From a virus, in the IMG/VR virus record IMGVR_UViG_3300045988_138147: a DNA stretch of 64,000 nt; one strand, written 5' to 3'. The notes under the pieces are model-generated. The model saw nothing but the letters and a program-made list of their open reading frames with translations. It did not search any database and was not told the DNA's origin. Below are positions 1 to 64,000 of the stretch, piece after piece. A program made the translations under genes and the position numbers. Position 1 is the stretch's first letter; each line of letters opens with the position of its first letter.

Positions 1-19
1 TATAGGGGAGCTAAAGGAA

Positions 20-289
20 ATGCTTCACATACCTTACAAGTTTTATATCGAGGAATATAAAGATTTGAAAAATTTGTTAGAGTCAAGAGGCTTTAATCTG
101 ATAGACCATATCCAAGGAGAAAGTGGTAGTTTTGTTTTTGAAAAAGAAAAGGATAGTATATCTTCTTATAGAATGACTATTGATAAATTTATATTTGATA
201 AAGATATGACCCTAAAACCGTTTCAACCCAATGAATGGAAATATTCATTTATAAAGATGGAAGAGCATTGTGATGAATTACCATTTTAA
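20..289 (+). CDS. hypothetical protein (89 aa)
   Basis: ORF track only; no motif recognised. Confidence 0.3.
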   Translation: MLHIPYKFYIEEYKDLKNLLESRGFNLIDHIQGESGSFVFEKEKDSISSYRMTIDKFIFDKDMTLKPFQPNEWKYSFIKMEEHCDELPF

Positions 290-375
290 TAAATTGAAAT
301 AATTAACCCATTAAAAGCAACATTATAGACAATGTTTTTTTCTCATATTCTTCCATTTCTTTAAAATTTTGGGTG

Positions 376-567
376 ATGTTCGTACATGAAAGAAAAGAGA
401 CTGTGGGTAACTATAAAGCATGGATGGTTTCTTGGGTCTTTCATTGCGCTTTGATAGGGATCGCGGTCATGTTAAGAAGAACGTTGTCAAGTTGTGAGCG
501 GCAAAGTTATAAAAAAAGAATACAAACTGAAATAACTAAAAAGATGGAACGTATCGTTTTATTATGA
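376..567 (+). CDS. hypothetical small hydrophobic protein
   Basis: First ATG of ORF 373..567; stop overlaps next start (ATGA at 564-567). Confidence 0.25.
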   Translation: MFVHERKETVGNYKAWMVSWVFHCALIGIAVMLRRTLSSCERQSYKKRIQTEITKKMERIVLL

Positions 568-881
568 AAAGTGTTAATAAATTCATAACAGAGAATAAAG
601 GGGTATTATCTTTGTTTGGAATTTTACTTGGTATAGTATTTAGTGCAGGATTATTCGTTGGTTCTAACAATATGGATAGATATGATACTATAAAATATGG
701 TCATGAAAGTCTTGATAAAAGAACTAACAAAATTGAAGGTCAAATAAATAATATACAAGAACAAGTAAAAGACATTCAAAATAAGATTGAAAGTTTACGA
801 GATGATATTCATAAGAACGCTGAAAAGCAACAAGATAATATTCATAAATTGGAAATAGAATTTTATAAAAATAAAAAGTGA
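564..881 (+). CDS. membrane-anchored coiled-coil protein
   Basis: N-terminal hydrophobic helix (VLSLFGILLGIVFSAGLFVG) followed by a charged heptad-like region. Confidence 0.45.
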   Translation: MKSVNKFITENKGVLSLFGILLGIVFSAGLFVGSNNMDRYDTIKYGHESLDKRTNKIEGQINNIQEQVKDIQNKIESLRDDIHKNAEKQQDNIHKLEIEFYKNKK

Positions 882-882
882 T

Positions 883-1404
883 ATGAGCAATAAGAACTAT
901 ACAATAAGTAAATATTCAATAGTTTATACTTTGTCTATTTTTATAGGGTTAACTTCATTGATTTTTATATATTATTCTTCAAGGAATAGTGATTTCCTTA
1001 AAAATGAATTAGCGCAAAAAGAATATAATATAAACATTCTAAATGAAAAAATAAATGAATTACAAGAAATATACAAAAAAAAATATGACGAAAAATCTGA
1101 AAACATATGTTTAGTGTCATATAGTTTTAATATAAAGCGTAGTAAGTTAGTTGTAAAATATAACAATAAGTTTAATCTAAAAAATGGAGATAGAATTGAA
1201 CTTACTTATAAGAATGGGAATGTAAAAACGACTATTGAGCTATATGTTTCAATAGACCCCAACATAGATAAAACAGATAAGTCTGATTTTATAATAAGCT
1301 ATGGGGATTTACGCATATTGACAAATAGAAGAAAAAACACAAAGGGCATTTATGAAATGACATTTAAGAGAACTACAACAGATAGTGTAACTGATAATAA
1401 CTAA
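883..1404 (+). CDS. membrane-anchored protein with coiled-coil segment
   Basis: N-terminal TM helix (VYTLSIFIGLTSLIFIYY); starts 2 nt after the previous stop. Confidence 0.45.
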   Translation: MSNKNYTISKYSIVYTLSIFIGLTSLIFIYYSSRNSDFLKNELAQKEYNINILNEKINELQEIYKKKYDEKSENICLVSYSFNIKRSKLVVKYNNKFNLKNGDRIELTYKNGNVKTTIELYVSIDPNIDKTDKSDFIISYGDLRILTNRRKNTKGIYEMTFKRTTTDSVTDNN

Positions 1405-1409
1405 TAAAT

Positions 1410-1439
1410 CAGTGCGATAATCGCTGAGTTATCGCACTG
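1410..1439. terminator. hairpin between convergent genes
   Basis: Perfect 11-bp stem cagtgcgataa/ttatcgcactg with 8-nt loop, 6 nt after the stop of 883..1404. Confidence 0.5.
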
Positions 1440-1534
1440 AAAAATTATAAACAATGAACATATACAACATCATTAGTAAAAAACGAAATGATTAAGGAAA
1501 ATAGAAGGGTTACTTTTGGATAACTAACATCAAA

Positions 1535-1993
1535 TCATTCCAATTGTATCTTATTTTTTTTGCAATATTTCTCAAAAGCACGCTTCCCACCTTTAATACA
1601 TTTTACATCAACTCTTATTTCATTACTCCCCAATTTTATTTGAAGCATCTTTAAAGGAGGTGTTTTCTGAATCATAAATTCATATTCACAATCGTCCGGG
1701 ACTTGTTGTTTATCTACAAAATTATAAAACAATTTAATCTCGTTATACACATCTTGCGGACTACCAGATTTCACATGAAAGCCATTCCCCCAAAATGATT
1801 TCATAAAATCAACGGAAAAAACTTCTCTCCCATCATCATATTTTGTTGATGTTATAGAATATCCGCATTGAGAATATATGGAAACCACCTCCTTGGCGCA
1901 AATTTTAGTGTTAAATCCTAAAGATAAACAAGTTAATAAGAAAATTAATAAGCTATTCTTCATATGATATAATTTTAAGTTAGTAATATTCAA
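1535..1993 (-). CDS. secreted or lipoprotein-like hypothetical protein
   Basis: Signal-peptide-like MKNSLLIFLLTCLSLGF (alternative start at 1963). Confidence 0.45.
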   Translation of the reverse strand: MNITNLKLYHMKNSLLIFLLTCLSLGFNTKICAKEVVSIYSQCGYSITSTKYDDGREVFSVDFMKSFWGNGFHVKSGSPQDVYNEIKLFYNFVDKQQVPDDCEYEFMIQKTPPLKMLQIKLGSNEIRVDVKCIKGGKRAFEKYCKKNKIQLE

Positions 1994-2005
1994 ATATCTA
2001 TTCTT

Positions 2006-2221
2006 TTATCCTACCGTTTTCGTCAAATTCAAAAGGCAGTTCCATCTGCCCAATGTGGCTATATCGTTTATTGCTCCATATAAGGACAACTGTAAATTCA
2101 CCTTTTGAAGCAAATTCCTGTCAGTACATCCTTTCAGCTCGGTATCTGTAAAGATTACTTCCCATCCTCTCTGAAAGGCTTGTCTTATTATCCTTTCAGA
2201 TATTTCCTCTTCTATATCCAT
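2006..2221 (-). CDS. hypothetical protein (71 aa)
   Basis: ORF only; same strand as and upstream of 1535..1993. Confidence 0.3.
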   Translation of the reverse strand: MDIEEEISERIIRQAFQRGWEVIFTDTELKGCTDRNLLQKVNLQLSLYGAINDIATLGRWNCLLNLTKTVG

Positions 2222-2334
2222 ATTCTTTTTAACAACATTACATTTTAGTTAAACGTTGCAAAATTACAACATAATTCCAAACTGTCCAAAAATAAGAGGT
2301 ATGTTAGATCGCATGAAAAAAAACTAAATAAAAA

Positions 2335-2365
2335 TTTGTCTTTGCAATATAATGTATTACTTTTG
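2335..2365 (+). promoter_or_regulatory. Bacteroides-type promoter (-33 TTTG / -7 TAnnTTTG)
   Basis: TTTG 2335-2338, 19-nt spacer, TACTTTTG 2358-2365, 26 nt upstream of ATG 2392. Confidence 0.55.
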
Positions 2366-2391
2366 CAGTATAACATAATACAATATATAGA

Positions 2392-2646
2392 ATGGAAACA
2401 GTAATAAGAAAACAAACATCGTTCCGGCTACGTGAAGATTTGCTTCAAGTATTGCAGGAACACGCAAAGAAGGCAAACAGAAGCCTAAACAATTTTGTAG
2501 AGAGCACTTTGATGGATGCGATGTATTCTTCACCAAATGAAGAAACGGTTGCAGCCATAAACGAAGCGCGTTCTGGCAAGTATTCTGGAACGATAGACAC
2601 TACAGATTTTGATTCATTCATGAAATCTATCAACGAAATAGAATGA
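2392..2646 (+). CDS. type II antitoxin, ribbon-helix-helix type
   Basis: RHH-like N-terminus RKQTSFRLREDLLQVLQEHAKKANRSLNNFVESTL; 4-nt overlap with the toxin gene. Confidence 0.7.
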   Translation: METVIRKQTSFRLREDLLQVLQEHAKKANRSLNNFVESTLMDAMYSSPNEETVAAINEARSGKYSGTIDTTDFDSFMKSINEIE

Positions 2647-2912
2647 AGACGATCCGTTATAGTACAAAGGCAAAGAAAGATTTGAAGAAGTATAGGAATG
2701 ACGTCCAGCTAATGAAAGCCTTATATGATATATTGAAAAAGTTAGCAAACGGTGACATCCTTCCCAAAGAATATAAAGCACATGCCCTAATAGGAAACTA
2801 CAAGGACTGCAGGGAATGCCATATCAAAAATGATTTTCTTCTGATATGGATGGACACAGAACACGATGCAATAGAAGTTATCAGAATCGGAAGTCATTCC
2901 GAATTGTTCTAA
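2643..2912 (+). CDS. type II toxin, YafQ/RelE-family mRNA interferase
   Basis: GNYKDCRECHIKNDFLLIW...IRIGSHSELF matches the YafQ/RelE C-terminal signature; 89 aa. Confidence 0.8.
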   Translation: MKTIRYSTKAKKDLKKYRNDVQLMKALYDILKKLANGDILPKEYKAHALIGNYKDCRECHIKNDFLLIWMDTEHDAIEVIRIGSHSELF

Positions 2913-3057
2913 ACATATATTTACTCAAATTTCGCCCTCAATACAGACAAGCATATTAGATTTTCTTTTGTCAATCCTACACCTTTAATGCGAATCAATC
3001 CCAAACAGCCCCCACAATCGGAAATCAATATACCGAGTTGGAGGCTAATATTAATTA

Positions 3058-3294
3058 TTATTTCTCAATATTAGCTCTGATCTGTTTAAGTAACAAAAAT
3101 GCCCCTTCCATCTTATAATTACCCAGACATTGTTGGGCTTGCATAATACAGCTTTCGACAGTGAGAGCTAAATCGGGAGTAAATGCAGATTTATTTATTT
3201 GCATTGTTTTGGGAAGTTGGCTAGCATGATCATTGAACCATGCAATCATTTCATTCAATTCTTCCTCTGTGTAACTTTGTCTTTTCTCAGCCAT
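3058..3294 (-). CDS. hypothetical protein downstream of integrase
   Basis: 78-aa ORF on the same strand as the integrase. Confidence 0.4.
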   Translation of the reverse strand: MAEKRQSYTEEELNEMIAWFNDHASQLPKTMQINKSAFTPDLALTVESCIMQAQQCLGNYKMEGAFLLLKQIRANIEK

Positions 3295-3377
3295 ACTATA
3301 AAAATTTAAGCTATTATTACAGGAACAGCAAAATTAAAAATCTTGTTTAAAATATGCATATTATGAGATTGATTTAT

Positions 3378-4601
3378 TCATGATTTAGACTTTTTTAAGC
3401 CACCCGATATATAATCTATCACTTTCCTGTTAGCCTCATCAATCTTATCCCTGTCGAAATCAATGTATATATCTGTAACATCACAACCAAAGGAGTGTCC
3501 CAAAGCTAAAGATATCACATCTTTAGGGACATCCGCCTTATGTGCTAACGTAGCCCAGGTATGCCGGGCCCAATATGTTGAAAGTTCGGGGAACAATGGT
3601 TGCTTACTCTTTTTCCCACCAAGCCCTTTTCGTTCAAACGGACCTATCCCTTTAAGATTCTTATTCATCCTATGGGTAAAATCATGATAGTCTCCATAGT
3701 TATCTAATATATCTAGCAAATGAGTTTTACCTTGATACCTATCCAATATAGCTTGTGCTTCCGGCTCTATTTTAATAGAGTAAAACTTCTTTGTTTTCTG
3801 CCGATAATATTCTATACGTCCATCTATTATATCCTTGTGTTCAAGTAAAAGCAAATCACCTATATTTATTCCAACAAGATATACAATCAACATAAATATA
3901 TCCCTGTATTTCTTTTCAAACTCCTCACAAGGATAATCACGCAATAATCTCAATTGTTCAACAGATAAAGCACGTTTTCTAGTTTCTTCTTTTTTTATCT
4001 TATACTTTCGAAAAGGATATAAGGTAGTAATTTCTTCATCAATAGCATAATTGAATACTGCACGAATGTTACGCAGGTGAATAGAATAAGCGTTTACTTT
4101 CATCCCTGATTCAGCCATCCAACTTTCAAAATTAGACAGCCATTTCCTATCCATTGTGTCAAAGGTGCATTCCGGATCATATTCAAGCAGTTTATTTCTA
4201 GTTGTATTATAAACCGTTTTTGTTCCTGTATTACTCTTTATGGAAACAAACTCATCAAGATAATCTATAAAACATCTTGTTTTTTTTACAACCTTTTCAT
4301 CAAATACATATTCGCTGATTATCTCCTTGGCTTTAGCGGAAGGCAAAGAAGATAATCTAGCTTCATCGTCAATAATCAACTTTTCAGCTTTATTCTTCAA
4401 ACTGACAAGCCTTACATTCTTCACTTTATACTGTGGTACAGATTTGTCCAAATAAGACACTTCATTAAACTTTTCAGAAGACGGTGTAGATATTCCGGTG
4501 GAGAAAACAAACCTCGTTTTCCCTATCCGTATCACAAGAAGAATCATCTGAGACCCATCCTTCTTTGCTCTTGTATCAGGTATCAATCTTACTGTTGCCA
4601 T
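3378..4601 (-). CDS. int: tyrosine-type site-specific integrase
   Basis: C-terminal ARHTWATLA...LGHS...DIYIDF (R-H-R-Y catalytic pattern). Start moved to MATVRLIPDTRAKKDG (ATG 4601), because the ORF-track start at 4700 lies inside a terminator hairpin. Confidence 0.9.
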   Translation of the reverse strand: MATVRLIPDTRAKKDGSQMILLVIRIGKTRFVFSTGISTPSSEKFNEVSYLDKSVPQYKVKNVRLVSLKNKAEKLIIDDEARLSSLPSAKAKEIISEYVFDEKVVKKTRCFIDYLDEFVSIKSNTGTKTVYNTTRNKLLEYDPECTFDTMDRKWLSNFESWMAESGMKVNAYSIHLRNIRAVFNYAIDEEITTLYPFRKYKIKKEETRKRALSVEQLRLLRDYPCEEFEKKYRDIFMLIVYLVGINIGDLLLLEHKDIIDGRIEYYRQKTKKFYSIKIEPEAQAILDRYQGKTHLLDILDNYGDYHDFTHRMNKNLKGIGPFERKGLGGKKSKQPLFPELSTYWARHTWATLAHKADVPKDVISLALGHSFGCDVTDIYIDFDRDKIDEANRKVIDYISGGLKKSKS

Positions 4602-4605
4602 TGTT

Positions 4606-4622
4606 TTGTGACGTTTTTGTGA
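4606..4622 (+). repeat. arm-like repeat TTGTGACGTTTTTGTGA, left copy
   Basis: Exact 17-mer repeated at 4834-4850; contains two TTGTGA hexamers 5 nt apart. Confidence 0.7.
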
Positions 4623-4685
4623 CGATAAAGATACATAATACCCCCCAAATAACCATCTTAAACGGAATATTTTCTTTGATAATAA

Positions 4686-4719
4686 TATAAAAAAAAGCAC
4701 TTACCATTAGATAAGTGCT
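4686..4719 (-). terminator. intrinsic terminator following the tRNA fragment
   Basis: 9-bp stem aagcactta/taagtgctt, 8-nt loop, then T7 on the minus strand. Confidence 0.6.
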
Positions 4720-4731
4720 TGATATTCAGCA

Positions 4732-4773
4732 GAGCGGCAAACGGGACTCGAACCCGCGACCCTCAGCTTGGGA
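4732..4773 (-). tRNA. truncated tRNA: 3' half only (anticodon loop to discriminator), att core
   Basis: Minus strand reads TTCCCAA loop, GCTGA, GGGTC variable loop, T arm GCGGG-TTCGAGT-CCCGT, acceptor TTGCCGC, discriminator T. The upstream sequence cannot form the 5' half. Confidence 0.6.
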
Positions 4774-4833
4774 AATTTAAAATTTAAAATATAACATACT
4801 GATTATAACATATTTAAAAAATCATTATTTTTA

Positions 4834-4850
4834 TTGTGACGTTTTTGTGA
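4834..4850 (+). repeat. arm-like repeat TTGTGACGTTTTTGTGA, right copy
   Basis: Exact copy of 4606-4622 on the other side of the tRNA fragment; second shared block at 4667-4680 / 4861-4874. Confidence 0.7.
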
Positions 4851-4904
4851 TTATACTATATTATTTTCTTTGATTTGTGAAGATAAATATTGTTTCCCTT
4901 ATTA

Positions 4905-4934
4905 CAAAAAATAACCGGCAATTAATGCCGGTTA
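4905..4934 (-). terminator. intrinsic terminator downstream of recombinase 5283..6521
   Basis: 9-bp stem taaccggca/tgccggtta, 5-nt loop, followed by a T-run on the minus strand. Confidence 0.5.
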
Positions 4935-5282
4935 CTGTGATAGAATCTTATAGCCTCATTGACATATAATGATACTGATTGCTCCTTATCCAAGATAGCA
5001 GCCACATCCTCCTCTCTATCCCATTCACAATAGCAAAGATATCAATTCCAGAACGAAATACAAAAAGAAAACTATATTAATTAGTTATAGAGAGCCAATT
5101 TTGAAACAAAAACCAATCTTCTTAAAAAATTGCCATTAATGCAATATTTTTTACTTGCAGGATGAATGAAGAGAATTAATAGAACGGCAAGACTGGCGAG
5201 TTTGTATTTTTATTGACAGGAAACGAATGTTATGGATTGGGTTCGGAAAAACAAGTATAAAACAGATAGCCTCTATAGATTT

Positions 5283-6521
5283 CTACTGTCTGAGGTATTT
5301 TTCCGGAGATTTTTGAGGTTTTATTTGATTTTGTTTTACATTCCTGCGCTTAGAATATATTTGGTTAGCCCTTGTCAGATCCTTGATGACCGTTTCATCG
5401 AACACCTCGGAATATATCTCTGTTGTCTTGACCGATGTATGCCCCAAGAGTTTTTGGACGGTGGTTATCGGAACGCCTTGATGTACCAACAGAGTAGCAC
5501 AAGTGTGTCTGCTGGTATGGTAGGTGAACTTCTTGCCGATATGCGCCATTCTTCCCAATTTCTGCAATGTCCGATTAGTGTCCGAATTGCAACCTAATGC
5601 AGCCAGTTGTTCGATGCTGTCGTACTTCCGCATTATGCCCAGTGCCTTTCCGTTAAATAATAGATATAGCGGGATATTAAGTTTCACGCCTGTTTTGACG
5701 CTGTTCAACACTAACCATTCTTTTCCGTCTATCGTTATCAGATTTTTATAGGTAAGTTGTTTAAAATCGGAGAATCTCAATCCGCAATAGCAGCAGAAGA
5801 GAAATGCGTCCAGTATGTGCCGGCTGTTGTTCTTCCTGTCCGGCAGTTTAAGATTTTCCAATTTTTCCAAGTCGACGGGCATTAGGAAGTTATGTTCCTT
5901 CTTCTCCCGCTTGATCTTGAACTTACGGAAAGGATATGCCTCCTGTAATATATAACCTTCATTTATTGCTTCGTTGACCAAGGTACGAAGTATTCTCATG
6001 TGTTTCCCTACCGTGTTTACTTTCAATCCCTTGTTGCGGAGGAATGCGTCAAACTCCTTTAGAAACGTATAATTGATGTCCGTGAACTCTATCACGTTCC
6101 GAAATTCCTTCAATGTGGCTACTGTGCCCAGCATGTTATCCTTGGTTCCCGGTTTCCTATCGGAATTCACTATAACCTGTTGGGCGAACTTAAGAAACGA
6201 AACCACGGGTTTTACCCCCTTCCTTACAGCTTCCTTCAATGTGGATAAGTTAGATTCAAGACCTCTCTTCCAATAGCTTAACTCTATAGCCTGTAATTCC
6301 AATATATGCTCATATAGCATTGCATTAAGTTCTTGCGACTGCGGATGGTTGATTACTTGGGCACCATCCTTACTCCAACATTCCGGCTTTAGATAGACAT
6401 TGGTTTTAAAGTATACCTTCCTCTGATTCAGATAGGCTTCTATTTGTACAAGGGCTGTCCCCTGTCGGTTTAACTTGTTTTGCCGGTTATAAACTAAACG
6501 ATATCTGATCTTCTCTAACAT
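5283..6521 (-). CDS. tyrosine recombinase (Bacteroidota integrase family); candidate shufflon invertase and/or phage integrase
   Basis: HTSRHTCATLL...LLGHTSVKTTEIYSEV catalytic region. Family-typical N-terminus MLEKIRYRLVYNRQNKLNRQGTALVQIEAYLN (start taken at 6521; ORF track gives 6563). Confidence 0.9.
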   Translation of the reverse strand: MLEKIRYRLVYNRQNKLNRQGTALVQIEAYLNQRKVYFKTNVYLKPECWSKDGAQVINHPQSQELNAMLYEHILELQAIELSYWKRGLESNLSTLKEAVRKGVKPVVSFLKFAQQVIVNSDRKPGTKDNMLGTVATLKEFRNVIEFTDINYTFLKEFDAFLRNKGLKVNTVGKHMRILRTLVNEAINEGYILQEAYPFRKFKIKREKKEHNFLMPVDLEKLENLKLPDRKNNSRHILDAFLFCCYCGLRFSDFKQLTYKNLITIDGKEWLVLNSVKTGVKLNIPLYLLFNGKALGIMRKYDSIEQLAALGCNSDTNRTLQKLGRMAHIGKKFTYHTSRHTCATLLVHQGVPITTVQKLLGHTSVKTTEIYSEVFDETVIKDLTRANQIYSKRRNVKQNQIKPQKSPEKYLRQ

Positions 6522-6589
6522 ACTCAACTTTTTGTTTTTAAAGTTAAAAAAATTCTTCTGCATTTACAAAATAAACCACAAAAATTGTT

Positions 6590-6600
6590 CTGGGGGGACT
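6590..6600 (+). repeat. recombination-site candidate A (CTGGGGGGACT)
   Basis: Exact 11-mer shared with 7011-7021 and, inverted, with 7704-7714. Confidence 0.75.
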
Positions 6601-6994
6601 CCTGCCGATATCGACGAATACTAACAAGGGATTAGCAATGAGAACAGCATATTACGATCTTATTCAAGGCAAATTATACAAGATTTCATATAAAGAAGAA
6701 TTACATGTATACAAACCTATAATATGTTTACTATATGTACTGAAAGATGGTATATCATCTTACTATGTAGCCTCATTAAGTGGATATCGTAATGGGGTTT
6801 CCCATTATAAATTGATATGTGGAAATGAAATCCAATTTAAGCTGTATCAAAAGCTAAACAGTAGCAAATATGACTTTATACTGGAATGTCCTGAGAATTC
6901 AGGTGGTTTTATGGAAATAAAAGCCATGAATGATTTAACGGTTATTGAAACAACAGAATCATTAAGTGATTGGCAACAAATTGTAACAGAATAA
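6590..6994 (+). CDS. silent tail-fibre C-terminal cassette A (no own start needed; ORF-track ATG 6638 is internal)
   Basis: Frame is open from TAA 6572-6574. CTG GGG GGA CTC = LGGL is in frame, followed by LPISTNTNKGLAM... Confidence 0.6.
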   Translation: MGGLLPISTNTNKGLAMRTAYYDLIQGKLYKISYKEELHVYKPIICLLYVLKDGISSYYVASLSGYRNGVSHYKLICGNEIQFKLYQKLNSSKYDFILECPENSGGFMEIKAMNDLTVIETTESLSDWQQIVTE

Positions 6995-7010
6995 TAGCAT
7001 AAGTTGAGAG

Positions 7011-7021
7011 CTGGGGGGACT
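7011..7021 (+). repeat. recombination-site candidate B (CTGGGGGGACT)
   Basis: Exact 11-mer; in frame with the downstream ORF. Confidence 0.75.
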
Positions 7022-7316
7022 GATTGGTACAGTAACAGCCAATAAGGATGGATTAATGTCTAAAAATGGTTTTCTTGAAAGAAGCAAGGGCAACACATTA
7101 GACTTTAATGATTATACGATTTCAGGTATGTGGGTATTTTCTGATACGGGCTTTATTAATGGACCATCAGTGTATAAAGGGGGGATTTTATTAGTTTTTA
7201 AAACAACTAATGGGAATATATTGCAAATCTGTTGCGATTATACTAATTCTATTTTTATACGTATTTATTGGGGAGGATGGAAATCTTGGTCACAAATCAC
7301 AACAGTGGTGATATAA
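7011..7316 (+). CDS. silent tail-fibre C-terminal cassette B (ORF-track ATG 7056 is internal)
   Basis: Frame is open from TGA 7005-7007: LGGL IGTVTANKDGLMS... The C-terminal part is homologous to the expressed cassette (SGMW/SGMY, ILLVF/IMIVF, W..W). Confidence 0.6.
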   Translation: MGGLIGTVTANKDGLMSKNGFLERSKGNTLDFNDYTISGMWVFSDTGFINGPSVYKGGILLVFKTTNGNILQICCDYTNSIFIRIYWGGWKSWSQITTVVI

Positions 7317-7327
7317 TTTCCCCACTT

Positions 7328-7338
7328 CTGGGGGGATT
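7328..7338 (+). repeat. recombination-site candidate C (CTGGGGGGATT, 1 mismatch)
   Basis: 10/11 match to the core; followed by only a 27-codon open frame that runs through the terminator hairpin. Confidence 0.5.
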
Positions 7339-7346
7339 CTTGGGTA

Positions 7347-7383
7347 TAAAAAACGGGTGGTCCGGTACAAGCCGGTTCCACCC
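7347..7383 (-). terminator. intrinsic terminator of the leftward tail-fibre operon
   Basis: Stem GGGTGG-CCGG / CCGG-CCACCC with 6-nt loop, then T6 on the minus strand; 50 nt past the stop of 7433..7825. Confidence 0.6.
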
Positions 7384-7432
7384 GATCCTGATATGCACAA
7401 CGCCATGTGCGGTGCAAAGGTAATCCATGTTT

Positions 7433-7825
7433 CTAAGAAGCCAATACAAAAGTTCTAAAATCTCCCCACTCTCCGTTCAAACAACGTCTGAAACCAGCAA
7501 CATCAGCTCCCAAGCGGAATGCCATTTGAATTACATATCCTTGTCCATCGTTAAAAACTATCATTATGGAATAATTGAGAACAACACTAATTCCATTATT
7601 TCCGGTCACATGATACATTCCGCTTGCAGTTGCACTATTTACCTCTTCGTCTGTGGTCAATTTACGTTGTGGCATGAAAGGGTACAGATTCAAACTAGTG
7701 AAAAGTCCCCCCAGGATTGTAGCTAATTGCTGTTTTGTAACTTTTGCCACGTCATTTCCTTTTACAACCAACGCATAATCAAAGTCCGTCAACTGCGATA
7801 CTTCATTTAATTTTTTATCTGCCAT
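7433..7825 (-). CDS. small tail-fibre / receptor-binding protein: constant N-terminus (aa 1-41) plus the currently expressed variable C-terminus
   Basis: N-terminal MADKKLNEVSQLTDFDYALVVKGNDVAKVTKQQLATILGGL resembles fibre anchor motifs. The LGGL codons are the inverted copy of the 11-mer core. Confidence 0.7.
   Translation of the reverse strand: MADKKLNEVSQLTDFDYALVVKGNDVAKVTKQQLATILGGLFTSLNLYPFMPQRKLTTDEEVNSATASGMYHVTGNNGISVVLNYSIMIVFNDGQGYVIQMAFRLGADVAGFRRCLNGEWGDFRTFVLAS
7704..7714 (-). repeat. recombination-site candidate D (CTGGGGGGACT on the minus strand) inside the expressed gene
   Basis: Plus strand AGTCCCCCCAG; encodes L38-G-G-L41. Confidence 0.75.
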
Positions 7826-7838
7826 AATCGTATTTTTT

Positions 7839-8483
7839 TTAATTATTTATTACTGCTTGATTTTCTACCACTTGAACATAGCCACCCGAAACAAGATTTT
7901 CCAAATCGAATGCCATGCCTATTCCACTGTCACGGATACAGAGATAAAGGACTTCCTTATCGGTGTAATACTTGCCTTCTTCTAGCACCATGTTATGTGC
8001 CCAAGGTATAGGATCATCCAGTGTGCCGGAGTGCTCTATCTGCACAACCTTGTACAAGGATTCCGTACCCGTTCCCGGCTTCCAGTCCTCCTGCGGTGTA
8101 TGTTTCTGTATAACCTCATAGAGCGTGCTGCCATAGCGGAAGCGGAACTGCACATCAACTTCCGTACCCATCAGATCCTCCCATGCCGGAAAATAGTCTT
8201 TCTTCGACAATGCTTCTTCTGTAGTAAGCCCGGCATTGTTGATATTCGCTGAGATATCATTGAGCAGCGTATCCACACGGTCAAGTGCTTCAACGTCTAT
8301 AGCCGCCACATCAATAAATGATGCTTCGACAATCATCTGCTCCTTCTGCTTCGATGTGATCTCTTTCCACACGGCCACATCCTCAGGGCTGTTTATCAAT
8401 ACCTGATTTTCAAATCTTCGTTCCGACAGAGGCATATCCTCAACCTGTGTCAGATAACAATCATAACCTGCTTGTAATATCAT
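7839..8483 (-). CDS. phage structural/accessory protein of the fibre module
   Basis: 214-aa ORF tightly packed between fibre genes; Trp/Tyr-rich C-terminal half. Confidence 0.45.
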   Translation of the reverse strand: MILQAGYDCYLTQVEDMPLSERRFENQVLINSPEDVAVWKEITSKQKEQMIVEASFIDVAAIDVEALDRVDTLLNDISANINNAGLTTEEALSKKDYFPAWEDLMGTEVDVQFRFRYGSTLYEVIQKHTPQEDWKPGTGTESLYKVVQIEHSGTLDDPIPWAHNMVLEEGKYYTDKEVLYLCIRDSGIGMAFDLENLVSGGYVQVVENQAVINN

Positions 8484-8488
8484 ATCTT

Positions 8489-11400
8489 TTACTCAATTAA
8501 ATCCATACGTGTTATATACCAATGGTTGTTAAAGGCCTTCATCTCCAAAACATAAGGCCTTGCCATCTGAATTTCTGTCTTATTGTTATATGATCCCGCC
8601 AGTCCGCAGAAATAGTTCGTAGCCTTGTACTTGTCCGGATTCTTAGCCACCCTTGATGTCATGTCTACTACAAACTCCAGTTTCAATCCGTTCCATGATG
8701 ATGCGGGAGGAAGGGTTATGGTTCCGCCAAGACCATCAGCAGAAAAGAATGTAGATCCCTGAGTGGAAGGATTCACAGTCATGTTACCTTCCGAATCAGC
8801 CAGATTATCCATATCGCTTCCCGGTGAATAGAAGAGAGTGGCGGTGATTATACCTGTCACATTTGCCTTCGTGGAAACAAATTCACCCAGTTCATTCACC
8901 CGGTACGGAGCACTGCCCGGAACACCACCGCCAGCCCATATCCTTACAGGTGTCGTACCGGCTTCCTTGCTGCTTCCTCCTGTAAGACCGGCTACAACAT
9001 TGTTATTTGAGTCCTTTATTATCAGTTCATTGCCTTGGACGAAATCAAGACTGGCGTTCTTGGCAATAATAAGACTGGTATAGATAGGACCAACATTACT
9101 TAATTCCGTCCAGTAGGTAGTGTTGGTATAGGTTATAGAAGACGAAGATGTATGTGTTTTAATACACTTATAAACATCCCATCCGTCCACCACACTATTG
9201 TTTCTCACCATTACGATATCAATATACCGCGTGCCGCTTGTAAGGGCTTCGTCATTTCTGTACGTTACCCCGGTTGTCCATTCGGAATCCCGTATGATAC
9301 AGCCCTGTATTCCTTGTACGCCCTGATCTCCCTTATCTCCTTTGTCCCCCTTTTCACCATCATCACCCTTGTCGCCTTTTTCTCCGGTATCGCCCTTCTC
9401 AGCCCATACGTCATATTCGGCTGTATTCACTTCACCCGTCAAGCAGTATCCGCCATCGCTGAACGTGAACCGGTTGCCGGCATTATCCGTCCAACACCAC
9501 AAGGGAGGATTCGTAGTGGATGCCTTGGCTACATAAGAGCCACCACCCATCGAAACGACACCCATCTTGGGAACGACCATTCCGGTCTTGAACTGCCCCA
9601 TTTGGGTGTAACCCTGTCCATCCACGCCATCCTGAATCATCGGCACGCTCTCTATATCAACCAATACACCTTTCGCATCATAGAATGAAAATATGATTTT
9701 GGAAGAAATGGATGAAGAAGGAATAGAGGCACCATTACTGGTACTGATTTCAGAACCGTTATCTATGGCGTATTTCAAGGTTCCATCCGTAGTGACTTCC
9801 GAAACACCGCCAACTGTTTTCATCCTCGTTGCAGAAATCCCGGAAACGGAATACGTACCGTCTTTCTTCTTCACAATATTGCTCGCCGAAGTGACCAGAC
9901 TATACAATACCGCATTCTTACCGCCACGTACACCGGCAAGCGTGAACTTGAGTACACGTGACTGTTCCACACCGTCAGCCATAGCCTTCACGGTAATTGA
10001 TATCTCAGTACGGTCAGCAAGAGCCGTTCCTTTCGCTACAGATAATGTAATATCACCCGTAGACAAGTCATAAGAGGATGTTACACCTGTCACGCTCTGC
10101 ACGGATATGGAGGAAAGGGAAAGCTTTGTTGCTCCGTTCCACATGGATGCTGTTGTCGTAATTGACACCTCATCCACAGTTTTCCCATTTTCGTCCAATG
10201 CAGCATTATCCATCTGGTTATCCAAGTCGGCACTGATCGCATTGAACGAATGGTTAGCCCACGGTTCGGGAGTAGAGAAAGCACCCCATATACCGTCCTT
10301 CTTCGTTCTTTTGCTTACCCATTCATAGGGTATGCTTGCCGACACGCCTACAGGATCATCATTCCAGCCGGAAGGCACATAATCGTCAGTCTGTGATGTT
10401 TCCGGAGTGGAAGGTCTTGTATTCGTCGTGGTGTTCGTGAAGATAAACTCATGATCTTTCGCATCCCTTCCGTCTTTTCCGCTTTGGACAAGAAGTTCAT
10501 ATTCATCGGTATTTATCTCTCCTGTAAGACAATAACCGCCATCGCTGAACGTAAACCGGTTGCCGGCATTGTCCGTCCAGCACCATAAGGGAGGATTTGT
10601 AGTGGCTACCTTGGAAAGGAATGAACTTCCTCCCATTGTAACGATACTCATTTTGGGAACAACCAAGCCGGAATACCACGGACCGCTATTGGTCACGCTC
10701 ACACCGTCCTTTCCCGGTGCTCCCGGTGTTCCCGTATCACCTTTAGACGCAATTTCCAGCCAGTCGCCATTAGATCCCGGTACAGAGGACGAACCATCCT
10801 CATTGATACACGCCCACATGCTTCCGTTATAAGACAAGCTGTCGTAGTAATCGTAATGTACGCCAGGTATATAGCCTTCCTCACGGAAATTCAAAGTCTG
10901 CACAGGTGTTCCATCCGGCTTTATCTGCTTGATGATACCTGTCATATATATATTATTCAGATACATGGAATAACCGTCCATGTTCAGTCCGAATATATTC
11001 AGATTGGAAAGGTCGCCATATTGTAGGGCAACATTGGCGGCGGAGATCTCCCATGTATTCTGTTTCCACAACATACGGGTGTAAGTCCTTGTTTCGTAGA
11101 CTGAGGTCTGGCGCTCCGTATTAGTGAAACTGCCGTATGCCACGAAAGTCATCATCTCAAAAGGATCGAAAGAAGAAGACCACGATGAAGAAGTGGGGCG
11201 CAACTGGTACTTGAATGTTTCGTTTCTTTCACCTGTAACTTCCGTAACCGTGAAATAGACTGTACAGAATCCGGCAAAACGTCTGTTGCCCTTTCCATCG
11301 TCGTAATCCTCCGTAGCGTTCCCGGTGATGTTATGATAGATACCCATACAGATATCTCCTACTGCGACAGCACCAATCTCACCATCTTCCAGCTTAAGTG

Positions 11401-12073
11401 TACATGTCTTGGTCCCTGTATCTACCGTTTCTATAATGCCGGCTCCGGGCGCACGCCACTTGTCGCCCAGCGTGACCATCACACGATTGTATCTTAATTC
11501 GGGAACTTCGAGAAACCGGCGGATAAACATGCTCTCAAACTCCCCATGCCCTGTATCGAATATCTTGGCTCCGAATCCGGTTAAGCCGCTTGCAAAACCA
11601 TTCTTTCCGAAAACAGCACCGGCAAACATACTGAGAAGAAATTTAGTGGAATCCGCCACGTCCTTCCGCAAGAATATCTCTTTCAGCTTCTCCGCACTGT
11701 TCTCTATCTCAGTCATTACACGCAACGCGCTCATCACATCTTCATCGGTGTAGGTGATATCTTCGTCACCCTGCTTTACGATGCGGTTTATCAGGTTTCC
11801 TGCTATCTTAAGCCCCTTAAGGTAATTAATGATCCCTTGCGCATCATCATCGTTCAATGCGGATAAGAACCAGTTTTGTACAGGTGTGTCCTCATCCAGC
11901 GTATATGCGGAATTGGCATGATCGGCATTGGTGACATCACCGCCGCCACCACTGCCGCCACCGCCGTTCTGCTTTATCTCTTCAACCTCAATGGAGATCT
12001 TGCTAAAGTTGCTGTTGATGCGGTCTGCCGTTTCGCTCCAAGTTCCTGTTTTGTTTATTGTATTAAGCTCCAT
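8489..12073 (-). CDS. large tail-fibre protein with collagen-like G-X-Y run and duplicated internal domain
   Basis: GDTGEKGDKGDDGEKGDKGDKGDQGVQGIQG; GGGGSGGGG linker; two copies of ...TTNPPLWCWTDNAGNRFTFSDGGYCLTGE...; start taken at MELNTINKTG (12073). Confidence 0.8.
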   Translation of the reverse strand: MELNTINKTGTWSETADRINSNFSKISIEVEEIKQNGGGGSGGGGDVTNADHANSAYTLDEDTPVQNWFLSALNDDDAQGIINYLKGLKIAGNLINRIVKQGDEDITYTDEDVMSALRVMTEIENSAEKLKEIFLRKDVADSTKFLLSMFAGAVFGKNGFASGLTGFGAKIFDTGHGEFESMFIRRFLEVPELRYNRVMVTLGDKWRAPGAGIIETVDTGTKTCTLKLEDGEIGAVAVGDICMGIYHNITGNATEDYDDGKGNRRFAGFCTVYFTVTEVTGERNETFKYQLRPTSSSWSSSFDPFEMMTFVAYGSFTNTERQTSVYETRTYTRMLWKQNTWEISAANVALQYGDLSNLNIFGLNMDGYSMYLNNIYMTGIIKQIKPDGTPVQTLNFREEGYIPGVHYDYYDSLSYNGSMWACINEDGSSSVPGSNGDWLEIASKGDTGTPGAPGKDGVSVTNSGPWYSGLVVPKMSIVTMGGSSFLSKVATTNPPLWCWTDNAGNRFTFSDGGYCLTGEINTDEYELLVQSGKDGRDAKDHEFIFTNTTTNTRPSTPETSQTDDYVPSGWNDDPVGVSASIPYEWVSKRTKKDGIWGAFSTPEPWANHSFNAISADLDNQMDNAALDENGKTVDEVSITTTASMWNGATKLSLSSISVQSVTGVTSSYDLSTGDITLSVAKGTALADRTEISITVKAMADGVEQSRVLKFTLAGVRGGKNAVLYSLVTSASNIVKKKDGTYSVSGISATRMKTVGGVSEVTTDGTLKYAIDNGSEISTSNGASIPSSSISSKIIFSFYDAKGVLVDIESVPMIQDGVDGQGYTQMGQFKTGMVVPKMGVVSMGGGSYVAKASTTNPPLWCWTDNAGNRFTFSDGGYCLTGEVNTAEYDVWAEKGDTGEKGDKGDDGEKGDKGDKGDQGVQGIQGCIIRDSEWTTGVTYRNDEALTSGTRYIDIVMVRNNSVVDGWDVYKCIKTHTSSSSITYTNTTYWTELSNVGPIYTSLIIAKNASLDFVQGNELIIKDSNNNVVAGLTGGSSKEAGTTPVRIWAGGGVPGSAPYRVNELGEFVSTKANVTGIITATLFYSPGSDMDNLADSEGNMTVNPSTQGSTFFSADGLGGTITLPPASSWNGLKLEFVVDMTSRVAKNPDKYKATNYFCGLAGSYNNKTEIQMARPYVLEMKAFNNHWYITRMDLIE

Positions 12074-12206
12074 ATATTCTGTTCTACTTTTACCATTCCG
12101 CATCCGGATGTACTTCTACGGACAGATGGTTCATTATTCTGATGATTAATTCTCGTATCATAAATATATGTTTTGAGTGTTACTGATAACTTTCCGGGTT
12201 ACTCTA

Positions 12207-14624
12207 TTACATCGAAGCAATTCCCTCAACCGATATGGTCACATTCTCCATTATATTCTTCACTGTATAAATATCAAGTCCGGGAGCTGATAAAGTGCTG
12301 TCTTTGGCAACAGAGCTTCCATTAGCCTTTACGCTAGCCGAGTTACCATCGTATCCCTCCTGTATGGTCAGCTTTACACTAAACTCCCCACCTTCAGAAA
12401 CGGGAGACACGCTGTTATTATATGCTTCAAGCTGATAGCCGTTTCCCTGCTGCATTGTAACAGTATATGTACGTGTGGAAGCCGCCATAGCCTCAATGTC
12501 TGCGACAGGAGTCATTTCCATCATTCGGGCAATTATTTCACGGGCGATCCTTTCATAGTAAGGTATGCCTCCGTGTGTCGGGTCAATGATGGTATTATCA
12601 GTATAATGGCTGTAAAACCAAGTCTTGTTCATATCATTGATACCGGTCTGCAATTTGGATTCAACGTATTTGATCCCCCACAGATTCAGAACCTTGATCA
12701 TGTCAGCGGAAATATTGTTTACCGCGGTAGAAGTTTCACACACGTGAGGAGGTAAGACAAACAGGATATTGATGTTACGTGCGACAGGCACCTGATTAAT
12801 TCCGGTGTAATTCACCTCATCATAGTATCCTTTCACTTTCATATATCTGTAGTATAATTTGGACAAGAGCACATTGATCGCTCCGCAAAGTGTGTTTGTA
12901 TCATGGTTTGACATGGAGATATCTCCCAATGTGTAGCCGCCTCTGTCGTTGGTTCCTCCTGCGACATTTATCAATACTGCATCTTCTGCGAGAGCATTGA
13001 TACGGATATCCTGCCAGAAAGCATTACCATTTGAGCCGCTGATACGCGTTCCTCCGATTCCGTGCCATTGTGACATCGTACCTAACATCCGGTCTATAAA
13101 AAACTGGTATCCGGGATTCTGAGAGATGCTGTCCCCCAATGTATCAGTAATCTTGCCGGTCCACCATGTTCTGATATCCCAGTTACGGACTATCCGGTAA
13201 AGATACAGATAGTCAGTCGGCACAGTCTGTTTCACATGACTGATATACGGTGTCCTGTCTCCACCTCCGCCCAGTTTTACCATCAAATCACCTGTCTTGT
13301 TATTAATGTGGAACTCAAACCGTATCTTAGAGGTTCCTTTACGGGCTGCGAACATAAGATAAGGGGAACTACCACCTTGTGTGTTCAGTTCCCGTTTCGG
13401 AATATATGTACCATCATCTGTATAACAATATATATGTCCTGATGTAACACCCTGAACGGAAATGACTCCTTCTGATGGACAGTCTATAAAATCCGTGATA
13501 CGGTATGAGGGATTGGATACAACCGCACCGGTTGACGCGTCAAGATACGCATTGGTCAGATTGCCGTTAAACAGATTGTATGTTTTTGTTTCAGCGAGTG
13601 ACAGGCTCTCACCCATCTTCTCCCACTGTGCATTCTTTCTGCCATAAATACGGTCATCCACTGGCGCTTCTTCCACCGCATTGATTTCTTTCAGCAGATC
13701 GGGATTTTTAATCCAATACTCCGCAGAATTGGAAGGGGAGTCGTTGGTCACAACCAAAGAGGACACATTACTGGTTATAATCATGTTGACCTCTTCCATG
13801 TTTGCTATATCCACATAATCCGCAATCTGGAAATAGGATGCCGGAAGTCCCATGCCCGTCTGCGTCTTGAACGAACCGGTGGTTATTATAGCACCCTTAT
13901 AATCCAGAATAAAAAATGTCACGCTATAATATTGGTTTGCCCAAATTTTATCGGTATTCTTTACCTTAAATATCGGATAAATGGCCCATCCATCAGAATT
14001 CTGCATATAGCCGGTAGCGCCTTTTATAAACCGCACATTCAGTAGTGCGTTTTCCATATCAAGCATGGAATTTCCTCTCACTCTATAATCACTCAGAACA
14101 TTGACCGGAAGATCGTACTCCTTGTTCCAGTAATTGACAAGGTTCTCAAGAAATATTTTACCACCATTCTTGGCAAAACACATTGAAACCTTGTTATACA
14201 CGAGTTTGGTATTCAGAGTGAATGAGTACGTTCCAATTCCTGTATTATAACTGAAGCCTCCTGTATCATCATCTATATATGCCAACGCCGTAGGGGTGTT
14301 ACCCGTATTCTTCAAAATATCCTTGAATAGAATAAACGCCGGACTGTCCTCCCTACTGACCTCAATACAAAGATAATCACTGTCATTTACATATTCTTTT
14401 GTTCCGGCAATAATCTTGACGTTATCTCTTATCACAATCTTGTCGTACAACGTTGTGGAATTATCAACAAGTTTCATCACATAATTAGAAAGGGAGTCAT
14501 TTGGAGCTAATTCAGCTAGTTCCATAGCCAGACTCTTTCGTGTATTGGAGTTGACCACCGCATCATAGATGGTAGCCGGGAATATGGTTTGTCCACCCTT
14601 GGTCAGTTTATGCATTTTTACCAT
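12207..14624 (-). CDS. tail-associated protein with SGNH/GDSL-type esterase domain
   Basis: Ordered blocks GDSIS, GGTND and DPTHGG in the C-terminal half; 805 aa in the fibre module. Confidence 0.65.
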   Translation of the reverse strand: MVKMHKLTKGGQTIFPATIYDAVVNSNTRKSLAMELAELAPNDSLSNYVMKLVDNSTTLYDKIVIRDNVKIIAGTKEYVNDSDYLCIEVSREDSPAFILFKDILKNTGNTPTALAYIDDDTGGFSYNTGIGTYSFTLNTKLVYNKVSMCFAKNGGKIFLENLVNYWNKEYDLPVNVLSDYRVRGNSMLDMENALLNVRFIKGATGYMQNSDGWAIYPIFKVKNTDKIWANQYYSVTFFILDYKGAIITTGSFKTQTGMGLPASYFQIADYVDIANMEEVNMIITSNVSSLVVTNDSPSNSAEYWIKNPDLLKEINAVEEAPVDDRIYGRKNAQWEKMGESLSLAETKTYNLFNGNLTNAYLDASTGAVVSNPSYRITDFIDCPSEGVISVQGVTSGHIYCYTDDGTYIPKRELNTQGGSSPYLMFAARKGTSKIRFEFHINNKTGDLMVKLGGGGDRTPYISHVKQTVPTDYLYLYRIVRNWDIRTWWTGKITDTLGDSISQNPGYQFFIDRMLGTMSQWHGIGGTRISGSNGNAFWQDIRINALAEDAVLINVAGGTNDRGGYTLGDISMSNHDTNTLCGAINVLLSKLYYRYMKVKGYYDEVNYTGINQVPVARNINILFVLPPHVCETSTAVNNISADMIKVLNLWGIKYVESKLQTGINDMNKTWFYSHYTDNTIIDPTHGGIPYYERIAREIIARMMEMTPVADIEAMAASTRTYTVTMQQGNGYQLEAYNNSVSPVSEGGEFSVKLTIQEGYDGNSASVKANGSSVAKDSTLSAPGLDIYTVKNIMENVTISVEGIASM

Positions 14625-14707
14625 AATATCTCCTGTTATTAGCCTAAGTTCCGGGGGAACTTAAGCTATTATTATTTTATGTAACTATTTATTTAACTAT
14701 TAAATCA

Positions 14708-15163
14708 TTATTTCTCTTCCGGTGGCAGAGGAGGTACAAAATCACTCAGCACATCATCATACTCCCTCTCTGACAGAGGGACGCTCTGCACCGCATTGTA
14801 TGCGGCATAATCCGGATAGGACATGATCTCCGCCGTGCTCTCATCCGTCTTTCCGGCAACGAGGATAACACCTGTATTCTCCACCGATACAAGATTGCAG
14901 ATGCCATCGGCAAAATCAGCATCGGAAAGATAGTATTCGCGTTTGACCGACAGAGCACCGGGACGTAGTCCATGCCTGTCAAAAATGACCAACAGACCAC
15001 CATCATCAAGCCTGCGGCAGTTCTTGTACCCGTGCCCGTCAAACTCCGCAACGACACACCCCGACAGGACTGTGCGGTAAGTAAATCGGAAGGGAGTATT
15101 TATATCTCCATTCAGGCTCTTCTCTATGATTTTAAAATCGGACTGATAATTAATTCTTATCAT
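14708..15163 (-). CDS. phage structural protein (151 aa)
   Basis: ORF in the tail module, no motif recognised. Confidence 0.45.
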   Translation of the reverse strand: MIRINYQSDFKIIEKSLNGDINTPFRFTYRTVLSGCVVAEFDGHGYKNCRRLDDGGLLVIFDRHGLRPGALSVKREYYLSDADFADGICNLVSVENTGVILVAGKTDESTAEIMSYPDYAAYNAVQSVPLSEREYDDVLSDFVPPLPPEEK

Positions 15164-15168
15164 AACTC

Positions 15169-15507
15169 TTATAATATTGATGTTACATCGTTTATCTCCT
15201 CGGCTGTCAGGTATCCGTTCAAGTCAACACTTCCGCCACCTCCTGTCGTGCCTGTAGGACTCCATTTCCCCTTTATCTTGCATTCATATATAGGGCCCGG
15301 TATGGTATCCCCCACAATAGCCCAGTCACCCACAACAGGAGATGGAACAGCCTCTTCCAGCAATTTAAGACTAGAGAACAAGCCTTTGTTGCGGATGCCG
15401 TTCTGCTTGACCTTCTCCACTTCGGCGGACGTCTTGCTAAAGTTGTTGTTAAGACGGTCTGCCGCTTCGCTCCAAGTTCCCGTTTTGTTAATACTATTCA
15501 GTTCCAT
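15169..15507 (-). CDS. short fibre-like protein sharing the N-terminal module of the 1194-aa fibre
   Basis: MELNSINKTGTWSEAADRLNNNFSKTSAEVEKVKQNG versus MELNTINKTGTWSETADRINSNFSKISIEVEEIKQNG. Confidence 0.55.
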   Translation of the reverse strand: MELNSINKTGTWSEAADRLNNNFSKTSAEVEKVKQNGIRNKGLFSSLKLLEEAVPSPVVGDWAIVGDTIPGPIYECKIKGKWSPTGTTGGGGSVDLNGYLTAEEINDVTSIL

Positions 15508-15508
15508 A

Positions 15509-18500
15509 TCACTTCTTTACTTTTAAAGTCCCGTTTGTCACGACTCCTTCTACTGTCTCATATTCCACATATACCTGACCTGACGAAACATCATCTTTCC
15601 CCGGCCAATTACTGCAATCAATATTGGCCACATGCTTATACACATTCACCCCGTTGTATATCGGTTTCATCCCGACCAGCAGCATTTCGCCGTTGGAACC
15701 ATAAAAGGATACGTTATTGGGATTAAGAATAATATCCGTATTTTCTACATAATTCTGTATTCTGATACGTTCCGGATATACAGTCGTTTCTTGTATCAAT
15801 TGGTCTCCTACATATTTCCGTAGAATCAAATCACCATACTCCCATCCGTCTGATGATGTGTCGAACCTTAATATCAAGGTGGCATGTCCTTCAGTCGTGT
15901 ACATTTCAAGAGTGTTTTTATCCGGATCAATGACAATGCGTTTCCCGTCAACAGATGTTTCTACTTTTCCGCGGAAAAATCCGCCCAAGGCTTCAACCAC
16001 ACCTCTGAACTTACCACCCAAGGCATAAATATAGCCACGAAGGAACGTATCGCCACCATGAGTGGCAACAAAGTTCGCCATATTCGCCCATTCCGTATCT
16101 GTGGGCTGGTAATCGGGGTCATTACGAAACTTCATTACGGTTAATATAGCCTGTTGAAGCGTGCCACCTGCCCAAAATGCCACATCATCATCATCATTGT
16201 ATATGCCGCTAACTCCGGCTGTGACCTTCTGCATCTTACCATCCTTGTAGTTGCCTAGTTGGATCATATTGGCAAGAATCAGACCACCAAGAATATCCAC
16301 AGAACCATCCTTGATCGCGCTGGCGATATAATTGATTGACTGAAAACCGGCTGTTGCCTTGTCGTTATCCAAAATGGACGGTTTCCAGTCTGTAGCGATG
16401 GTCCCTCTTTCTAACTGAAGGTCACAAACGGTTGCGGTACCACTGATGAGAAATATACCACTGCCATTGAAGGTAATCTTATGGGTATATCTTTGATAAG
16501 AGGATGTGAGAGGCTGAGTTGTGCTGAAATCACCGCACGAAACAGACACAGACGTACCTTTTGCTTTATAACTGATAACATAACTTTCCCCTTTGATTAA
16601 TGATACGGACTGGGACAAACTACCGATTGCAGCAGAGTACCCGGAGCCGGCATCACTGTCCGCAGATACGGTAGCCACTCCCGTCCAATATTCCAGTTGC
16701 TTGCTAAAAAGTTCGGTATCCGCCGATAGCTCGGTAGCGGCAGACAGGTCCTCTGTCTCATAATCTCCGGTAAACCCGGAATTGCGCAACAGATTGACAC
16801 TTCCGACAGCCGCATTGTCTATCGCATCCTTGGCCTCTTGGGCAAGATCTGCGGCCGCCTGTATCTCATCCGGCAAGCCTTCCATGTTACGCCATCCGGT
16901 GGAACCCTGCTCGATATGAAACATACCCTTGATATCCACACCTTTATCCTGAGTGTATTCCATGTAAGTGGTCCGGTCCTTGTCGCCAATGTACGTATCT
17001 CCGTACACCTTCATCCGGGCCTTGCCGGTAGATTTGTCAAAATCAAAAGAAATGACATCTTTCCCGGTCAAGGTAAAATCATTAATACCCTGATACATGA
17101 TGATGGACGGAGAAACTTCGTTCACCGAAGAGAGAATTATCGCCGCCTGTCGGGTGATATCGGTCTTATGGCCTAATCCCACGATATCATCACCTGCCAC
17201 CGGAACATCGTTCTCGACATTAGGATCACATACGGTCTTGGACAAGTCTATATAGTTCTCACCTACTGCTGTGACCAACCGCCAATAATAGCGGTTGCCG
17301 ACATGATGAGAAACGCCTGTCTTGATATTGCACTCCTGAGCTATGGCAAGAGATCCCGGAGTAAACTGGTTCTCTATCTCAATTCCGTCTTCCTCTTCCT
17401 TGAAATAACAACGGTAGACATCATCCAACTCATCCACACGGTTGCATTTCATGCCTGCATGGGAAATCACCTGCTCGCCACCTACATACGTCTTCTTCTT
17501 TACTTCAAGCTCGTCAAAAACGGCTTTGACCTTGACATACAGATAATCAACAACAGCCTGTGACATACCGTTCTCAAGTACAGTAATTCCACTACCGTTC
17601 TTACCAATCAAAAGACCTTTCAAAAAAGTGATCAGCTCATTAGCTGTGTCGTTATTTATCTTTGAGATAAAATAACGGGATATTCTGCCAAGAATATCTG
17701 ACACGTTGAGAGAGACACCCATCCTCTCACCTATGATATCCCCGGCTATCTCTGTAATCGTACTTCTCAAAGCGGAAACATTGGCGGACAACTTATCTGT
17801 TAGCTCCACGGATATATCATACAGGCAATTTTTATCCGCCTTACAAGTAAATGAGTTCACATACATGAAGTATTCCTTATCATTATACTTTATGTATATA
17901 CGCGAGTTCTCATTCAACAGACCAGCTAACATACTGTTTTCTGCAAGGAAGACACGTGAGAAACTTACGGAAAAAGAGAACTTCTCATCGTTGTTTTCAG
18001 ACATATACTTTATCAACGCCTCATCTAATCTCTTCTCGGCGGCAAGCACAAGAGATTTCGGCATTTTAATACCTGTAATCACAAACTTATCCCCAACAGA
18101 AGGTTTATAGTTATTTGTGGCATTAGGCATAACAACCCCGAAAGTAGTATTGTCCTTTTTTACCGCAATCCAAACCTCATTTGTAGAAGTGTTTTGTTGG
18201 CTTTCTATATATTGGGATGTTTGTGAAGTAACCTTCTGTTCAAAATCTCCTGCTGGTAAGTTCCCGGAAGAATCCACCAATACAGGATTGAATGCCCTTC
18301 CCGGCTCATTGTCCTTATAGGTAACTCCTATTTCAAACTCGCAAGCAGCACAATTACCCGTAGTCATATTGATTACAGCCGTACCACCTTCCAAACCTTG
18401 TTCGAACAGGTTAAAACCGTAATCCCCATTATATATATGTAATTTTATGTAGAAATAAGAATGTACATACTCATCCGTGCCATTGAATATATTATTCCCT

Positions 18501-19528
18501 TCTCCTGTTCCGAGTTCGTCACTATCGTTATCATCAAAAGCAATATCCGCAATCTCACCAAATAACTGTCCCGAAGCGTTTGTTACATTTTCTATGGTAG
18601 GCTTTATATCGCTAAAATCTACCTTTATCTCTTTTACTTTCTTAGAAGAATATGTATTTTTGAAAAAATAGTAATCATTTGTACCGGGTATTTTATACGT
18701 ATCGTTAAGTGCATTGTAGAATCTTTCCGCTCCATTTGTTTGTCTATAAATGGAAGGCATAAGGTTTTGCGTGCGTTCTATAGTACCTTTTTCATCATCA
18801 TTCGGATAGTAGAAAGGTATGTTGTCAGAGCTACCAACACCAGTAACGCGATTGACGGTCTTATAATTGGCGTTTGTCTTTTTTATTGATACAAGCCCTT
18901 TCTTGTACTCGAAAGGAGTAGAAATTACATTCTCTGTATATCCTATGTGACAAACCTTACCTACAAAGTAATAAGGAAGTTCGTATATGGTATATATGGA
19001 CTGTAACGCTTCTGCAAGGTATACGCTGTCAAGAGAAACAAGTTTGCTTTCAGAAGTAATATCTTCATCAATCACTATCGAATATCCGATACCCGATTTT
19101 GCCATTGAAGCGTTAAGGCGACCAACAAACTCGTTTATATCCCCCATGAACTTGACGGAAGTGGAATTGGAGTGATATGTGTCTTCCCCGGCTGTCACCA
19201 CGTCCATGAAATATACGTTTTCCAGCACGATACGTTCTGAAACGAATTGAAGCTCATGCTTGTACATGATACTCTTGTTGTCCTTTGAGGATGTAGGCAC
19301 TTGGTCAATATAATATTTTTCCCCCCTAAACTCAACAAACTCTTCTCCTGTCCATAGTTCGTCTAAGCATGAAGGATAGTTCAGTGTAGCGGTCAGTGTG
19401 GGAGTTCCTGCCATACGTTGTGCCGTATAGGTGTACTCACCTAATTTTGCAGGCATATCAGCATTCGGAAATTTTACTTTACTTCCTTGCGTATCAAGTT
19501 TTAATATGTACAGACTTTCCTTTTCCAT
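15509..19528 (-). CDS. large tail/baseplate-associated structural protein (Tal-like, 1339 aa)
   Basis: Size and position directly after the portal gene; starts 1 nt after the portal stop. Confidence 0.6.
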   Translation of the reverse strand: MEKESLYILKLDTQGSKVKFPNADMPAKLGEYTYTAQRMAGTPTLTATLNYPSCLDELWTGEEFVEFRGEKYYIDQVPTSSKDNKSIMYKHELQFVSERIVLENVYFMDVVTAGEDTYHSNSTSVKFMGDINEFVGRLNASMAKSGIGYSIVIDEDITSESKLVSLDSVYLAEALQSIYTIYELPYYFVGKVCHIGYTENVISTPFEYKKGLVSIKKTNANYKTVNRVTGVGSSDNIPFYYPNDDEKGTIERTQNLMPSIYRQTNGAERFYNALNDTYKIPGTNDYYFFKNTYSSKKVKEIKVDFSDIKPTIENVTNASGQLFGEIADIAFDDNDSDELGTGEGNNIFNGTDEYVHSYFYIKLHIYNGDYGFNLFEQGLEGGTAVINMTTGNCAACEFEIGVTYKDNEPGRAFNPVLVDSSGNLPAGDFEQKVTSQTSQYIESQQNTSTNEVWIAVKKDNTTFGVVMPNATNNYKPSVGDKFVITGIKMPKSLVLAAEKRLDEALIKYMSENNDEKFSFSVSFSRVFLAENSMLAGLLNENSRIYIKYNDKEYFMYVNSFTCKADKNCLYDISVELTDKLSANVSALRSTITEIAGDIIGERMGVSLNVSDILGRISRYFISKINNDTANELITFLKGLLIGKNGSGITVLENGMSQAVVDYLYVKVKAVFDELEVKKKTYVGGEQVISHAGMKCNRVDELDDVYRCYFKEEEDGIEIENQFTPGSLAIAQECNIKTGVSHHVGNRYYWRLVTAVGENYIDLSKTVCDPNVENDVPVAGDDIVGLGHKTDITRQAAIILSSVNEVSPSIIMYQGINDFTLTGKDVISFDFDKSTGKARMKVYGDTYIGDKDRTTYMEYTQDKGVDIKGMFHIEQGSTGWRNMEGLPDEIQAAADLAQEAKDAIDNAAVGSVNLLRNSGFTGDYETEDLSAATELSADTELFSKQLEYWTGVATVSADSDAGSGYSAAIGSLSQSVSLIKGESYVISYKAKGTSVSVSCGDFSTTQPLTSSYQRYTHKITFNGSGIFLISGTATVCDLQLERGTIATDWKPSILDNDKATAGFQSINYIASAIKDGSVDILGGLILANMIQLGNYKDGKMQKVTAGVSGIYNDDDDVAFWAGGTLQQAILTVMKFRNDPDYQPTDTEWANMANFVATHGGDTFLRGYIYALGGKFRGVVEALGGFFRGKVETSVDGKRIVIDPDKNTLEMYTTEGHATLILRFDTSSDGWEYGDLILRKYVGDQLIQETTVYPERIRIQNYVENTDIILNPNNVSFYGSNGEMLLVGMKPIYNGVNVYKHVANIDCSNWPGKDDVSSGQVYVEYETVEGVVTNGTLKVKK

Positions 19529-21052
19529 TTATTCTTTTACCACATCAATTTGTTCCGTAACTCCTTTGTCCTTTTTTTGCTGTTTCTCCAACAGCTTTTG
19601 AGCCTCTTCCTTCTCCTTTGCTATACGTTGTTCTTCATCGGGAACGGATTCGGTGTTTTTCTCAATGGCTGTTTTTGTGGAAAGAATGCCGGCTTGCTTC
19701 ATTGAGATAAGTATGTTATTATACTCCGTTGCGCTGAACGGTTGCCATATTTTGAACTTACAGCTAACACGAAGTTTTTTAAACTCGGTGACGGCATTAA
19801 GATTTTCACCTTTGTTTACAAGCTCTTTGGCAAGCCCTTCCTTGAACAGACGCATCATCTTGTCGGCGAAATTCTGCCACTCGATAACACCCTGTTGGGC
19901 GTTCTTCAAGTCCAAGTCACGGGTAAGCGTGATAGCCAGTGCGCTTATGTCACCGCTCGACTTGACATCCTTCGGTAAAAGGAAAGTGCAGGAAGTGTTT
20001 ATCTGTATCTTCTCGAACAGGTCTTGCAGACTGTCAAGCATTCCTTGCGGACTGGGGGGTGCTTTAAACTCTGCACTTCCGTTCCCGTCCATTGACTTGT
20101 CCTGCAAAATGATACTTCCGGCAAGTTTCTTGGTTGTCTCGGATATATTTCCTTTGATATACAGTATTCCCCAGCCATGCCTTTTCTGAATGACAAAGAA
20201 GATGTTATAGATAATCTCGTAAATCTCAATAAGGCTTTGACCGTTGTTCCACGCCACATCACCACGTTTGGTGCACAATGGTATCTCGCTGAAACCGTGC
20301 TCAATCGGAGTTTCCCTTACAAAACCGTCCTCTGCGGCTTCTTCACCGTCTCTTGGCGTGTGCATACGGTACATGTAGGTATCATCGTAGCTGTCAATAT
20401 ATTCCACACCGTTTTCATCGGCATAGTAGACGCTTTCAAGAAGCCTGTCGCCGTTGTTGTCATTGTGCGATATGATAACGTAACCATCCTCATAGCTTAT
20501 CAGACGGCATTTGATACGTCCCTTATAGTCATAATAGAACAGAAGTCCGGCATCGCCTGTGGCAAGCTGCGAACGGACTGCCTTTGTACGCCATCCATCC
20601 ATATTCCTGTCTACCCAATACTCCTTGATTGTGGAATAGTTGGCTTTATCTTTCTCGGAAGGAGTGCCACCTCTCAAAGACAATGTACAGGGATTTCCGC
20701 AAAGGTAGATTACGTGGCTCGCCAGTATCTGTTCTTGGAAAGCTAATGCCGTGCGCTGGAACTTGATTTCCTGATATCCCCCATCTTCTAACTTGACGCA
20801 AATGCTCGGCAAGTTTTGATCAAATAATACCTCATGGCTCATCGGGTCAAGCTCTTTCAGAAACTTTTCCTGCGAAACGATATTCTTTTTTACATTCGGA
20901 AGCCTTGCCGTGCGTGTTTCGGTAATGGTTGCGGACTGACTGTCGGAATAGTCGTTTGTAGAGCAAGTGTCACTTCCTCTGAAAAACGGTTTCTTCTGCA
21001 ACAAGGCATTTACGTTCCGCAATAGATATGTTTTTTTCTCTTCCCGTGTCAT
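19529..21052 (-). CDS. portal protein
   Basis: 507 aa, two genes downstream of the large terminase; acidic/coiled C-terminus. Confidence 0.7.
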   Translation of the reverse strand: MTREEKKTYLLRNVNALLQKKPFFRGSDTCSTNDYSDSQSATITETRTARLPNVKKNIVSQEKFLKELDPMSHEVLFDQNLPSICVKLEDGGYQEIKFQRTALAFQEQILASHVIYLCGNPCTLSLRGGTPSEKDKANYSTIKEYWVDRNMDGWRTKAVRSQLATGDAGLLFYYDYKGRIKCRLISYEDGYVIISHNDNNGDRLLESVYYADENGVEYIDSYDDTYMYRMHTPRDGEEAAEDGFVRETPIEHGFSEIPLCTKRGDVAWNNGQSLIEIYEIIYNIFFVIQKRHGWGILYIKGNISETTKKLAGSIILQDKSMDGNGSAEFKAPPSPQGMLDSLQDLFEKIQINTSCTFLLPKDVKSSGDISALAITLTRDLDLKNAQQGVIEWQNFADKMMRLFKEGLAKELVNKGENLNAVTEFKKLRVSCKFKIWQPFSATEYNNILISMKQAGILSTKTAIEKNTESVPDEEQRIAKEKEEAQKLLEKQQKKDKGVTEQIDVVKE

Positions 21053-21573
21053 TTTTCCGCATCAATTAGGTTGTAATACTTCATACAGGCTTCCTTGCTC
21101 GGCATTGCAGAACACTCTCTCGAAGTCCATTTGCAGATAATGTCGTGCTTCTGCGGAACAACGATTATTCGCTTCTGCCCCTCTTCCTCTTCAATATTGA
21201 ATTTATCGTTCAGCTTCACGCGTGCATCCAACACGACCTTACTTGCTTTGATAAAAGTGTCTGAATCTCCACTTGTTTTCGCATCGTCAGCAATCTGTTT
21301 CATCTCCGATATTTCTTTCAGCAATGCTTCTCGGTTCTCATCTTTAGATATGGTAGTGATAGCACCGATGCCGAAAGGTTTCAGTTTCTCGGCAAGCATG
21401 GATAACACCTTGTTTGAAGGCTTTTCATCTTCTTGGTAAGCAACCTTTGCAGCAAGAGCCTTATCTACGAAAGAATCACACATTACCAAATAGGCAACAT
21501 CTCTTACCCTTGCTTCAATTCCTTCTGTTTTAAGGGAATTGAGAATATCCTTTATGTCGTTATAGCTTATCAT
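21049..21573 (-). CDS. hypothetical packaging-module protein
   Basis: 174-aa ORF between terminase and portal, 4-nt overlap with the portal start. Confidence 0.45.
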   Translation of the reverse strand: MISYNDIKDILNSLKTEGIEARVRDVAYLVMCDSFVDKALAAKVAYQEDEKPSNKVLSMLAEKLKPFGIGAITTISKDENREALLKEISEMKQIADDAKTSGDSDTFIKASKVVLDARVKLNDKFNIEEEEGQKRIIVVPQKHDIICKWTSRECSAMPSKEACMKYYNLIDAEK

Positions 21574-21576
21574 GTC

Positions 21577-23208
21577 CTAATACCATAAATGTTCATCGTA
21601 AATACTTCCTTCTGTCTGTGCATGGAACGCTTGTTTGGTTTCTTCTTCGTGATTGTAATACCCTGCTTGAATCTCATTCCCGTATTCAATGTTAGCGCAC
21701 GGAAGCATTCTCATAGCGCATGGGTCTAACAAGTCCATCGATCTGCCTTTCCCCAACATCTGATTCATTTTCTTCTTGTTCCAAAGCCGTTTCTTTCCGC
21801 TCTGCATATCATCAAACCGTACAACAGAGCATTCTTCCATAAACTCGTTCTCAACCGTCACTTTGTATTTCAGGTTCTGGTGAGTGTATGTCTGTACGGC
21901 AAGTTTATCGTCAAAGGTTAGATTACCTTCCTCGATCATCTTGCATAATCTGATATAGCACATATCCTTTACTGTCATTGCGGTAAGTTGGTAAAGCCCG
22001 AAAGCTTTATTTAGTGAGATATAAGGTACTGCATCGGGAATGTAATCATTAAAATACCGTCCGGCAGTCGCGTCAAAAATGATATGGCTTTCAGCTGTTC
22101 CATGCTCAAATGCAAATGTCTTCACTGCCATAGCGTTTTCTCTCGGAGTGGACTTGCTAAGAATGAGAATGTCGTATGCGTGAAATCCATCCCATGCAAG
22201 TGCAACAAGGTTGTCTGTACCATAATCCGCCAAATCCACGGTAATCCATTTGTCACCGTTCACGGCTGGGTTGTTGTTGAATACGCCTTGCGCGGAAGTG
22301 GATGGAATAGGTATCTTTTCGTTTTCTTCGGGGTCAACGTTGAAGTTTCCCTCAATGATAGCTTGTGCCATTTTACCGCCCGAAGCGGCAACAGAGCCTA
22401 TGTAATTAGGATTATTTTCAAGCATAGCCCTATTTTCAGATAGCTTACCTTGATAGAATACGAATGACTTAATCATATTCGTATAGTCAAAATCACCTCC
22501 AATACGGGCAAGTTTTCTATCAATATCTATCTTACACTTAGCATAAACTTCTTCTTTGGAATCACCCCAAACCACATCATCAACAGTAGAACCGTTAACA
22601 TAGAAGTATCTCACTTTCCCGTTTCTATCCGACATAATAGAACCGTCAACCCCAATGTACCAATCCAAGAACTTTCTCGTCCAATGGCTACGTTTCGGGT
22701 TAAGGGTACCAAAGAACTTTCCCGTAAACGTCTTTGAACGTCCACGGTTACGGGTCTGCACATAGCTGAATGCTTCCCAAGACATTTCGGTAATCTCATC
22801 AATACATATCGCATCAATCTGTTTACCTTTCCATTGCTCACGCATTTTGTCAAGATTAGTATCATCTATATAGGTCAAGTCGCAATACGCACCACTTGGG
22901 AATGATACGCGAGGACTATCGGCAGTCTTTACAGAACAATAGTCACCGAATATAGCCTTGAATGTATCTACGAATGAACCTCCCGTCTTTTGCGACTGCA
23001 AAGACCTACGTGTAATAACCGCACGGAAATCCCCATCTGTCATTAATGGCTCTGCAAGAGCGAGAACAAGAGCAAAAGATTTTCCACCGCCAAGATTCCC
23101 ACCACCAAACACTACGTCCACACATGATGACACAAACTGCATTTGGAATCCTTCTTGCGGCTTGATTACGACTTCTCTATGTACTTCTTGTTCTTTCATC
23201 AAAAGCAA
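21577..23208 (-). CDS. terL: terminase large subunit
   Basis: Walker A GGGNLGGGKS, Walker B-like AICIDEITE, ~540 aa. Confidence 0.9.
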   Translation of the reverse strand: MLLMKEQEVHREVVIKPQEGFQMQFVSSCVDVVFGGGNLGGGKSFALVLALAEPLMTDGDFRAVITRRSLQSQKTGGSFVDTFKAIFGDYCSVKTADSPRVSFPSGAYCDLTYIDDTNLDKMREQWKGKQIDAICIDEITEMSWEAFSYVQTRNRGRSKTFTGKFFGTLNPKRSHWTRKFLDWYIGVDGSIMSDRNGKVRYFYVNGSTVDDVVWGDSKEEVYAKCKIDIDRKLARIGGDFDYTNMIKSFVFYQGKLSENRAMLENNPNYIGSVAASGGKMAQAIIEGNFNVDPEENEKIPIPSTSAQGVFNNNPAVNGDKWITVDLADYGTDNLVALAWDGFHAYDILILSKSTPRENAMAVKTFAFEHGTAESHIIFDATAGRYFNDYIPDAVPYISLNKAFGLYQLTAMTVKDMCYIRLCKMIEEGNLTFDDKLAVQTYTHQNLKYKVTVENEFMEECSVVRFDDMQSGKKRLWNKKKMNQMLGKGRSMDLLDPCAMRMLPCANIEYGNEIQAGYYNHEEETKQAFHAQTEGSIYDEHLWY

Positions 23209-23252
23209 AAATACCTCTTAATAATAAGGTAATATATACTTAAACCAATGTC

Positions 23253-23273
23253 TATTTATCATAGTGATAAATA
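23253..23273. promoter_or_regulatory. palindromic operator candidate in the divergent late-gene control region
   Basis: TATTTATCA-TAG-TGATAAATA (9-bp arms); the 17-mer TATCATAGTGATAAATA recurs exactly at 48983-48999. Confidence 0.55.
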
Positions 23274-23348
23274 CAGTGATTTTTTTATAGTTATACCTTT
23301 TTATTAAAGCATTACTTTCGCATATAATCATTATAAAACATATAGTGT

Positions 23349-24005
23349 ATGAAGTTTACGAAAGAGCAATTTTCAGAAGCACTGAAAGTGAAACTCACCA
23401 ACAACGGCAAGAAAAACTTAGCTATGAGTGAGAGAAGTTTCAACGGCAAAGTAGAAAGAATCTACAAGCGGTTGGAGAAAGCGAGTGATAAGGACGAGTT
23501 GGAACTGGATGATGTTGTTGCCGACTACTTGGATGACTTACAAGAGGACGATAACAACATACGAAATGACAACTCAAAATTTATAAAAGAGTGGGAAAAG
23601 AATCATCCGAACAAGGACGATAGAAGTGATAACAAGGATGACAAAGGAGACGAAAGCAAACTGGATAAGTTGCTCAAAGAACTCCAAGATTTGAAATCAG
23701 AGCGTGAGGAAGAGAAAAAGGTAAAAGCTATCTCAGACAAACGCAATCAACTCAAATTAGCCTTAAAAGGGAAAGAAGTCAAGAACGAGGATTGGATTAA
23801 CGACCAACTCGAATTGATTCACATTGATTCTGAAACAGATGTTGATGCTCTCACAGAAAGACTGCTCAAGAGCTACAATAAGTTTAATGCTAACACTCCA
23901 CCTGACATCACTCCAGGAGGCACGGGAAGCGGTAAGGAAAAGACCGATGACTTTGCCGATGTGGTTGCTGTCGTAAAGAAGCAATCGCACAGAGAAGAAA
24001 AGTAA
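23349..24005 (+). CDS. scaffolding-like protein
   Basis: Highly charged K/E/D-rich 218 aa, immediately upstream of the capsid genes. Confidence 0.55.
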   Translation: MKFTKEQFSEALKVKLTNNGKKNLAMSERSFNGKVERIYKRLEKASDKDELELDDVVADYLDDLQEDDNNIRNDNSKFIKEWEKNHPNKDDRSDNKDDKGDESKLDKLLKELQDLKSEREEEKKVKAISDKRNQLKLALKGKEVKNEDWINDQLELIHIDSETDVDALTERLLKSYNKFNANTPPDITPGGTGSGKEKTDDFADVVAVVKKQSHREEK

Positions 24006-24028
24006 TAATAATTTAAACCAAAAAGAAA

Positions 24029-24781
24029 ATGTCAGATTTTTATCAGCAAATTCTATTGAACAGTGGCTACCTTCCCGGTAGAGCATTGGTTCAGGCTCGC
24101 GGAAGCATTGGTGGACACCGCTATGTATTCGTGAAGTTACAGATGAGCGGAAAGGACGCACTTGTATTTCCTACCAGTGGTGGAATTGTTAAAAACCCAT
24201 TCAAAGGTAATGCAAGAGCTTTTGCCGGAACGCTCGCTGAATATATTCCCAGTAATGGTTCTAATGGAAGCGAAATACGTATCCTAAAATCGTATGCGGT
24301 TGCAAAAGCTACAACTGAATCTACAGACACAGATATTTACCTGAAAAGAGACGGATATTCTCTTATCCCATTCGTAGGAGATATCCTCATGGTAGCACCT
24401 TCTACATTGACAGGAAAAGGCACAGCGGTAACAATTACAGCCGTTGAAAAAGCGACTGACGGAACGGCTGGCGATGTTTGGAAAGTTACATTGAGCGCAA
24501 CCCTCGGATCATTAACAACTTCATCTGTCCTTGTTGAAGCGAAAGAAACAGGCTCTGGTAAAGAAGCGATGGTTACTAATCCTAACTCATACCTTCCCTG
24601 CGACTTTGATTTTGTTTTTGACCCAGCTACATCCGAAGATGATTTCGATGGTGCAAGATACCTTATCACTCCTGCATTGGCATTAGGAGATGTATTCCTC
24701 TACGAAGACCGTATGCAACCTCTTTCGGCTGCATTAAAAGCTTTGAACAAGAGCAAGGTTAAGGGTTGGTTTAACATTTAA
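24029..24781 (+). CDS. head structural protein (decoration or second capsid component)
   Basis: 250-aa ORF between the scaffold-like and capsid-like genes. Confidence 0.45.
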   Translation: MSDFYQQILLNSGYLPGRALVQARGSIGGHRYVFVKLQMSGKDALVFPTSGGIVKNPFKGNARAFAGTLAEYIPSNGSNGSEIRILKSYAVAKATTESTDTDIYLKRDGYSLIPFVGDILMVAPSTLTGKGTAVTITAVEKATDGTAGDVWKVTLSATLGSLTTSSVLVEAKETGSGKEAMVTNPNSYLPCDFDFVFDPATSEDDFDGARYLITPALALGDVFLYEDRMQPLSAALKALNKSKVKGWFNI

Positions 24782-24794
24782 AATTGACGAGACT

Positions 24795-25973
24795 ATGCCT
24801 AAATTTGATTTTAATAACAGCAGATATGCAAGATTTTTTTCTGACAAGACCAATCAACGTTTCTTGCAATCCTTTGTCAATACAGAAGGTCTGCTATACA
24901 CTAATTATGGTTGGTACAAGACTCAAGGTGTAAAAGCTGGTGCTCCCACACCTACCGCCCCTAATGGCATCGCTACTTTTTCTGTGAAAGGACGTGACTT
25001 GAAAGCCGCTCCTTTGATGGATTTGCGTGCACCTCTTGGTGACAGTAATCAAATGGATAAGGACGGTCTGTACTGGTACACCGCATCCATTCCTGATTTT
25101 ATCGCTCCCGGTTTCGTTGAAACAGCTATGGAACGTGAAGCAAAAGAACAACAGTTTGAGTTGTTTGGAAACGATGCCGATTTGGTAGCCGCTTGGGTAC
25201 ATACATTACAGTCCCAGCTTGATAGTGCGGACACAACCATGAACTTCATGACTGCACAGTTAATGTCTAAAGGTAATATCGACTACCGCAATATCGCACG
25301 TGGTATTCAAATTCCGTTGCACAAAGCAGACATTCCGGATGAAAATTTCACTAAAGCAGGAACTAAGGTGTGGACTGACGCTGAATGCAAGATTCTGAGC
25401 CAAATGGCGGAAAAGGAGAAAAAATATCGTGAAAGATGGGGATATGAAGGTGCAATGGAATGGCAGGTTACACGCAAGATGTTTTACGAAGTAATGTTGC
25501 AAAATGCCGAAGTTAAGGAATTGATTGAAAGTTTCAAGAAAAATCCTTTAGCTTACATCGCAACAACCGCTACTGCGCCTACTACACGTGAGTTGTTCTT
25601 AGCAGCTTTCCGTGATTATCCCAGTGTATCTCCAATTGAAATTGTAGAAGAGCGTGAGCGTAATCTTACCAATACTGGAGACACATTCGTGCAAGGTTGG
25701 GATGATAAGATTGCAGTTCTCCGTCCTGCCGGATATGCTTGTGAGTTTGAATACACCAATAACTTAGACAAACAGATGTTTGACAAGTATGGTTCAAGCG
25801 TAATAACTAAAATTTTTGCTCAGGCTAATGATGGTCTCTGCACGATTGTGAATACAACGACAAACAACGGGCTGTATAAGGAATGGCATACGGATGTGAT
25901 GATGTCGGCTTGTCCTGCACTGAAAACATTCCGCAATCACGTCATTGTAGACACAAGTCAGGCAGACGATTAA
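24795..25973 (+). CDS. major capsid protein (by size and position)
   Basis: 392 aa, follows the scaffold-like gene, precedes the connector genes. Confidence 0.6.
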   Translation: MPKFDFNNSRYARFFSDKTNQRFLQSFVNTEGLLYTNYGWYKTQGVKAGAPTPTAPNGIATFSVKGRDLKAAPLMDLRAPLGDSNQMDKDGLYWYTASIPDFIAPGFVETAMEREAKEQQFELFGNDADLVAAWVHTLQSQLDSADTTMNFMTAQLMSKGNIDYRNIARGIQIPLHKADIPDENFTKAGTKVWTDAECKILSQMAEKEKKYRERWGYEGAMEWQVTRKMFYEVMLQNAEVKELIESFKKNPLAYIATTATAPTTRELFLAAFRDYPSVSPIEIVEERERNLTNTGDTFVQGWDDKIAVLRPAGYACEFEYTNNLDKQMFDKYGSSVITKIFAQANDGLCTIVNTTTNNGLYKEWHTDVMMSACPALKTFRNHVIVDTSQADD

Positions 25974-26001
25974 TGTACAACACATTGCAACAGTAGCAGT
26001 T

Positions 26002-26385
26002 ATGGAAAAATCATTTGACCCGATAGCATACCTCAATGGGCTTACGAGATTTGTCTTTGAAGATGATGCGCTTGAAAATATCGCATACGAAAACGGTTTG
26101 ATGTTTATTTCAGACCGTTCCGAAATAGACGAATGCACTAAAGACCATTGCCTTATCGCACTATATGAGCTTGTCATTAACGGTCCGTGGTCTGTGGCTT
26201 CATCATCACTCCAGCATGGCAGTTATAGACAGGACGTAGGCAGTGAAACGGTAACGGCTCCCATAATCCAAAACTTGAAAGACCGTCTGAAAGCACTGTA
26301 CAAAAAGTATGGTGAAGAAGAAGCGTTGGGAAGCATGGATTCGGGTAGTATGAGTTGGGTCAATGAAAATTCATTAGATGTATAG
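26002..26385 (+). CDS. head-tail connector/adaptor candidate
   Basis: 127-aa ORF in the head-tail joining block. Confidence 0.45.
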   Translation: MEKSFDPIAYLNGLTRFVFEDDALENIAYENGLMFISDRSEIDECTKDHCLIALYELVINGPWSVASSSLQHGSYRQDVGSETVTAPIIQNLKDRLKALYKKYGEEEALGSMDSGSMSWVNENSLDV

Positions 26386-26388
26386 CTT

Positions 26389-26841
26389 ATGCGTCTCAAA
26401 AGAAAAGCAATAGCAGAATATCCGTTTCATGGTATATTCTACACCGTGATAACGAAAAAGCCGGAGGACGGAGACCTTCTCGGTAACGGAGGATTGCTTG
26501 ACGGTGATTTGCTAGGCGGTGAAGATACGGATGGTTCTCTCAATGCGAAAATAACTGAGAAAAACGAAGGGAATACGGAAACTTTGGAAGAAACCATCCT
26601 TCTTGAAACCGAATGCGATATACAGCAAGCCTCCAAGATGTTCAATGGCGGCACTATCATGGCAGACTATAACGTGTTTTTCCCATTAAAAAAAAGCAGC
26701 ATTTCACCTGTAAAAATTGGAGATATGTTTAGATGTCCAAAGGAAAGTTACGGAATAGGCATTAACGGTCGTGTTATAGGAATGGAAATTAGCCAGCTTG
26801 GTGGCGTGAAAGTTAACATCAAAATGAGTGAAGTAGGTTAA
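26389..26841 (+). CDS. head-tail joining protein candidate
   Basis: 150-aa ORF, tightly packed. Confidence 0.4.
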   Translation: MRLKRKAIAEYPFHGIFYTVITKKPEDGDLLGNGGLLDGDLLGGEDTDGSLNAKITEKNEGNTETLEETILLETECDIQQASKMFNGGTIMADYNVFFPLKKSSISPVKIGDMFRCPKESYGIGINGRVIGMEISQLGGVKVNIKMSEVG

Positions 26842-26843
26842 GT

Positions 26844-27305
26844 ATGGCAAAGACCAAGCAAAGTGCAATCACCCGTATTGTTGATTTACTCGCAAACGAG
26901 GGACAGAAGATAGTGGCTAAGGAACTGGCTAAAGTTTCCTATACCTACCGAAGCCTCAATTTGAGAGATAGTTACGGTTGGGGAGTATATGTTGACGGAA
27001 AGCTTGCCAGAAAGGGATATACCGCCAGCTCTCCCGGAATAAAGAAAAAATGGTATGGTGAGGAAATTACCGGTTATGAAGCAGTGGTTGAATACTTGGA
27101 ATCCAAATATAAGCCACATCCGGGAATTGATTTGGTAGTTGTAGCCGCCATGCCTTACGGAGAAATACTACAAAATGCAGAAGGTAACGTGAAGAAGAAA
27201 TATGAAGTGATAGCAGTGGCACGTAATGAAGTTAAGGCATTATCACGGAAATTCAAGAACGCGAAGTTCGGCATTATCAGTCACGGTAAACAAGACAATA
27301 TATGA
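26844..27305 (+). CDS. head-tail joining protein (HK97 gp10-like pattern)
   Basis: SLNLRDSYGWGVY resembles the gp10-family motif; position. Confidence 0.45.
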   Translation: MAKTKQSAITRIVDLLANEGQKIVAKELAKVSYTYRSLNLRDSYGWGVYVDGKLARKGYTASSPGIKKKWYGEEITGYEAVVEYLESKYKPHPGIDLVVVAAMPYGEILQNAEGNVKKKYEVIAVARNEVKALSRKFKNAKFGIISHGKQDNI

Positions 27306-27700
27306 ATGATTTATATAAAACTGGCAGCATGATAGAGAATTTTCTATCCATGTTACTTACAAAAGCAAAGATTTCATCAATAATCTCTTTTGATGAAACA
27401 CCGCTGACAATAAGTAGTGACAGCACGGACATGATCGTTGTAGATGTTCTTAGCGTGAATGATTACGGAGGAGAGGCGAAATGTTCCGCCAACATATTCC
27501 TCTATGCGAAGTCCACGGACAGTTTGGGATCAAAGCCAGTAAAAAAACTGTTCGACATGGAAAAAACACTATTCTCGGCAATTGACCAATCCAACGACAA
27601 GCATTTCGTCATAACAAGCTGTGAACTGATAGGGAAAGAAAGTAAAAATTCCGGAAACTTCTATTGCAATGTGTACAATATCGGGATAACAATAAGATAA
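27302..27700 (+). CDS. tail completion/terminator candidate
   Basis: 132-aa ORF, 4-nt overlap with the previous gene. Confidence 0.4.
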   Translation: MNDLYKTGSMIENFLSMLLTKAKISSIISFDETPLTISSDSTDMIVVDVLSVNDYGGEAKCSANIFLYAKSTDSLGSKPVKKLFDMEKTLFSAIDQSNDKHFVITSCELIGKESKNSGNFYCNVYNIGITIR

Positions 27701-27732
27701 ACAGATTATTAACAAGATAACACTTTTTAATT

Positions 27733-28308
27733 ATGGCAGTAAACAATACTGGCGCAACAGCCAAAAAATTTATCAAACCTTCTTACATCGTGGCAACTCT
27801 GTTCACTGGTACTGAAGAAGACGATGTGCCAAAGGGTGACTCTTACATTCTTGAAGATGTAGTTGAAGACACCACTTCAATCGCTCAAGACGATAATGAT
27901 GTAAACGACATCGAGTGTGAAACTTCCGACAGTCCTATTCTTTCCATCGTGAAACTCGGCAAATACCAATTTACAGCTGAGGTCGCAGATACACAAAAAG
28001 ATCTGCTAATCGCTCTCATGGGATTTACGGCTGGAACTACTGTTTCTACCAAATACTTTGCTCCTGCTCAATACAAGAAATTGTATGCAAAGATTGACGT
28101 AGTGTTTGAGGAAGGGGAAACGATGACAGCATTTGTGGTTCCAAAATTACAACTTAATTCCAAGCTAATGCTTGAATCATTAAACTCCAATATTGGACGT
28201 ATCAGTCTTGCAGGAACAGCGTATGATGCAAATGTCGCCGATGGAGCAAAGACTATCAGAACTCCGTTTTATGTGGATTCCGCTTATACCCTACCATCGG
28301 CAGGATAA
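27733..28308 (+). CDS. major tail (tube) protein candidate
   Basis: 191 aa, directly upstream of the chaperone pair and tape measure. Confidence 0.55.
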   Translation: MAVNNTGATAKKFIKPSYIVATLFTGTEEDDVPKGDSYILEDVVEDTTSIAQDDNDVNDIECETSDSPILSIVKLGKYQFTAEVADTQKDLLIALMGFTAGTTVSTKYFAPAQYKKLYAKIDVVFEEGETMTAFVVPKLQLNSKLMLESLNSNIGRISLAGTAYDANVADGAKTIRTPFYVDSAYTLPSAG

Positions 28309-28380
28309 CCCATAATAGATAAGAAGATTGTTTTACAGGGCGGTAGGCTGGATATGCCGCCGCCCTTCATGCTTATAATC

Positions 28381-28917
28381 ATGGCAGTATATAGAGCAAA
28401 GAAAAAAGATACACAACCAAAGAAAGACGCTGTAACAGCTCATACTCCTGTATCCAATGAATCAATGGAGCGTTTGGCAAGGATAATGAACGACAGCCCA
28501 AGTATTATGAAACTCCACGGTACGGAGTGGTGTATCAAAGGATTAAAGCCCGGTGTTCAATGGCTTATAGCCGAACAAGCGTGCCGGATCGTCAAAGGAG
28601 AGAAACTGAGCATGGGAGATGTTATCAAGGAGTTTGCAGTAAATCTACCAGCAGTGGCACATGTAATAACGCTTGCACTTCTCAATGACAAGGACAGGAT
28701 ATTCTCTGATTATGAGAAAAAAGAACTTTCAGATGACTACCACAAAGTCTATGACCTTCTAATGTGGGGGGAATACGACATAAAGGATTGGGCTTTATTG
28801 CTCGGTGAAATCCTTAACCTCATAAGCACGGATTTTTTTTTCGAGAGTATCAATGTGATTCAGACCGTGAGGGAGATGACACTGGCAAGGAAGATGAAGA
28901 AAACGGAACAAAGCTGA
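28381..28917 (+). CDS. tail assembly chaperone (G-like, zero frame)
   Basis: Position before the tape measure. Start taken at ATG 28381, because the first ATG (28354) lies inside hairpin 28337-28366. Confidence 0.6.
   Translation: MAVYRAKKKDTQPKKDAVTAHTPVSNESMERLARIMNDSPSIMKLHGTEWCIKGLKPGVQWLIAEQACRIVKGEKLSMGDVIKEFAVNLPAVAHVITLALLNDKDRIFSDYEKKELSDDYHKVYDLLMWGEYDIKDWALLLGEILNLISTDFFFESINVIQTVREMTLARKMKKTEQS
28833..28841 (+). promoter_or_regulatory. slippery T9 run for -1 programmed frameshift
   Basis: T_TTT_TTT aligned to zero-frame codons 28834-28839; the -1 frame is open from 28818 to 29159. Confidence 0.5.
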
Positions 28918-29159
28918 TAATATCCCGTACCGAATGGGGGCAGATGATTGATTTTCTGCGCTCCAACACTTGGTGCTCTCGTGAAGAATATTTATGGGAA
29001 ATGACGGTCGGGCAAGTCCGGTTAAGCTCGTTTGATTTTTCCCATGTAGAATACGGAAATAAGGATAAGAAAAAGAAGAAGGTCAACAAGATAAGTTCGG
29101 TTGACGATTTGAAGAATTTGAATGATTTGGGTATGCCCATAATTAATAAAAAAGGATAA
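28839..29159 (+). CDS. -1 frame extension of the tail assembly chaperone (GT-like; ORF track lists 28944..29159)
   Basis: The frame is -1 relative to 28381..28917 and overlaps it by about 100 nt; ends 5 nt before the tape-measure start. Confidence 0.5.
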   Translation, partial: FREYQCDSDREGDDTGKEDEENGTKLIISRTEWGQMIDFLRSNTWCSREEYLWEMTVGQVRLSSFDFSHVEYGNKDKKKKKVNKISSVDDLKNLNDLGMPIINKKG

Positions 29160-29163
29160 CGAT

Positions 29164-32100
29164 ATGCCAGATAATGAAGCAGGAGCATTCCTCAACATAA
29201 CACCCGATGTATTAAAGAAGTTGGACAGTTTCGATGAGAAGCTGGAGAAGATAGAGAAACATGCACATACGGCTGCGGATGCGTTGAAAAACGGGTTTGG
29301 CAGTGTGGTAGTAGATACTTCCAAATTGGAGAGCGCAATCGCTTCGTTAGCCAGCAAGATAAGTTCGATTGGGTCTAAAGGGAATCCGTTTGAGGGAGTA
29401 AGTAAAGGAGCTGGAGATACCGAAAAGAAAACCACATCCATGAACGAAAGCCTTTCACGTGCAGCAGATTTACTGAATCGGATAGGTGATAAAAAAATAG
29501 GGCAAGGTTCGTTTAGCGGATGGAATATAGCCGGACTGAAAGAAAGTATTTCTGACTTGAAAAAGTTTGTTGAGAATACACAGACTATTTCAAAACAACA
29601 GCAACAGACGGCCGTTAATGCCATGCGTTACATGAAAATGGAGCTTGACTACCAACGCCAAACTGACGAACAGAGAGTACAATCGGCAGAGAAAACCGCA
29701 CAACGAAAAGAAGCAGCCGATAGGCGTGCGGCAAAAGCAGCAGAACAATTAGCGAGACAGCAAGAAATAGCTCAACGTACTACGCCGCAAGGTGCATTGG
29801 ACTATTCAAGAAACGCCAAATATTTGCGTGACCAAGTAACAGCCATAAACTACTTGAAGCAGGCTCGTTTGTCTTTAAACACTACAGATGCCAACTACAG
29901 GCAGACACTTGAACAGATAAACCAAGCCATCGCCAAGCACAACCAAGCCTTGCAGCAAGCAGGAGTACAATCGCAGCAACTGGCCACACGCCACCGGAAC
30001 CTAATGGATACGGCTGGGCAATTAAGCCGTCAGCTTGCCTTGGTGTTCTCCGTATCACAGATTGAAGGGTATATCAGTAAGTTGGCAAATGTACGTGGAG
30101 AATTTGAATTACAGCAGCGTTCCTTGGAAGCCATTTTACAGAATAAAGCGCAAGCAGACCAGATATTCAACAAGACCGTCCAACTTGCTGTAAAATCGCC
30201 ATTCCAAATTAAGGAACTGGTTACATTCACAAAACAGCTTGCAGCATACCGTATTGAATCGGATAAGTTATATGACACGACAAAACGACTTGCCGATGTA
30301 TCCGCTGGTTTAGGTGTTGATATGGGCAGACTTATTCTTGCTTATGGGCAGGTCAAAGCGGCAGCGTATTTGCGTGGTACGGAAGTTCGTCAGTTTACGG
30401 AAGCAGGTATCAATTTGTATGGAGAATTGCAACGCTACTTTGAAGAAGTTAAAGGCGAAGCATATACCACTGCCCAAATTGTGGATATGATTTCAAAACG
30501 AAAAGTAACCTTTGAAGATATTGAGAACATCTTCAAACGGTTAACTGACAGCGGAGGATTGTTCTACAATATGCAGGAAATTCAAGCCGAAACTTTGCAG
30601 GGTAAAATTTCCAACTTGAAAGACAGTATTGATGTGATGCTTAACTCTATCGGTAAGGCTAACGAAGATACACTGAAAGGTTCTATTGATTCTATTAAGG
30701 TATTGATTGATAATTGGGAAACAGTTGTCGAAGTGGCAAAAGCGTTTGGCATTGTAGTTGGTTCAATGGTTTTACTCCCTAAGATAAAAGCCGCTGCAAA
30801 TGGAGTTAGCTTGCTTTCCTTTGCTTTTACAAAAGCAGAAACCGCATTACGTTCTTTGGGATTAGCGTTCAAAACATCATTTCCGTTAATAGCACTTGGA
30901 GCGGCTTTACAACTTGTTAATGAGTTGTGGAATGTGCATTCTCAATACAACAAAATGTTACGAGAAAGTAGCAATAAATATTATACAGCTCAGTTAAGAA
31001 TAGGAGAAATAGACGAAATAGCTAAAAATGATACAAGAAAAGCGTTATCATCCCTTGTAAAAGAGATGAATAATGAAGGATTTGAAATAGAGATAAAGCC
31101 TAATATATCAGAAAAAGAAGCAAAAGAACAGTTTGAAGAGTATAAAAAACAATATACAGGATTCTTGGAAGATATTAGGAAGATTGAAGCCAACTATGCA
31201 GAAAACAGAAAGAAAGGATGGCTGATAGGTAATGATGATATTGAAACAGATTTAGACGAATACGAAAACGCTTTCTATGACTTTATAGCGAAGGGTAACA
31301 AAATACAAGCTGAATTATTAAGGATTTCAGAAGAATCAACCTCCTTAGGCAAAGGAGCAAAAGAATACATACAAGAACTAGTAAAAGGAAAGAAAGAAGG
31401 AGAGAATTTAATTGACTACTACAAAAGACTTGCAGACTACTTGGAGAAGTTACAGAATGGTGTTCTTTTTGCAGGTAAGAAAAGTTCTATCGCCAGCTCA
31501 TTTCTTGGAACAAAGAAAGATTTGGAGAAAGATAAAGAAGAAGCAACTAAAGAAATACGTGAAATCTTTGATTCCGTAAATGATGAGGTAATAAAAGGTA
31601 ATAAAACAAGAGAACAATTTAAGATTTTAATAGATAAAGGAGATTTTTCCAAACAATGGTCTGATATAAAGAAGCAACTTGCATACGATATATATAACTT
31701 GGGAGATATAAAAGTTCCTCTTAGACCAGGAATAAATCAAGAAGATCCTCAATCAAACCCCAAACATGAACGTGACATATTAGCAGAACGCATTTCTCTT
31801 ATCAAAGAACTTAACAAGGAATACGAGAAGCTGAATAAGGTAATGGGCAGCGATAAGGCAGCTAAGACAGTCATGGAACGCTACGCATCCCAATTGAAAG
31901 ATGTTCAGATGCCTAAAAATATCATAGGGGAAGCATTCTTGCCTAATAAGGAAAATACGGCAAAGGCTTTGCAGGAACTTGCAAAGATTATTACTGACTT
32001 TAGGAAGAAGATAGGAGCACAAAAAGATGCTAATGTCTTGTTTGACGAAAAGGATGCAGATGATTTTAAAAAGCAGCTAGACAAAACTAAAGATAACATT

Positions 32101-34533
32101 GAATCCATGTTCAACAGCTTAGACTTACACCAGAAGCTGAAAGATGCAGGACTGTCCGAAGCCGAAGTGCAGGCTTTGTTCCCCGGACTTGCCAAGACCT
32201 TGGACGATGTGCAGAAAGGGATTGAAGCAGAATATCAGAAGAAATTTCCGAAAGGCGAATACCTTATTGCTGATACCGATGCCAACAAGCAATATTTAGC
32301 AGACTTAAACAAGCTGAACCAGCAGCGTATAAAGGACAGTCAAGACCTTGTTATCGAACTGACTAAAGCTTATAAAACACAGCTTTCAGATCAGTTGCAG
32401 TTAGATATGTGGTATTATAAAGAAAGAAGCAAAATTTATACAAAGGTCTATGATGAACAAACAAAGACGTTTAAGGATGTGCTTACAAAAGAAATGCAAG
32501 AACAATACAGCAAAAATTTGAAAGCACAATATGACAAGAAATCGTCTGAAAATACATGGAAGGCATTTAAGGGTACAGATACCTATATGAATATGTTCGA
32601 CAACTTGGAAAACGTTTCAACAAAAGCCATTGAGAATATGAAAGCCAAACTTGAAACGTTAAAAGAGCAGATGAAGAATCTTGATCCATCCCAGCTAAAG
32701 GAAGTAATGAACTTCTACAACAAAATGGATGAACAACTTTCTAAGAGAAGTCCGTTGGATTCTTTTATAACATCATACAAAGAAATAAAAAAACTAAGTG
32801 AACAAGGCAGAACGGAAGATTTTCTCAATATGGATATTCTTAACAGAGAAAAACAGAATATTTCATTAGAGAAAGAAATATCTGCCATGAAAACCATTAT
32901 CGAATTAAAAAATGGTTCTATAAATAAAGATGCAGTCGGTATTGATTTTCTTGAAAAAAACAATGCTTTATTAAGCCTGTCCATTTCAGACCTTAAACAG
33001 CAAATAACCTTAAAGGAATCTTTGATAAATAATAATAAATCCACTATATCCTTAGATGAAAACGACCTAAAAAAATTTGATAAGGCAAGAGCCAATCTGT
33101 CGAATATGCAGGACGCATTTGAGCAGATAAGGAATATAGGGAAGCAGGCTATGGGGAGCATAGTGTCTATTCTTGAAACGATGGGGGAAGACACCGATAG
33201 CACAAGTATGAGGTTGTTAAACATGGTCGGGACTATTGGAGATTTGATTGTGCAAGCGGTAATGTTCCAATTGCAGTTAAAACTATGCGCAGCAGCGGCA
33301 ACAGCTATGGGTGTTGCCATGAATGCTGCATTAGGACCAATTGGATGGGTACTAATTGCATTACAAGCTGTAGCCACCATTCTTTCATCTATATTCGGCA
33401 ACCATGACAAAGATTTACAAAAAGAAATAGAAGAACATGAAAGAAAGATAAAGAAGCTGGAACGTGAATACGACAAGCTAAAAGAGAGTATAGACAATGT
33501 ATGGGATATAACAAAGCTACAAGAATATGGGAATGAACTTGATGAGAACATAAACAAACAGATAGTATCTCTCAATGCCATGATAGCCGCCGAAAGAGAT
33601 AAGAAAGATACTGACTGGGATAAAATAAACGAATGGCAGGAACAGATTGAAGATCTCAGGGATACTTTGGCTGACAGTGCTAATGACATGATAGCGGAGC
33701 TTGGCGGTGTAGGTTCCGATGAAAATTTCAAAACATTGGCTGAGAATTTTGCATCGGCATGGTTGGAAGCGTTTCAAGAAACAGGGGATGGCTTGTCTGG
33801 ACTTCAAGAAAGTTTTGATGATTTTATGGAAAACTATGTAAAACAACAGATACTTCTAAGATTATCTGACAAGTTCTTAAAACCTATGTTTGAAGAATTT
33901 GACAGTCTAATTGCAACAAGAACAGATATGGAGCAAGAGGATCAAGAAAGGTATTTTGAACTTCAAGCCCAAATAACCAAGCTAAGAAACACAGCCAATA
34001 ATTCGGTTGTGAAAAGTGTCGCAAAAAAGGCAAATGCCGCTGCTGATGAGATAGAAAATAGTGAGGAATATAAAAGACTTCAAAAGGCATATACGGATTT
34101 TTTAAAGCCGAATGATATTAATACCGAAGCCATCAAAGACTGGTCTGACAAGATGAAGGAAGTGTTTGGTGAATATAACGAGGCGGCAGAAGAAATTTTT
34201 AACCAAATAGGATGGGAACCCGGAGGTAAAGCAAATCTGTCCGCTCTCACCCAAAGCATACAAGGTATAACAGAGACTACTGCCGAGGCACTTGAGGCAT
34301 TACTAAACTCTATCAGATTCTTTGTAAACCAGCAAACTACTGATATAACAGCTATCAGAAATCTGTTAGAAGCTCGATATAGTTTAGAATCACAAGCTGA
34401 AACAAACCCCATGCTAATTGAATTGAAAGCGCAGACGGGATATTTGGAGATTATTTCAGATAGAATAGACCGTGTATTCGCACCAAATTCAAATTCAAGG
34501 GGAGCAGGACTAAGAGTATTCATAAGTGACTAA
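29164..34533 (+). CDS. tape measure protein
   Basis: 1789 aa, long coiled-coil regions, internal hydrophobic segments (AAAATAMGVAMNAALGPIGWVLIALQAVATIL), follows the chaperone pair. Confidence 0.85.
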   Translation: MPDNEAGAFLNITPDVLKKLDSFDEKLEKIEKHAHTAADALKNGFGSVVVDTSKLESAIASLASKISSIGSKGNPFEGVSKGAGDTEKKTTSMNESLSRAADLLNRIGDKKIGQGSFSGWNIAGLKESISDLKKFVENTQTISKQQQQTAVNAMRYMKMELDYQRQTDEQRVQSAEKTAQRKEAADRRAAKAAEQLARQQEIAQRTTPQGALDYSRNAKYLRDQVTAINYLKQARLSLNTTDANYRQTLEQINQAIAKHNQALQQAGVQSQQLATRHRNLMDTAGQLSRQLALVFSVSQIEGYISKLANVRGEFELQQRSLEAILQNKAQADQIFNKTVQLAVKSPFQIKELVTFTKQLAAYRIESDKLYDTTKRLADVSAGLGVDMGRLILAYGQVKAAAYLRGTEVRQFTEAGINLYGELQRYFEEVKGEAYTTAQIVDMISKRKVTFEDIENIFKRLTDSGGLFYNMQEIQAETLQGKISNLKDSIDVMLNSIGKANEDTLKGSIDSIKVLIDNWETVVEVAKAFGIVVGSMVLLPKIKAAANGVSLLSFAFTKAETALRSLGLAFKTSFPLIALGAALQLVNELWNVHSQYNKMLRESSNKYYTAQLRIGEIDEIAKNDTRKALSSLVKEMNNEGFEIEIKPNISEKEAKEQFEEYKKQYTGFLEDIRKIEANYAENRKKGWLIGNDDIETDLDEYENAFYDFIAKGNKIQAELLRISEESTSLGKGAKEYIQELVKGKKEGENLIDYYKRLADYLEKLQNGVLFAGKKSSIASSFLGTKKDLEKDKEEATKEIREIFDSVNDEVIKGNKTREQFKILIDKGDFSKQWSDIKKQLAYDIYNLGDIKVPLRPGINQEDPQSNPKHERDILAERISLIKELNKEYEKLNKVMGSDKAAKTVMERYASQLKDVQMPKNIIGEAFLPNKENTAKALQELAKIITDFRKKIGAQKDANVLFDEKDADDFKKQLDKTKDNIESMFNSLDLHQKLKDAGLSEAEVQALFPGLAKTLDDVQKGIEAEYQKKFPKGEYLIADTDANKQYLADLNKLNQQRIKDSQDLVIELTKAYKTQLSDQLQLDMWYYKERSKIYTKVYDEQTKTFKDVLTKEMQEQYSKNLKAQYDKKSSENTWKAFKGTDTYMNMFDNLENVSTKAIENMKAKLETLKEQMKNLDPSQLKEVMNFYNKMDEQLSKRSPLDSFITSYKEIKKLSEQGRTEDFLNMDILNREKQNISLEKEISAMKTIIELKNGSINKDAVGIDFLEKNNALLSLSISDLKQQITLKESLINNNKSTISLDENDLKKFDKARANLSNMQDAFEQIRNIGKQAMGSIVSILETMGEDTDSTSMRLLNMVGTIGDLIVQAVMFQLQLKLCAAAATAMGVAMNAALGPIGWVLIALQAVATILSSIFGNHDKDLQKEIEEHERKIKKLEREYDKLKESIDNVWDITKLQEYGNELDENINKQIVSLNAMIAAERDKKDTDWDKINEWQEQIEDLRDTLADSANDMIAELGGVGSDENFKTLAENFASAWLEAFQETGDGLSGLQESFDDFMENYVKQQILLRLSDKFLKPMFEEFDSLIATRTDMEQEDQERYFELQAQITKLRNTANNSVVKSVAKKANAAADEIENSEEYKRLQKAYTDFLKPNDINTEAIKDWSDKMKEVFGEYNEAAEEIFNQIGWEPGGKANLSALTQSIQGITETTAEALEALLNSIRFFVNQQTTDITAIRNLLEARYSLESQAETNPMLIELKAQTGYLEIISDRIDRVFAPNSNSRGAGLRVFISD

Positions 34534-34563
34534 TTAATTTAATACATTTAAATAATCATTCTG

Positions 34564-35037
34564 ATGGTAAGAGATAGTATAACGACCCAAGCCATACCGG
34601 GTGGCTTCTCCGTAATAGTAAGCGGTTTTATAGCAGAATCATTGGAGCACATGATACCTTGGATTATTGTATCATTTGCAGTAGTGATATGTGATTTGGC
34701 TTTTGGAATAAGGAAAAGCCTTTTAATGGGCGAAAAGGTTCGTTTCTCTAGTGCAATACGCCGCACAATGGGTAAACTTGTAACCTACTTCGCCTTTGTT
34801 TGTATGGTTGTCATGATAAACATTGCATCCGGCAGCAAATGGGATATAGACATATACTCCTGTTTGTTAGTTTGCTTCATTGAATTTTGCTCTATCATAT
34901 CAAATATATTGAAGCCCAAAGGATACAGCTTTAATATGCTTAAGGCGTTAGGTCTGTTTGGTAAGAAGGTGCTTGATGTAGAAAAAGAGGATATAAATGA
35001 AATAATAACAGAAAATAAAAAGGAGGAAAAGAAATGA
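34564..35037 (+). CDS. holin (phage_holin_4-like pattern)
   Basis: Multiple TM helices, EFCSIISNILKPKG motif, charged C-terminal tail, adjacent to the endolysin. Confidence 0.6.
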   Translation: MVRDSITTQAIPGGFSVIVSGFIAESLEHMIPWIIVSFAVVICDLAFGIRKSLLMGEKVRFSSAIRRTMGKLVTYFAFVCMVVMINIASGSKWDIDIYSCLLVCFIEFCSIISNILKPKGYSFNMLKALGLFGKKVLDVEKEDINEIITENKKEEKK

Positions 35038-35039
35038 GT

Positions 35040-35492
35040 TTAATTGATTTTATTTTTATTGCGCCTTTTGCACTTTATGCCATAATCTACGCATTTTCGG
35101 TAAAAGAATCCTGTAATTCCGATGAATCCATAGAAATATGACGTGCATTTAAGCGCTATTCTTAATACATATTCATGCCCGTTTAAATAGCTTTCTGGCG
35201 AACGCAGTAAAAGAAATGCAGCTGTCAATGTTGGCATAATAAGTATAGGTATTTCCATATTAAACCTGTATCGGGAACAAACGGAGCATAAACATAACAA
35301 ACAAAAAGAATAATAAATAGATAATGTAGACGCAGATATGGCAAAAATTACTTGCAAATAAAGCTCTAAGGATTTAAAAGCAGGTATGTATAAATACATT
35401 ATAGTAAATATTAATGGTAGTTGGATGAGAAAAGCACTGAACACATTTTTCTGTTCAGGAGTATAGCTTCTAATAAGTTCTGATAAGTCCAT
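35040..35492 (-). CDS. polytopic membrane protein, antisense to the lysis genes
   Basis: About four hydrophobic helices, basic C-terminus; opposite strand between holin and endolysin. Confidence 0.5.
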   Translation of the reverse strand: MDLSELIRSYTPEQKNVFSAFLIQLPLIFTIMYLYIPAFKSLELYLQVIFAISASTLSIYYSFCLLCLCSVCSRYRFNMEIPILIMPTLTAAFLLLRSPESYLNGHEYVLRIALKCTSYFYGFIGITGFFYRKCVDYGIKCKRRNKNKIN

Positions 35493-35551
35493 ATTTTTTG
35501 CGACAAAAATAATAGTAATTTTATAATTTAAAGATAAGGAGGAAAAGAAAA

Positions 35552-36130
35552 ATGGCTAATATTGAACATTTCATACCATTTCTTATAAAATGGGAAGCTG
35601 GTATAAGTAAGAAAAGCAATGAAACCAATGAGTCTCTTTTTCAAAGAGCAAGAAAAACAGGATGGGCTGATGATCCCGATGATTTAGGAGGACAAACTAT
35701 GGTAGGTGTGACAATGGCTACCTATGAGGAATATTGTCGTAGAAAAGGTTATCCAAAACCTACGACCGGAAGGTTGATGGATTTGTCATATAACGATTGG
35801 AAAAGTATCTTGAAGATGTTGTATTGGGATAGATGGAATGCGGATGAAATAAGAAGCCAAAGTATAGCAGAGATAGTATGCGATTTTGTATGGGCTTCTG
35901 GGGTACATGGTATTAAAGTACCGCAGGATTTGGTTGGTGTGATTCCTGATGGCATTGTCGGGCCTAAGACACTCGCCGCAGTAAATTCCCGTAATCCCCG
36001 TGAATTGTTTGACCAGATCAAGATTGCACGGTTTGATTTCATCGAGGATATATGCCGGAAACGTCCTGCAAACAATAAATTCAAACGGGGCTGGATGAAC
36101 CGTATAAATGATATAAAATTTGAGGAATAA
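35552..36130 (+). CDS. endolysin, GH108-type muramidase with PG_binding_3-like C-terminus
   Basis: KWEAG...DDPDDLGGQTMVGVT (GH108 signature) and C-terminal RGWMNR motif. Confidence 0.85.
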   Translation: MANIEHFIPFLIKWEAGISKKSNETNESLFQRARKTGWADDPDDLGGQTMVGVTMATYEEYCRRKGYPKPTTGRLMDLSYNDWKSILKMLYWDRWNADEIRSQSIAEIVCDFVWASGVHGIKVPQDLVGVIPDGIVGPKTLAAVNSRNPRELFDQIKIARFDFIEDICRKRPANNKFKRGWMNRINDIKFEE

Positions 36131-36217
36131 CATAAAACAATAAGGCGTTCTTTGACATGATGGGATTGTAGTAGAAAAAAAGTTATCATTTTACTTGTGT
36201 AATAGTAGAATAATAGT

Positions 36218-36225
36218 TATCTTTG
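36218..36225 (+). promoter_or_regulatory. -7 promoter element TATCTTTG
   Basis: Matches TAnnTTTG, upstream of hicA. Confidence 0.45.
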
Positions 36226-36282
36226 TGGCGTTAATCCATGCAACTAACAATAGTTGTTTCAGTGAAACTAATTTTTTTAGAA

Positions 36283-36498
36283 ATGAAAGTTTTAAAAGTA
36301 AAAGTTGTAATGACTATCTTGGAAGCGAATGGATGGATACATGTTCGGACAAGAGGGGACCATTGGATTTATAGAAAAGAGGGTGAGGCTCGTCCTATCC
36401 CCGTTCCTGGGAATCCCAATGATGATCTTGCTATCGGAACATTGAAATCAATATTTCGGCAAGCCGGAATAACGGATGAGGACTTGAAGAATTATTGA
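36283..36498 (+). CDS. hicA: HicA-family toxin
   Basis: LEANGWIHVRTRGDHWIYRKEGEARPIPVPGNPNDDLAIGTLKSIFRQAGI; start taken at ATG 36283. Confidence 0.8.
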   Translation: MKVLKVKVVMTILEANGWIHVRTRGDHWIYRKEGEARPIPVPGNPNDDLAIGTLKSIFRQAGITDEDLKNY

Positions 36499-36583
36499 AC
36501 GTCCATTAAGGGGCAGGGTAATTTAACCCTGCATCCTTTTATTGGATTGGGAATGATAAAATAACCCTTAAAAAATAAGAGAT

Positions 36584-36988
36584 ATGAAAACTTTAACTGT
36601 AATCATCGAACGCACAGAAAATAACTATTCTGCTTATATAGAAGGCGTTGATGGTGTTGTGGTGACAGGACAAAGTGTAAAAGAGATTAAAAGAAACATT
36701 ATTAGTGCTATCGACGCGCTAAAAGATGAATGCAAGGAATTTGGTGGCGAAATTCCGGAAGAATTGGAAGGTGATTACTCTTTAACATTCAAAATGGATG
36801 TGAAATCAGTTCTGGATTTTTATTCCCATGTTTTTACAAAATCCGGATTGGAGAGAATTACGGGAATAAATCAAAAACAGCTATGGCATTATGCTTCTGG
36901 TAATAGAACTCCAAGACCGGAACAAGCTTTGAAATTGGAAAACGCTTTGCATGATTTAGGTGAAGAATTATTAGCAATAAACTTATAA
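36584..36988 (+). CDS. hicB: HicB-family antitoxin with C-terminal HTH
   Basis: MKTLTVIIERTENNYSAYIEGVDGVVVTGQSVKE (HicB fold pattern) plus C-terminal HTH-like ITGINQKQLWHYASG. Confidence 0.8.
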   Translation: MKTLTVIIERTENNYSAYIEGVDGVVVTGQSVKEIKRNIISAIDALKDECKEFGGEIPEELEGDYSLTFKMDVKSVLDFYSHVFTKSGLERITGINQKQLWHYASGNRTPRPEQALKLENALHDLGEELLAINL

Positions 36989-37020
36989 GTTCCAACGCTT
37001 CCAAGAGCTTGAACTTTCTC

Positions 37021-37060
37021 AATGGCAATCCCATCATTTCTTAGGGGTTGCCATTTTTTT
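37021..37060 (+). terminator. intrinsic terminator after hicB
   Basis: 12-bp stem aatggcaatccc/ggggttgccatt (one G-U pair), 11-nt loop, T7 run. Confidence 0.7.
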
Positions 37061-37078
37061 ATGTAAAGAATTTAAGTT

Positions 37079-37486
37079 ATGAGACAAAGAGTCTATATAT
37101 GGATTGCGGTAGGGATAGCATTGCTATTGCTGTTTGGATCATGCCGGAGCATAAGGTATGTCCCAGTAGAAACTATAAGGACTGACAGTCTTTATCTTAC
37201 CGTACACGAACGTGATTCCATTCACATTAAGGATTCTGTCTATATAAGGGAGAAAGGCGATTCAGTGTTTGTTGACAAGTGGCATATAGTCTACCGTGAC
37301 AGGATGATTCGCGATACAGCCTATATAGAGAAGGAGAAAGAGTTAGAAGTCCCCTACCCTGTGGAGAAGGAATTAACATGGTGGCAGAAGACGAAATTAG
37401 AACTAGGAGAGTTTTCAATAGGTATTATATTAATATTATTAATCGTAGTCATTTGGCTGGTAAAGAAGAAGGGAGGTGCAAGATGA
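37079..37486 (+). CDS. candidate unimolecular spanin (N-terminal lipoprotein signal plus C-terminal TM anchor)
   Basis: MRQRVYIWIAVGIALLLLFGSC lipobox-like Cys22; C-terminal helix FSIGIILILLIVVIWLV followed by KKKGGAR. Confidence 0.5.
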   Translation: MRQRVYIWIAVGIALLLLFGSCRSIRYVPVETIRTDSLYLTVHERDSIHIKDSVYIREKGDSVFVDKWHIVYRDRMIRDTAYIEKEKELEVPYPVEKELTWWQKTKLELGEFSIGIILILLIVVIWLVKKKGGAR

Positions 37487-37603
37487 AATAGTAACCAGAA
37501 TGCCACAGGTAGAAGCGTGGCACATAAAAAAACTCATTTAACAAAAGTAATTCTTTCAGGGGCTTAGAATCAAAAAAAAGCCCCCAACGCTCATATTAAT
37601 ATT

Positions 37604-37710
37604 GCCACATAAAAACATGATAAAAGCATAAGACACTGCACGTTGGAGGCTAAATATCTTCAACAAAATGTCTTATGCTTTGTTCATCGATATATCTTGT
37701 TTTATGTGGC
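37604..37710. repeat. 107-bp imperfect palindrome / operator cluster upstream of the HTH gene
   Basis: Outer arms gccacataaaa/ttttatgtggc and inner arms agcataagaca/tgtcttatgct; a third TGGCACATAAAA copy at 37518-37529. Confidence 0.55.
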
Positions 37711-37744
37711 ATGGCAAAGATAAGAATAAAAAATTAGAAAAAAC

Positions 37745-38038
37745 ATGTGCAAGTCAGAAATCTTTGCCAAAATAATTAATATTGTTTCAAAAGAAACAGA
37801 AGTGTCTGTAGACCAAATATTATCGTCTGATAAGAATATGGAAACAGTGGATGCCCGGTATCTTCTTGTATTTTTTCTTTTCGAAAGCGGTATGTACCCT
37901 TCACAAATAGCCGCTCATATCCATAAGACTAAACGTGCTGTCAACTACATGATATCCAATTTCCATGAGAGGATGGAGAGTGGGAAAATGATGAGAATAT
38001 ATTGGGACGATATAAAGAATTTGTTGGGAAACAACTGA
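37745..38038 (+). CDS. small HTH protein (DnaA domain IV-like)
   Basis: ETVDARYLLVFFLFESGMYPSQIAAHIHKTKRAVNYMISNF resembles the DnaA C-terminal HTH pattern. Confidence 0.5.
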   Translation: MCKSEIFAKIINIVSKETEVSVDQILSSDKNMETVDARYLLVFFLFESGMYPSQIAAHIHKTKRAVNYMISNFHERMESGKMMRIYWDDIKNLLGNN

Positions 38039-38061
38039 TTTTCCATGAGTTATGATCTATA

Positions 38062-38069
38062 TACTTTTG
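38062..38069 (+). promoter_or_regulatory. -7 promoter element TACTTTTG
   Basis: Matches TAnnTTTG, 41 nt upstream of ATG 38110. Confidence 0.5.
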
Positions 38070-38109
38070 TGCACGGTCGATTTTGACCGGATACAAAATA
38101 CAAATACTT

Positions 38110-39078
38110 ATGGAACGAACTTATGTTTTTAACCAAGACGGTGGAACCGGCGCAAACAATGGCCTGCTTGCGTCCATTCTTCCGTCCTTGCAGAACCGTG
38201 GAATTGACACTGGCTATCTGATGGGGCTGATGGGAGGAAACGGAAACGGAGGTTTCTTCGGAAACAATGGCGGTTTTCAGGACATCATCGCATTGATTGT
38301 GATTGCAGCCATCTTCGGTAACGGGAACTTCGGATTTGGTGGCAACAACAACCAAGGAGCGAACGAAGGAAGAGAAATGATCATGCAGACACTTAACCGA
38401 AACGGTGTCGACATTGCAGCATTAGCACAAGCTGTGAACACATCATCAGACCAAATCCTTGCCGGTATTAACTCTGTATCACAGGCTATCTGCGGTCTCG
38501 GCAACCAAATGGGCCAGAACACCAACAGTATCCTCACTGCGATCATGCAAGGTAACAACGCTCTGACATCTCAGATCTGTAGCTGTTGCTGCGACATGAA
38601 ACAGCTTGTAACCACACAGGGATACGAGAACCAGCTTGCAATGTGCAACCAGACTAACACATTAGTCAACACTGCTAACCAGAACACATTGTCATTGCGT
38701 GATGGTGCGACAGCCAACACGAATGCCATCCTTGCCAAACTTGACGCTATTCAGAATCAGGCATTGCAGGACAAGATCGCATCTCTTACTGCGGAAAAGG
38801 CTACTTTGACAGCCGAAATCTCTCAGCGTAACCAGAACGCCACTATCCTGAGTGCGGTAGGACAACAGATCGCTCCTTTAGCAGCCGGATTGCAGGCATT
38901 GCAGAGCGATGTTGATGGTATAAAATGTAAATTACCTAACACTGTCCCGGTACAATACCCTAATATTGTAGGTGTGAACGTGGATACATATCGTGCCGCA
39001 GCATACGGTGCTTATGCAGGTGATGCTGTATATGGCCGTGGTGGTTACGGATGCGGTTGCAATAACTACTGGGGTTAA
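38110..39078 (+). CDS. Gly/Asn/Phe-rich, Q/N coiled-coil, Cys-rich protein of unknown function
   Basis: First ATG of ORF 38083..39078; GGNGNGGFFGNNGGF, IIALIVIAAIF, CSCCCD, C-terminal YGRGGYGCGCNNYWG. Confidence 0.6.
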   Translation: MERTYVFNQDGGTGANNGLLASILPSLQNRGIDTGYLMGLMGGNGNGGFFGNNGGFQDIIALIVIAAIFGNGNFGFGGNNNQGANEGREMIMQTLNRNGVDIAALAQAVNTSSDQILAGINSVSQAICGLGNQMGQNTNSILTAIMQGNNALTSQICSCCCDMKQLVTTQGYENQLAMCNQTNTLVNTANQNTLSLRDGATANTNAILAKLDAIQNQALQDKIASLTAEKATLTAEISQRNQNATILSAVGQQIAPLAAGLQALQSDVDGIKCKLPNTVPVQYPNIVGVNVDTYRAAAYGAYAGDAVYGRGGYGCGCNNYWG

Positions 39079-39100
39079 TCCGGTGAGAAAGGAGGTAGAT

Positions 39101-39517
39101 ATGTGGCCTAACTTTTTTACAGGATTTCCGTTCCCGTTTCCCTCCCTTGGCAGAGTGAATTACAACACTCTCCCTACGGTGGCTGTAACAGTCGGTACTG
39201 AGAATGTGACTTTGGAGCTTCCTAACCATGCGTTCCGCAACAGGGATTATGTCGGAGGGTTCTATGTCAATCTTCGTCAGGCGATCCCTGCCGGTACGAC
39301 TGCCACGCTGCCTATATTGATAGGGACCAACGGGGATACAAGACCGTTGTTAGCTTACAACAACGAGCCTATTACGGTTGCCAACCTTGCCGGAACCGGT
39401 ATTTATGAAATCCACTATAACAAATACACCAACGAGCTGTTCCTTGTTAATGGCGGATACAGACCTACCGCTACTCCGGCTGCAACGGCAGAAGCAATGT
39501 CAAGCAAAAGCAAGTAG
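39101..39517 (+). CDS. hypothetical beta-rich protein
   Basis: ATG 5 nt after AAGGAGG (39089-39095); the upstream part of ORF 38993..39517 overlaps the previous gene. Confidence 0.55.
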   Translation: MWPNFFTGFPFPFPSLGRVNYNTLPTVAVTVGTENVTLELPNHAFRNRDYVGGFYVNLRQAIPAGTTATLPILIGTNGDTRPLLAYNNEPITVANLAGTGIYEIHYNKYTNELFLVNGGYRPTATPAATAEAMSSKSK

Positions 39518-39565
39518 TTAACACGGGTGCCGGGGTTCTTGGCACCCTATTAAAATTAAACCAAT

Positions 39566-40108
39566 ATGTTTCAATCACTTCGTACCAATAACCAGTTATA
39601 TATACTTCATAAGGATGCTAACCCGTTTATCGAATACGGCCCGGTAGTCAGCGTTTCCGCTCCCAAGCCGAAATATCCTATGGCATCCCCTATGGGACAG
39701 TTGCCCCAAATGGAAATGGTTGTGGATGTTGTTGTATGTGTCAACGGGCAGAACACGACTTTCCAAAATCTTCCTGCCGGCATGGATATAGCCGACTTCG
39801 GACAGAACGGCAATATCGTAGTGTCATGCTCACGTGATGCGATGAATAACGAGGTCGCTTCTATGAAACAGAAAAGCATAGACATCATCAACAGCATGGA
39901 TTTTCACAATTCCGTCATTGCAGGGTGTGACAAGATGCTTACGCTCTTGAACCCTGAATTTGCCGAGAAACAACGTCAGGAGCAGGAAATATCCTCTCTG
40001 AAAGGGCAAATGTCGGAAATGAGCAAGAACATGTCTGACCTTATGGAATTGAACAAACGGCTTATGGAACAGCTCGGAGTGGTTGAAACATCCAAAACAA
40101 AGAAATGA
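39566..40108 (+). CDS. hypothetical protein with C-terminal coiled coil
   Basis: 180-aa ORF. Confidence 0.5.
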   Translation: MFQSLRTNNQLYILHKDANPFIEYGPVVSVSAPKPKYPMASPMGQLPQMEMVVDVVVCVNGQNTTFQNLPAGMDIADFGQNGNIVVSCSRDAMNNEVASMKQKSIDIINSMDFHNSVIAGCDKMLTLLNPEFAEKQRQEQEISSLKGQMSEMSKNMSDLMELNKRLMEQLGVVETSKTKK

Positions 40109-40392
40109 TTATGGGAATGTGGGAAATATTAGAAGAAGGGCGTGACGATTACGGACGCGGCTTCGGTATGAGAGGTGACGAGGTGGAAGAAGCCTACAAG
40201 GAAGGCTGCCGCCACGGTTACGAAAAGGCCATGAGAGAGATTCATGGAGACATGGGCTTCCGTGATGGCGGAAGAAATTATTCAGGATCAGGTATGGGAG
40301 AACGCAGATATCCCGGCTATTTCCCTGAATATCCCCGCATGGATGACATGGGAGAACGCAGACGCAGACGCACCAACGGTGAGTTTTATTAA
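40105..40392 (+). CDS. Arg/Gly/Met-rich low-complexity protein
   Basis: GRGFGMRGDE...GSGMGERRYPGYFPEYPRMDDMGERRRRR; 4-nt overlap with the previous gene. Confidence 0.5.
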   Translation: MIMGMWEILEEGRDDYGRGFGMRGDEVEEAYKEGCRHGYEKAMREIHGDMGFRDGGRNYSGSGMGERRYPGYFPEYPRMDDMGERRRRRTNGEFY

Positions 40393-40397
40393 TGGTG

Positions 40398-40421
40398 GAG
40401 GGGTGGAATGCCCCTCTTTTT
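40398..40421 (+). terminator. intrinsic terminator closing the 38110-40392 cassette
   Basis: Stem gagggg/cccctc, 7-nt loop, T5. Confidence 0.6.
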
Positions 40422-40432
40422 AAACAAAGGTT

Positions 40433-40852
40433 ATGGAACAGAGATTGGATACATACAGCAGATTCCCATCTGGCATGAGGGAATATCTGGAAGCATACGG
40501 CTTTCATTTCAGCAAGAAACTTTATGAATGGGCCGTCTCAAAAATGAAAGTGAAAGACGAAACCATGGGTAAAGAAAAAAAGTTGGAGCCGTGGAGCAAA
40601 GATGAAGTGGACGATATGCTGAAAGCGAACGGAATTACCATCGAGCACGACAAGGGTTATGACGTTGCTTATGTCGCAAACATGCTGAAAGCGGATTTCT
40701 ATAAAAAATCATTGGTTGACGAGGCACATTTGTGCAAGCATATAAAATGCTACCTTGATGATATTGATGGCGATCCTTGCAGGGCGTTTGACGAGTTCTT
40801 TGCCACCTGTATAGGTAAAGGGATTCCTGTAATCTGGTCGGATGTGATATGA
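40433..40852 (+). CDS. hypothetical protein (139 aa)
   Basis: ORF only. Confidence 0.5.
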   Translation: MEQRLDTYSRFPSGMREYLEAYGFHFSKKLYEWAVSKMKVKDETMGKEKKLEPWSKDEVDDMLKANGITIEHDKGYDVAYVANMLKADFYKKSLVDEAHLCKHIKCYLDDIDGDPCRAFDEFFATCIGKGIPVIWSDVI

Positions 40853-41319
40853 TTGTTCAGGAGTTCTACATACCAAAATATGGGGACTGGCACGTCAAAG
40901 TGTATTATGCGGTACACACCTATTGGGCGGATCGGATCATTATGGACCTGTACCGTATAGGATGCAGGGGGAATTCCCTCAAGCGTGCGTATCGCAATCT
41001 GACCGAAGGCAGAATGAATACCGGTCTAACCTATTCGGACTACAGGAGAAGAGAGACGGTAATGGTGATCTCTTTGACTTCTACCCCCGAAGAGTTTCAA
41101 AATTCGTGGGACCACGAAAAAGGTCATTTGTGCCGGCATATCTCCAAGGCTTTCGGGATTGATCCCTATGGGAGGAAGCGCAGTATCTTAGCGGATATGT
41201 GGGGCAGAAGATGTTCCCTGTTGCCAAGAAGTTCTTATGTGAACATTGCAGAAAGGGACTGGAAAAATAATAATCGAACAGAAGCGTTCTTTGACTTGTT
41301 GGAATTACCGCTGAATTAA
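40849..41319 (+). CDS. HExxH metallopeptidase-like protein; C-terminus possibly frameshifted
   Basis: WDHEKGHLCRH motif; the alternative -1 frame from 41172 reads EEAQYLSGYVGQKMFPVAKKFLCEHCRKGLEK*. Confidence 0.5.
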   Translation: MIVQEFYIPKYGDWHVKVYYAVHTYWADRIIMDLYRIGCRGNSLKRAYRNLTEGRMNTGLTYSDYRRRETVMVISLTSTPEEFQNSWDHEKGHLCRHISKAFGIDPYGRKRSILADMWGRRCSLLPRSSYVNIAERDWKNNNRTEAFFDLLELPLN

Positions 41320-41365
41320 AAGTGTTAAATATCTGGTTTGAGTTTATAAAATCAAATTATTTTTC

Positions 41366-41373
41366 TACTTTTG
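41366..41373 (+). promoter_or_regulatory. -7 promoter element TACTTTTG
   Basis: Matches TAnnTTTG, 22 nt upstream of ATG 41395. Confidence 0.5.
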
Positions 41374-41394
41374 TAAACTCAAAAAAAACAAAAT

Positions 41395-42447
41395 GTGCAC
41401 ATGAAAGACATATTTTCAAGACGATTAAAGATTGCCAGAAAGATAAAAGGTATGTCTTTAATGAAACTAAGTAAGGCTATGGACGGCATAGTTTCAGCTA
41501 ATGCATTAGCTAAATATGAGAGAGGGGAAATATTCCCTTCCAGCAATGTTATGATAAAGCTGTCATCTGTCCTAGACGTTTCTGTTGATGATTTTTTCAG
41601 ACCTGTTACTGTATGCATAGATGTCGATAGCATAAAATATCGGAAACGGGCTTCTTTAGGTAAAAAAGAAATAGAGTCGATAAATTGTTACGCTTCGGCT
41701 CGTTTAGAGAAATATCTCGAAGTGGAGAAAATGAGTGGGGAGACCTCTGTTTTCTCAATAAACTATTTTGATGTACCTATAAAAAGTGAAAGTGATGTAC
41801 TGACTATAGCATCAAGATTTAGACAAGATTTTAATCTTGGCAATTCTCCCATTTCAAATCCAATAGAGATACTTGAAAGTGCTGGAGTCAAAATTATAGA
41901 AGTTGATGCTTCTCCAAAATTTGATGGCGATAGTTTTACTTGTGGAGATGTGTTTGTGATCGTACTAAACAAGAATTTTACAGCTGAAAGAAAAAGAATG
42001 TCATTGTTTCATGAAACAGGGCATAAAGTTATGAATATTCCTGATGGAATGAATGAGGAACGGTTATGTAACGTATTTGCAAATGAAGTGCTTTTGCCAT
42101 CAGATATCTTTATTCAAAAGATAGGAAAGATAAGAAAAGATATTTCATTAGTTGAACTGAAAGATTTACAACGTCAATATGGTATATCGGTAGAAGCTAT
42201 GATGGTAAAGGCAAGACAGTTGGGAATTATATCAGAGAATAGATACACCTGTTTTTACAAACACAAGAATTCCTCCAAGAAGTTCAAAAAGGAAGTTGAG
42301 GATAGTGTCTTTCATGAGGAGTATTGCAAAAGATATGAACGTCTAGTATTTAAACTTCTTTCAAATGAAATTATTACGGAGTCAAAATGTGCCTCATTGT
42401 TGGAAACTAACCTTTCTGATGTTCATAATAGATTAAATCTGATATAA
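41395..42447 (+). CDS. XRE-family HTH fused to ImmA/IrrE-type zinc metallopeptidase
   Basis: N-terminal RLKIARKIKGMSLMKLSKAM...LAKYERGE (HTH_XRE); HETGH zinc motif in the C-terminal domain. Confidence 0.8.
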   Translation: MHMKDIFSRRLKIARKIKGMSLMKLSKAMDGIVSANALAKYERGEIFPSSNVMIKLSSVLDVSVDDFFRPVTVCIDVDSIKYRKRASLGKKEIESINCYASARLEKYLEVEKMSGETSVFSINYFDVPIKSESDVLTIASRFRQDFNLGNSPISNPIEILESAGVKIIEVDASPKFDGDSFTCGDVFVIVLNKNFTAERKRMSLFHETGHKVMNIPDGMNEERLCNVFANEVLLPSDIFIQKIGKIRKDISLVELKDLQRQYGISVEAMMVKARQLGIISENRYTCFYKHKNSSKKFKKEVEDSVFHEEYCKRYERLVFKLLSNEIITESKCASLLETNLSDVHNRLNLI

Positions 42448-42965
42448 TGGATGTAGTAGTAAACGACACAAATATATTCATTGATTTGTTATCAGTAGAA
42501 CTCTTGGAAGAAGCATTCAAACTGCCAATCGATTTTCATACGGTAGATTATGTTGTATCAGAGATTGTTGATAGCTATCAGAAAGAATGTATTATGAGCT
42601 TGGTTGATAGGGGATTGTTGACAGTAAAGGAGTTTAATGAAATTGAATCATATGAAATCATAAATATGTACGGAAAACGAAGCAATAACGTATCTGTTAC
42701 AGACTGTTCGGTATGGTACTATGCAAAACAGAACAACTACCGACTACTTACTGGAGACGGAAAACTGAGATATAGTGCCATTAATGACGGTGTTATGGTT
42801 TCCGGGATTTTATTCATTACAGATATGCTTGTTGATTATGGAATAGTTGACCCAATTACGATGACTTCAAAACTCAATGAATTATCCAGTGTAAACAAGA
42901 GGCTATCTAAAAAGTTGATTGAGGAATATGTTTCTAAGTATATGAATATGAAAAAGATGTCTTAA
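42447..42965 (+). CDS. PIN-like nuclease-fold protein
   Basis: VVVNDTNIFIDLL, VSEI, VTDCS, LLTGDG give a PIN-type acidic residue spacing; start overlaps the previous stop. Confidence 0.6.
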   Translation: MDVVVNDTNIFIDLLSVELLEEAFKLPIDFHTVDYVVSEIVDSYQKECIMSLVDRGLLTVKEFNEIESYEIINMYGKRSNNVSVTDCSVWYYAKQNNYRLLTGDGKLRYSAINDGVMVSGILFITDMLVDYGIVDPITMTSKLNELSSVNKRLSKKLIEEYVSKYMNMKKMS

Positions 42966-43005
42966 AGACAAGTATTGATAAAGTCTTGTTAATTCAAAAT
43001 AAATC

Positions 43006-43041
43006 AAAGCGGTAATTCCCAACGGTTTTACCGCTTTTTTT
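43006..43041 (+). terminator. intrinsic terminator after the PIN-like gene
   Basis: 10-bp stem aaagcggtaa/ttaccgcttt, 12-nt loop, T7. Confidence 0.7.
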
Positions 43042-43255
43042 ATGTTAACAGAATATGGAAGAAGATAAGTTGAACATATTGCTTGAGCAGGCTGATGATG
43101 TGCCTCACTGGTATTTCTGCCGTTTACTTGCTGTGATGCGATGGAACGTATAGAGAGGTTCATTTATAGACTGATACCCTTTGTCGTGTTGGCAAGGGTG
43201 ATATCGTTGTGCCTGTAATTCCCGTTTTTTCTACCCCCAAAAAGATTAAAGAAAG

Positions 43256-43326
43256 ACCAAGGATATTTCCCCTAGTTTTATAAGAGTTCGCATTTGAAAG
43301 CCCCTAAATCTTTAGTTTAGCGGTAA
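43256..43326 (+). repeat. conserved 3'-flank element, copy X
   Basis: Shares GTTCGCATTTGAA (exact 13-mer), TAAAT, TTAGTTTA and flanks with 54028-54112. Confidence 0.6.
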
Positions 43327-43327
43327 T

Positions 43328-43726
43328 TCACTCTATAACCAAATAATAAACCTCTCTATCAGCGTCTGAACAAGTGAATGTCGGCTCATCGAAGAAGTTC
43401 ATGTTTAAATGTGCTTTAATAAATTTGTCCTTCCCGTCAGAATCCAACAGCATCAATGTTTTGTCTACTGTTTCAAGTTGTTTCTCTGACATATACGACT
43501 TCCAATAGTCAGCACGTGATTCATATCCTTCACAAGGTTGGCTTGAATAATATTCAAGTTCTGATACTATATCACCGACCTTCATTTCTTGCACTTCGTT
43601 TTCGTTTCCTGAATATCCGAAATAGAACCAATATATTTTCTTCCCTTTCAGTTTCTTGGCTTCTTCAACTGTTAGAACCTTTGCTTCTCCGTTCTCTATT
43701 CTATGTATAAATTCGTTCGTTTTCAT
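43328..43726 (-). CDS. hypothetical early protein
   Basis: 132-aa ORF. Confidence 0.5.
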   Translation of the reverse strand: MKTNEFIHRIENGEAKVLTVEEAKKLKGKKIYWFYFGYSGNENEVQEMKVGDIVSELEYYSSQPCEGYESRADYWKSYMSEKQLETVDKTLMLLDSDGKDKFIKAHLNMNFFDEPTFTCSDADREVYYLVIE

Positions 43727-43730
43727 AACC

Positions 43731-43940
43731 TTACTTTTTTATTACTGTGTAAAACGGTGCTTCCATCCCTACTTGGCAATACGCCGTTCCTTTTTCGTCT
43801 ACCCAAACAGCCTGTCCGTAGCTACTGTCAGGGTGATTGGTTGTGGCGGTTACTTCTACTTCTTCACCGTTCACATTGTTTTTCAATATCGCTTCCATCA
43901 ATTGTTCCGCATCATTTACAAATTCTTCAATTTGATTCAT
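43731..43940 (-). CDS. hypothetical early protein
   Basis: 69-aa ORF, 4 nt from the next gene. Confidence 0.45.
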   Translation of the reverse strand: MNQIEEFVNDAEQLMEAILKNNVNGEEVEVTATTNHPDSSYGQAVWVDEKGTAYCQVGMEAPFYTVIKK

Positions 43941-44029
43941 AATAAATTGCCCGTCATGCCGATAGCTAAGCGTTAATTGTTTGCAAAATTATCATTTATA
44001 AATCAGTAATTCGTTTTATAAAGTATGTT

Positions 44030-44794
44030 TTAAAGCATACTTTTAGCGTATTCCGCACGTCTGTTTATCTTAGTGCGCAATGCGGTAAGGCGATTCCGTG
44101 TAAACTCTTTATTGGTAGCCGTCCTTAATCCCATTGCATTTAGCTTGTCCGCTACTTTGTCAACATCCTGCGGTGTTTGGCAGTCTTGCAGCATTACGGC
44201 AATCGTCCGGTTTAGCTTGTCGTCCATCGCTTCTTTTCTTCTCTTTTCCCCGTTCACCTTACCTCCTTTTGCCTGTCCGGATGTAGTACCACCCAAAGAG
44301 GTGCACCAGTTGCCCGATTTTGAGTAAAAGCCGCCTTCTTGCTCTATCTTTTTCTTTCTTGCTTCCAATGCAGCTTTAGTACGGTTCTTTATATTAAGTC
44401 GTTCTATCTTAGCAAAAGTTGCCATCATGGATAATTGCAGCTCTATAAGTGGATTCATGTCGGAGCAATCAATATCAAGATTCACGTTTGAGATGATTAA
44501 CCGCAACCCCTTTGGGGCGAAAAATTCGGCTATCATATCACTAAGTTCTATAATGCCACCTCTTGTAAGGCGTGAAACTTCCGACACTATAATAGTATCT
44601 CCTTTATTCGTCTTTGATAACAATTCGGATAGGTTTCTTTTTTTGTACGAAACGCTTCCGCTTATTCCTTCATCGGAAATAATCTCATCAATTTGCAGCC
44701 CTTTTGATTCGGCATACTTTGCTATTATATTTCTCTGGCTTTGTGCGTCTTGCTCGTCAGTCGAGAAGCGGTGATAGGCATATATCTTTCCCAT
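44030..44794 (-). CDS. serine recombinase (resolvase/invertase family)
   Basis: N-terminal KIYAYHRFSTDEQ catalytic Ser motif, VSRLTRGG; 254 aa. Confidence 0.85.
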   Translation of the reverse strand: MGKIYAYHRFSTDEQDAQSQRNIIAKYAESKGLQIDEIISDEGISGSVSYKKRNLSELLSKTNKGDTIIVSEVSRLTRGGIIELSDMIAEFFAPKGLRLIISNVNLDIDCSDMNPLIELQLSMMATFAKIERLNIKNRTKAALEARKKKIEQEGGFYSKSGNWCTSLGGTTSGQAKGGKVNGEKRRKEAMDDKLNRTIAVMLQDCQTPQDVDKVADKLNAMGLRTATNKEFTRNRLTALRTKINRRAEYAKSML

Positions 44795-44932
44795 AATTCA
44801 ATATCCGTTTTTAAGTTAATACAATTCGTTTAATTCTTCTTAGAAACCGTTGTGCCCCGTCATTTCCTTCAATGTTCCGCACACTATCCAAATTACCACC
44901 AGTATAAAAAACATAGTTCGTTCCTCCTTATT

Positions 44933-45148
44933 TTAGTTAATAGAAATTTCGGTTTGCTGTTTCTCCCAATCGTATGTGAATGTGGCTGCATATTGTTCAC
45001 GGTCGTACACAAACACCTGATAACCTATTTGCCCGTAACAGCAAAACAATGGTTGTGTACGCAGCATTATGCCGTTCCATGTCTTACCGTTCAGATACCT
45101 TTCCCATGCGAATTTTCCTGCCTCAATGGCGTTTTTTAATCTGTTCAT
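44933..45148 (-). CDS. hypothetical early protein
   Basis: 71-aa ORF. Confidence 0.45.
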   Translation of the reverse strand: MNRLKNAIEAGKFAWERYLNGKTWNGIMLRTQPLFCCYGQIGYQVFVYDREQYAATFTYDWEKQQTEISIN

Positions 45149-45227
45149 ATCTTTATAATTTTAGTTTGTTATCAGTTCCCGGCGGCGGTGTCGCTCCGCT
45201 TGTTGTCCCCCACGCCGGGATAGTTGG

Positions 45228-45449
45228 TTATTTAAACACATGGTCTATAAATACCGTATTAGTTTGCCATTCTCCGCGCTTTTTGAAAACGAAATACCCG
45301 CGTATAGTTGCCGTTTCTTTCATTCCGTTTGCAAAGTCATAGGCTGCTTGCTGGTTCTTGCCAAACTCTTTATTTATTGATCCGCTGTTATTGCTTACCC
45401 TATAGTGCAGCTTTGCAGGGGCTTTTGTTCTATCTGTAATAATATTCAT
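45228..45449 (-). CDS. hypothetical early protein
   Basis: First ATG (MNIITDR) of ORF 45228..45467, whose listed start is TTG. Confidence 0.45.
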   Translation of the reverse strand: MNIITDRTKAPAKLHYRVSNNSGSINKEFGKNQQAAYDFANGMKETATIRGYFVFKKRGEWQTNTVFIDHVFK

Positions 45450-45503
45450 ACTTTCCGTTTTGTGCAATTGCTTGCGGTTAATAATTCGTTATTAATATCC
45501 TGC

Positions 45504-45716
45504 CTACACCTTGCGCGGTGTAGGCGCGTTGTTTCCTTCCGTGTATTGGTAGCCTGTATTTATTGGCCAATAAGGCGATGAGCCTAAATACTTTGCCATG
45601 CGGTTACGATAACGTGCGTATATGCGAAAGTATTCCATAAATCTGCCGCGCTGCCTTACATAGCTGCTTATTCGCTTCCATTGCTTATTTAATTGTTCGG
45701 GTGTTTTCGTTCTCAT
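45504..45716 (-). CDS. hypothetical basic protein
   Basis: 70-aa ORF, R/K/Y-rich. Confidence 0.45.
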   Translation of the reverse strand: MRTKTPEQLNKQWKRISSYVRQRGRFMEYFRIYARYRNRMAKYLGSSPYWPINTGYQYTEGNNAPTPRKV

Positions 45717-45865
45717 ATTCGCTTTGATTTAATTGTAAATAATTCGTTTTTTAATCCTTTTCCGCAATCCCGGCAGCCGTATTACTGCCGGGGTGTCATA
45801 AGATGATATGTTGGCAAAAAGCCCCAACGTACGTCTATGCTAACATGTGGCAATATATTTTATAT

Positions 45866-46114
45866 TTATTCATTTATTACTTCGTATGTTGGATATATCC
45901 ATCTCACTAAATCAGCATTTTGCGTTTCACCGCCATAAAGCCTGAAATATGGTTCTCTCCCCTGCTTTATTCGGTATTCTATATCTGTATGCTCAAGAAT
46001 TTGTTCAGGTGTGAAAAATCGTTCATGGATGAAGCATTTTTCACCGCATACATCAATTTGTTTGCCTTGCAAGGCTTTATATCCATTCTTGTGTATAAAT
46101 TCGTATATATTCAT
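45866..46114 (-). CDS. hypothetical early protein
   Basis: 82-aa ORF. Confidence 0.45.
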   Translation of the reverse strand: MNIYEFIHKNGYKALQGKQIDVCGEKCFIHERFFTPEQILEHTDIEYRIKQGREPYFRLYGGETQNADLVRWIYPTYEVINE

Positions 46115-46194
46115 GATTTAATGTTTTTAAGTTCATAAAACTAGTTCCCGTATATTCATCAAAGACCACGGTTAAGCCGATACGGGATAATTGG

Positions 46195-46341
46195 TTACTT
46201 TTGGTTTTTCCATGTATTGTAGTCATTCGTAGACTCAAAACACATGAAGCCTCCACACACTTTGGCGACATTTGAAGGCGTAAACGGACATTCTTTAATC
46301 GCTTGATATCTTGTTTTTACTTCTGCAAAATAAACTCTCAT
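46195..46341 (-). CDS. small Cys-containing protein (48 aa), not in the ORF track
   Basis: MRVYFAEVKTRYQAIKECPFTPSNVAKVCGGFMCFESTNDYNTWKNQK; starts 7 nt after the stop of 46349..46603. I prefer it to the overlapping ORF 46077..46271. Confidence 0.35.
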   Translation of the reverse strand: MRVYFAEVKTRYQAIKECPFTPSNVAKVCGGFMCFESTNDYNTWKNQK

Positions 46342-46348
46342 AATCACT

Positions 46349-46603
46349 TTATTTTATTTGCAATGCTGCGTAGTATCCTCCGATCCATATTAATAACTCT
46401 TTCGGGGTGAAATACCCGCTTATACGCTTATTCGGGTAACGTGTTGTTATTTCGCCGTTGTCACCATCCGCCAATATTATAGAGTATGTTTGTTTCGGCA
46501 AACTTGATGGATAGAGGGCGAAACCATTTGCCGCACAATATACTTGCAATTGCTTTAATGCTTCTTTTGATGTCATATCCTTAAAACTTATCTGATTCAT
46601 CAT
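46349..46603 (-). CDS. hypothetical early protein
   Basis: 84-aa ORF. Confidence 0.45.
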   Translation of the reverse strand: MMNQISFKDMTSKEALKQLQVYCAANGFALYPSSLPKQTYSIILADGDNGEITTRYPNKRISGYFTPKELLIWIGGYYAALQIK

Positions 46604-46698
46604 TTTTGTTTAAAAATTCGCGTAACTTATCCCTGTCGGTGCCGGAAATGAATATCACAGCACCGAATAACAAAACCAACAAAACCATATTCAGCTAA

Positions 46699-47958
46699 TT
46701 AAATGACCGTCTTTAATCGTCCGTTACCATCCGTAAACCCGTTAAGTATTTCCGCCTCTTTTTCGGCTTCTTCCTTAGTCGGATAGCATTCTATTATACA
46801 GTTGTCCAAATTATCTAATATGCCGTAATATCCAAGTGTTAACGGCTTATCCTTGACGGTGTAACGCTTTCCTTTTACTTTCTTCTCATAAAATTCCACT
46901 CCCTCAGTAAGCGGGGTATAATGTGATGAAGCGCTAAGCGTGCCCGATTCTATTTTGCAATTAAACTCAATTATACCGGGCAGATCGTTTTTTAAACTGC
47001 TTTCCAGGCTTACACCGTCATAAGTTACACTATATTTTCGCTCCTTATCTGTGTACACGTTGAAAATATCGCCCGGCTGCATGTCCTCGCGTACTTTCGC
47101 ACTGGTTATGATTCCAGCGCCTTCAATGTTATAATAGCGCACGCCGTTAAAGTTGCCCATTTCGGTTAAATGGATATTACCTAACTTCTCCGGTTGTTTC
47201 GTTTCTTCCTCTAATTCCGGGATGTATATTTCTTCAGAAAGTGCCGGAAGTTCTTCCACGGCTTCCACCTTTTCGGAAGCCATCAGGTTGCGCACTTCGT
47301 CCGCTTTCTTCTTACTGAATATCCATCCGGCACGCTTTTCACCGTTGTAATTTAAAGACGGGTTAAAGCGTCCACCCAGTTCCTTTAATTGCTCTTTGAT
47401 AGCCTTCGTATCACCAAAAACTGCAATCGCCTTTTCTGAATAGTCCACCATTTCCAAACCTTCAACCGTCACGGCTTCCATTTCTTTGGCTTCCTCAGCC
47501 TTTTCAGTCTTAATGCTGCTTTTCTTTGCTTTCGGCTCTATAACCTTATATTCGTCGCTTACTTCTATATGGATGTAAAAATTAGTATCAAAATAGTCTT
47601 GCATGCCGTCTGAATCATTATAACGGAAAGAACTAGCATAAGTCGTAACAGCGTCCAACACTTTAAACATTTCCGGCGTTAACTCATTTTCCCAGCCCTT
47701 TACGGTTGACATTGTGGACATATAACCACGTTCCGCGCTTCTTGATCCTTCAACGAAAGGAACACAAGGGCCGGATTTTAATTCGATATACATTGAATCA
47801 GTGTACATGCTCCATTCAGAACGAACCGAGAATTTAAACTCCGGGAAATTCTTCTTAGCATAAGATCTAACCTTTGCGGATATTTCTTTAGTTGATAACT
47901 TGCTGTCATAATTTGAACCAGCCCAACCGTTTGCGGTGTAGAAATTCATTGCTTTCAT
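46699..47958 (-). CDS. multi-domain early protein (polyvalent-protein-like)
   Basis: 419 aa; acidic linker; module KAIAVFGDTKAIKEQLKELGGRFNPSLNYNGEKRAGWIFSKKK; first gene of the leftward block. Confidence 0.55.
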   Translation of the reverse strand: MKAMNFYTANGWAGSNYDSKLSTKEISAKVRSYAKKNFPEFKFSVRSEWSMYTDSMYIELKSGPCVPFVEGSRSAERGYMSTMSTVKGWENELTPEMFKVLDAVTTYASSFRYNDSDGMQDYFDTNFYIHIEVSDEYKVIEPKAKKSSIKTEKAEEAKEMEAVTVEGLEMVDYSEKAIAVFGDTKAIKEQLKELGGRFNPSLNYNGEKRAGWIFSKKKADEVRNLMASEKVEAVEELPALSEEIYIPELEEETKQPEKLGNIHLTEMGNFNGVRYYNIEGAGIITSAKVREDMQPGDIFNVYTDKERKYSVTYDGVSLESSLKNDLPGIIEFNCKIESGTLSASSHYTPLTEGVEFYEKKVKGKRYTVKDKPLTLGYYGILDNLDNCIIECYPTKEEAEKEAEILNGFTDGNGRLKTVI

Positions 47959-48170
47959 AATGCTATAGTTTAAATTGTTTATAATTCAACATTATAGCGT
48001 GATTAATAGCCTACTAATACCATGTACAGCCTATACACTCAATAGCTGTATGTTATCGTAATATCAGCAAACCAAAGAAAATAAATGGAAGAATATTTGC
48101 AAGAATCAAAACAGAGAAGTACCTTTGTCCCGTGTGATAGGAATGAGGTACTTTAGTATTTCGATCCTTT

Positions 48171-48210
48171 GAGAGCTTTAACATTGCCGTGTTAAGGCTC
48201 TCTTTTTATT
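48171..48210 (+). terminator. strong intrinsic terminator inside the ORF-free region
   Basis: 12-bp stem gagagctttaac/gttaaggctctc (one G-U pair), 8-nt loop, TTTTTATT. Confidence 0.65.
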
Positions 48211-48982
48211 CCAACACTTAATAACACGCTTTTGGATATCACGTATACGCTTCGCTTTACGTTTACCCTTGTGAAAAGTAATCGGATATCTTGTGTTATC
48301 ACTATGTGATATCCTTTCCTTTTCACAATACAAAGGTACAAAAAAGTTACCATTCTACCAAATATTTGCCTGCTAAATTTGTAAAATTACATGTTAAATA
48401 ACATACAATTAGAAGCCTAATCAGTGCAATATTAAGCCCTTTTGCTTTCATCTTCACAATGTATCGCCTACACCTATCTTTGCCCTATATTGCCCTTATT
48501 AAAGCCGTATACAACGAATCAAACGAGCGCTGCAATGCGTTGCAAGTATACCCCGCCCCCTCTATGCCAGTGCAGCCGTAAACATCCGCCCTCTCCCGAT
48601 TTTTTTTAATTTTTTTTCTGAATTTTCACGTCTTACAGTGTTGCAATATTTCGTATCTACAACATAATTTATTATGTAAAATAATATTATTCATCATTAT
48701 ATCAATATTCATGTTTTGCGTTGATGCTTTCCTATGCAGATTGCTTTTATTCCCCTTTGTTTATTTAAATAATCAAAGGGAGTGAGGTGTTCGCTGTGCT
48801 CACTCTTTCTTTATGTTACTTTCTTTCTATGTATTTTGGATTAGACATTTTTCCTTTATTTATATAGGGTATGTCTAATATGCAATGATGTAGTACTATG
48901 CAATACAAAGTACAGATATCAATATTACAAATATGCTTTTACTTTTAAGATTAAAAACTTAATGTTGAAACGGATTTAAATA

Positions 48983-48999
48983 TATCATAGTGATAAATA
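48983..48999. promoter_or_regulatory. second copy of the palindromic operator TATCATAGTGATAAATA
   Basis: Exact 17-mer match to 23257-23273; 65 nt upstream of ATG 49064. Confidence 0.55.
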
Positions 49000-49034
49000 T
49001 TAAAGTAAAGCTTTAATATATGAATTTAATTAAT

Positions 49035-49042
49035 TATATTTG
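49035..49042 (+). promoter_or_regulatory. -7 promoter element TATATTTG
   Basis: Matches TAnnTTTG, 22 nt upstream of ATG 49064. Confidence 0.5.
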
Positions 49043-49063
49043 CGTGTATTATAATATTATAAT

Positions 49064-49531
49064 ATGAATGACTATAAGTTTTATATGATGCGTTACGGTG
49101 AGCTTGGTGCCGTTTGGAAAGACTTGGAAACGGGTTTTCCCGGATTGCGGTATAAAGAATGTACAGGCCTTAATTCGTATGGAGAGCCTACAAATATGTA
49201 TGCAGAGGATTTTGCCGAAACAAGTAAGGCGGAGGTGTATGTTTCCAGCACACCGGCATACAAGCAGACAACTATAAAACTGACATTGATATTCTTGGAG
49301 GATGATACCAAGGATGATAAGTCTTACCGTGACTTTATGGCTTTCATTACTGGCTCCAAGATTGCCTACCGTGATACAGCGAGGAAGAGAAAGGTTCTGA
49401 TGTACCTTTCAGGAGCCACAGAGCCTAAAAGCGACACCCTTTACGGGCAGAAATACAAGGAAGTGACGTTTACGTTCAAGAACGTTTACGGACATTCCTT
49501 CGGATATGACGAAACTTTTCCTAACGAATAA
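49064..49531 (+). CDS. hypothetical protein, first gene of the rightward block
   Basis: 155-aa ORF. Confidence 0.5.
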   Translation: MNDYKFYMMRYGELGAVWKDLETGFPGLRYKECTGLNSYGEPTNMYAEDFAETSKAEVYVSSTPAYKQTTIKLTLIFLEDDTKDDKSYRDFMAFITGSKIAYRDTARKRKVLMYLSGATEPKSDTLYGQKYKEVTFTFKNVYGHSFGYDETFPNE

Positions 49532-49550
49532 AATTAAATTCTATATTGCT

Positions 49551-50150
49551 ATGTTTTTAGAAACAGAGACCTTATCAGAAGCATTGTCTTTCGCCAAGCT
49601 GAAAGACTTGCCAAAGAAGTTCAATCCCGAACTGGGGCTTACTTGGATATTGGCTATCGCTCTTATCAAAAAGAAGAACCTCATGAATGCCTACGCCATT
49701 GTGGAGCAGAGGGCAGACGGACTTATCCAGTACAAGAAGACATTCGGACGGCTTTCTCCTATTGATGGGCTTATTTCCATCCATCCGTATATGTACGTAG
49801 ATGAAGAAGCGTTGGGAATGGCTATGAAAGCAAACAGACGAACTATCGCCATGCACTATGCTGGCTATGCGGATGAAATCATTGACTCGGACGATGAAAA
49901 GTTCAAGGCGTACCAGTTGCAGTACGCTATGGATATGCAGAAGCTGAACATGAACCAAGAGAAACCTAGATTCGGGAAGTCTGTTGTGGAGGAAGCGGAG
50001 GAAACGGTTAATCCTGTGATTGAGGAAAAATTAAAAGAGAACGAAACCATTGCTACCATTCAAGATGAGGGAGAGTGTATTATCGAGGTTGAGGATGCCA
50101 AGACGGCTTTCAGACCGAAGAGAGGTAGAAATGCTAAGACGGAGGAATAG
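49551..50150 (+). CDS. hypothetical protein
   Basis: First non-overlapping ATG (MFLETETL) of ORF 49506..50150. Confidence 0.5.
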   Translation: MFLETETLSEALSFAKLKDLPKKFNPELGLTWILAIALIKKKNLMNAYAIVEQRADGLIQYKKTFGRLSPIDGLISIHPYMYVDEEALGMAMKANRRTIAMHYAGYADEIIDSDDEKFKAYQLQYAMDMQKLNMNQEKPRFGKSVVEEAEETVNPVIEEKLKENETIATIQDEGECIIEVEDAKTAFRPKRGRNAKTEE

Positions 50151-50152
50151 GT

Positions 50153-50500
50153 ATGGGCGCATTTATAGCAAGACAACCTAACGGGTTACTTTGCCGTTGG
50201 AGTAGTGTGGTTGATAATATCACTCATTACAATATGAGCGATGAAGATTATATCGAATATTGTGCCGAGTGTGCGAGAAAGGAAGCAAGGTTAGAATTGC
50301 GAAACTCTTGTTTTGTCAGACCGTTCTCTGAGATTCTTGAAAAACGAGATGGAGACTTGGTGCTTCAATGTATTGTAGTAATTGAAAATCAGCAAGATTA
50401 CACCAAAGAGGAAGTCGTTAAAGCTAAAAATGAAATGAATCGTCTGAAAGCCGAGTTTGATAAGTATGTCAAGGAAATGAGTGAAAGGGTGGAGGAATAA
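50153..50500 (+). CDS. hypothetical protein, paralogue of 60048..60335
   Basis: MGAFIARQPNGLLCRWSSVVDNITHYNMSDEDYIEYC versus MGSFIAQQPNGLYCRFSTIVDTVTHYNMTKDDYIEVC. Confidence 0.55.
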   Translation: MGAFIARQPNGLLCRWSSVVDNITHYNMSDEDYIEYCAECARKEARLELRNSCFVRPFSEILEKRDGDLVLQCIVVIENQQDYTKEEVVKAKNEMNRLKAEFDKYVKEMSERVEE

Positions 50501-50502
50501 AC

Positions 50503-50748
50503 ATGAAAAATACAACAAGAACCTATTTTATCGCCAAATGCGGTAATAAATACCTGTATGAATGGTCTGAACCTCAATTTACATCTTATACGTGGTATGA
50601 TACTCCTACTAAATTCAACACAAAAGAGGAATGTTTGCAAGCCGCAGGTTCTGCTATGCGAAATTCAGAGAAGCCGAATGAACGTGTAGTAATTAAAGAG
50701 TTAAGAGAAACGATAACTACTGATGTTGTAAACGAAGAAATATTGTAA
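50503..50748 (+). CDS. hypothetical protein
   Basis: 81-aa ORF. Confidence 0.45.
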   Translation: MKNTTRTYFIAKCGNKYLYEWSEPQFTSYTWYDTPTKFNTKEECLQAAGSAMRNSEKPNERVVIKELRETITTDVVNEEIL

Positions 50749-50750
50749 TT

Positions 50751-51305
50751 ATGGAAAAGAACAAGAAACAACAAGGATTTGAGTTCATCATCAAAAAAAG
50801 TGATGTGTTGGAGAGAGAAAACTTCGGCTCGTTTGAGATTGTAATCACGAAAGGATATGCCTGTTTTAAGAACTACACAGGATTCCGGGTGTTCACTACT
50901 CCATACGCAGTAGGATTGGACGGTGTGGCGCATGAAACATCCCTCTATGCATGGTTGAAGTATATGGTGGACTTCAAGAAATCCATCAAAGGCAAGGAGA
51001 ATGAAATGTTCGGGGAAACTACTTCCACCAACAAGGAGTTCTTGGACGGTATGAAAGTGCTTACAGAAACCAACCTTGTGAAGCCTATGACCGTGTTTAC
51101 TGACATAAATGAAGTGCAGAAAGAGGCTGAAAACTACATGAAGTGGATGGAAGGTCAGATGAAAGATTTAAATAAAGCTATGAACACTACGCCGCCCGAA
51201 GAAGACTTGAAAGCTAATGCGGAATTTGAACAGAAGGCTATCATGGCAGAAGAAGCGAAAGAGATGTTTGACGATGGAACTGAAACCGAGAAAGGACAGG
51301 TATAA
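50751..51305 (+). CDS. hypothetical protein
   Basis: 184-aa ORF. Confidence 0.5.
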   Translation: MEKNKKQQGFEFIIKKSDVLERENFGSFEIVITKGYACFKNYTGFRVFTTPYAVGLDGVAHETSLYAWLKYMVDFKKSIKGKENEMFGETTSTNKEFLDGMKVLTETNLVKPMTVFTDINEVQKEAENYMKWMEGQMKDLNKAMNTTPPEEDLKANAEFEQKAIMAEEAKEMFDDGTETEKGQV

Positions 51306-51705
51306 CCCGGACAATGTATATCACATCTACATAAAGATGGAACGGCATCCCGGTGTGAAATGGGTGTCATTCAAGGACAAGCAGACCGGAGAAGTGACAA
51401 AGGGGCTTTTTATTCCCGATGTAGAAACAGGGTGTATTAAGGTGAGAAACGGTAATATGTTTCTTAGCTTTAAGGCGATACCCGTAAAAGGATGCATAAA
51501 TACCCATGTGATAATACCGAATGTTTCAAAAGGTGTAGATTGTAATTTGGGTAAATGTGGGAAAAAGGAAGTGGATTTCAGAAAGGCTACTATTGGCAGT
51601 ATGTATGTTATGGGTGAAATACTTAATGAAGACCAAAAGAAAATAATAGAAAAGTATGTCAGAAAAAGAGGATTTCTTAAAATCGGACGTTGTAAAAAAA
51701 GTTGA
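51274..51705 (+). CDS. hypothetical protein
   Basis: Start uncertain: ATG 51274 (MELKPRK) or 51337 (MERHPG). Confidence 0.4.
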   Translation: MELKPRKDRYNPDNVYHIYIKMERHPGVKWVSFKDKQTGEVTKGLFIPDVETGCIKVRNGNMFLSFKAIPVKGCINTHVIIPNVSKGVDCNLGKCGKKEVDFRKATIGSMYVMGEILNEDQKKIIEKYVRKRGFLKIGRCKKS

Positions 51706-52015
51706 ACGTATCGTGTGCGATTGCGTAAATAAAGTATTCTGTAAGGACAAATATTCGCCTATATCTCCATTGTCTTTATACGAAGGGAAGACAAATATAC
51801 CGTTCGTAAAGAGAATGGCGAGACCGGCTGTGTTTGTGACTGCGCATGACCGATTTGGGGTATCGTACAGTGCGCTAGAAAAGCATTCTCATATTCATGC
51901 ACGTAACATTATACGATCTGTAAAGACTTATAAGAGCATTCCTGATTCAGACAATGCCGTAATGATGATAAAAGAACTTATAGAAGTTGAACTAAAAAAA
52001 TTTCCAATTTTATGA
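51656..52015 (+). CDS. small HTH protein (DnaA domain IV-like)
   Basis: RMARPAVFVTAHDRFGVSYSALEKHSHIHARNIIRSV resembles the DnaA C-terminal domain. Confidence 0.45.
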   Translation: MSEKEDFLKSDVVKKVERIVCDCVNKVFCKDKYSPISPLSLYEGKTNIPFVKRMARPAVFVTAHDRFGVSYSALEKHSHIHARNIIRSVKTYKSIPDSDNAVMMIKELIEVELKKFPIL

Positions 52016-52497
52016 GTGATTTGCTTGCTTTTAAACGTAATGCCATCATGCTCGGTCTTTGCACTGGGTATAAAAATAAATGGGACGCAGCGACAAGTAA
52101 GGAAGCGTTAATGGATATGGCGTTGGATTCAAACGGTGTGGAGCTGTTGGCAGATGCTCATAGCTTTGGATTCGGTATGGATATTCAGTATATGAAACGG
52201 ACGTTTTCTGACTATATAAACGGTAAATGGAAGAGGAGCAAGGACGGATATACTTCGTGCATGTACGTGGACTTTAATGGGCAAATAGAACAGGATTGTA
52301 CAATTACAATGGTGCTTGCTTCAAAGGTTGAGTTCCATGTTCCGAAAGGGAGCGTTTGCAAGCTGTATGTGGGTGCAGAATCTACTGTTAACATTACCGG
52401 AGAAGGTATCTGCTATGTGTACTCATACGGTCACAATGAAGTGACCGGCAGGTTTAAGTCAATGAATTGTATACCTAAGTCCGAATGGGCTAAATAA
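52012..52497 (+). CDS. hypothetical protein
   Basis: 161-aa ORF, 4-nt overlap. Confidence 0.5.
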   Translation: MSDLLAFKRNAIMLGLCTGYKNKWDAATSKEALMDMALDSNGVELLADAHSFGFGMDIQYMKRTFSDYINGKWKRSKDGYTSCMYVDFNGQIEQDCTITMVLASKVEFHVPKGSVCKLYVGAESTVNITGEGICYVYSYGHNEVTGRFKSMNCIPKSEWAK

Positions 52498-52506
52498 GTA
52501 AATAGT

Positions 52507-52866
52507 ATGAAAGTACCAATAGATAATATGACCTTTGCCGAAAGCGAATACCTTAGAGGAAATAAAGTATGGAAAGCCCAGACACTTTATAATTTCGCGA
52601 AAGCAAAGGAATACCCTATACGTGATATGCCATTGTGGAATATAGACCTGACTGTTGAACCGTTTGAGTGCAGCCAGCTTCATAATTTCATCTTTCAATG
52701 CAAACGTGTTCTTGATTGTTCTTTAGACTATCCTATTATACTGGATGAAGTAGGACAAATAGCAGACGGATACCATAGATTATGCAAAGCTATCTTGGAA
52801 GGTAGAAAAACGATTAAGGCTATCAGGCTGCTGGAAATGCCGGCACCTGATAGAATTGAAAATTAA
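52507..52866 (+). CDS. ParB-like nuclease-domain protein
   Basis: ILDEVGQIADGYHRLCKAILEG (ParB N-terminal DGxHR-type motif). Confidence 0.6.
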   Translation: MKVPIDNMTFAESEYLRGNKVWKAQTLYNFAKAKEYPIRDMPLWNIDLTVEPFECSQLHNFIFQCKRVLDCSLDYPIILDEVGQIADGYHRLCKAILEGRKTIKAIRLLEMPAPDRIEN

Positions 52867-52872
52867 TATTTT

Positions 52873-53958
52873 ATGACCGAAGAAAAACAAATACAAGATA
52901 GTATAGAACTACTTGAACAAAATGCTTTGCCAATTCCTGATGATGGCGATATGGTTGAACAAATACCATTGTTCAGTTCGTCCGATATGCAGTCAGTCAT
53001 TGAGGACGGGAAGAAGAAGCCGCCTATCCATAGGTTGTGGGGTGATTTTTGGTGGGAAAACGAGCTTGTTTTCTTGTTCGCTGACAATGGTATTGGTAAG
53101 TCTATTCTTGCCACACAGATAGCCTACGAGATTGCCAAAGGGAAGAGCGAATATACAGAAGTGGAGATGCCACCGCAAGCCGTGTTGTACTTCGATTTTG
53201 AGCTTTCGGACAGGCAGCTTGCAAGACGGTACGGGAACGCTGATTTCCCGAAATCGCTTATCCGTTGCACCATATCGGAAGAAGTGGACAGCGATGATTT
53301 CAGCATGAACGTAATTGAAGGGATAAAGGATAAATTGCTTGACACGAAAGCTAAAGTTATGATACTAGACAATCTTTCATATCTATCCACCCAGACAGCG
53401 GAAGCAGAGTATGCCGGAGTTATTATGGACGGTCTCACAAGATTGAAGCGTGAGCTAAAAATCAGTATCATGGTGATAGCGCATACGCCTAAGATTGAGG
53501 AATGGAAGCCCTTGTCTAAAACCAATATGGCAGGAAGTAAGATATTGTCTAACTTTGCAGACGGAGTATTTGCCATAGGACGTACAAGGAATGGAGGACG
53601 TTATCTAAAACTATTAAAAACTCGCATGGTGAGTGAACCGGATGAGAAGTCGCTCCTGCCCTACTTCAATATTATTTCGGAGCCTTACCTTCATTTTGAA
53701 AAAGTTGGTGATGAAACGGAAAAGAAATTACTTATGGGAAAACCTGCAAAAGATTTTTTCACTTCTATTTGGGATAGAGATACGACATCCCCTATTCCTC
53801 TGAATGAGCTGGTAAAACTAATTATATCTAAGGATAATTCTAAGAATACTATAAAGGCTAAAGACGGAAATGCTCGAAAACGTATTGACCGTGCTATAAA
53901 ATACGGCTCTTTAAGGAAAGATGAGTTAAAGAATGTTTTTCTGAAAACAGAAGATTGA
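52873..53958 (+). CDS. RecA-fold AAA ATPase (RepA/DnaB-like replication protein)
   Basis: Walker A ADNGIGKS, Walker B VMILDNLS. Confidence 0.7.
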   Translation: MTEEKQIQDSIELLEQNALPIPDDGDMVEQIPLFSSSDMQSVIEDGKKKPPIHRLWGDFWWENELVFLFADNGIGKSILATQIAYEIAKGKSEYTEVEMPPQAVLYFDFELSDRQLARRYGNADFPKSLIRCTISEEVDSDDFSMNVIEGIKDKLLDTKAKVMILDNLSYLSTQTAEAEYAGVIMDGLTRLKRELKISIMVIAHTPKIEEWKPLSKTNMAGSKILSNFADGVFAIGRTRNGGRYLKLLKTRMVSEPDEKSLLPYFNIISEPYLHFEKVGDETEKKLLMGKPAKDFFTSIWDRDTTSPIPLNELVKLIISKDNSKNTIKAKDGNARKRIDRAIKYGSLRKDELKNVFLKTED

Positions 53959-54003
53959 TTATCAATTATCCACAAACTGTAATTTAAAACAAGTTAAAGA
54001 GCG

Positions 54004-54057
54004 CTGGAAAAGCCATAAGATTGGGTTACAAGGATCAAAATATTGTGGCTTTTCCAG
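54004..54057. terminator. long hairpin between convergent blocks
   Basis: Perfect 12-bp stem ctggaaaagcca/tggcttttccag with 30-nt loop. Confidence 0.5.
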
Positions 54058-54112
54058 TAGTTATAATGGTTCGCATTTGAACCCATAAATACTTAGTTTA
54101 AAAGTAGTTAAC
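54028..54112 (+). repeat. conserved 3'-flank element, copy Y
   Basis: GTTCGCATTTGAA at 54069-54081 and flanks match 43256-43326. Confidence 0.6.
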
Positions 54113-54121
54113 GTTTACAAT

Positions 54122-54355
54122 TCATTTCTTTTTAAGTATTTCAACACATTCCTTTACTCCATCATCGAAACCTTGTTTATAGCCTCTAGTATATTCCCCT
54201 ATATTATATACCGTCATTGACAGAAAAAATAGAAGGATACCTAAAGCCTTATGCCAACCAGGAAGCGAGATGGAAAATGGCTTGAATGTTATTGTAAGAT
54301 CACCAACCCATAATAGGGCGATAATACATGTAGATATAAATAAAATTGTTTTCAT
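54122..54355 (-). CDS. small two-helix membrane protein
   Basis: MKTILFISTCIIALLWVG and ALGILLFFLSMTVY hydrophobic segments. Confidence 0.5.
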   Translation of the reverse strand: MKTILFISTCIIALLWVGDLTITFKPFSISLPGWHKALGILLFFLSMTVYNIGEYTRGYKQGFDDGVKECVEILKKK

Positions 54356-54786
54356 CGCTTATTTTCTTTCAATAATTCCGGATTATCATATATGTTACCT
54401 ATCACTTCAAGATGATTACCTTTGCACAATAAAAATCCACGTTGATTATTTAACAAACGAAACCCACCATCAATATAATCTACTGAAAAATTGTCGTAAC
54501 CAACAACATTGGAACAAAAAACTCCATTAGGAATATCAATCCCATATTCTTTTGTTTTGACTATATCCCCCTCGTAAATCTCTTTGCCGTTCTTGTCACA
54601 TAATCCGGTGAACTGTCCTACTGTTTCAGGAAGAACTACACAAGTTGTCTTTTTTGGAATAGGTTCAGCATCTTCAACGAGTGTAATAGTTGGGTAGTAT
54701 CTTGGATATGTTGTCAAAGATCCTTCTATCCACTGTCCTGTTTCAAATTCTTTCCCTCTGAATTTTATTTCACGTTTCATAATCAA
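54352..54786 (-). CDS. YopX-family protein
   Basis: KFRGK...GDIV...VIGNIYDNPELL hallmark. Confidence 0.8.
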   Translation of the reverse strand: MIMKREIKFRGKEFETGQWIEGSLTTYPRYYPTITLVEDAEPIPKKTTCVVLPETVGQFTGLCDKNGKEIYEGDIVKTKEYGIDIPNGVFCSNVVGYDNFSVDYIDGGFRLLNNQRGFLLCKGNHLEVIGNIYDNPELLKENKR

Positions 54787-54933
54787 TATCTTTTTCCGTT
54801 CAACATAGGTCTTAATTCATTGTATCTTATCTTCTGTTCGATATGCCAAAGCAAATCTACGCCATAGTCTTCCGACCATCCAATACCGCTTGGGTTAATC
54901 CTAATTTATCGTTGAAAAATATCTTCTTCATAA

Positions 54934-55275
54934 TCATATAAGTTTTAATGCTTCCTGTAATCCGGCTTCAAGTGCTTCTTCATAAATATCCCATTTACCA
55001 CCGTCATTAGGTCCTTCATAAACAGAACTAGTTATATGAGTTCCATTATCAGCTTTAGATATTTCGTATCCATAGCCACAAGCACAGTTATATACACATA
55101 TATGAATGTTTTGGGTTTCACGTAACCACTTTTGGGCTATGGATTGCGGAGGAACAGATAAATATTTATAACAATGATTCAAAGTGGAAACATCTATGAG
55201 ATATTTTCTTTCATTGAACCCTTTCTCTTTAAGCAGTTTAGCAGTTTCTAATGTTACAAGTTCTTCCTGTATCAT
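54934..55275 (-). CDS. hypothetical early protein
   Basis: 113-aa ORF. Confidence 0.5.
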   Translation of the reverse strand: MIQEELVTLETAKLLKEKGFNERKYLIDVSTLNHCYKYLSVPPQSIAQKWLRETQNIHICVYNCACGYGYEISKADNGTHITSSVYEGPNDGGKWDIYEEALEAGLQEALKLI

Positions 55276-55278
55276 ACA

Positions 55279-55497
55279 CTAAAATATTTCCGGTTCTTCT
55301 TTGTATGGAGATTTAACTTCGATAGTCGTGTTTACGGTAACTCTATCTTCGTAATATCCGCTTGCGCTAATCAAAAAATTTCCGTTTTCAAATCTAACAT
55401 TCGTGATATCGCTATAGTATCCGTCTTTGACTATCATTACCTTTCTATCTATATCTTGCGCAGTAAGCAACAAATGCGCTAAATCCCGTATTGTCAT
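55279..55497 (-). CDS. hypothetical early protein
   Basis: 72-aa ORF. Confidence 0.45.
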   Translation of the reverse strand: MTIRDLAHLLLTAQDIDRKVMIVKDGYYSDITNVRFENGNFLISASGYYEDRVTVNTTIEVKSPYKEEPEIF

Positions 55498-55578
55498 TTT
55501 ATTTAATTTTTAATCTTATTATGTTAAATACCATTACAATAACTACTAAAAATAATATATTTGTCAAATCATTCATTG

Positions 55579-55776
55579 TTATTCTCCTTTACACTCTTCA
55601 CAATGTAATTTATAAGCATGGGCAAACATCTTTAACGTAACAGGATCAAAGTGAAAATCTGCCTGTTTATCTTCTATGACAACTGAAACACATAATTGGC
55701 CGTCGCAAAAGCAAATATATGCCTCACCATCTCCAATCCCTCTAATGGAAAAGGTTTGTGTCTGTACACTATCCAT
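55579..55776 (-). CDS. hypothetical early protein
   Basis: 65-aa ORF. Confidence 0.45.
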   Translation of the reverse strand: MDSVQTQTFSIRGIGDGEAYICFCDGQLCVSVVIEDKQADFHFDPVTLKMFAHAYKLHCEECKGE

Positions 55777-56047
55777 GATTCTCCTCCTTTAGTCTTTTAA
55801 TTAGGGCATCAGCGCAATTAAGCGAATATTTAGCGACTGCCTCAGAATTAGCACCATTATCGTTTGCTATAACAACTTTAATAATGTCTTTTGCCAATTC
55901 GTACCTACGTTGTTCCCAATCAATGTTTTCACTAAAGAAATTAAGTTCTGACACCTTGATATACATGTTTCCCACCAATGCAGTACCATCATCATATAAA
56001 TCCTTAATCTCTACAATTTCTCCAGTTGCTTTTATTGTTGCTTTCAT
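55769..56047 (-). CDS. hypothetical early protein, paralogue of 56990..57331
   Basis: Shared IDWEQRRYELAK ... CADALI..LK. Confidence 0.55.
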   Translation of the reverse strand: MKATIKATGEIVEIKDLYDDGTALVGNMYIKVSELNFFSENIDWEQRRYELAKDIIKVVIANDNGANSEAVAKYSLNCADALIKRLKEENHG

Positions 56048-56050
56048 AAT

Positions 56051-56341
56051 TTATTTATCTTTAAGATTTACCTCAATTGAATATTTGTCAGTTAGCTCGG
56101 TTTTTATTGCCTCCTTACATAAAGTCCATAACATGTGTAAGCCTCCTTGATTTTTTATTTCATCGGAAACCATACATCGAATCCAGTTGTCCAGAGAAAC
56201 ATCATTTCCATAAGTATTATGGAAAACTCGTTTAACCTCCTCTCTAATGATAGAAATCATTATCTCCCTTATATCCTCTTTAGTCAACTTTAGTTCGTTG
56301 TGGATATAGTTCTTTACTTCTCTGTATCTATATTTACTCAT
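56051..56341 (-). CDS. hypothetical early protein
   Basis: 96-aa ORF. Confidence 0.45.
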   Translation of the reverse strand: MSKYRYREVKNYIHNELKLTKEDIREIMISIIREEVKRVFHNTYGNDVSLDNWIRCMVSDEIKNQGGLHMLWTLCKEAIKTELTDKYSIEVNLKDK

Positions 56342-56371
56342 AATAATTATCCAATAAGTTTACGATCTTGT

Positions 56372-56644
56372 TTATTCCTCCTCCGTTATTATACATCCTA
56401 ATAACACACCTAGATATTTCATTCCAAGTTCGGAAACATGGTACACAATTTGTTTTTCTATATCTAACAATCTTCTATTAGCGTAACCAATAAACACCAA
56501 CTCTTCCCAATCATCATCAGGATGATTAACAATATACCAGTTACGATAAACCTTATATCTATTTCTTTTTATTTTACCACGCTCAAACCCTATAGCGCGT
56601 TCCATTTTTTCTATCTGTCTTAATGATAATTTTACATCATCCAT
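56372..56644 (-). CDS. hypothetical early protein
   Basis: 90-aa ORF. Confidence 0.45.
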   Translation of the reverse strand: MDDVKLSLRQIEKMERAIGFERGKIKRNRYKVYRNWYIVNHPDDDWEELVFIGYANRRLLDIEKQIVYHVSELGMKYLGVLLGCIITEEE

Positions 56645-56648
56645 AGCA

Positions 56649-56993
56649 CTAATGTATAAATTCGTCCAATACCTTCTTTACAAGTTCATAGCATGATAAT
56701 TGCCAATCTTTCGCAATATCATCTATTTTATCATCATAATGATTGTCATAAACATACTGATTCAAGTTGTCAATAAACCCATCACCGTCAAGACCTTCAT
56801 CACAATCATCAAACATGTTAAGTTCACAGGCTAATTGGGTGCAATCACAGTGACTCACCCAATCATAAACACGATCATCACAAACATTGGTCTGTCTGTT
56901 ATATTTTTCTCCAATGTGTATTACTTCACCGCAAAATTCACATCTATGCTCTTTGTGAGCGATAGGAGTTTTATTTATTAATACTTTTATCAT
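56649..56993 (-). CDS. Cys/His-rich (zinc-binding-like) protein
   Basis: HKEHRCEFCGEVIH ... HCDCTQLAC. Confidence 0.5.
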   Translation of the reverse strand: MIKVLINKTPIAHKEHRCEFCGEVIHIGEKYNRQTNVCDDRVYDWVSHCDCTQLACELNMFDDCDEGLDGDGFIDNLNQYVYDNHYDDKIDDIAKDWQLSCYELVKKVLDEFIH

Positions 56994-57331
56994 TTTAATT
57001 CATTAATTAAAGCATCAGCACAAACAATTGCAAACCGAGCAATGCTTATAGGTATTGTATGTTTCTCTCCTTTCTTGTAATCTGCTTCCGAACAAGCGTA
57101 ACCAACTTCTGTATTGTTACTTAAAATCCCTTGCATTGCGGATTTAGCCAGTTCGTATCTACGCTGTTCCCAGTCGATAGCTGAATTTCCAAGATTTAAA
57201 AAGTCAAGTTCACACTCTCTGAATACCATATTATCACATACATATATGTTATCTCCACTATGTAACGCATTGGTATTTGTTTTCGGAATTACATCCACCA
57301 AAACCCCTGTTGATTTTACTCTTGCTTTCAT
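56990..57331 (-). CDS. hypothetical early protein, paralogue of 55769..56047
   Basis: Shared IDWEQRRYELAK ... CADALINELK. Confidence 0.55.
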   Translation of the reverse strand: MKARVKSTGVLVDVIPKTNTNALHSGDNIYVCDNMVFRECELDFLNLGNSAIDWEQRRYELAKSAMQGILSNNTEVGYACSEADYKKGEKHTIPISIARFAIVCADALINELK

Positions 57332-57333
57332 AT

Positions 57334-57492
57334 TTAATATTCTGATTTAATAATAGTACCAAATGAACGATACCTACGCCAAACCATATTTCCACGCTGG
57401 ATGGTAATAATCCAATCACAAGCCTTAAAAACTTGTCCTACATTATATAAAAATGGTCGTTTTTGTATTTTTCTTTTTATTCTTGCTTTCAT
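57334..57492 (-). CDS. small basic protein (52 aa), not in the ORF track
   Basis: MKARIKRKIQKRPFLYNVGQVFKACDWIITIQRGNMVWRRYRSFGTIIKSEY exactly fills the gap between two genes; its start region is a 19-bp repeat of the neighbouring start. Confidence 0.45.
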   Translation of the reverse strand: MKARIKRKIQKRPFLYNVGQVFKACDWIITIQRGNMVWRRYRSFGTIIKSEY

Positions 57493-57494
57493 AT

Positions 57495-57749
57495 TTAATC
57501 GAAATACATTACTTTCTTACCTATACATACTTTGAACCTTGAAAAACATTCGCTATGTTGTGTGATATTGTTAGGATTATATTTGTTAATAAAACATCCA
57601 GTACGTTTATGGTATCTAACACAAGCGTTCTCTGGAGATTTAGCCAATACCTCTTTTTCATCTCTAAAATCAAAAAACAAATCATCTCTGTATGATACCT
57701 TATACCACTTAACTTGGTTTCTTATCTTTTTAAAATACTTTGCTTTCAT
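57495..57749 (-). CDS. hypothetical early protein
   Basis: 84-aa ORF. Confidence 0.45.
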   Translation of the reverse strand: MKAKYFKKIRNQVKWYKVSYRDDLFFDFRDEKEVLAKSPENACVRYHKRTGCFINKYNPNNITQHSECFSRFKVCIGKKVMYFD

Positions 57750-58216
57750 TGTTCCTCCTTTGTTTTAAAATATTCAATCAGTTCGTCTACGGTGGCTTTA
57801 CGGAAATTTCCTGAAATAATTGTTGAATTTTGATATTCTATACCCCAAAAGAAGAAGCTACCTTTAGGTTCTACGAAATAATGGTCATTACCAATAGCAT
57901 CATCAAAAGAAACACTAAGTAAAGATTCTGCTATAAACCATTGAAACTTATTTGTATCATTCCTCAATGCGGCTATAGCTAGGAAAAGCTCTTCATTGGT
58001 TCCACAATCAATTCTACCAGCACAATTCCAAGTTCTATGCGGATCTTTTGAATCAAACATCTCATTCGTAATGTGGGTATATTTATTTAAACCTGTTGCT
58101 AAACATAACTCTTCATTATTATCTATAACTCTTGATGATTTGTAACCAAGCTCTATTAACTTCTTCCGAAGTTCCTGTGTGTTTTTACGTATAAAACACG
58201 GTGTTGTAAATCCCAT
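57746..58216 (-). CDS. hypothetical early protein
   Basis: 156-aa ORF. Confidence 0.5.
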   Translation of the reverse strand: MGFTTPCFIRKNTQELRKKLIELGYKSSRVIDNNEELCLATGLNKYTHITNEMFDSKDPHRTWNCAGRIDCGTNEELFLAIAALRNDTNKFQWFIAESLLSVSFDDAIGNDHYFVEPKGSFFFWGIEYQNSTIISGNFRKATVDELIEYFKTKEEQ

Positions 58217-58218
58217 AA

Positions 58219-58533
58219 TTATTCGTTTTTTAATAATCCTGATTTCTTCAATTTCTTTCTAAAATTCTTTTCATTTAAGGCTTGTTCATAGTAGCAATTA
58301 GGTTCTATGACCGTTTCAGCCCTAGTTATAGGAAGCCCATTCAGACCAATAGAAACATTATGTATAATAGAAGCTCTCTTTATCTCCCCTGTCTTAACGT
58401 TAAAAGAGAATAAGATATGCCCTGGATTCCTCTTAACTTTTTTAATCAATTTATATTCTGTTTGTTGTTTTTGTAGATACTCTATCTGTTCTTTAGAAAG
58501 ATCATCTTTTGTTACAATAGGTACTATATCCAT
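58219..58533 (-). CDS. hypothetical early protein
   Basis: 104-aa ORF. Confidence 0.45.
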   Translation of the reverse strand: MDIVPIVTKDDLSKEQIEYLQKQQTEYKLIKKVKRNPGHILFSFNVKTGEIKRASIIHNVSIGLNGLPITRAETVIEPNCYYEQALNEKNFRKKLKKSGLLKNE

Positions 58534-58992
58534 TTACTTTTCCTCCATTACAACTTTAACATATCCTTTTTCAATACACCAGCACAGCATATCATAGGCT
58601 GCATCCAATAGATTTCCTGACAATTTAAAAACAAATGGTTCACATATGCCTATTTGATAACTTATATACCAAGGTCCAGCAAAAGTAGGTTCAATGTGCA
58701 GCTTATTTTTTGTACCAAAGTCATTTATGTGTCGCGGTAACTTGCCGAGAATATCTTGCAAGGTAAAAACTCCACACTCTTCTTTTAAGGAATGATCGTA
58801 ACTACTAGTGTCAACGTAATATAGATTAAAATGGACATTGTACCAATGGTGCTTAATTGCTTTTTCAGCATCTTCCCATAACAATTCGCAACCATCATCA
58901 TCCGTGGCTATTAATACCATGCTTGCATCGCTTGTATCCAGCCCAAGCTCCTTCAAGTGCTTCATCTGCTCGATTGATAATGCCTGTTTCAT
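58534..58992 (-). CDS. hypothetical early protein
   Basis: 152-aa ORF. Confidence 0.5.
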   Translation of the reverse strand: MKQALSIEQMKHLKELGLDTSDASMVLIATDDDGCELLWEDAEKAIKHHWYNVHFNLYYVDTSSYDHSLKEECGVFTLQDILGKLPRHINDFGTKNKLHIEPTFAGPWYISYQIGICEPFVFKLSGNLLDAAYDMLCWCIEKGYVKVVMEEK

Positions 58993-59204
58993 TTCTTTTC
59001 CTCCTCTGTTTTAATATCCGTTACTTTGCCACGACTGACAAAACAGAAACATCCCATCACATTACACAGGTATGATTCATGCTCCATCTTACACTCTTTG
59101 CATTCTTTACATAATGAACATTCACTGCAAACGAAATTTTCATTGAACGTTTTGCTCATTTCATGCAACACACCATCTATTATTATTCCGCTATTTATTT
59201 CCAT
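58989..59204 (-). CDS. Cys-rich small protein
   Basis: CSECSLCKECKECK...CNVMGCFC. Confidence 0.45.
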   Translation of the reverse strand: MEINSGIIIDGVLHEMSKTFNENFVCSECSLCKECKECKMEHESYLCNVMGCFCFVSRGKVTDIKTEEEKK

Positions 59205-59403
59205 ATTGTCTAATTAATTTAATTGCTAATAGAGGGTCTTTATCTCCTATTTGATTGATTAGCTTTGTAAATTTGTCCACTCTGCCATAGTGTCTAACGC
59301 AAATAGCATTTGCCTTCATCGAGCGTCCTAATCCGTATAAATACTCCATGCGTGCATTTCTACGGATATTCTTCATTATCTTTTTTGCTTGTCTTAATTT
59401 CAT
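59191..59403 (-). CDS. hypothetical basic protein
   Basis: 70-aa ORF. Confidence 0.4.
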   Translation of the reverse strand: MKLRQAKKIMKNIRRNARMEYLYGLGRSMKANAICVRHYGRVDKFTKLINQIGDKDPLLAIKLIRQYGNK

Positions 59404-59406
59404 ATC

Positions 59407-59790
59407 TCAATCTCCTTTCTCTTTAATCCGTTCTAGTACATCCCTGTTGGCTTCGAGTATCTCATCGAAAGACGGGATGGGCATATAGTGAGTAATACGA
59501 TATAGGGGAGAATCTTGTAAAAACATTCGATTATCCGATTCCCATTGATCATTTCCATAATACAAGCCAACAAAATATCCTTTACAAGAATCTTTCCATT
59601 CCACTGTAAAAAACACACCTGTATTTTTTCCCGGCAACCGTTCCTTCACACTTATCCAAGGTGATTGCTTTGCCTGCCATTCTGCACCGTCCTTAAAGCC
59701 ATCCAAGTAATACGGCTGATACTCGTCATTGTATATGCTTCTATCTATCACGCAGCTTTCTATTGCTGCTTCTTCTACTGTCTGTTTCAT
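59407..59790 (-). CDS. DUF551-like phage protein
   Basis: WISVKERLPGKNTGVFF pattern typical of DUF551. Confidence 0.5.
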   Translation of the reverse strand: MKQTVEEAAIESCVIDRSIYNDEYQPYYLDGFKDGAEWQAKQSPWISVKERLPGKNTGVFFTVEWKDSCKGYFVGLYYGNDQWESDNRMFLQDSPLYRITHYMPIPSFDEILEANRDVLERIKEKGD

Positions 59791-59793
59791 ATC

Positions 59794-60027
59794 CTATTCT
59801 TTAAAGTTTCTCATGTATTCGCAATCCTCATCACATACACCTTTCTTTGCACAGTGAGGGATATTAGTTCCCCGCTCATATTCAAAATTATAACATAGGT
59901 TTCTGTATTCTTTCCTTCTTTCCATAGGACCAAGTGTTCTTGCTGAACTCCATGATTTATAGTCATTGCTAGACGCCTCTTTAAGAACGCATCCATCATC
60001 GTTATATAGCTTTCTAACTTCATTCAT
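59794..60027 (-). CDS. Cys-rich small protein
   Basis: 77-aa ORF; preferred over the overlapping frame 59811..60023. Confidence 0.4.
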   Translation of the reverse strand: MNEVRKLYNDDGCVLKEASSNDYKSWSSARTLGPMERRKEYRNLCYNFEYERGTNIPHCAKKGVCDEDCEYMRNFKE

Positions 60028-60047
60028 AATCTGTTCCGTTTTGAGGA

Positions 60048-60335
60048 TTATCCATTAAACTTAAGCTCATCCATATATCCCATCTCTTTCAAGCGGATAT
60101 TAAACTCTTCAACCGAATCATTATTAGGAATGAATCGCTCAAGAACATCGTTAAAAGGGTGCAGATCGTTTTTTAAAATATCATTAGCCTCTTCTTCTCC
60201 ACGTTTCTTTCCTAATCGGTCTTTGCATACTTCTATGTAATCATCTTTTGTCATATTGTAGTGCGTGACTGTATCAACAATTGTACTAAACCTACAATAT
60301 AAGCCGTTTGGCTGTTGGGCTATAAATGATCCCAT
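60048..60335 (-). CDS. hypothetical protein, paralogue of 50153..50500
   Basis: Conserved N-terminal 40 aa (see 50153..50500). Confidence 0.55.
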   Translation of the reverse strand: MGSFIAQQPNGLYCRFSTIVDTVTHYNMTKDDYIEVCKDRLGKKRGEEEANDILKNDLHPFNDVLERFIPNNDSVEEFNIRLKEMGYMDELKFNG

Positions 60336-60355
60336 AATTACCTCCTTCTAATTTT

Positions 60356-60538
60356 TTATTTATCCACGGTTGATTTTACAATAATCTTATTATCGGATGA
60401 TGGCATTACAACCACATTTCCGGCATCTGTGCTAATTTTTAAGATAGGATTAGAATTTGCGTCAATACCGGCTACTATAATCATATCTCCAAAAACATAT
60501 CTTTTATCTTGTTCTAATTCATTCATATTCTTTATCAA
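60356..60538 (-). CDS. hypothetical small protein
   Basis: 60-aa ORF. Confidence 0.4.
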   Translation of the reverse strand: MIKNMNELEQDKRYVFGDMIIVAGIDANSNPILKISTDAGNVVVMPSSDNKIIVKSTVDK

Positions 60539-60788
60539 TTACTTTTTTCAATTTATTAAAAGCCTTCTCTTTATCAAATCTAATCCCATCTTTGAACTCC
60601 AATATCAACTCCCAAAGCTGGCTTTTGTAAACATCACCTGCTTTATAGTCAGTCTTATAATGCCATTTCTGTGTAGTGGTTATTTCCTTAAATATATTCG
60701 TTGCATTAAGATATGCGGCTCCCCATTCTGTAAGCTCTACACTAACGGTATCATTCAAATCTATTTCTATCATAAATATTCCTTTCAA
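60519..60788 (-). CDS. hypothetical early protein
   Basis: 89-aa ORF. Confidence 0.45.
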   Translation of the reverse strand: MKGIFMIEIDLNDTVSVELTEWGAAYLNATNIFKEITTTQKWHYKTDYKAGDVYKSQLWELILEFKDGIRFDKEKAFNKLKKVIDKEYE

Positions 60789-60798
60789 ATTATTGTTA

Positions 60799-60954
60799 TT
60801 AATCGGTTTTTACTATTTTCCCATTATCCAATATCAAATATAACCGGCATTTATAGCTGACTGTATCCGCCCATTGGTGAGCATATTTCAAATACTGATG
60901 TAGCTTATACCTTCCGGGATTATTCATCATTTTATTTCTTATTCTTTTTTTCAT
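60799..60954 (-). CDS. small basic protein (51 aa), not in the ORF track
   Basis: MKKRIRNKMMNNPGRYKLHQYLKYAHQWADTVSYKCRLYLILDNGKIVKTD fills the gap between the methyltransferase and 60519..60788. Confidence 0.4.
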   Translation of the reverse strand: MKKRIRNKMMNNPGRYKLHQYLKYAHQWADTVSYKCRLYLILDNGKIVKTD

Positions 60955-60963
60955 CGTTTTGAA

Positions 60964-61956
60964 TTATTTTTTTATAACTACCGCCATTGTACTAATAGAA
61001 GTGCCACTCTCTTTAAACTCGCCTGCGCTGATTTCAAACACTTCTCCATGTACTTCTTCCAACCATTCCCGGAACTCAACACATTTCTTTTCAGACGCGA
61101 ATTTCCAATGCTGACTAGTTATAGCTGCAAGAATTCCACCTTCTTCCAAGCGTTCATACATAAGTCTTACATGGTCTATGTCTTGATTGCCGGAGAATGG
61201 AGGATTAGCAATAATCTTAGTGTAATGCCCTACACTGTCTTTCGTAAAATCTTCATCAAGCAATATTACGTTATCAAGTGTATGAAGGAACTCCCTGTTT
61301 TCTGGCATCAGTTCATAACATTCAACTGTTACTGACGGGCACGACCGATGAATCGCTTTTATCAGAGCACCACGTCCGGCACTTGGTTCAAGTACGGTAT
61401 CTGTTTCATGAATTCCACCGGCAAGCATTACCAGCCAGTCTGCAATATCAGCAGGTGTTTCAAAGAACTGAAAATCTTTTTGCAAATCGCATCGCTTACC
61501 TTCTTTCAAGATGGAGAACACACGTTCCGGATTAAAAGGAAATGTGAAACCCTGTACCTTCCCACCTTGCCATGAGCCGCCGGCTTCTTCTATCCACTTT
61601 TTTGCTTCGGCATAAGATTTTTTATTGAATTGAACTTGAGGAAGTTTGAGGATATTGTTCTCAAGAGTACAATGTTTCAATATCTCTTCCACGCTCCATT
61701 TCTTACCTTCATCAGCCTGTTTTTTCTTTTCGTCCGTTGAAGCGTCCGGCGCTAAAAGTGAAGATATTTTTTGAACAACCGTATTGCTCGCATTCACGAA
61801 GGTATTGACACAGGATAGCGCTTCCATGAGAAATTTTGTATCAACATGTCCGGTCTCGTCATAGACGTCTATCCCTTCGGTCATGGATGACAGTTCATTG
61901 AGCTGCGCTACACTACCATGTAACGTTTCGATTAAAATCTTTTTTTTGTTCGTCAT
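60964..61956 (-). CDS. SAM-dependent DNA methyltransferase (N6-A / N4-C type)
   Basis: Motif I VLEPSAGRGAL and motif IV IIANPPFSG. An alternative start at 61884 would remove the 44-nt overlap with the recombinase. Confidence 0.8.
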   Translation of the reverse strand: MTNKKKILIETLHGSVAQLNELSSMTEGIDVYDETGHVDTKFLMEALSCVNTFVNASNTVVQKISSLLAPDASTDEKKKQADEGKKWSVEEILKHCTLENNILKLPQVQFNKKSYAEAKKWIEEAGGSWQGGKVQGFTFPFNPERVFSILKEGKRCDLQKDFQFFETPADIADWLVMLAGGIHETDTVLEPSAGRGALIKAIHRSCPSVTVECYELMPENREFLHTLDNVILLDEDFTKDSVGHYTKIIANPPFSGNQDIDHVRLMYERLEEGGILAAITSQHWKFASEKKCVEFREWLEEVHGEVFEISAGEFKESGTSISTMAVVIKK

Positions 61957-63019
61957 AACTTTTCTGTAAATAAATTCTAGTTGTGTCTACACTCCCATGG
62001 CCTAAAAGGTCAGCGAGTTGAATTACATCTTTGTTTTTTTTCAGGAACATTTTAGCAAAGAAATGCCGGAAGGCGTGCGCGTGCATTTTCCTTGGATCAA
62101 TGCCGCAATGTTTTCCCCATGCTTTCAAGTGCTGGGAAAAGCCACGCTGTGTGATCGGGCCGAATCTCCCTACCGCAAAAATCCCGGTTTTACCATATTC
62201 TTTAGCGTAAACCTTCGCTTCCTGCTGCAATTGTTTTTGAAAGAAAAATCGACGGTACTTGTTACCCTTTCCTTTTAATACCACTTCCCCGGATATGATG
62301 TCTTCCCACGTAAACTGCTGGAATTCCGACAGACGGGCGCCCGTTGTTCCCAAAACCTTAATAAAGAAATAGTAATCCTTATTGTTTTTTGCCTTGAGAT
62401 ATTCCAACAGCCGGTTATATTCCTCCTCGGTCGGCACATTGTTCACATCAAGCTTGCGCTTTATTTTGGGACGCTTCAGTTCTATAGGCTTCTTCAGCCA
62501 TTTGGAAAATCTTTCTATTGCTGTAATCCGCAAACGGATGGTAGCGGGAGATAATTTTTCTTCTTCAAGACTTTTTATAAACCTCCTGCAATTATCCATG
62601 TTTACCTCATTGGCGTATTCGAAATACTTCTGCATGGATGTGTAATATATATAAACTGTATGAGAAGAGTAATCATTGTTGTCAGTCAGCCATATAATGA
62701 AATCATTAAGTTGTTTCTTGTTCTTATCCGAAATGACATCAAGTTTTTCCAAAGGTTTCACCGCCTTTCCCCTTTTTCCATATCCGATGTTGAGATAGGA
62801 TAATAGATCGCATATAGCTGAACACATTAGCGAATGACGCACCATGACATCTGCATTTTCACGCTTATAAACCAGATAGCCACGACGATTGACATCTTCA
62901 GTACGTTCAAGAAAATCCGTTACATATTTGATATATTTCCCGACAGTATCATAAGTTCTGCCTGTTGTGTATAAGTAGGAAATATAATCAGTTAATATCT
63001 TCTGCCTGTCATTATTCAT
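61913..63019 (-). CDS. tyrosine recombinase, XerC/D-like
   Basis: GARLSEF..., HAFRHFFAKMFL, LLGHGSVDTTRIYLQ (R-H-R-Y pattern); N-terminal SAM-like core-binding domain. Confidence 0.85.
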   Translation of the reverse strand: MNNDRQKILTDYISYLYTTGRTYDTVGKYIKYVTDFLERTEDVNRRGYLVYKRENADVMVRHSLMCSAICDLLSYLNIGYGKRGKAVKPLEKLDVISDKNKKQLNDFIIWLTDNNDYSSHTVYIYYTSMQKYFEYANEVNMDNCRRFIKSLEEEKLSPATIRLRITAIERFSKWLKKPIELKRPKIKRKLDVNNVPTEEEYNRLLEYLKAKNNKDYYFFIKVLGTTGARLSEFQQFTWEDIISGEVVLKGKGNKYRRFFFQKQLQQEAKVYAKEYGKTGIFAVGRFGPITQRGFSQHLKAWGKHCGIDPRKMHAHAFRHFFAKMFLKKNKDVIQLADLLGHGSVDTTRIYLQKSYDEQKKDFNRNVTW

Positions 63020-63428
63020 AATCTTGTTTAATTAAATTATACCAATCATTGCTATCTTCGAAAAAACATCTGTATCCATTAGCCGTATGTTTGCCTCTCA
63101 CTTTCCGACATATAGCACTGATCAAAGAAGGAGCCACGCCAATCATCTTACCAGCCGTTTGTATCGAAGGGAATACTCCACATAATTTCTCATCCTTTAT
63201 CAAAACAACGCTCTTTTTATTCATGCCTGCACCAGTCTTATGCCAAGCCCCACGTCCTTTAGACAGATTTTTTATACTCCTGGCCTTGGAACGTTTTGAA
63301 TGATAAACCATTTTACGACCCTTGTTGCGAGAAACACAACCTTTTAAAAATCGTCCGGTAATTAAGTCTCTCTCAAATCGCTCAGGCGGTATATATAATT
63401 CACTCATTTCTGTTCGGTTTTGAACCAT
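63012..63428 (-). CDS. DNA-binding protein (NUMOD1-like module)
   Basis: FPSIQTAGKMIGVAPSLISAICRK resembles a nuclease-associated HTH module; 8-nt overlap with the recombinase start. Confidence 0.4.
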   Translation of the reverse strand: MVQNRTEMSELYIPPERFERDLITGRFLKGCVSRNKGRKMVYHSKRSKARSIKNLSKGRGAWHKTGAGMNKKSVVLIKDEKLCGVFPSIQTAGKMIGVAPSLISAICRKVRGKHTANGYRCFFEDSNDWYNLIKQDYE

Positions 63429-63493
63429 TTTCCTGATGCCAGGTAAATGGTAATTATTGTAAATTAAATTCTAATTGTATTATCAGTCAACTG

Positions 63494-64000
63494 TTAATCA
63501 ACTTCCACTAACTCACCGTTTTCTAGTCTATACCATGTATCAGCCTTGACAACTTCACCATCGACTAATACAGCCTTCCAATCGACAATATCATACGTAT
63601 CTTCCCCTTCTTCAGCTATAACCAAAATTGCACCTATTCCGCCTTTTACCTGAACATTGTTACCTCTTGCCACTGACAAACCATTTGATCCGGTTGAAGC
63701 CTTTCCTCTTGCCGTGGCAGCACCACTATCACCAGCCGTGGCAGCACCATACTCACCAGCCGTGGCAGCACCTCTATCACCAGCCGTGGCAGCACCATAA
63801 TTACCAGCCGTGGCAGCACCATACTCACCAGCCGTGGCAGCACCACCATTACCAGCCGTGGCAGCACCATACTCACCAGCCGTGGCAGCACCATAATTAC
63901 CAGCCGTGGCAGCACCATACTCACCAGCCGTGGCAGCACCTCTATCACCAGCCGTGGCAGCACCTCTATCACCAGCCGTGGCAGCACCTCTATCACCAGC
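63494..64000 (-). CDS. octapeptide-repeat protein, 3' part (N-terminus beyond the window)
   Basis: The frame of ORF 63494..63679 stays open upstream through the repeats as (G-[DEN]-[SYRG]-G-A-A-T-A)n. The listed TTG start is only the first start-like codon in that frame. Confidence 0.6.
   Translation of the reverse strand, partial: AGDRGAATAGDRGAATAGDRGAATAGEYGAATAGNYGAATAGEYGAATAGNGGAATAGEYGAATAGNYGAATAGDRGAATAGEYGAATAGDSGAATARGKASTGSNGLSVARGNNVQVKGGIGAILVIAEEGEDTYDIVDWKAVLVDGEVVKADTWYRLENGELVEVD
63711..64000. repeat. tandem 24-bp repeat, at least 12 units, truncated by the window edge
   Basis: GCCGTGGCAGCACC-NNNNNN-ACCA; 18 of 24 positions invariant. Confidence 0.9.

Follow-up and report, generated by a model that had tools for sequence, protein, structure and literature searches.

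A probable multiple-inversion shufflon at the tail-fibre tip gene of a gut Bacteroidaceae phage

The locus described here is very probably a multiple-inversion shufflon that acts on the tail-fibre tip gene of a gut Bacteroidaceae phage. It was found in a 64,000-nucleotide stretch of viral DNA (IMG/VR record IMGVR_UViG_3300045988_138147), the whole of which is referred to below as the window. As in other shufflons, there are three or more sites, they occur in both orientations, and they join an N-terminus to a C-terminus in frame. The locus is real, but the same system has already been described in BV01-like phages (PMC13596623); our findings extend the BV01-type shufflon to a phage that differs in attachment site, anchor and core variant, and to a very large shared pool of cassettes.

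Layout of the gene, the cassettes and the cores

The features of the locus and of the operon to which it belongs are as follows.

6564-6573, plus strand: upstream motif TTACAAAATA, 26 nt before site A
6590-6600, plus strand: site A core, CTGGGGGGACT; homology blocks with relatives stop at 6600
6590-6994, plus strand: silent cassette A, LGGL and a 130-aa tail, startless before the internal ATG at 6638
7011-7021, plus strand: site B core, CTGGGGGGACT
7011-7316, plus strand: silent cassette B, LGGL and a 97-aa tail of the knob type
7328-7338, plus strand: site C core, CTGGGGGGATT, a 10/11 match to CTGGGGGGACT
7328-7423, plus strand: cassette C, LGGF and a 27-aa tail; its product would be knob-less
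7345-7383, minus strand: intrinsic-terminator-like hairpin, GGGUGGAACCGG...CCGGACCACCC then GUUUUUUAUA, 3' of the tail D stop codon
7433-7714, minus strand: tail D, the presently expressed C-terminus, LGGL, an 89-aa knob domain and the stop codon
7704-7714, minus strand: site D core, CTGGGGGGACT, inside gene 7433-7825 (codons L38-L41 and the first base of codon 42)
7715-7825, minus strand: constant N-terminal anchor, codons 1-37 (41 aa counted through LGGL)
7731-7740, minus strand: upstream motif TTACAAAACA, 26 nt before site D, in coding sequence; matches the TTACAAAATA motif
7433-7825, minus strand: expressed tail-fibre tip gene, 130-aa product, final gene of the tail-fibre operon
7839-12103, minus strand: operon context, directly upstream of the shufflon gene
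7839-8483, minus strand: 214-aa protein of the same operon, upstream of the shufflon gene
8489-12103, minus strand: collagen-like tail fibre of 1204 aa, same operon

The promoterless and startless cassettes A, B and C (6590-7423) sit between the expressed gene (7433-7825) and a tyrosine recombinase gene (5283-6521), and no chaperone gene is present at the locus. Each cassette is headed by an asymmetric 11-bp core that encodes LGGL, is without dyad symmetry and is not gix-like; the plus strand carries three cores and the minus strand one. Apart from the four cores, the 64-kb window contains no match with one mismatch or fewer; shuffled sequence gives an expectation of 0.37, and not one of 100 shuffles reached four. 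All four cores fall inside 1.1 kb. A recount in the window returned the 11-mer exactly where the earlier note had placed it (identical at A, B and D, 10/11 at C), and the reading frame confirms that the motif corresponds to L38-G-G-L41 of the 130-aa product. The anchor is predicted to form a beta-hairpin followed by a helix that spans the LGGL joint (AlphaFold model). It is 93-100% identical across about 30 loci, in which at least 20 different tails stand behind it. Pfam, PHROGs and NCBIfam contain no family for the 130-aa protein or for the cassettes.

It could be argued that the plus-strand reading frames 6638-6994 and 7056-7316 are independent small genes and that the 11-mer is a conserved coding motif of their family, since each has an internal ATG and gene callers annotate proteins of 118 and 86 aa. 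We regard this as exceedingly improbable. The ATGs at 6638 and 7056 are internal to the cassettes and in frame with them, as previously claimed, whereas the frames themselves open at the core, the stops TAA 6572-6574 and TGA 7005-7007 being placed five codons and one codon before the motif. The conserved residues start at LGGL, ahead of the ATGs, and the same cassettes are fused in frame to the anchor in relatives. Furthermore, public gene calls supply the same knob with many unrelated, spurious N-terminal extensions. Silent cassettes of the shufflon are in this way mis-annotated as independent genes.

Cassette C differs in nature from the others. The proposal that it serves as an alternative end holds in so far as its 27-aa tail is in frame, but the segment consists mostly of the tail D terminator on the opposite strand, a hairpin that was read from the sequence and an RNA fold and that a simple pattern scan missed. 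Cassette C is convergent with tail D, at a distance of about 16 nt, in all loci except about five, and it was seen in the expressed position in only one of 70 loci (L002).

Rearranged relatives and the shared cassette pool

A close comparison is possible with L087, in which the stretches matching 4731-6600 and 7704-12210 (1.9 kb and 4.5 kb of flank) have 100% identity to the window. Here, the anchor is fused to tail A in a 171-aa product and the cassettes follow in the order A, C, D (inverted) and B (inverted). The fusion to tail A that inversion had been predicted to give is seen in this phage, with every breakpoint on the 11-mer. Alternative arrangements were also found in other near-identical phages, among which L081, L083, L084 and L086 encode an identical 412-aa recombinase and carry further arrangements of the same half-sites, so that five configurations occur with an identical recombinase protein. 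Tail A is fused to the constant N-terminus in L086 as well as in L087, tail B in L081, and the relatives between them show the anchor fused to each of A, B, C and D. All homology blocks with the relatives end at 6600, 7011, 7328 or 7704/7714. Two loci, L004 and L008, are a single inversion apart, and the permuted cassette orders are the pattern expected from successive inversions. The number of sites varies from 4 to 6 among phages with an identical recombinase, and events besides inversion must therefore also occur.

Assembly artefacts were considered as a source of the rearrangements and rejected, since assemblers use k-mers longer than the 11-bp repeat, and since the junctions are both exact and reciprocal. 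The locus is a place where metagenome contigs often break: 32 of the 79 contigs end within 1 kb of it, an indirect sign of mixed populations. A megablast search of 5200-8500 against GenBank phages gave no match; Bacteroides phage BS-TP3 shows only partial similarity in the tail genes, and the first 14 kb of its record contain no shufflon.

The mechanism that we propose starts with the adjacent recombinase (5283-6521), which would pair the core within the gene with an oppositely oriented core, exchange strands within the core, left of the tenth base, and invert the DNA between the paired cores. Because the core is asymmetric, the left flank would always be rejoined to a right flank, and the anchor would therefore always be in frame with A (130 aa), B (97 aa), C (27 aa) or the present D (89 aa), four tails with lengths that the earlier note had derived and that the frames confirm. 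Repeated inversions would also permute the order of the cassettes. The placement of the exchange is consistent with the flanks, core position 10 having stayed with the right flank in all 236 cases. At site C, which is joined to at least 11 different left flanks among the related loci, the T at this position is always kept with the right flank.

Another interpretation is that the cores and cassettes are relics, with arrangements that have become fixed by lineage and no inversion on the timescale of a population. The comparative evidence comes entirely from different assemblies and samples, and the arrangements could in principle be fixed differences; cassette content varies among phages (4 to 8 sites). 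Moreover, one locus with two sites (L078) is missing the recombinase gene over a fully covered interval, and another with a single site (L026) has no recombinase match. We nevertheless find such fixation quite improbable, because the window and L087 are several inversions apart despite the perfect identity of their flanks, and because of the five configurations that share one recombinase protein. The clustered contig ends and the homologous BV01-like locus, which shows all configurations in reads (PMC13596623), also speak against it. Inversion at the shufflon may well continue in the present-day population of this phage.

The diversity of tails is considerable. About 90 related loci contain 206 distinct tails that form 62 clusters at 50% identity, each tail starting at the core, and among 70 loci the expressed position is taken by at least 35 different tails. 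Through the LG[GE]L core, this single pool of knob cassettes, with no fewer than 62 clusters at 50% identity, is joined to at least three anchors, namely two divergent variants of 41-42 aa and one unrelated anchor of about 95 aa, and the associated recombinases are 61-100% identical. In addition, the C/D segment is 98.9-99.7% identical between phages that share only 65-70% identity in their recombinase regions, with the homology stopping at the cores. One tentative hypothesis, to which we give rather less than even chances, is that the shufflon is more than a switch private to one phage, namely an open, integron-like system of cassette exchange common to several phage lineages. In that event, the recombinase would carry cassettes from one co-resident phage to another by two-site exchange.

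The recombinases and the attachment site

Three recombinase genes in the window bear on the question of the catalyst.

5283-6521, minus strand: tyrosine recombinase of 412 aa with the domains Arm-DNA-bind_5, Phage_int_SAM_5 and Phage_integrase (Pfam; PF00589)
3378-4700: second tyrosine recombinase, in the position expected for the integrase
44030-44794: serine recombinase of the resolvase family, 36 kb from the shufflon, weakly similar to DNA invertases and Mpi

The recombinase at 5283-6521 has the complete integrase-type architecture, including the arm-binding domain, which corrects an earlier account. Its start lies 69 bp from site A if the ATG at 6521 is used and 27 bp if the alternative ATG at 6563 is used, in agreement with the range that the earlier note gave. 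The latter start yields a 426-aa protein of which no record was found in public assemblies, and the 412-aa form is recorded in 106 blocks of these. A homologue with 61-100% identity lies beside the array in nearly all related loci with available flank (57 loci), and the gene is kept in each of the module's two genome contexts. The two loci in which it is absent (L078) or gave no match (L026) have two sites and one site, respectively, which also speaks for a link between this enzyme and the array. From this co-distribution with the array, we consider the protein to be the probable invertase of the shufflon. A search of genome contigs matched four short contigs, one of them from a Phocaeicola vulgatus isolate with a 94% identical recombinase.

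The motifs upstream of sites A and D could provide contacts for such an enzyme. Conservation across 67 non-redundant left flanks is highest at -25 to -20, and the motif before these sites is, judged from sequence, a possible accessory recombinase-binding element. The conserved TTACAAAA motif, found 26 nt ahead of every core, might act as an arm-type site for the unusual arm-binding domain of the invertase. A reading of the site as a dyad (CCGATC ... GATCGG around TGGGRGRACT) was set aside; the flank frequencies support it weakly.

The attachment site of the window phage is a tRNA-Gly fragment. The 25-bp att sequence of BV01 is absent from the window and from all related loci, and the window phage therefore does not integrate as BV01 does. 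The recombinase gene at 5283-6521 is only about 550 bp from the att core. A dual role for its product as integrase and invertase was considered and set aside as the less likely reading, because in L131 a recombinase of the 3378-4700 type adjoins an intact tRNA-Gly, the usual position of an integrase.

The shufflon could also be real and yet be driven by another enzyme, such as the serine recombinase, the 3378-4700 integrase or, in trans, an invertase of the host. The window does encode two tyrosine recombinases besides the adjacent one as well as the resolvase-family protein, with its weak similarity to DNA invertases and Mpi, and trans-acting invertases are known from Bacteroides (PMC6109161). 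The integrase-type arm-binding domain of the adjacent recombinase and its closeness to the att core make its role as invertase rather than integrase less certain. There is, in our judgement, little chance that this is the case. Relatives of the serine recombinase were found on 34 IMG/VR contigs, none of which is among the 79 shufflon contigs, and the core is without the gix-like dyad. The 3378-4700 gene, for its part, is missing from nearly all related loci, whereas the adjacent recombinase is retained in both contexts of the module. Catalysis by the adjacent recombinase is thus the reading that we favor.

Knob domains and comparison with known systems

The short tails, including B and D, are predicted to be knob domains of a tail fibre. 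A profile of the tails finds pyocin fibres with marginal E-values around 1e-3 (hmmsearch; 25ve, E = 7.6e-4; 6cl6, 8.5e-4; 6ct8, 0.016), and the AlphaFold model of tail D (pLDDT 82) has the fold of the R2 pyocin fibre and the phi812 baseplate. Foldseek matched this model to 9euf_8 at E = 7e-4 and to 6ct8 and 6cl6 at probability 1.0, with an rmsd of 2.8-2.9 Å over 87 columns. A first AlphaFold run from an alignment of D alone (pLDDT 53) was discarded. The viral fold matches of the tails are tail fibres and receptor-binding proteins, and the suggestion that the tails are fibre parts is borne out for the short tails by their match, in profile and predicted fold, to the knob domain of R2/F2 pyocins. 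For tail A, no recognised fold was obtained. The pyocin knobs (PDB 6CL6, 6CT8 and 25VE) share with the window tails the fold and the motif pattern D.N..T.SG.Y ... P ... G.L.VF ... Q ... R ... W..W, but sequence identity is only about 13%, and they are internal domains of fibres of 360-700 aa, whereas the window protein is a single knob after a 41-aa anchor.

The homology that the earlier note saw between cassette B and the expressed C-terminus is borne out in part. Pairwise BLASTP of tails B and D gives no significant similarity (E = 1.4), but the D-family profile aligns B over 59 columns (E = 0.0039), at the motifs that had been named, and both tails fit one family profile.

Because tails B and D match the pyocin fibre knob, switching would most probably change the surface receptor or capsule that the phage binds, and the tails may set the host range. 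The capsules of the Bacteroidaceae vary by phase variation, and interchangeable receptor-binding knobs could let a phage track this variation, a possibility with consequences for the prediction of host range and for the way gut phage therapies are designed. For the engineering of fibre tips, the LGGL joint, which is short and in frame, is a natural splice point.

The organization of the locus recalls several known systems. In the Rci shufflon of R64/IncI1 plasmids, multiple inversions join alternative C-termini to one constant N-terminus through asymmetric sites with polarity, the tyrosine recombinase is adjacent, and short or null segments are also present. Its target, however, is the pilus adhesin gene pilV of a conjugative plasmid rather than a phage knob protein, and the 19-bp sfx sites, made up of a 7-bp spacer and a 12-bp conserved arm, differ in sequence from the window core. 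The systems Gin (Mu), Cin (P1), Min (p15B) and Pin exchange the C-terminus of a tail fibre, and thereby the host range, by inversion, with Min being multi-site (summarised in PMC6109161). These enzymes are serine recombinases that work together with an enhancer and Fis on 26-bp dyad sites whose crossover is 2 bp, and a chaperone gene is usually co-inverted, whereas the window enzyme is a tyrosine recombinase and its locus is without a chaperone gene.

The differences from such systems that had been put forward as novel do not make the locus new, since the Rin shufflon shares its design and PMC13596623 describes the same family. Rin, which is phage-encoded in Bifidobacterium prophages and based on a tyrosine recombinase (Mavrich et al., 2018; PMC6109161), places an asymmetric 11-bp crossover repeat ahead of each variable C-terminal cassette, the array lying between the constant N-terminal part and the recombinase, and its target is likewise a receptor-binding protein. 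Its core, TTCCCTAACCC, is unrelated to that of the window, its recombinase is without the arm-binding domain that the window enzyme has (Arm-DNA-bind_5), its tails resemble the TP901-1 receptor-binding head rather than pyocin knobs, and the hosts belong to different phyla.

The closest counterpart is the active tail-fibre shufflon of BV01-like Phocaeicola vulgatus phages (Research Square preprint, 16 September 2026; PMC13596623), in which inversions at the directional 10-bp core TGGGAGAACT alter the stop position and the C-terminus, activity being shown at the read level. As in the window, the array is located between the recombinase gene and the tail-fibre gene's distal end. The BV01-like locus L027 in our set has five sites over 1.7 kb, as in the published layout, a recombinase 61% identical to that of the window, and homologues of tails A and D. 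Its anchor is about 95 aa long, compared to 41 aa in the window, and BV01 uses a 25-bp att where the window phage has the tRNA-Gly fragment. The BV01-like shufflon is known from reads, whereas the window locus is known from assembled sequence. Within the 11-mer of the window, C-TGGGGGGACT is identical to TGGGAGAACT at eight of ten positions and differs at two. The core CTGGGAGAACT, which is of the TGGGAGAACT type, is the commonest among the related loci, with 127 sites, and a single locus can contain a mixture of variants.

Core sites and rearranged relatives

The 130-aa protein, whose tail was proposed in the earlier note to be switched by a shufflon, is encoded by the final gene of a minus-strand operon, with the cassettes and then a tyrosine recombinase gene beyond it. 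The remaining genes in the window are those of a tailed phage and encode terminase, portal, tape measure protein, holin, lysin, a repressor-like regulator and a helicase.

Core sites (sequence matches) and operon genes
6590-6600, plus strand: core site A, CTGGGGGGACT
7011-7021, plus strand: core site B, CTGGGGGGACT
7328-7338, plus strand: core site C, 10/11 variant CTGGGGGGATT
7704-7714, minus strand: core site D, CTGGGGGGACT
7433-7825, minus strand: 130-aa protein (constant anchor and tail D)
7839-8483, minus strand: 214-aa protein, between the 130-aa and 1204-aa genes
8489-12103, minus strand: collagen-like tail fibre, 1204 aa

A scan of the whole 64-kb window at up to one mismatch recovered these four copies of the core and no others, against a chance expectation of 0.37 on average; four matches were reached in none of 100 dinucleotide-preserving shuffles. 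The plus-strand cores are each in frame with a long ORF, with stop codons shortly ahead (TAA at 6572, five codons upstream, and TGA at 7005, one codon upstream), and the ATGs at 6638 and 7056 are internal to the frames opened by the core. The minus-strand core encodes L38-G-G-L41 of the 130-aa product. In place of the present 89-aa tail D, the alternative tails A, B and C would contribute 130, 97 and 27 aa. The sites and frames agree with the earlier note.

When the 130-aa protein was compared with IMG/VR, 79 loci were identified, many of which match residues 38-130 only (some at up to 99% identity) while others match the first ~40-50 residues only, both kinds of match breaking at LGGL. At the DNA level, every end of the homology blocks shared with relatives falls at 6600, 7011, 7328 or 7704/7714. 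An exact look-up of the 412-aa recombinase returned ten contigs, including two (L082, L088) with the same arrangement as the window. Over 4731-6600 and 7704-12210, the contig L087 matches the window at 100.0% identity. It has tail A fused to the anchor (called product 171 aa), a fusion that the earlier note had predicted, followed by C forward and then D and B inverted. The comparison of homologues that it had proposed also uncovered yet other arrangements beside an identical recombinase (L081, L083, L084, L086); L081 and L086 have six sites each, with one half-site set recombined between the two. Another pair of loci (L004, L008) has five left and five right half-sites in common and is one inversion apart. 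The rearrangements are reciprocal, precise exchanges at the 11-bp repeat, which is too short for RecA-type recombination or assembler misjoins; an assembly artefact was rejected as their source.

Relation to described shufflons

The shufflon in the window is of a kind that has already been described. The Rin shufflon in Bifidobacterium, published in 2018, combines a phage tyrosine recombinase, an asymmetric 11-bp repeat and a receptor-binding protein with a constant N-terminal part and variable C-terminal parts (PMC6109161). The design is the same, but Rin lacks the arm-binding domain of the recombinase adjacent to the cassettes in the window. Furthermore, a preprint of 16 September 2026 on BV01-like Phocaeicola vulgatus phages describes a tail-fibre shufflon as active, with a 1.7-kb invertible region, a flanking recombinase and the 10-bp motif TGGGAGAACT, and with all configurations present in reads (PMC13596623). 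This motif is the commonest core among the related loci in our study, one of which (L027) reproduces the 1.7-kb layout, and the window thus belongs to the BV01-like shufflon family. It differs from the BV01-like system in having another core variant, a shorter anchor and another attachment site, and the BV01 att sequence was not found in the window. Membership in the Rci/sfx and Gin/Cin/Min systems was rejected.

From the 100% identical relative in another configuration, the published BV01-like homologue and the contig ends near the locus (within 1 kb of it in 32 of the 79 contigs), we infer that inversion is ongoing in this genome. The core copies noticed in the earlier note are real, and its interpretation is supported: the locus is a real and probably active shufflon. 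A Phocaeicola vulgatus isolate has a contig with a six-site array and a recombinase of 94% identity, and this species is the suggested host. What our analysis adds is the size of the shared cassette pool, the exchange of cassettes between lineages within limits set by the cores, the recognition of the tails as pyocin-like knobs and the separation of integrase and invertase roles.

Strand exchange and the recombinases

The core varies at positions 6, 8 and 10 (CTGGGRGRAYT), with variants mixed inside single loci. Position 10 travels with the right flank in all 236 informative cases, compared to 10 exceptions in 240 for the left flank, which places strand exchange left of this position. Conservation of the flanks is weak, with CCGAT, GAGAG or CACTT before the core and GATKGG behind it. 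A second motif, T[TA]ACA[AG]AA, is located 19-26 nt upstream of the core, with identical spacing at the two fixed sites (6564-6573, plus strand, in non-coding sequence and 7731-7740, minus strand, in coding sequence); a functional role for it is speculative. A minus-strand hairpin followed by a U-run overlaps cassette C and is predicted to be the terminator of tail D; C is convergent with D, ~16 nt apart, in most loci.

The window contains four recombinase genes, of which the serine recombinase has weak similarity, below the curated cut-off, to DNA invertases and Mpi.

Recombinase genes
3378-4700, minus strand: second tyrosine recombinase
5283-6521/6563: adjacent tyrosine recombinase, 412 aa, Arm-DNA-bind_5, Phage_int_SAM_5 and Phage_integrase domains
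44030-44794, minus strand: serine recombinase, 254 aa, Resolvase domain
61913-63019, minus strand: third tyrosine recombinase, XerC/D-like (Phage_int_SAM_1 and Phage_integrase)

A homologue of the adjacent recombinase (61-100% identity) borders the array in nearly all related loci with a known flank, and does so in each of the two genome contexts of the module. The gene is absent over a fully covered interval in L078, which has two sites, and no recombinase match was found in L026, which has one. There is no overlap between the 79 shufflon contigs and the 34 IMG/VR contigs that contain relatives of the serine recombinase. As for the second tyrosine recombinase, the 3' 45 nt of a tRNA-Gly(CCC) gene (4731-4775, minus strand) are located between it and the adjacent enzyme. 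In L131, an intact tRNA-Gly(CCC) directly adjoins the start of the 3378-4700 homologue, with host cob genes beyond; host cob-region genes follow the 45-nt fragment in L087. The 3378-4700 gene thus occupies the canonical position of an integrase, and between the two recombinase genes the window has an attP-like junction, or else a junction of tandem elements. We therefore consider the adjacent 412-aa enzyme to be the likely invertase; a dual role as integrase and invertase is less likely.

The motif CACAAAAACGTCACAA is present on both sides of the tRNA fragment (4603-4628 and 4834-4851), as expected of arm-type sites. The start codon of the adjacent recombinase is 27-69 bp downstream of site A (region 6522-6600), the distance also given in the earlier note; DNA farther upstream is exchanged at each site-A inversion, so that expression of the recombinase could depend on the configuration. 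Several relatives (L001/L081-type) have homologues of window 36.5-39 kb joined to the recombinase end of the fibre module, with the relative orientation reversed. The genome types therefore differ in the orientation or placement of a ~31-kb structural block (recombinase through lysin, ~4880-35800), and in the L131/L087 type this block plus the integrase module looks like a ~36-kb prophage with the two recombinases at its ends. Relatives also hold ~1.1 kb extra at window 5002-5020 (L081 11495-12600), with genes for 79 and 68 aa and most of a 95-aa HTH_7 gene, which might encode an excisionase. This segment is bordered by a 19-bp direct repeat (GGGATAGAGAGGAGGATGTGG-like), and the window, with a single copy of the repeat and no more than the 3' end of HTH_7, appears to be a deletion variant.

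Tail knobs and the cassette pool

The 130-aa protein had no match in any curated family searched. A profile built from 32 diverse short tails matches the F2-pyocin side fibre 25ve (E = 7.6e-4) and the R2 pyocin fibre (6cl6, E = 8.5e-4; 6ct8, E = 0.016), over alignments that span the motif D.N..T.SG.Y...P...G.L.VF...Q...R...W..W; weaker matches to fibre and collar proteins from phages occur mixed with chance ones such as ribosomal protein S2. The AlphaFold model (pLDDT 82 with a more diverse alignment) has a beta-hairpin and helix across the LGGL joint, followed by a beta-sandwich. Foldseek matched it to a phi812 baseplate chain (E = 6.9e-4) and to the R2 pyocin fibre (probability 1.0, rmsd 2.8-2.9 Å, 87 columns), and in the predicted structures from viruses, most of the named matches are to tail fibres, receptor-binding proteins or baseplate proteins. 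Profile and fold together point to a short anchor with a single knob, for which receptor binding is a putative function. The homology claimed for tails B and D holds at the profile level but not beyond it, and the fold of tail A differs from the knob.

The ~90 loci have from 1-2 up to 8 sites each and together contain 206 distinct tails, which fall into 62 clusters at 50% identity and all begin at the core. The expressed position is filled by at least 35 different tails in the 70 loci with an identifiable expressed gene, including the 27-aa C tail in L002. Tail D sits behind two divergent 41-42-aa anchor variants and an unrelated ~95-aa anchor, all ending in LG[GE]L. L002 and L007, with recombinase regions only ~70% identical to that of the window, share the C/D segment with it at 99.5-99.7% identity; for L011, which has another type of anchor and a recombinase of 63% identity, the value is 98.9%. 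The homology stops at, or a few bases from, both cores in L002 and L007; in L011 it stops at the D core and starts ~9 nt inside the C core. Such near-identity beside diverged recombinases suggests that cassettes also pass between lineages.

Public calls of silent cassettes (P0122-P0186) have many unrelated N-terminal extensions, such as MQKYPLEKVV... and MEILVTNHNSGDIISPL..., read through from sequence upstream of the core; these are a systematic annotation artefact of shufflons. Elsewhere in the window, the 1204-aa fibre gene has an internal 175-bp duplication (9411-9585 and 10497-10671, 78% identical) that corresponds to the repeated protein motif PPLWCWTDNAGNRFTFSDGGYCLTGE, and a tandem repeat at 63711-64000 (period ~144 bp, copies 86-93% identical) reaches the window end. 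The lysis module behind the tape measure gene (34564-36130) encodes a GH108 and PG_binding_3 endolysin and a 157-aa holin-like protein, which is present in 5465 blocks of a public assembly collection; the phage group is therefore very common. Finally, in L089 (9467-9620), a CRISPR array (repeat GTCACACCCTACGTGGGTGTGTGGATTGAAAC) with a type I-C cas operon continues directly from its second repeat into a shufflon cassette at the 5' end of the latter (LGGLLGINDTWFRTRSIY...). Host and phage were probably linked by the assembler via a spacer identical to the cassette, and if so, a host CRISPR system targets a fibre-tip cassette.
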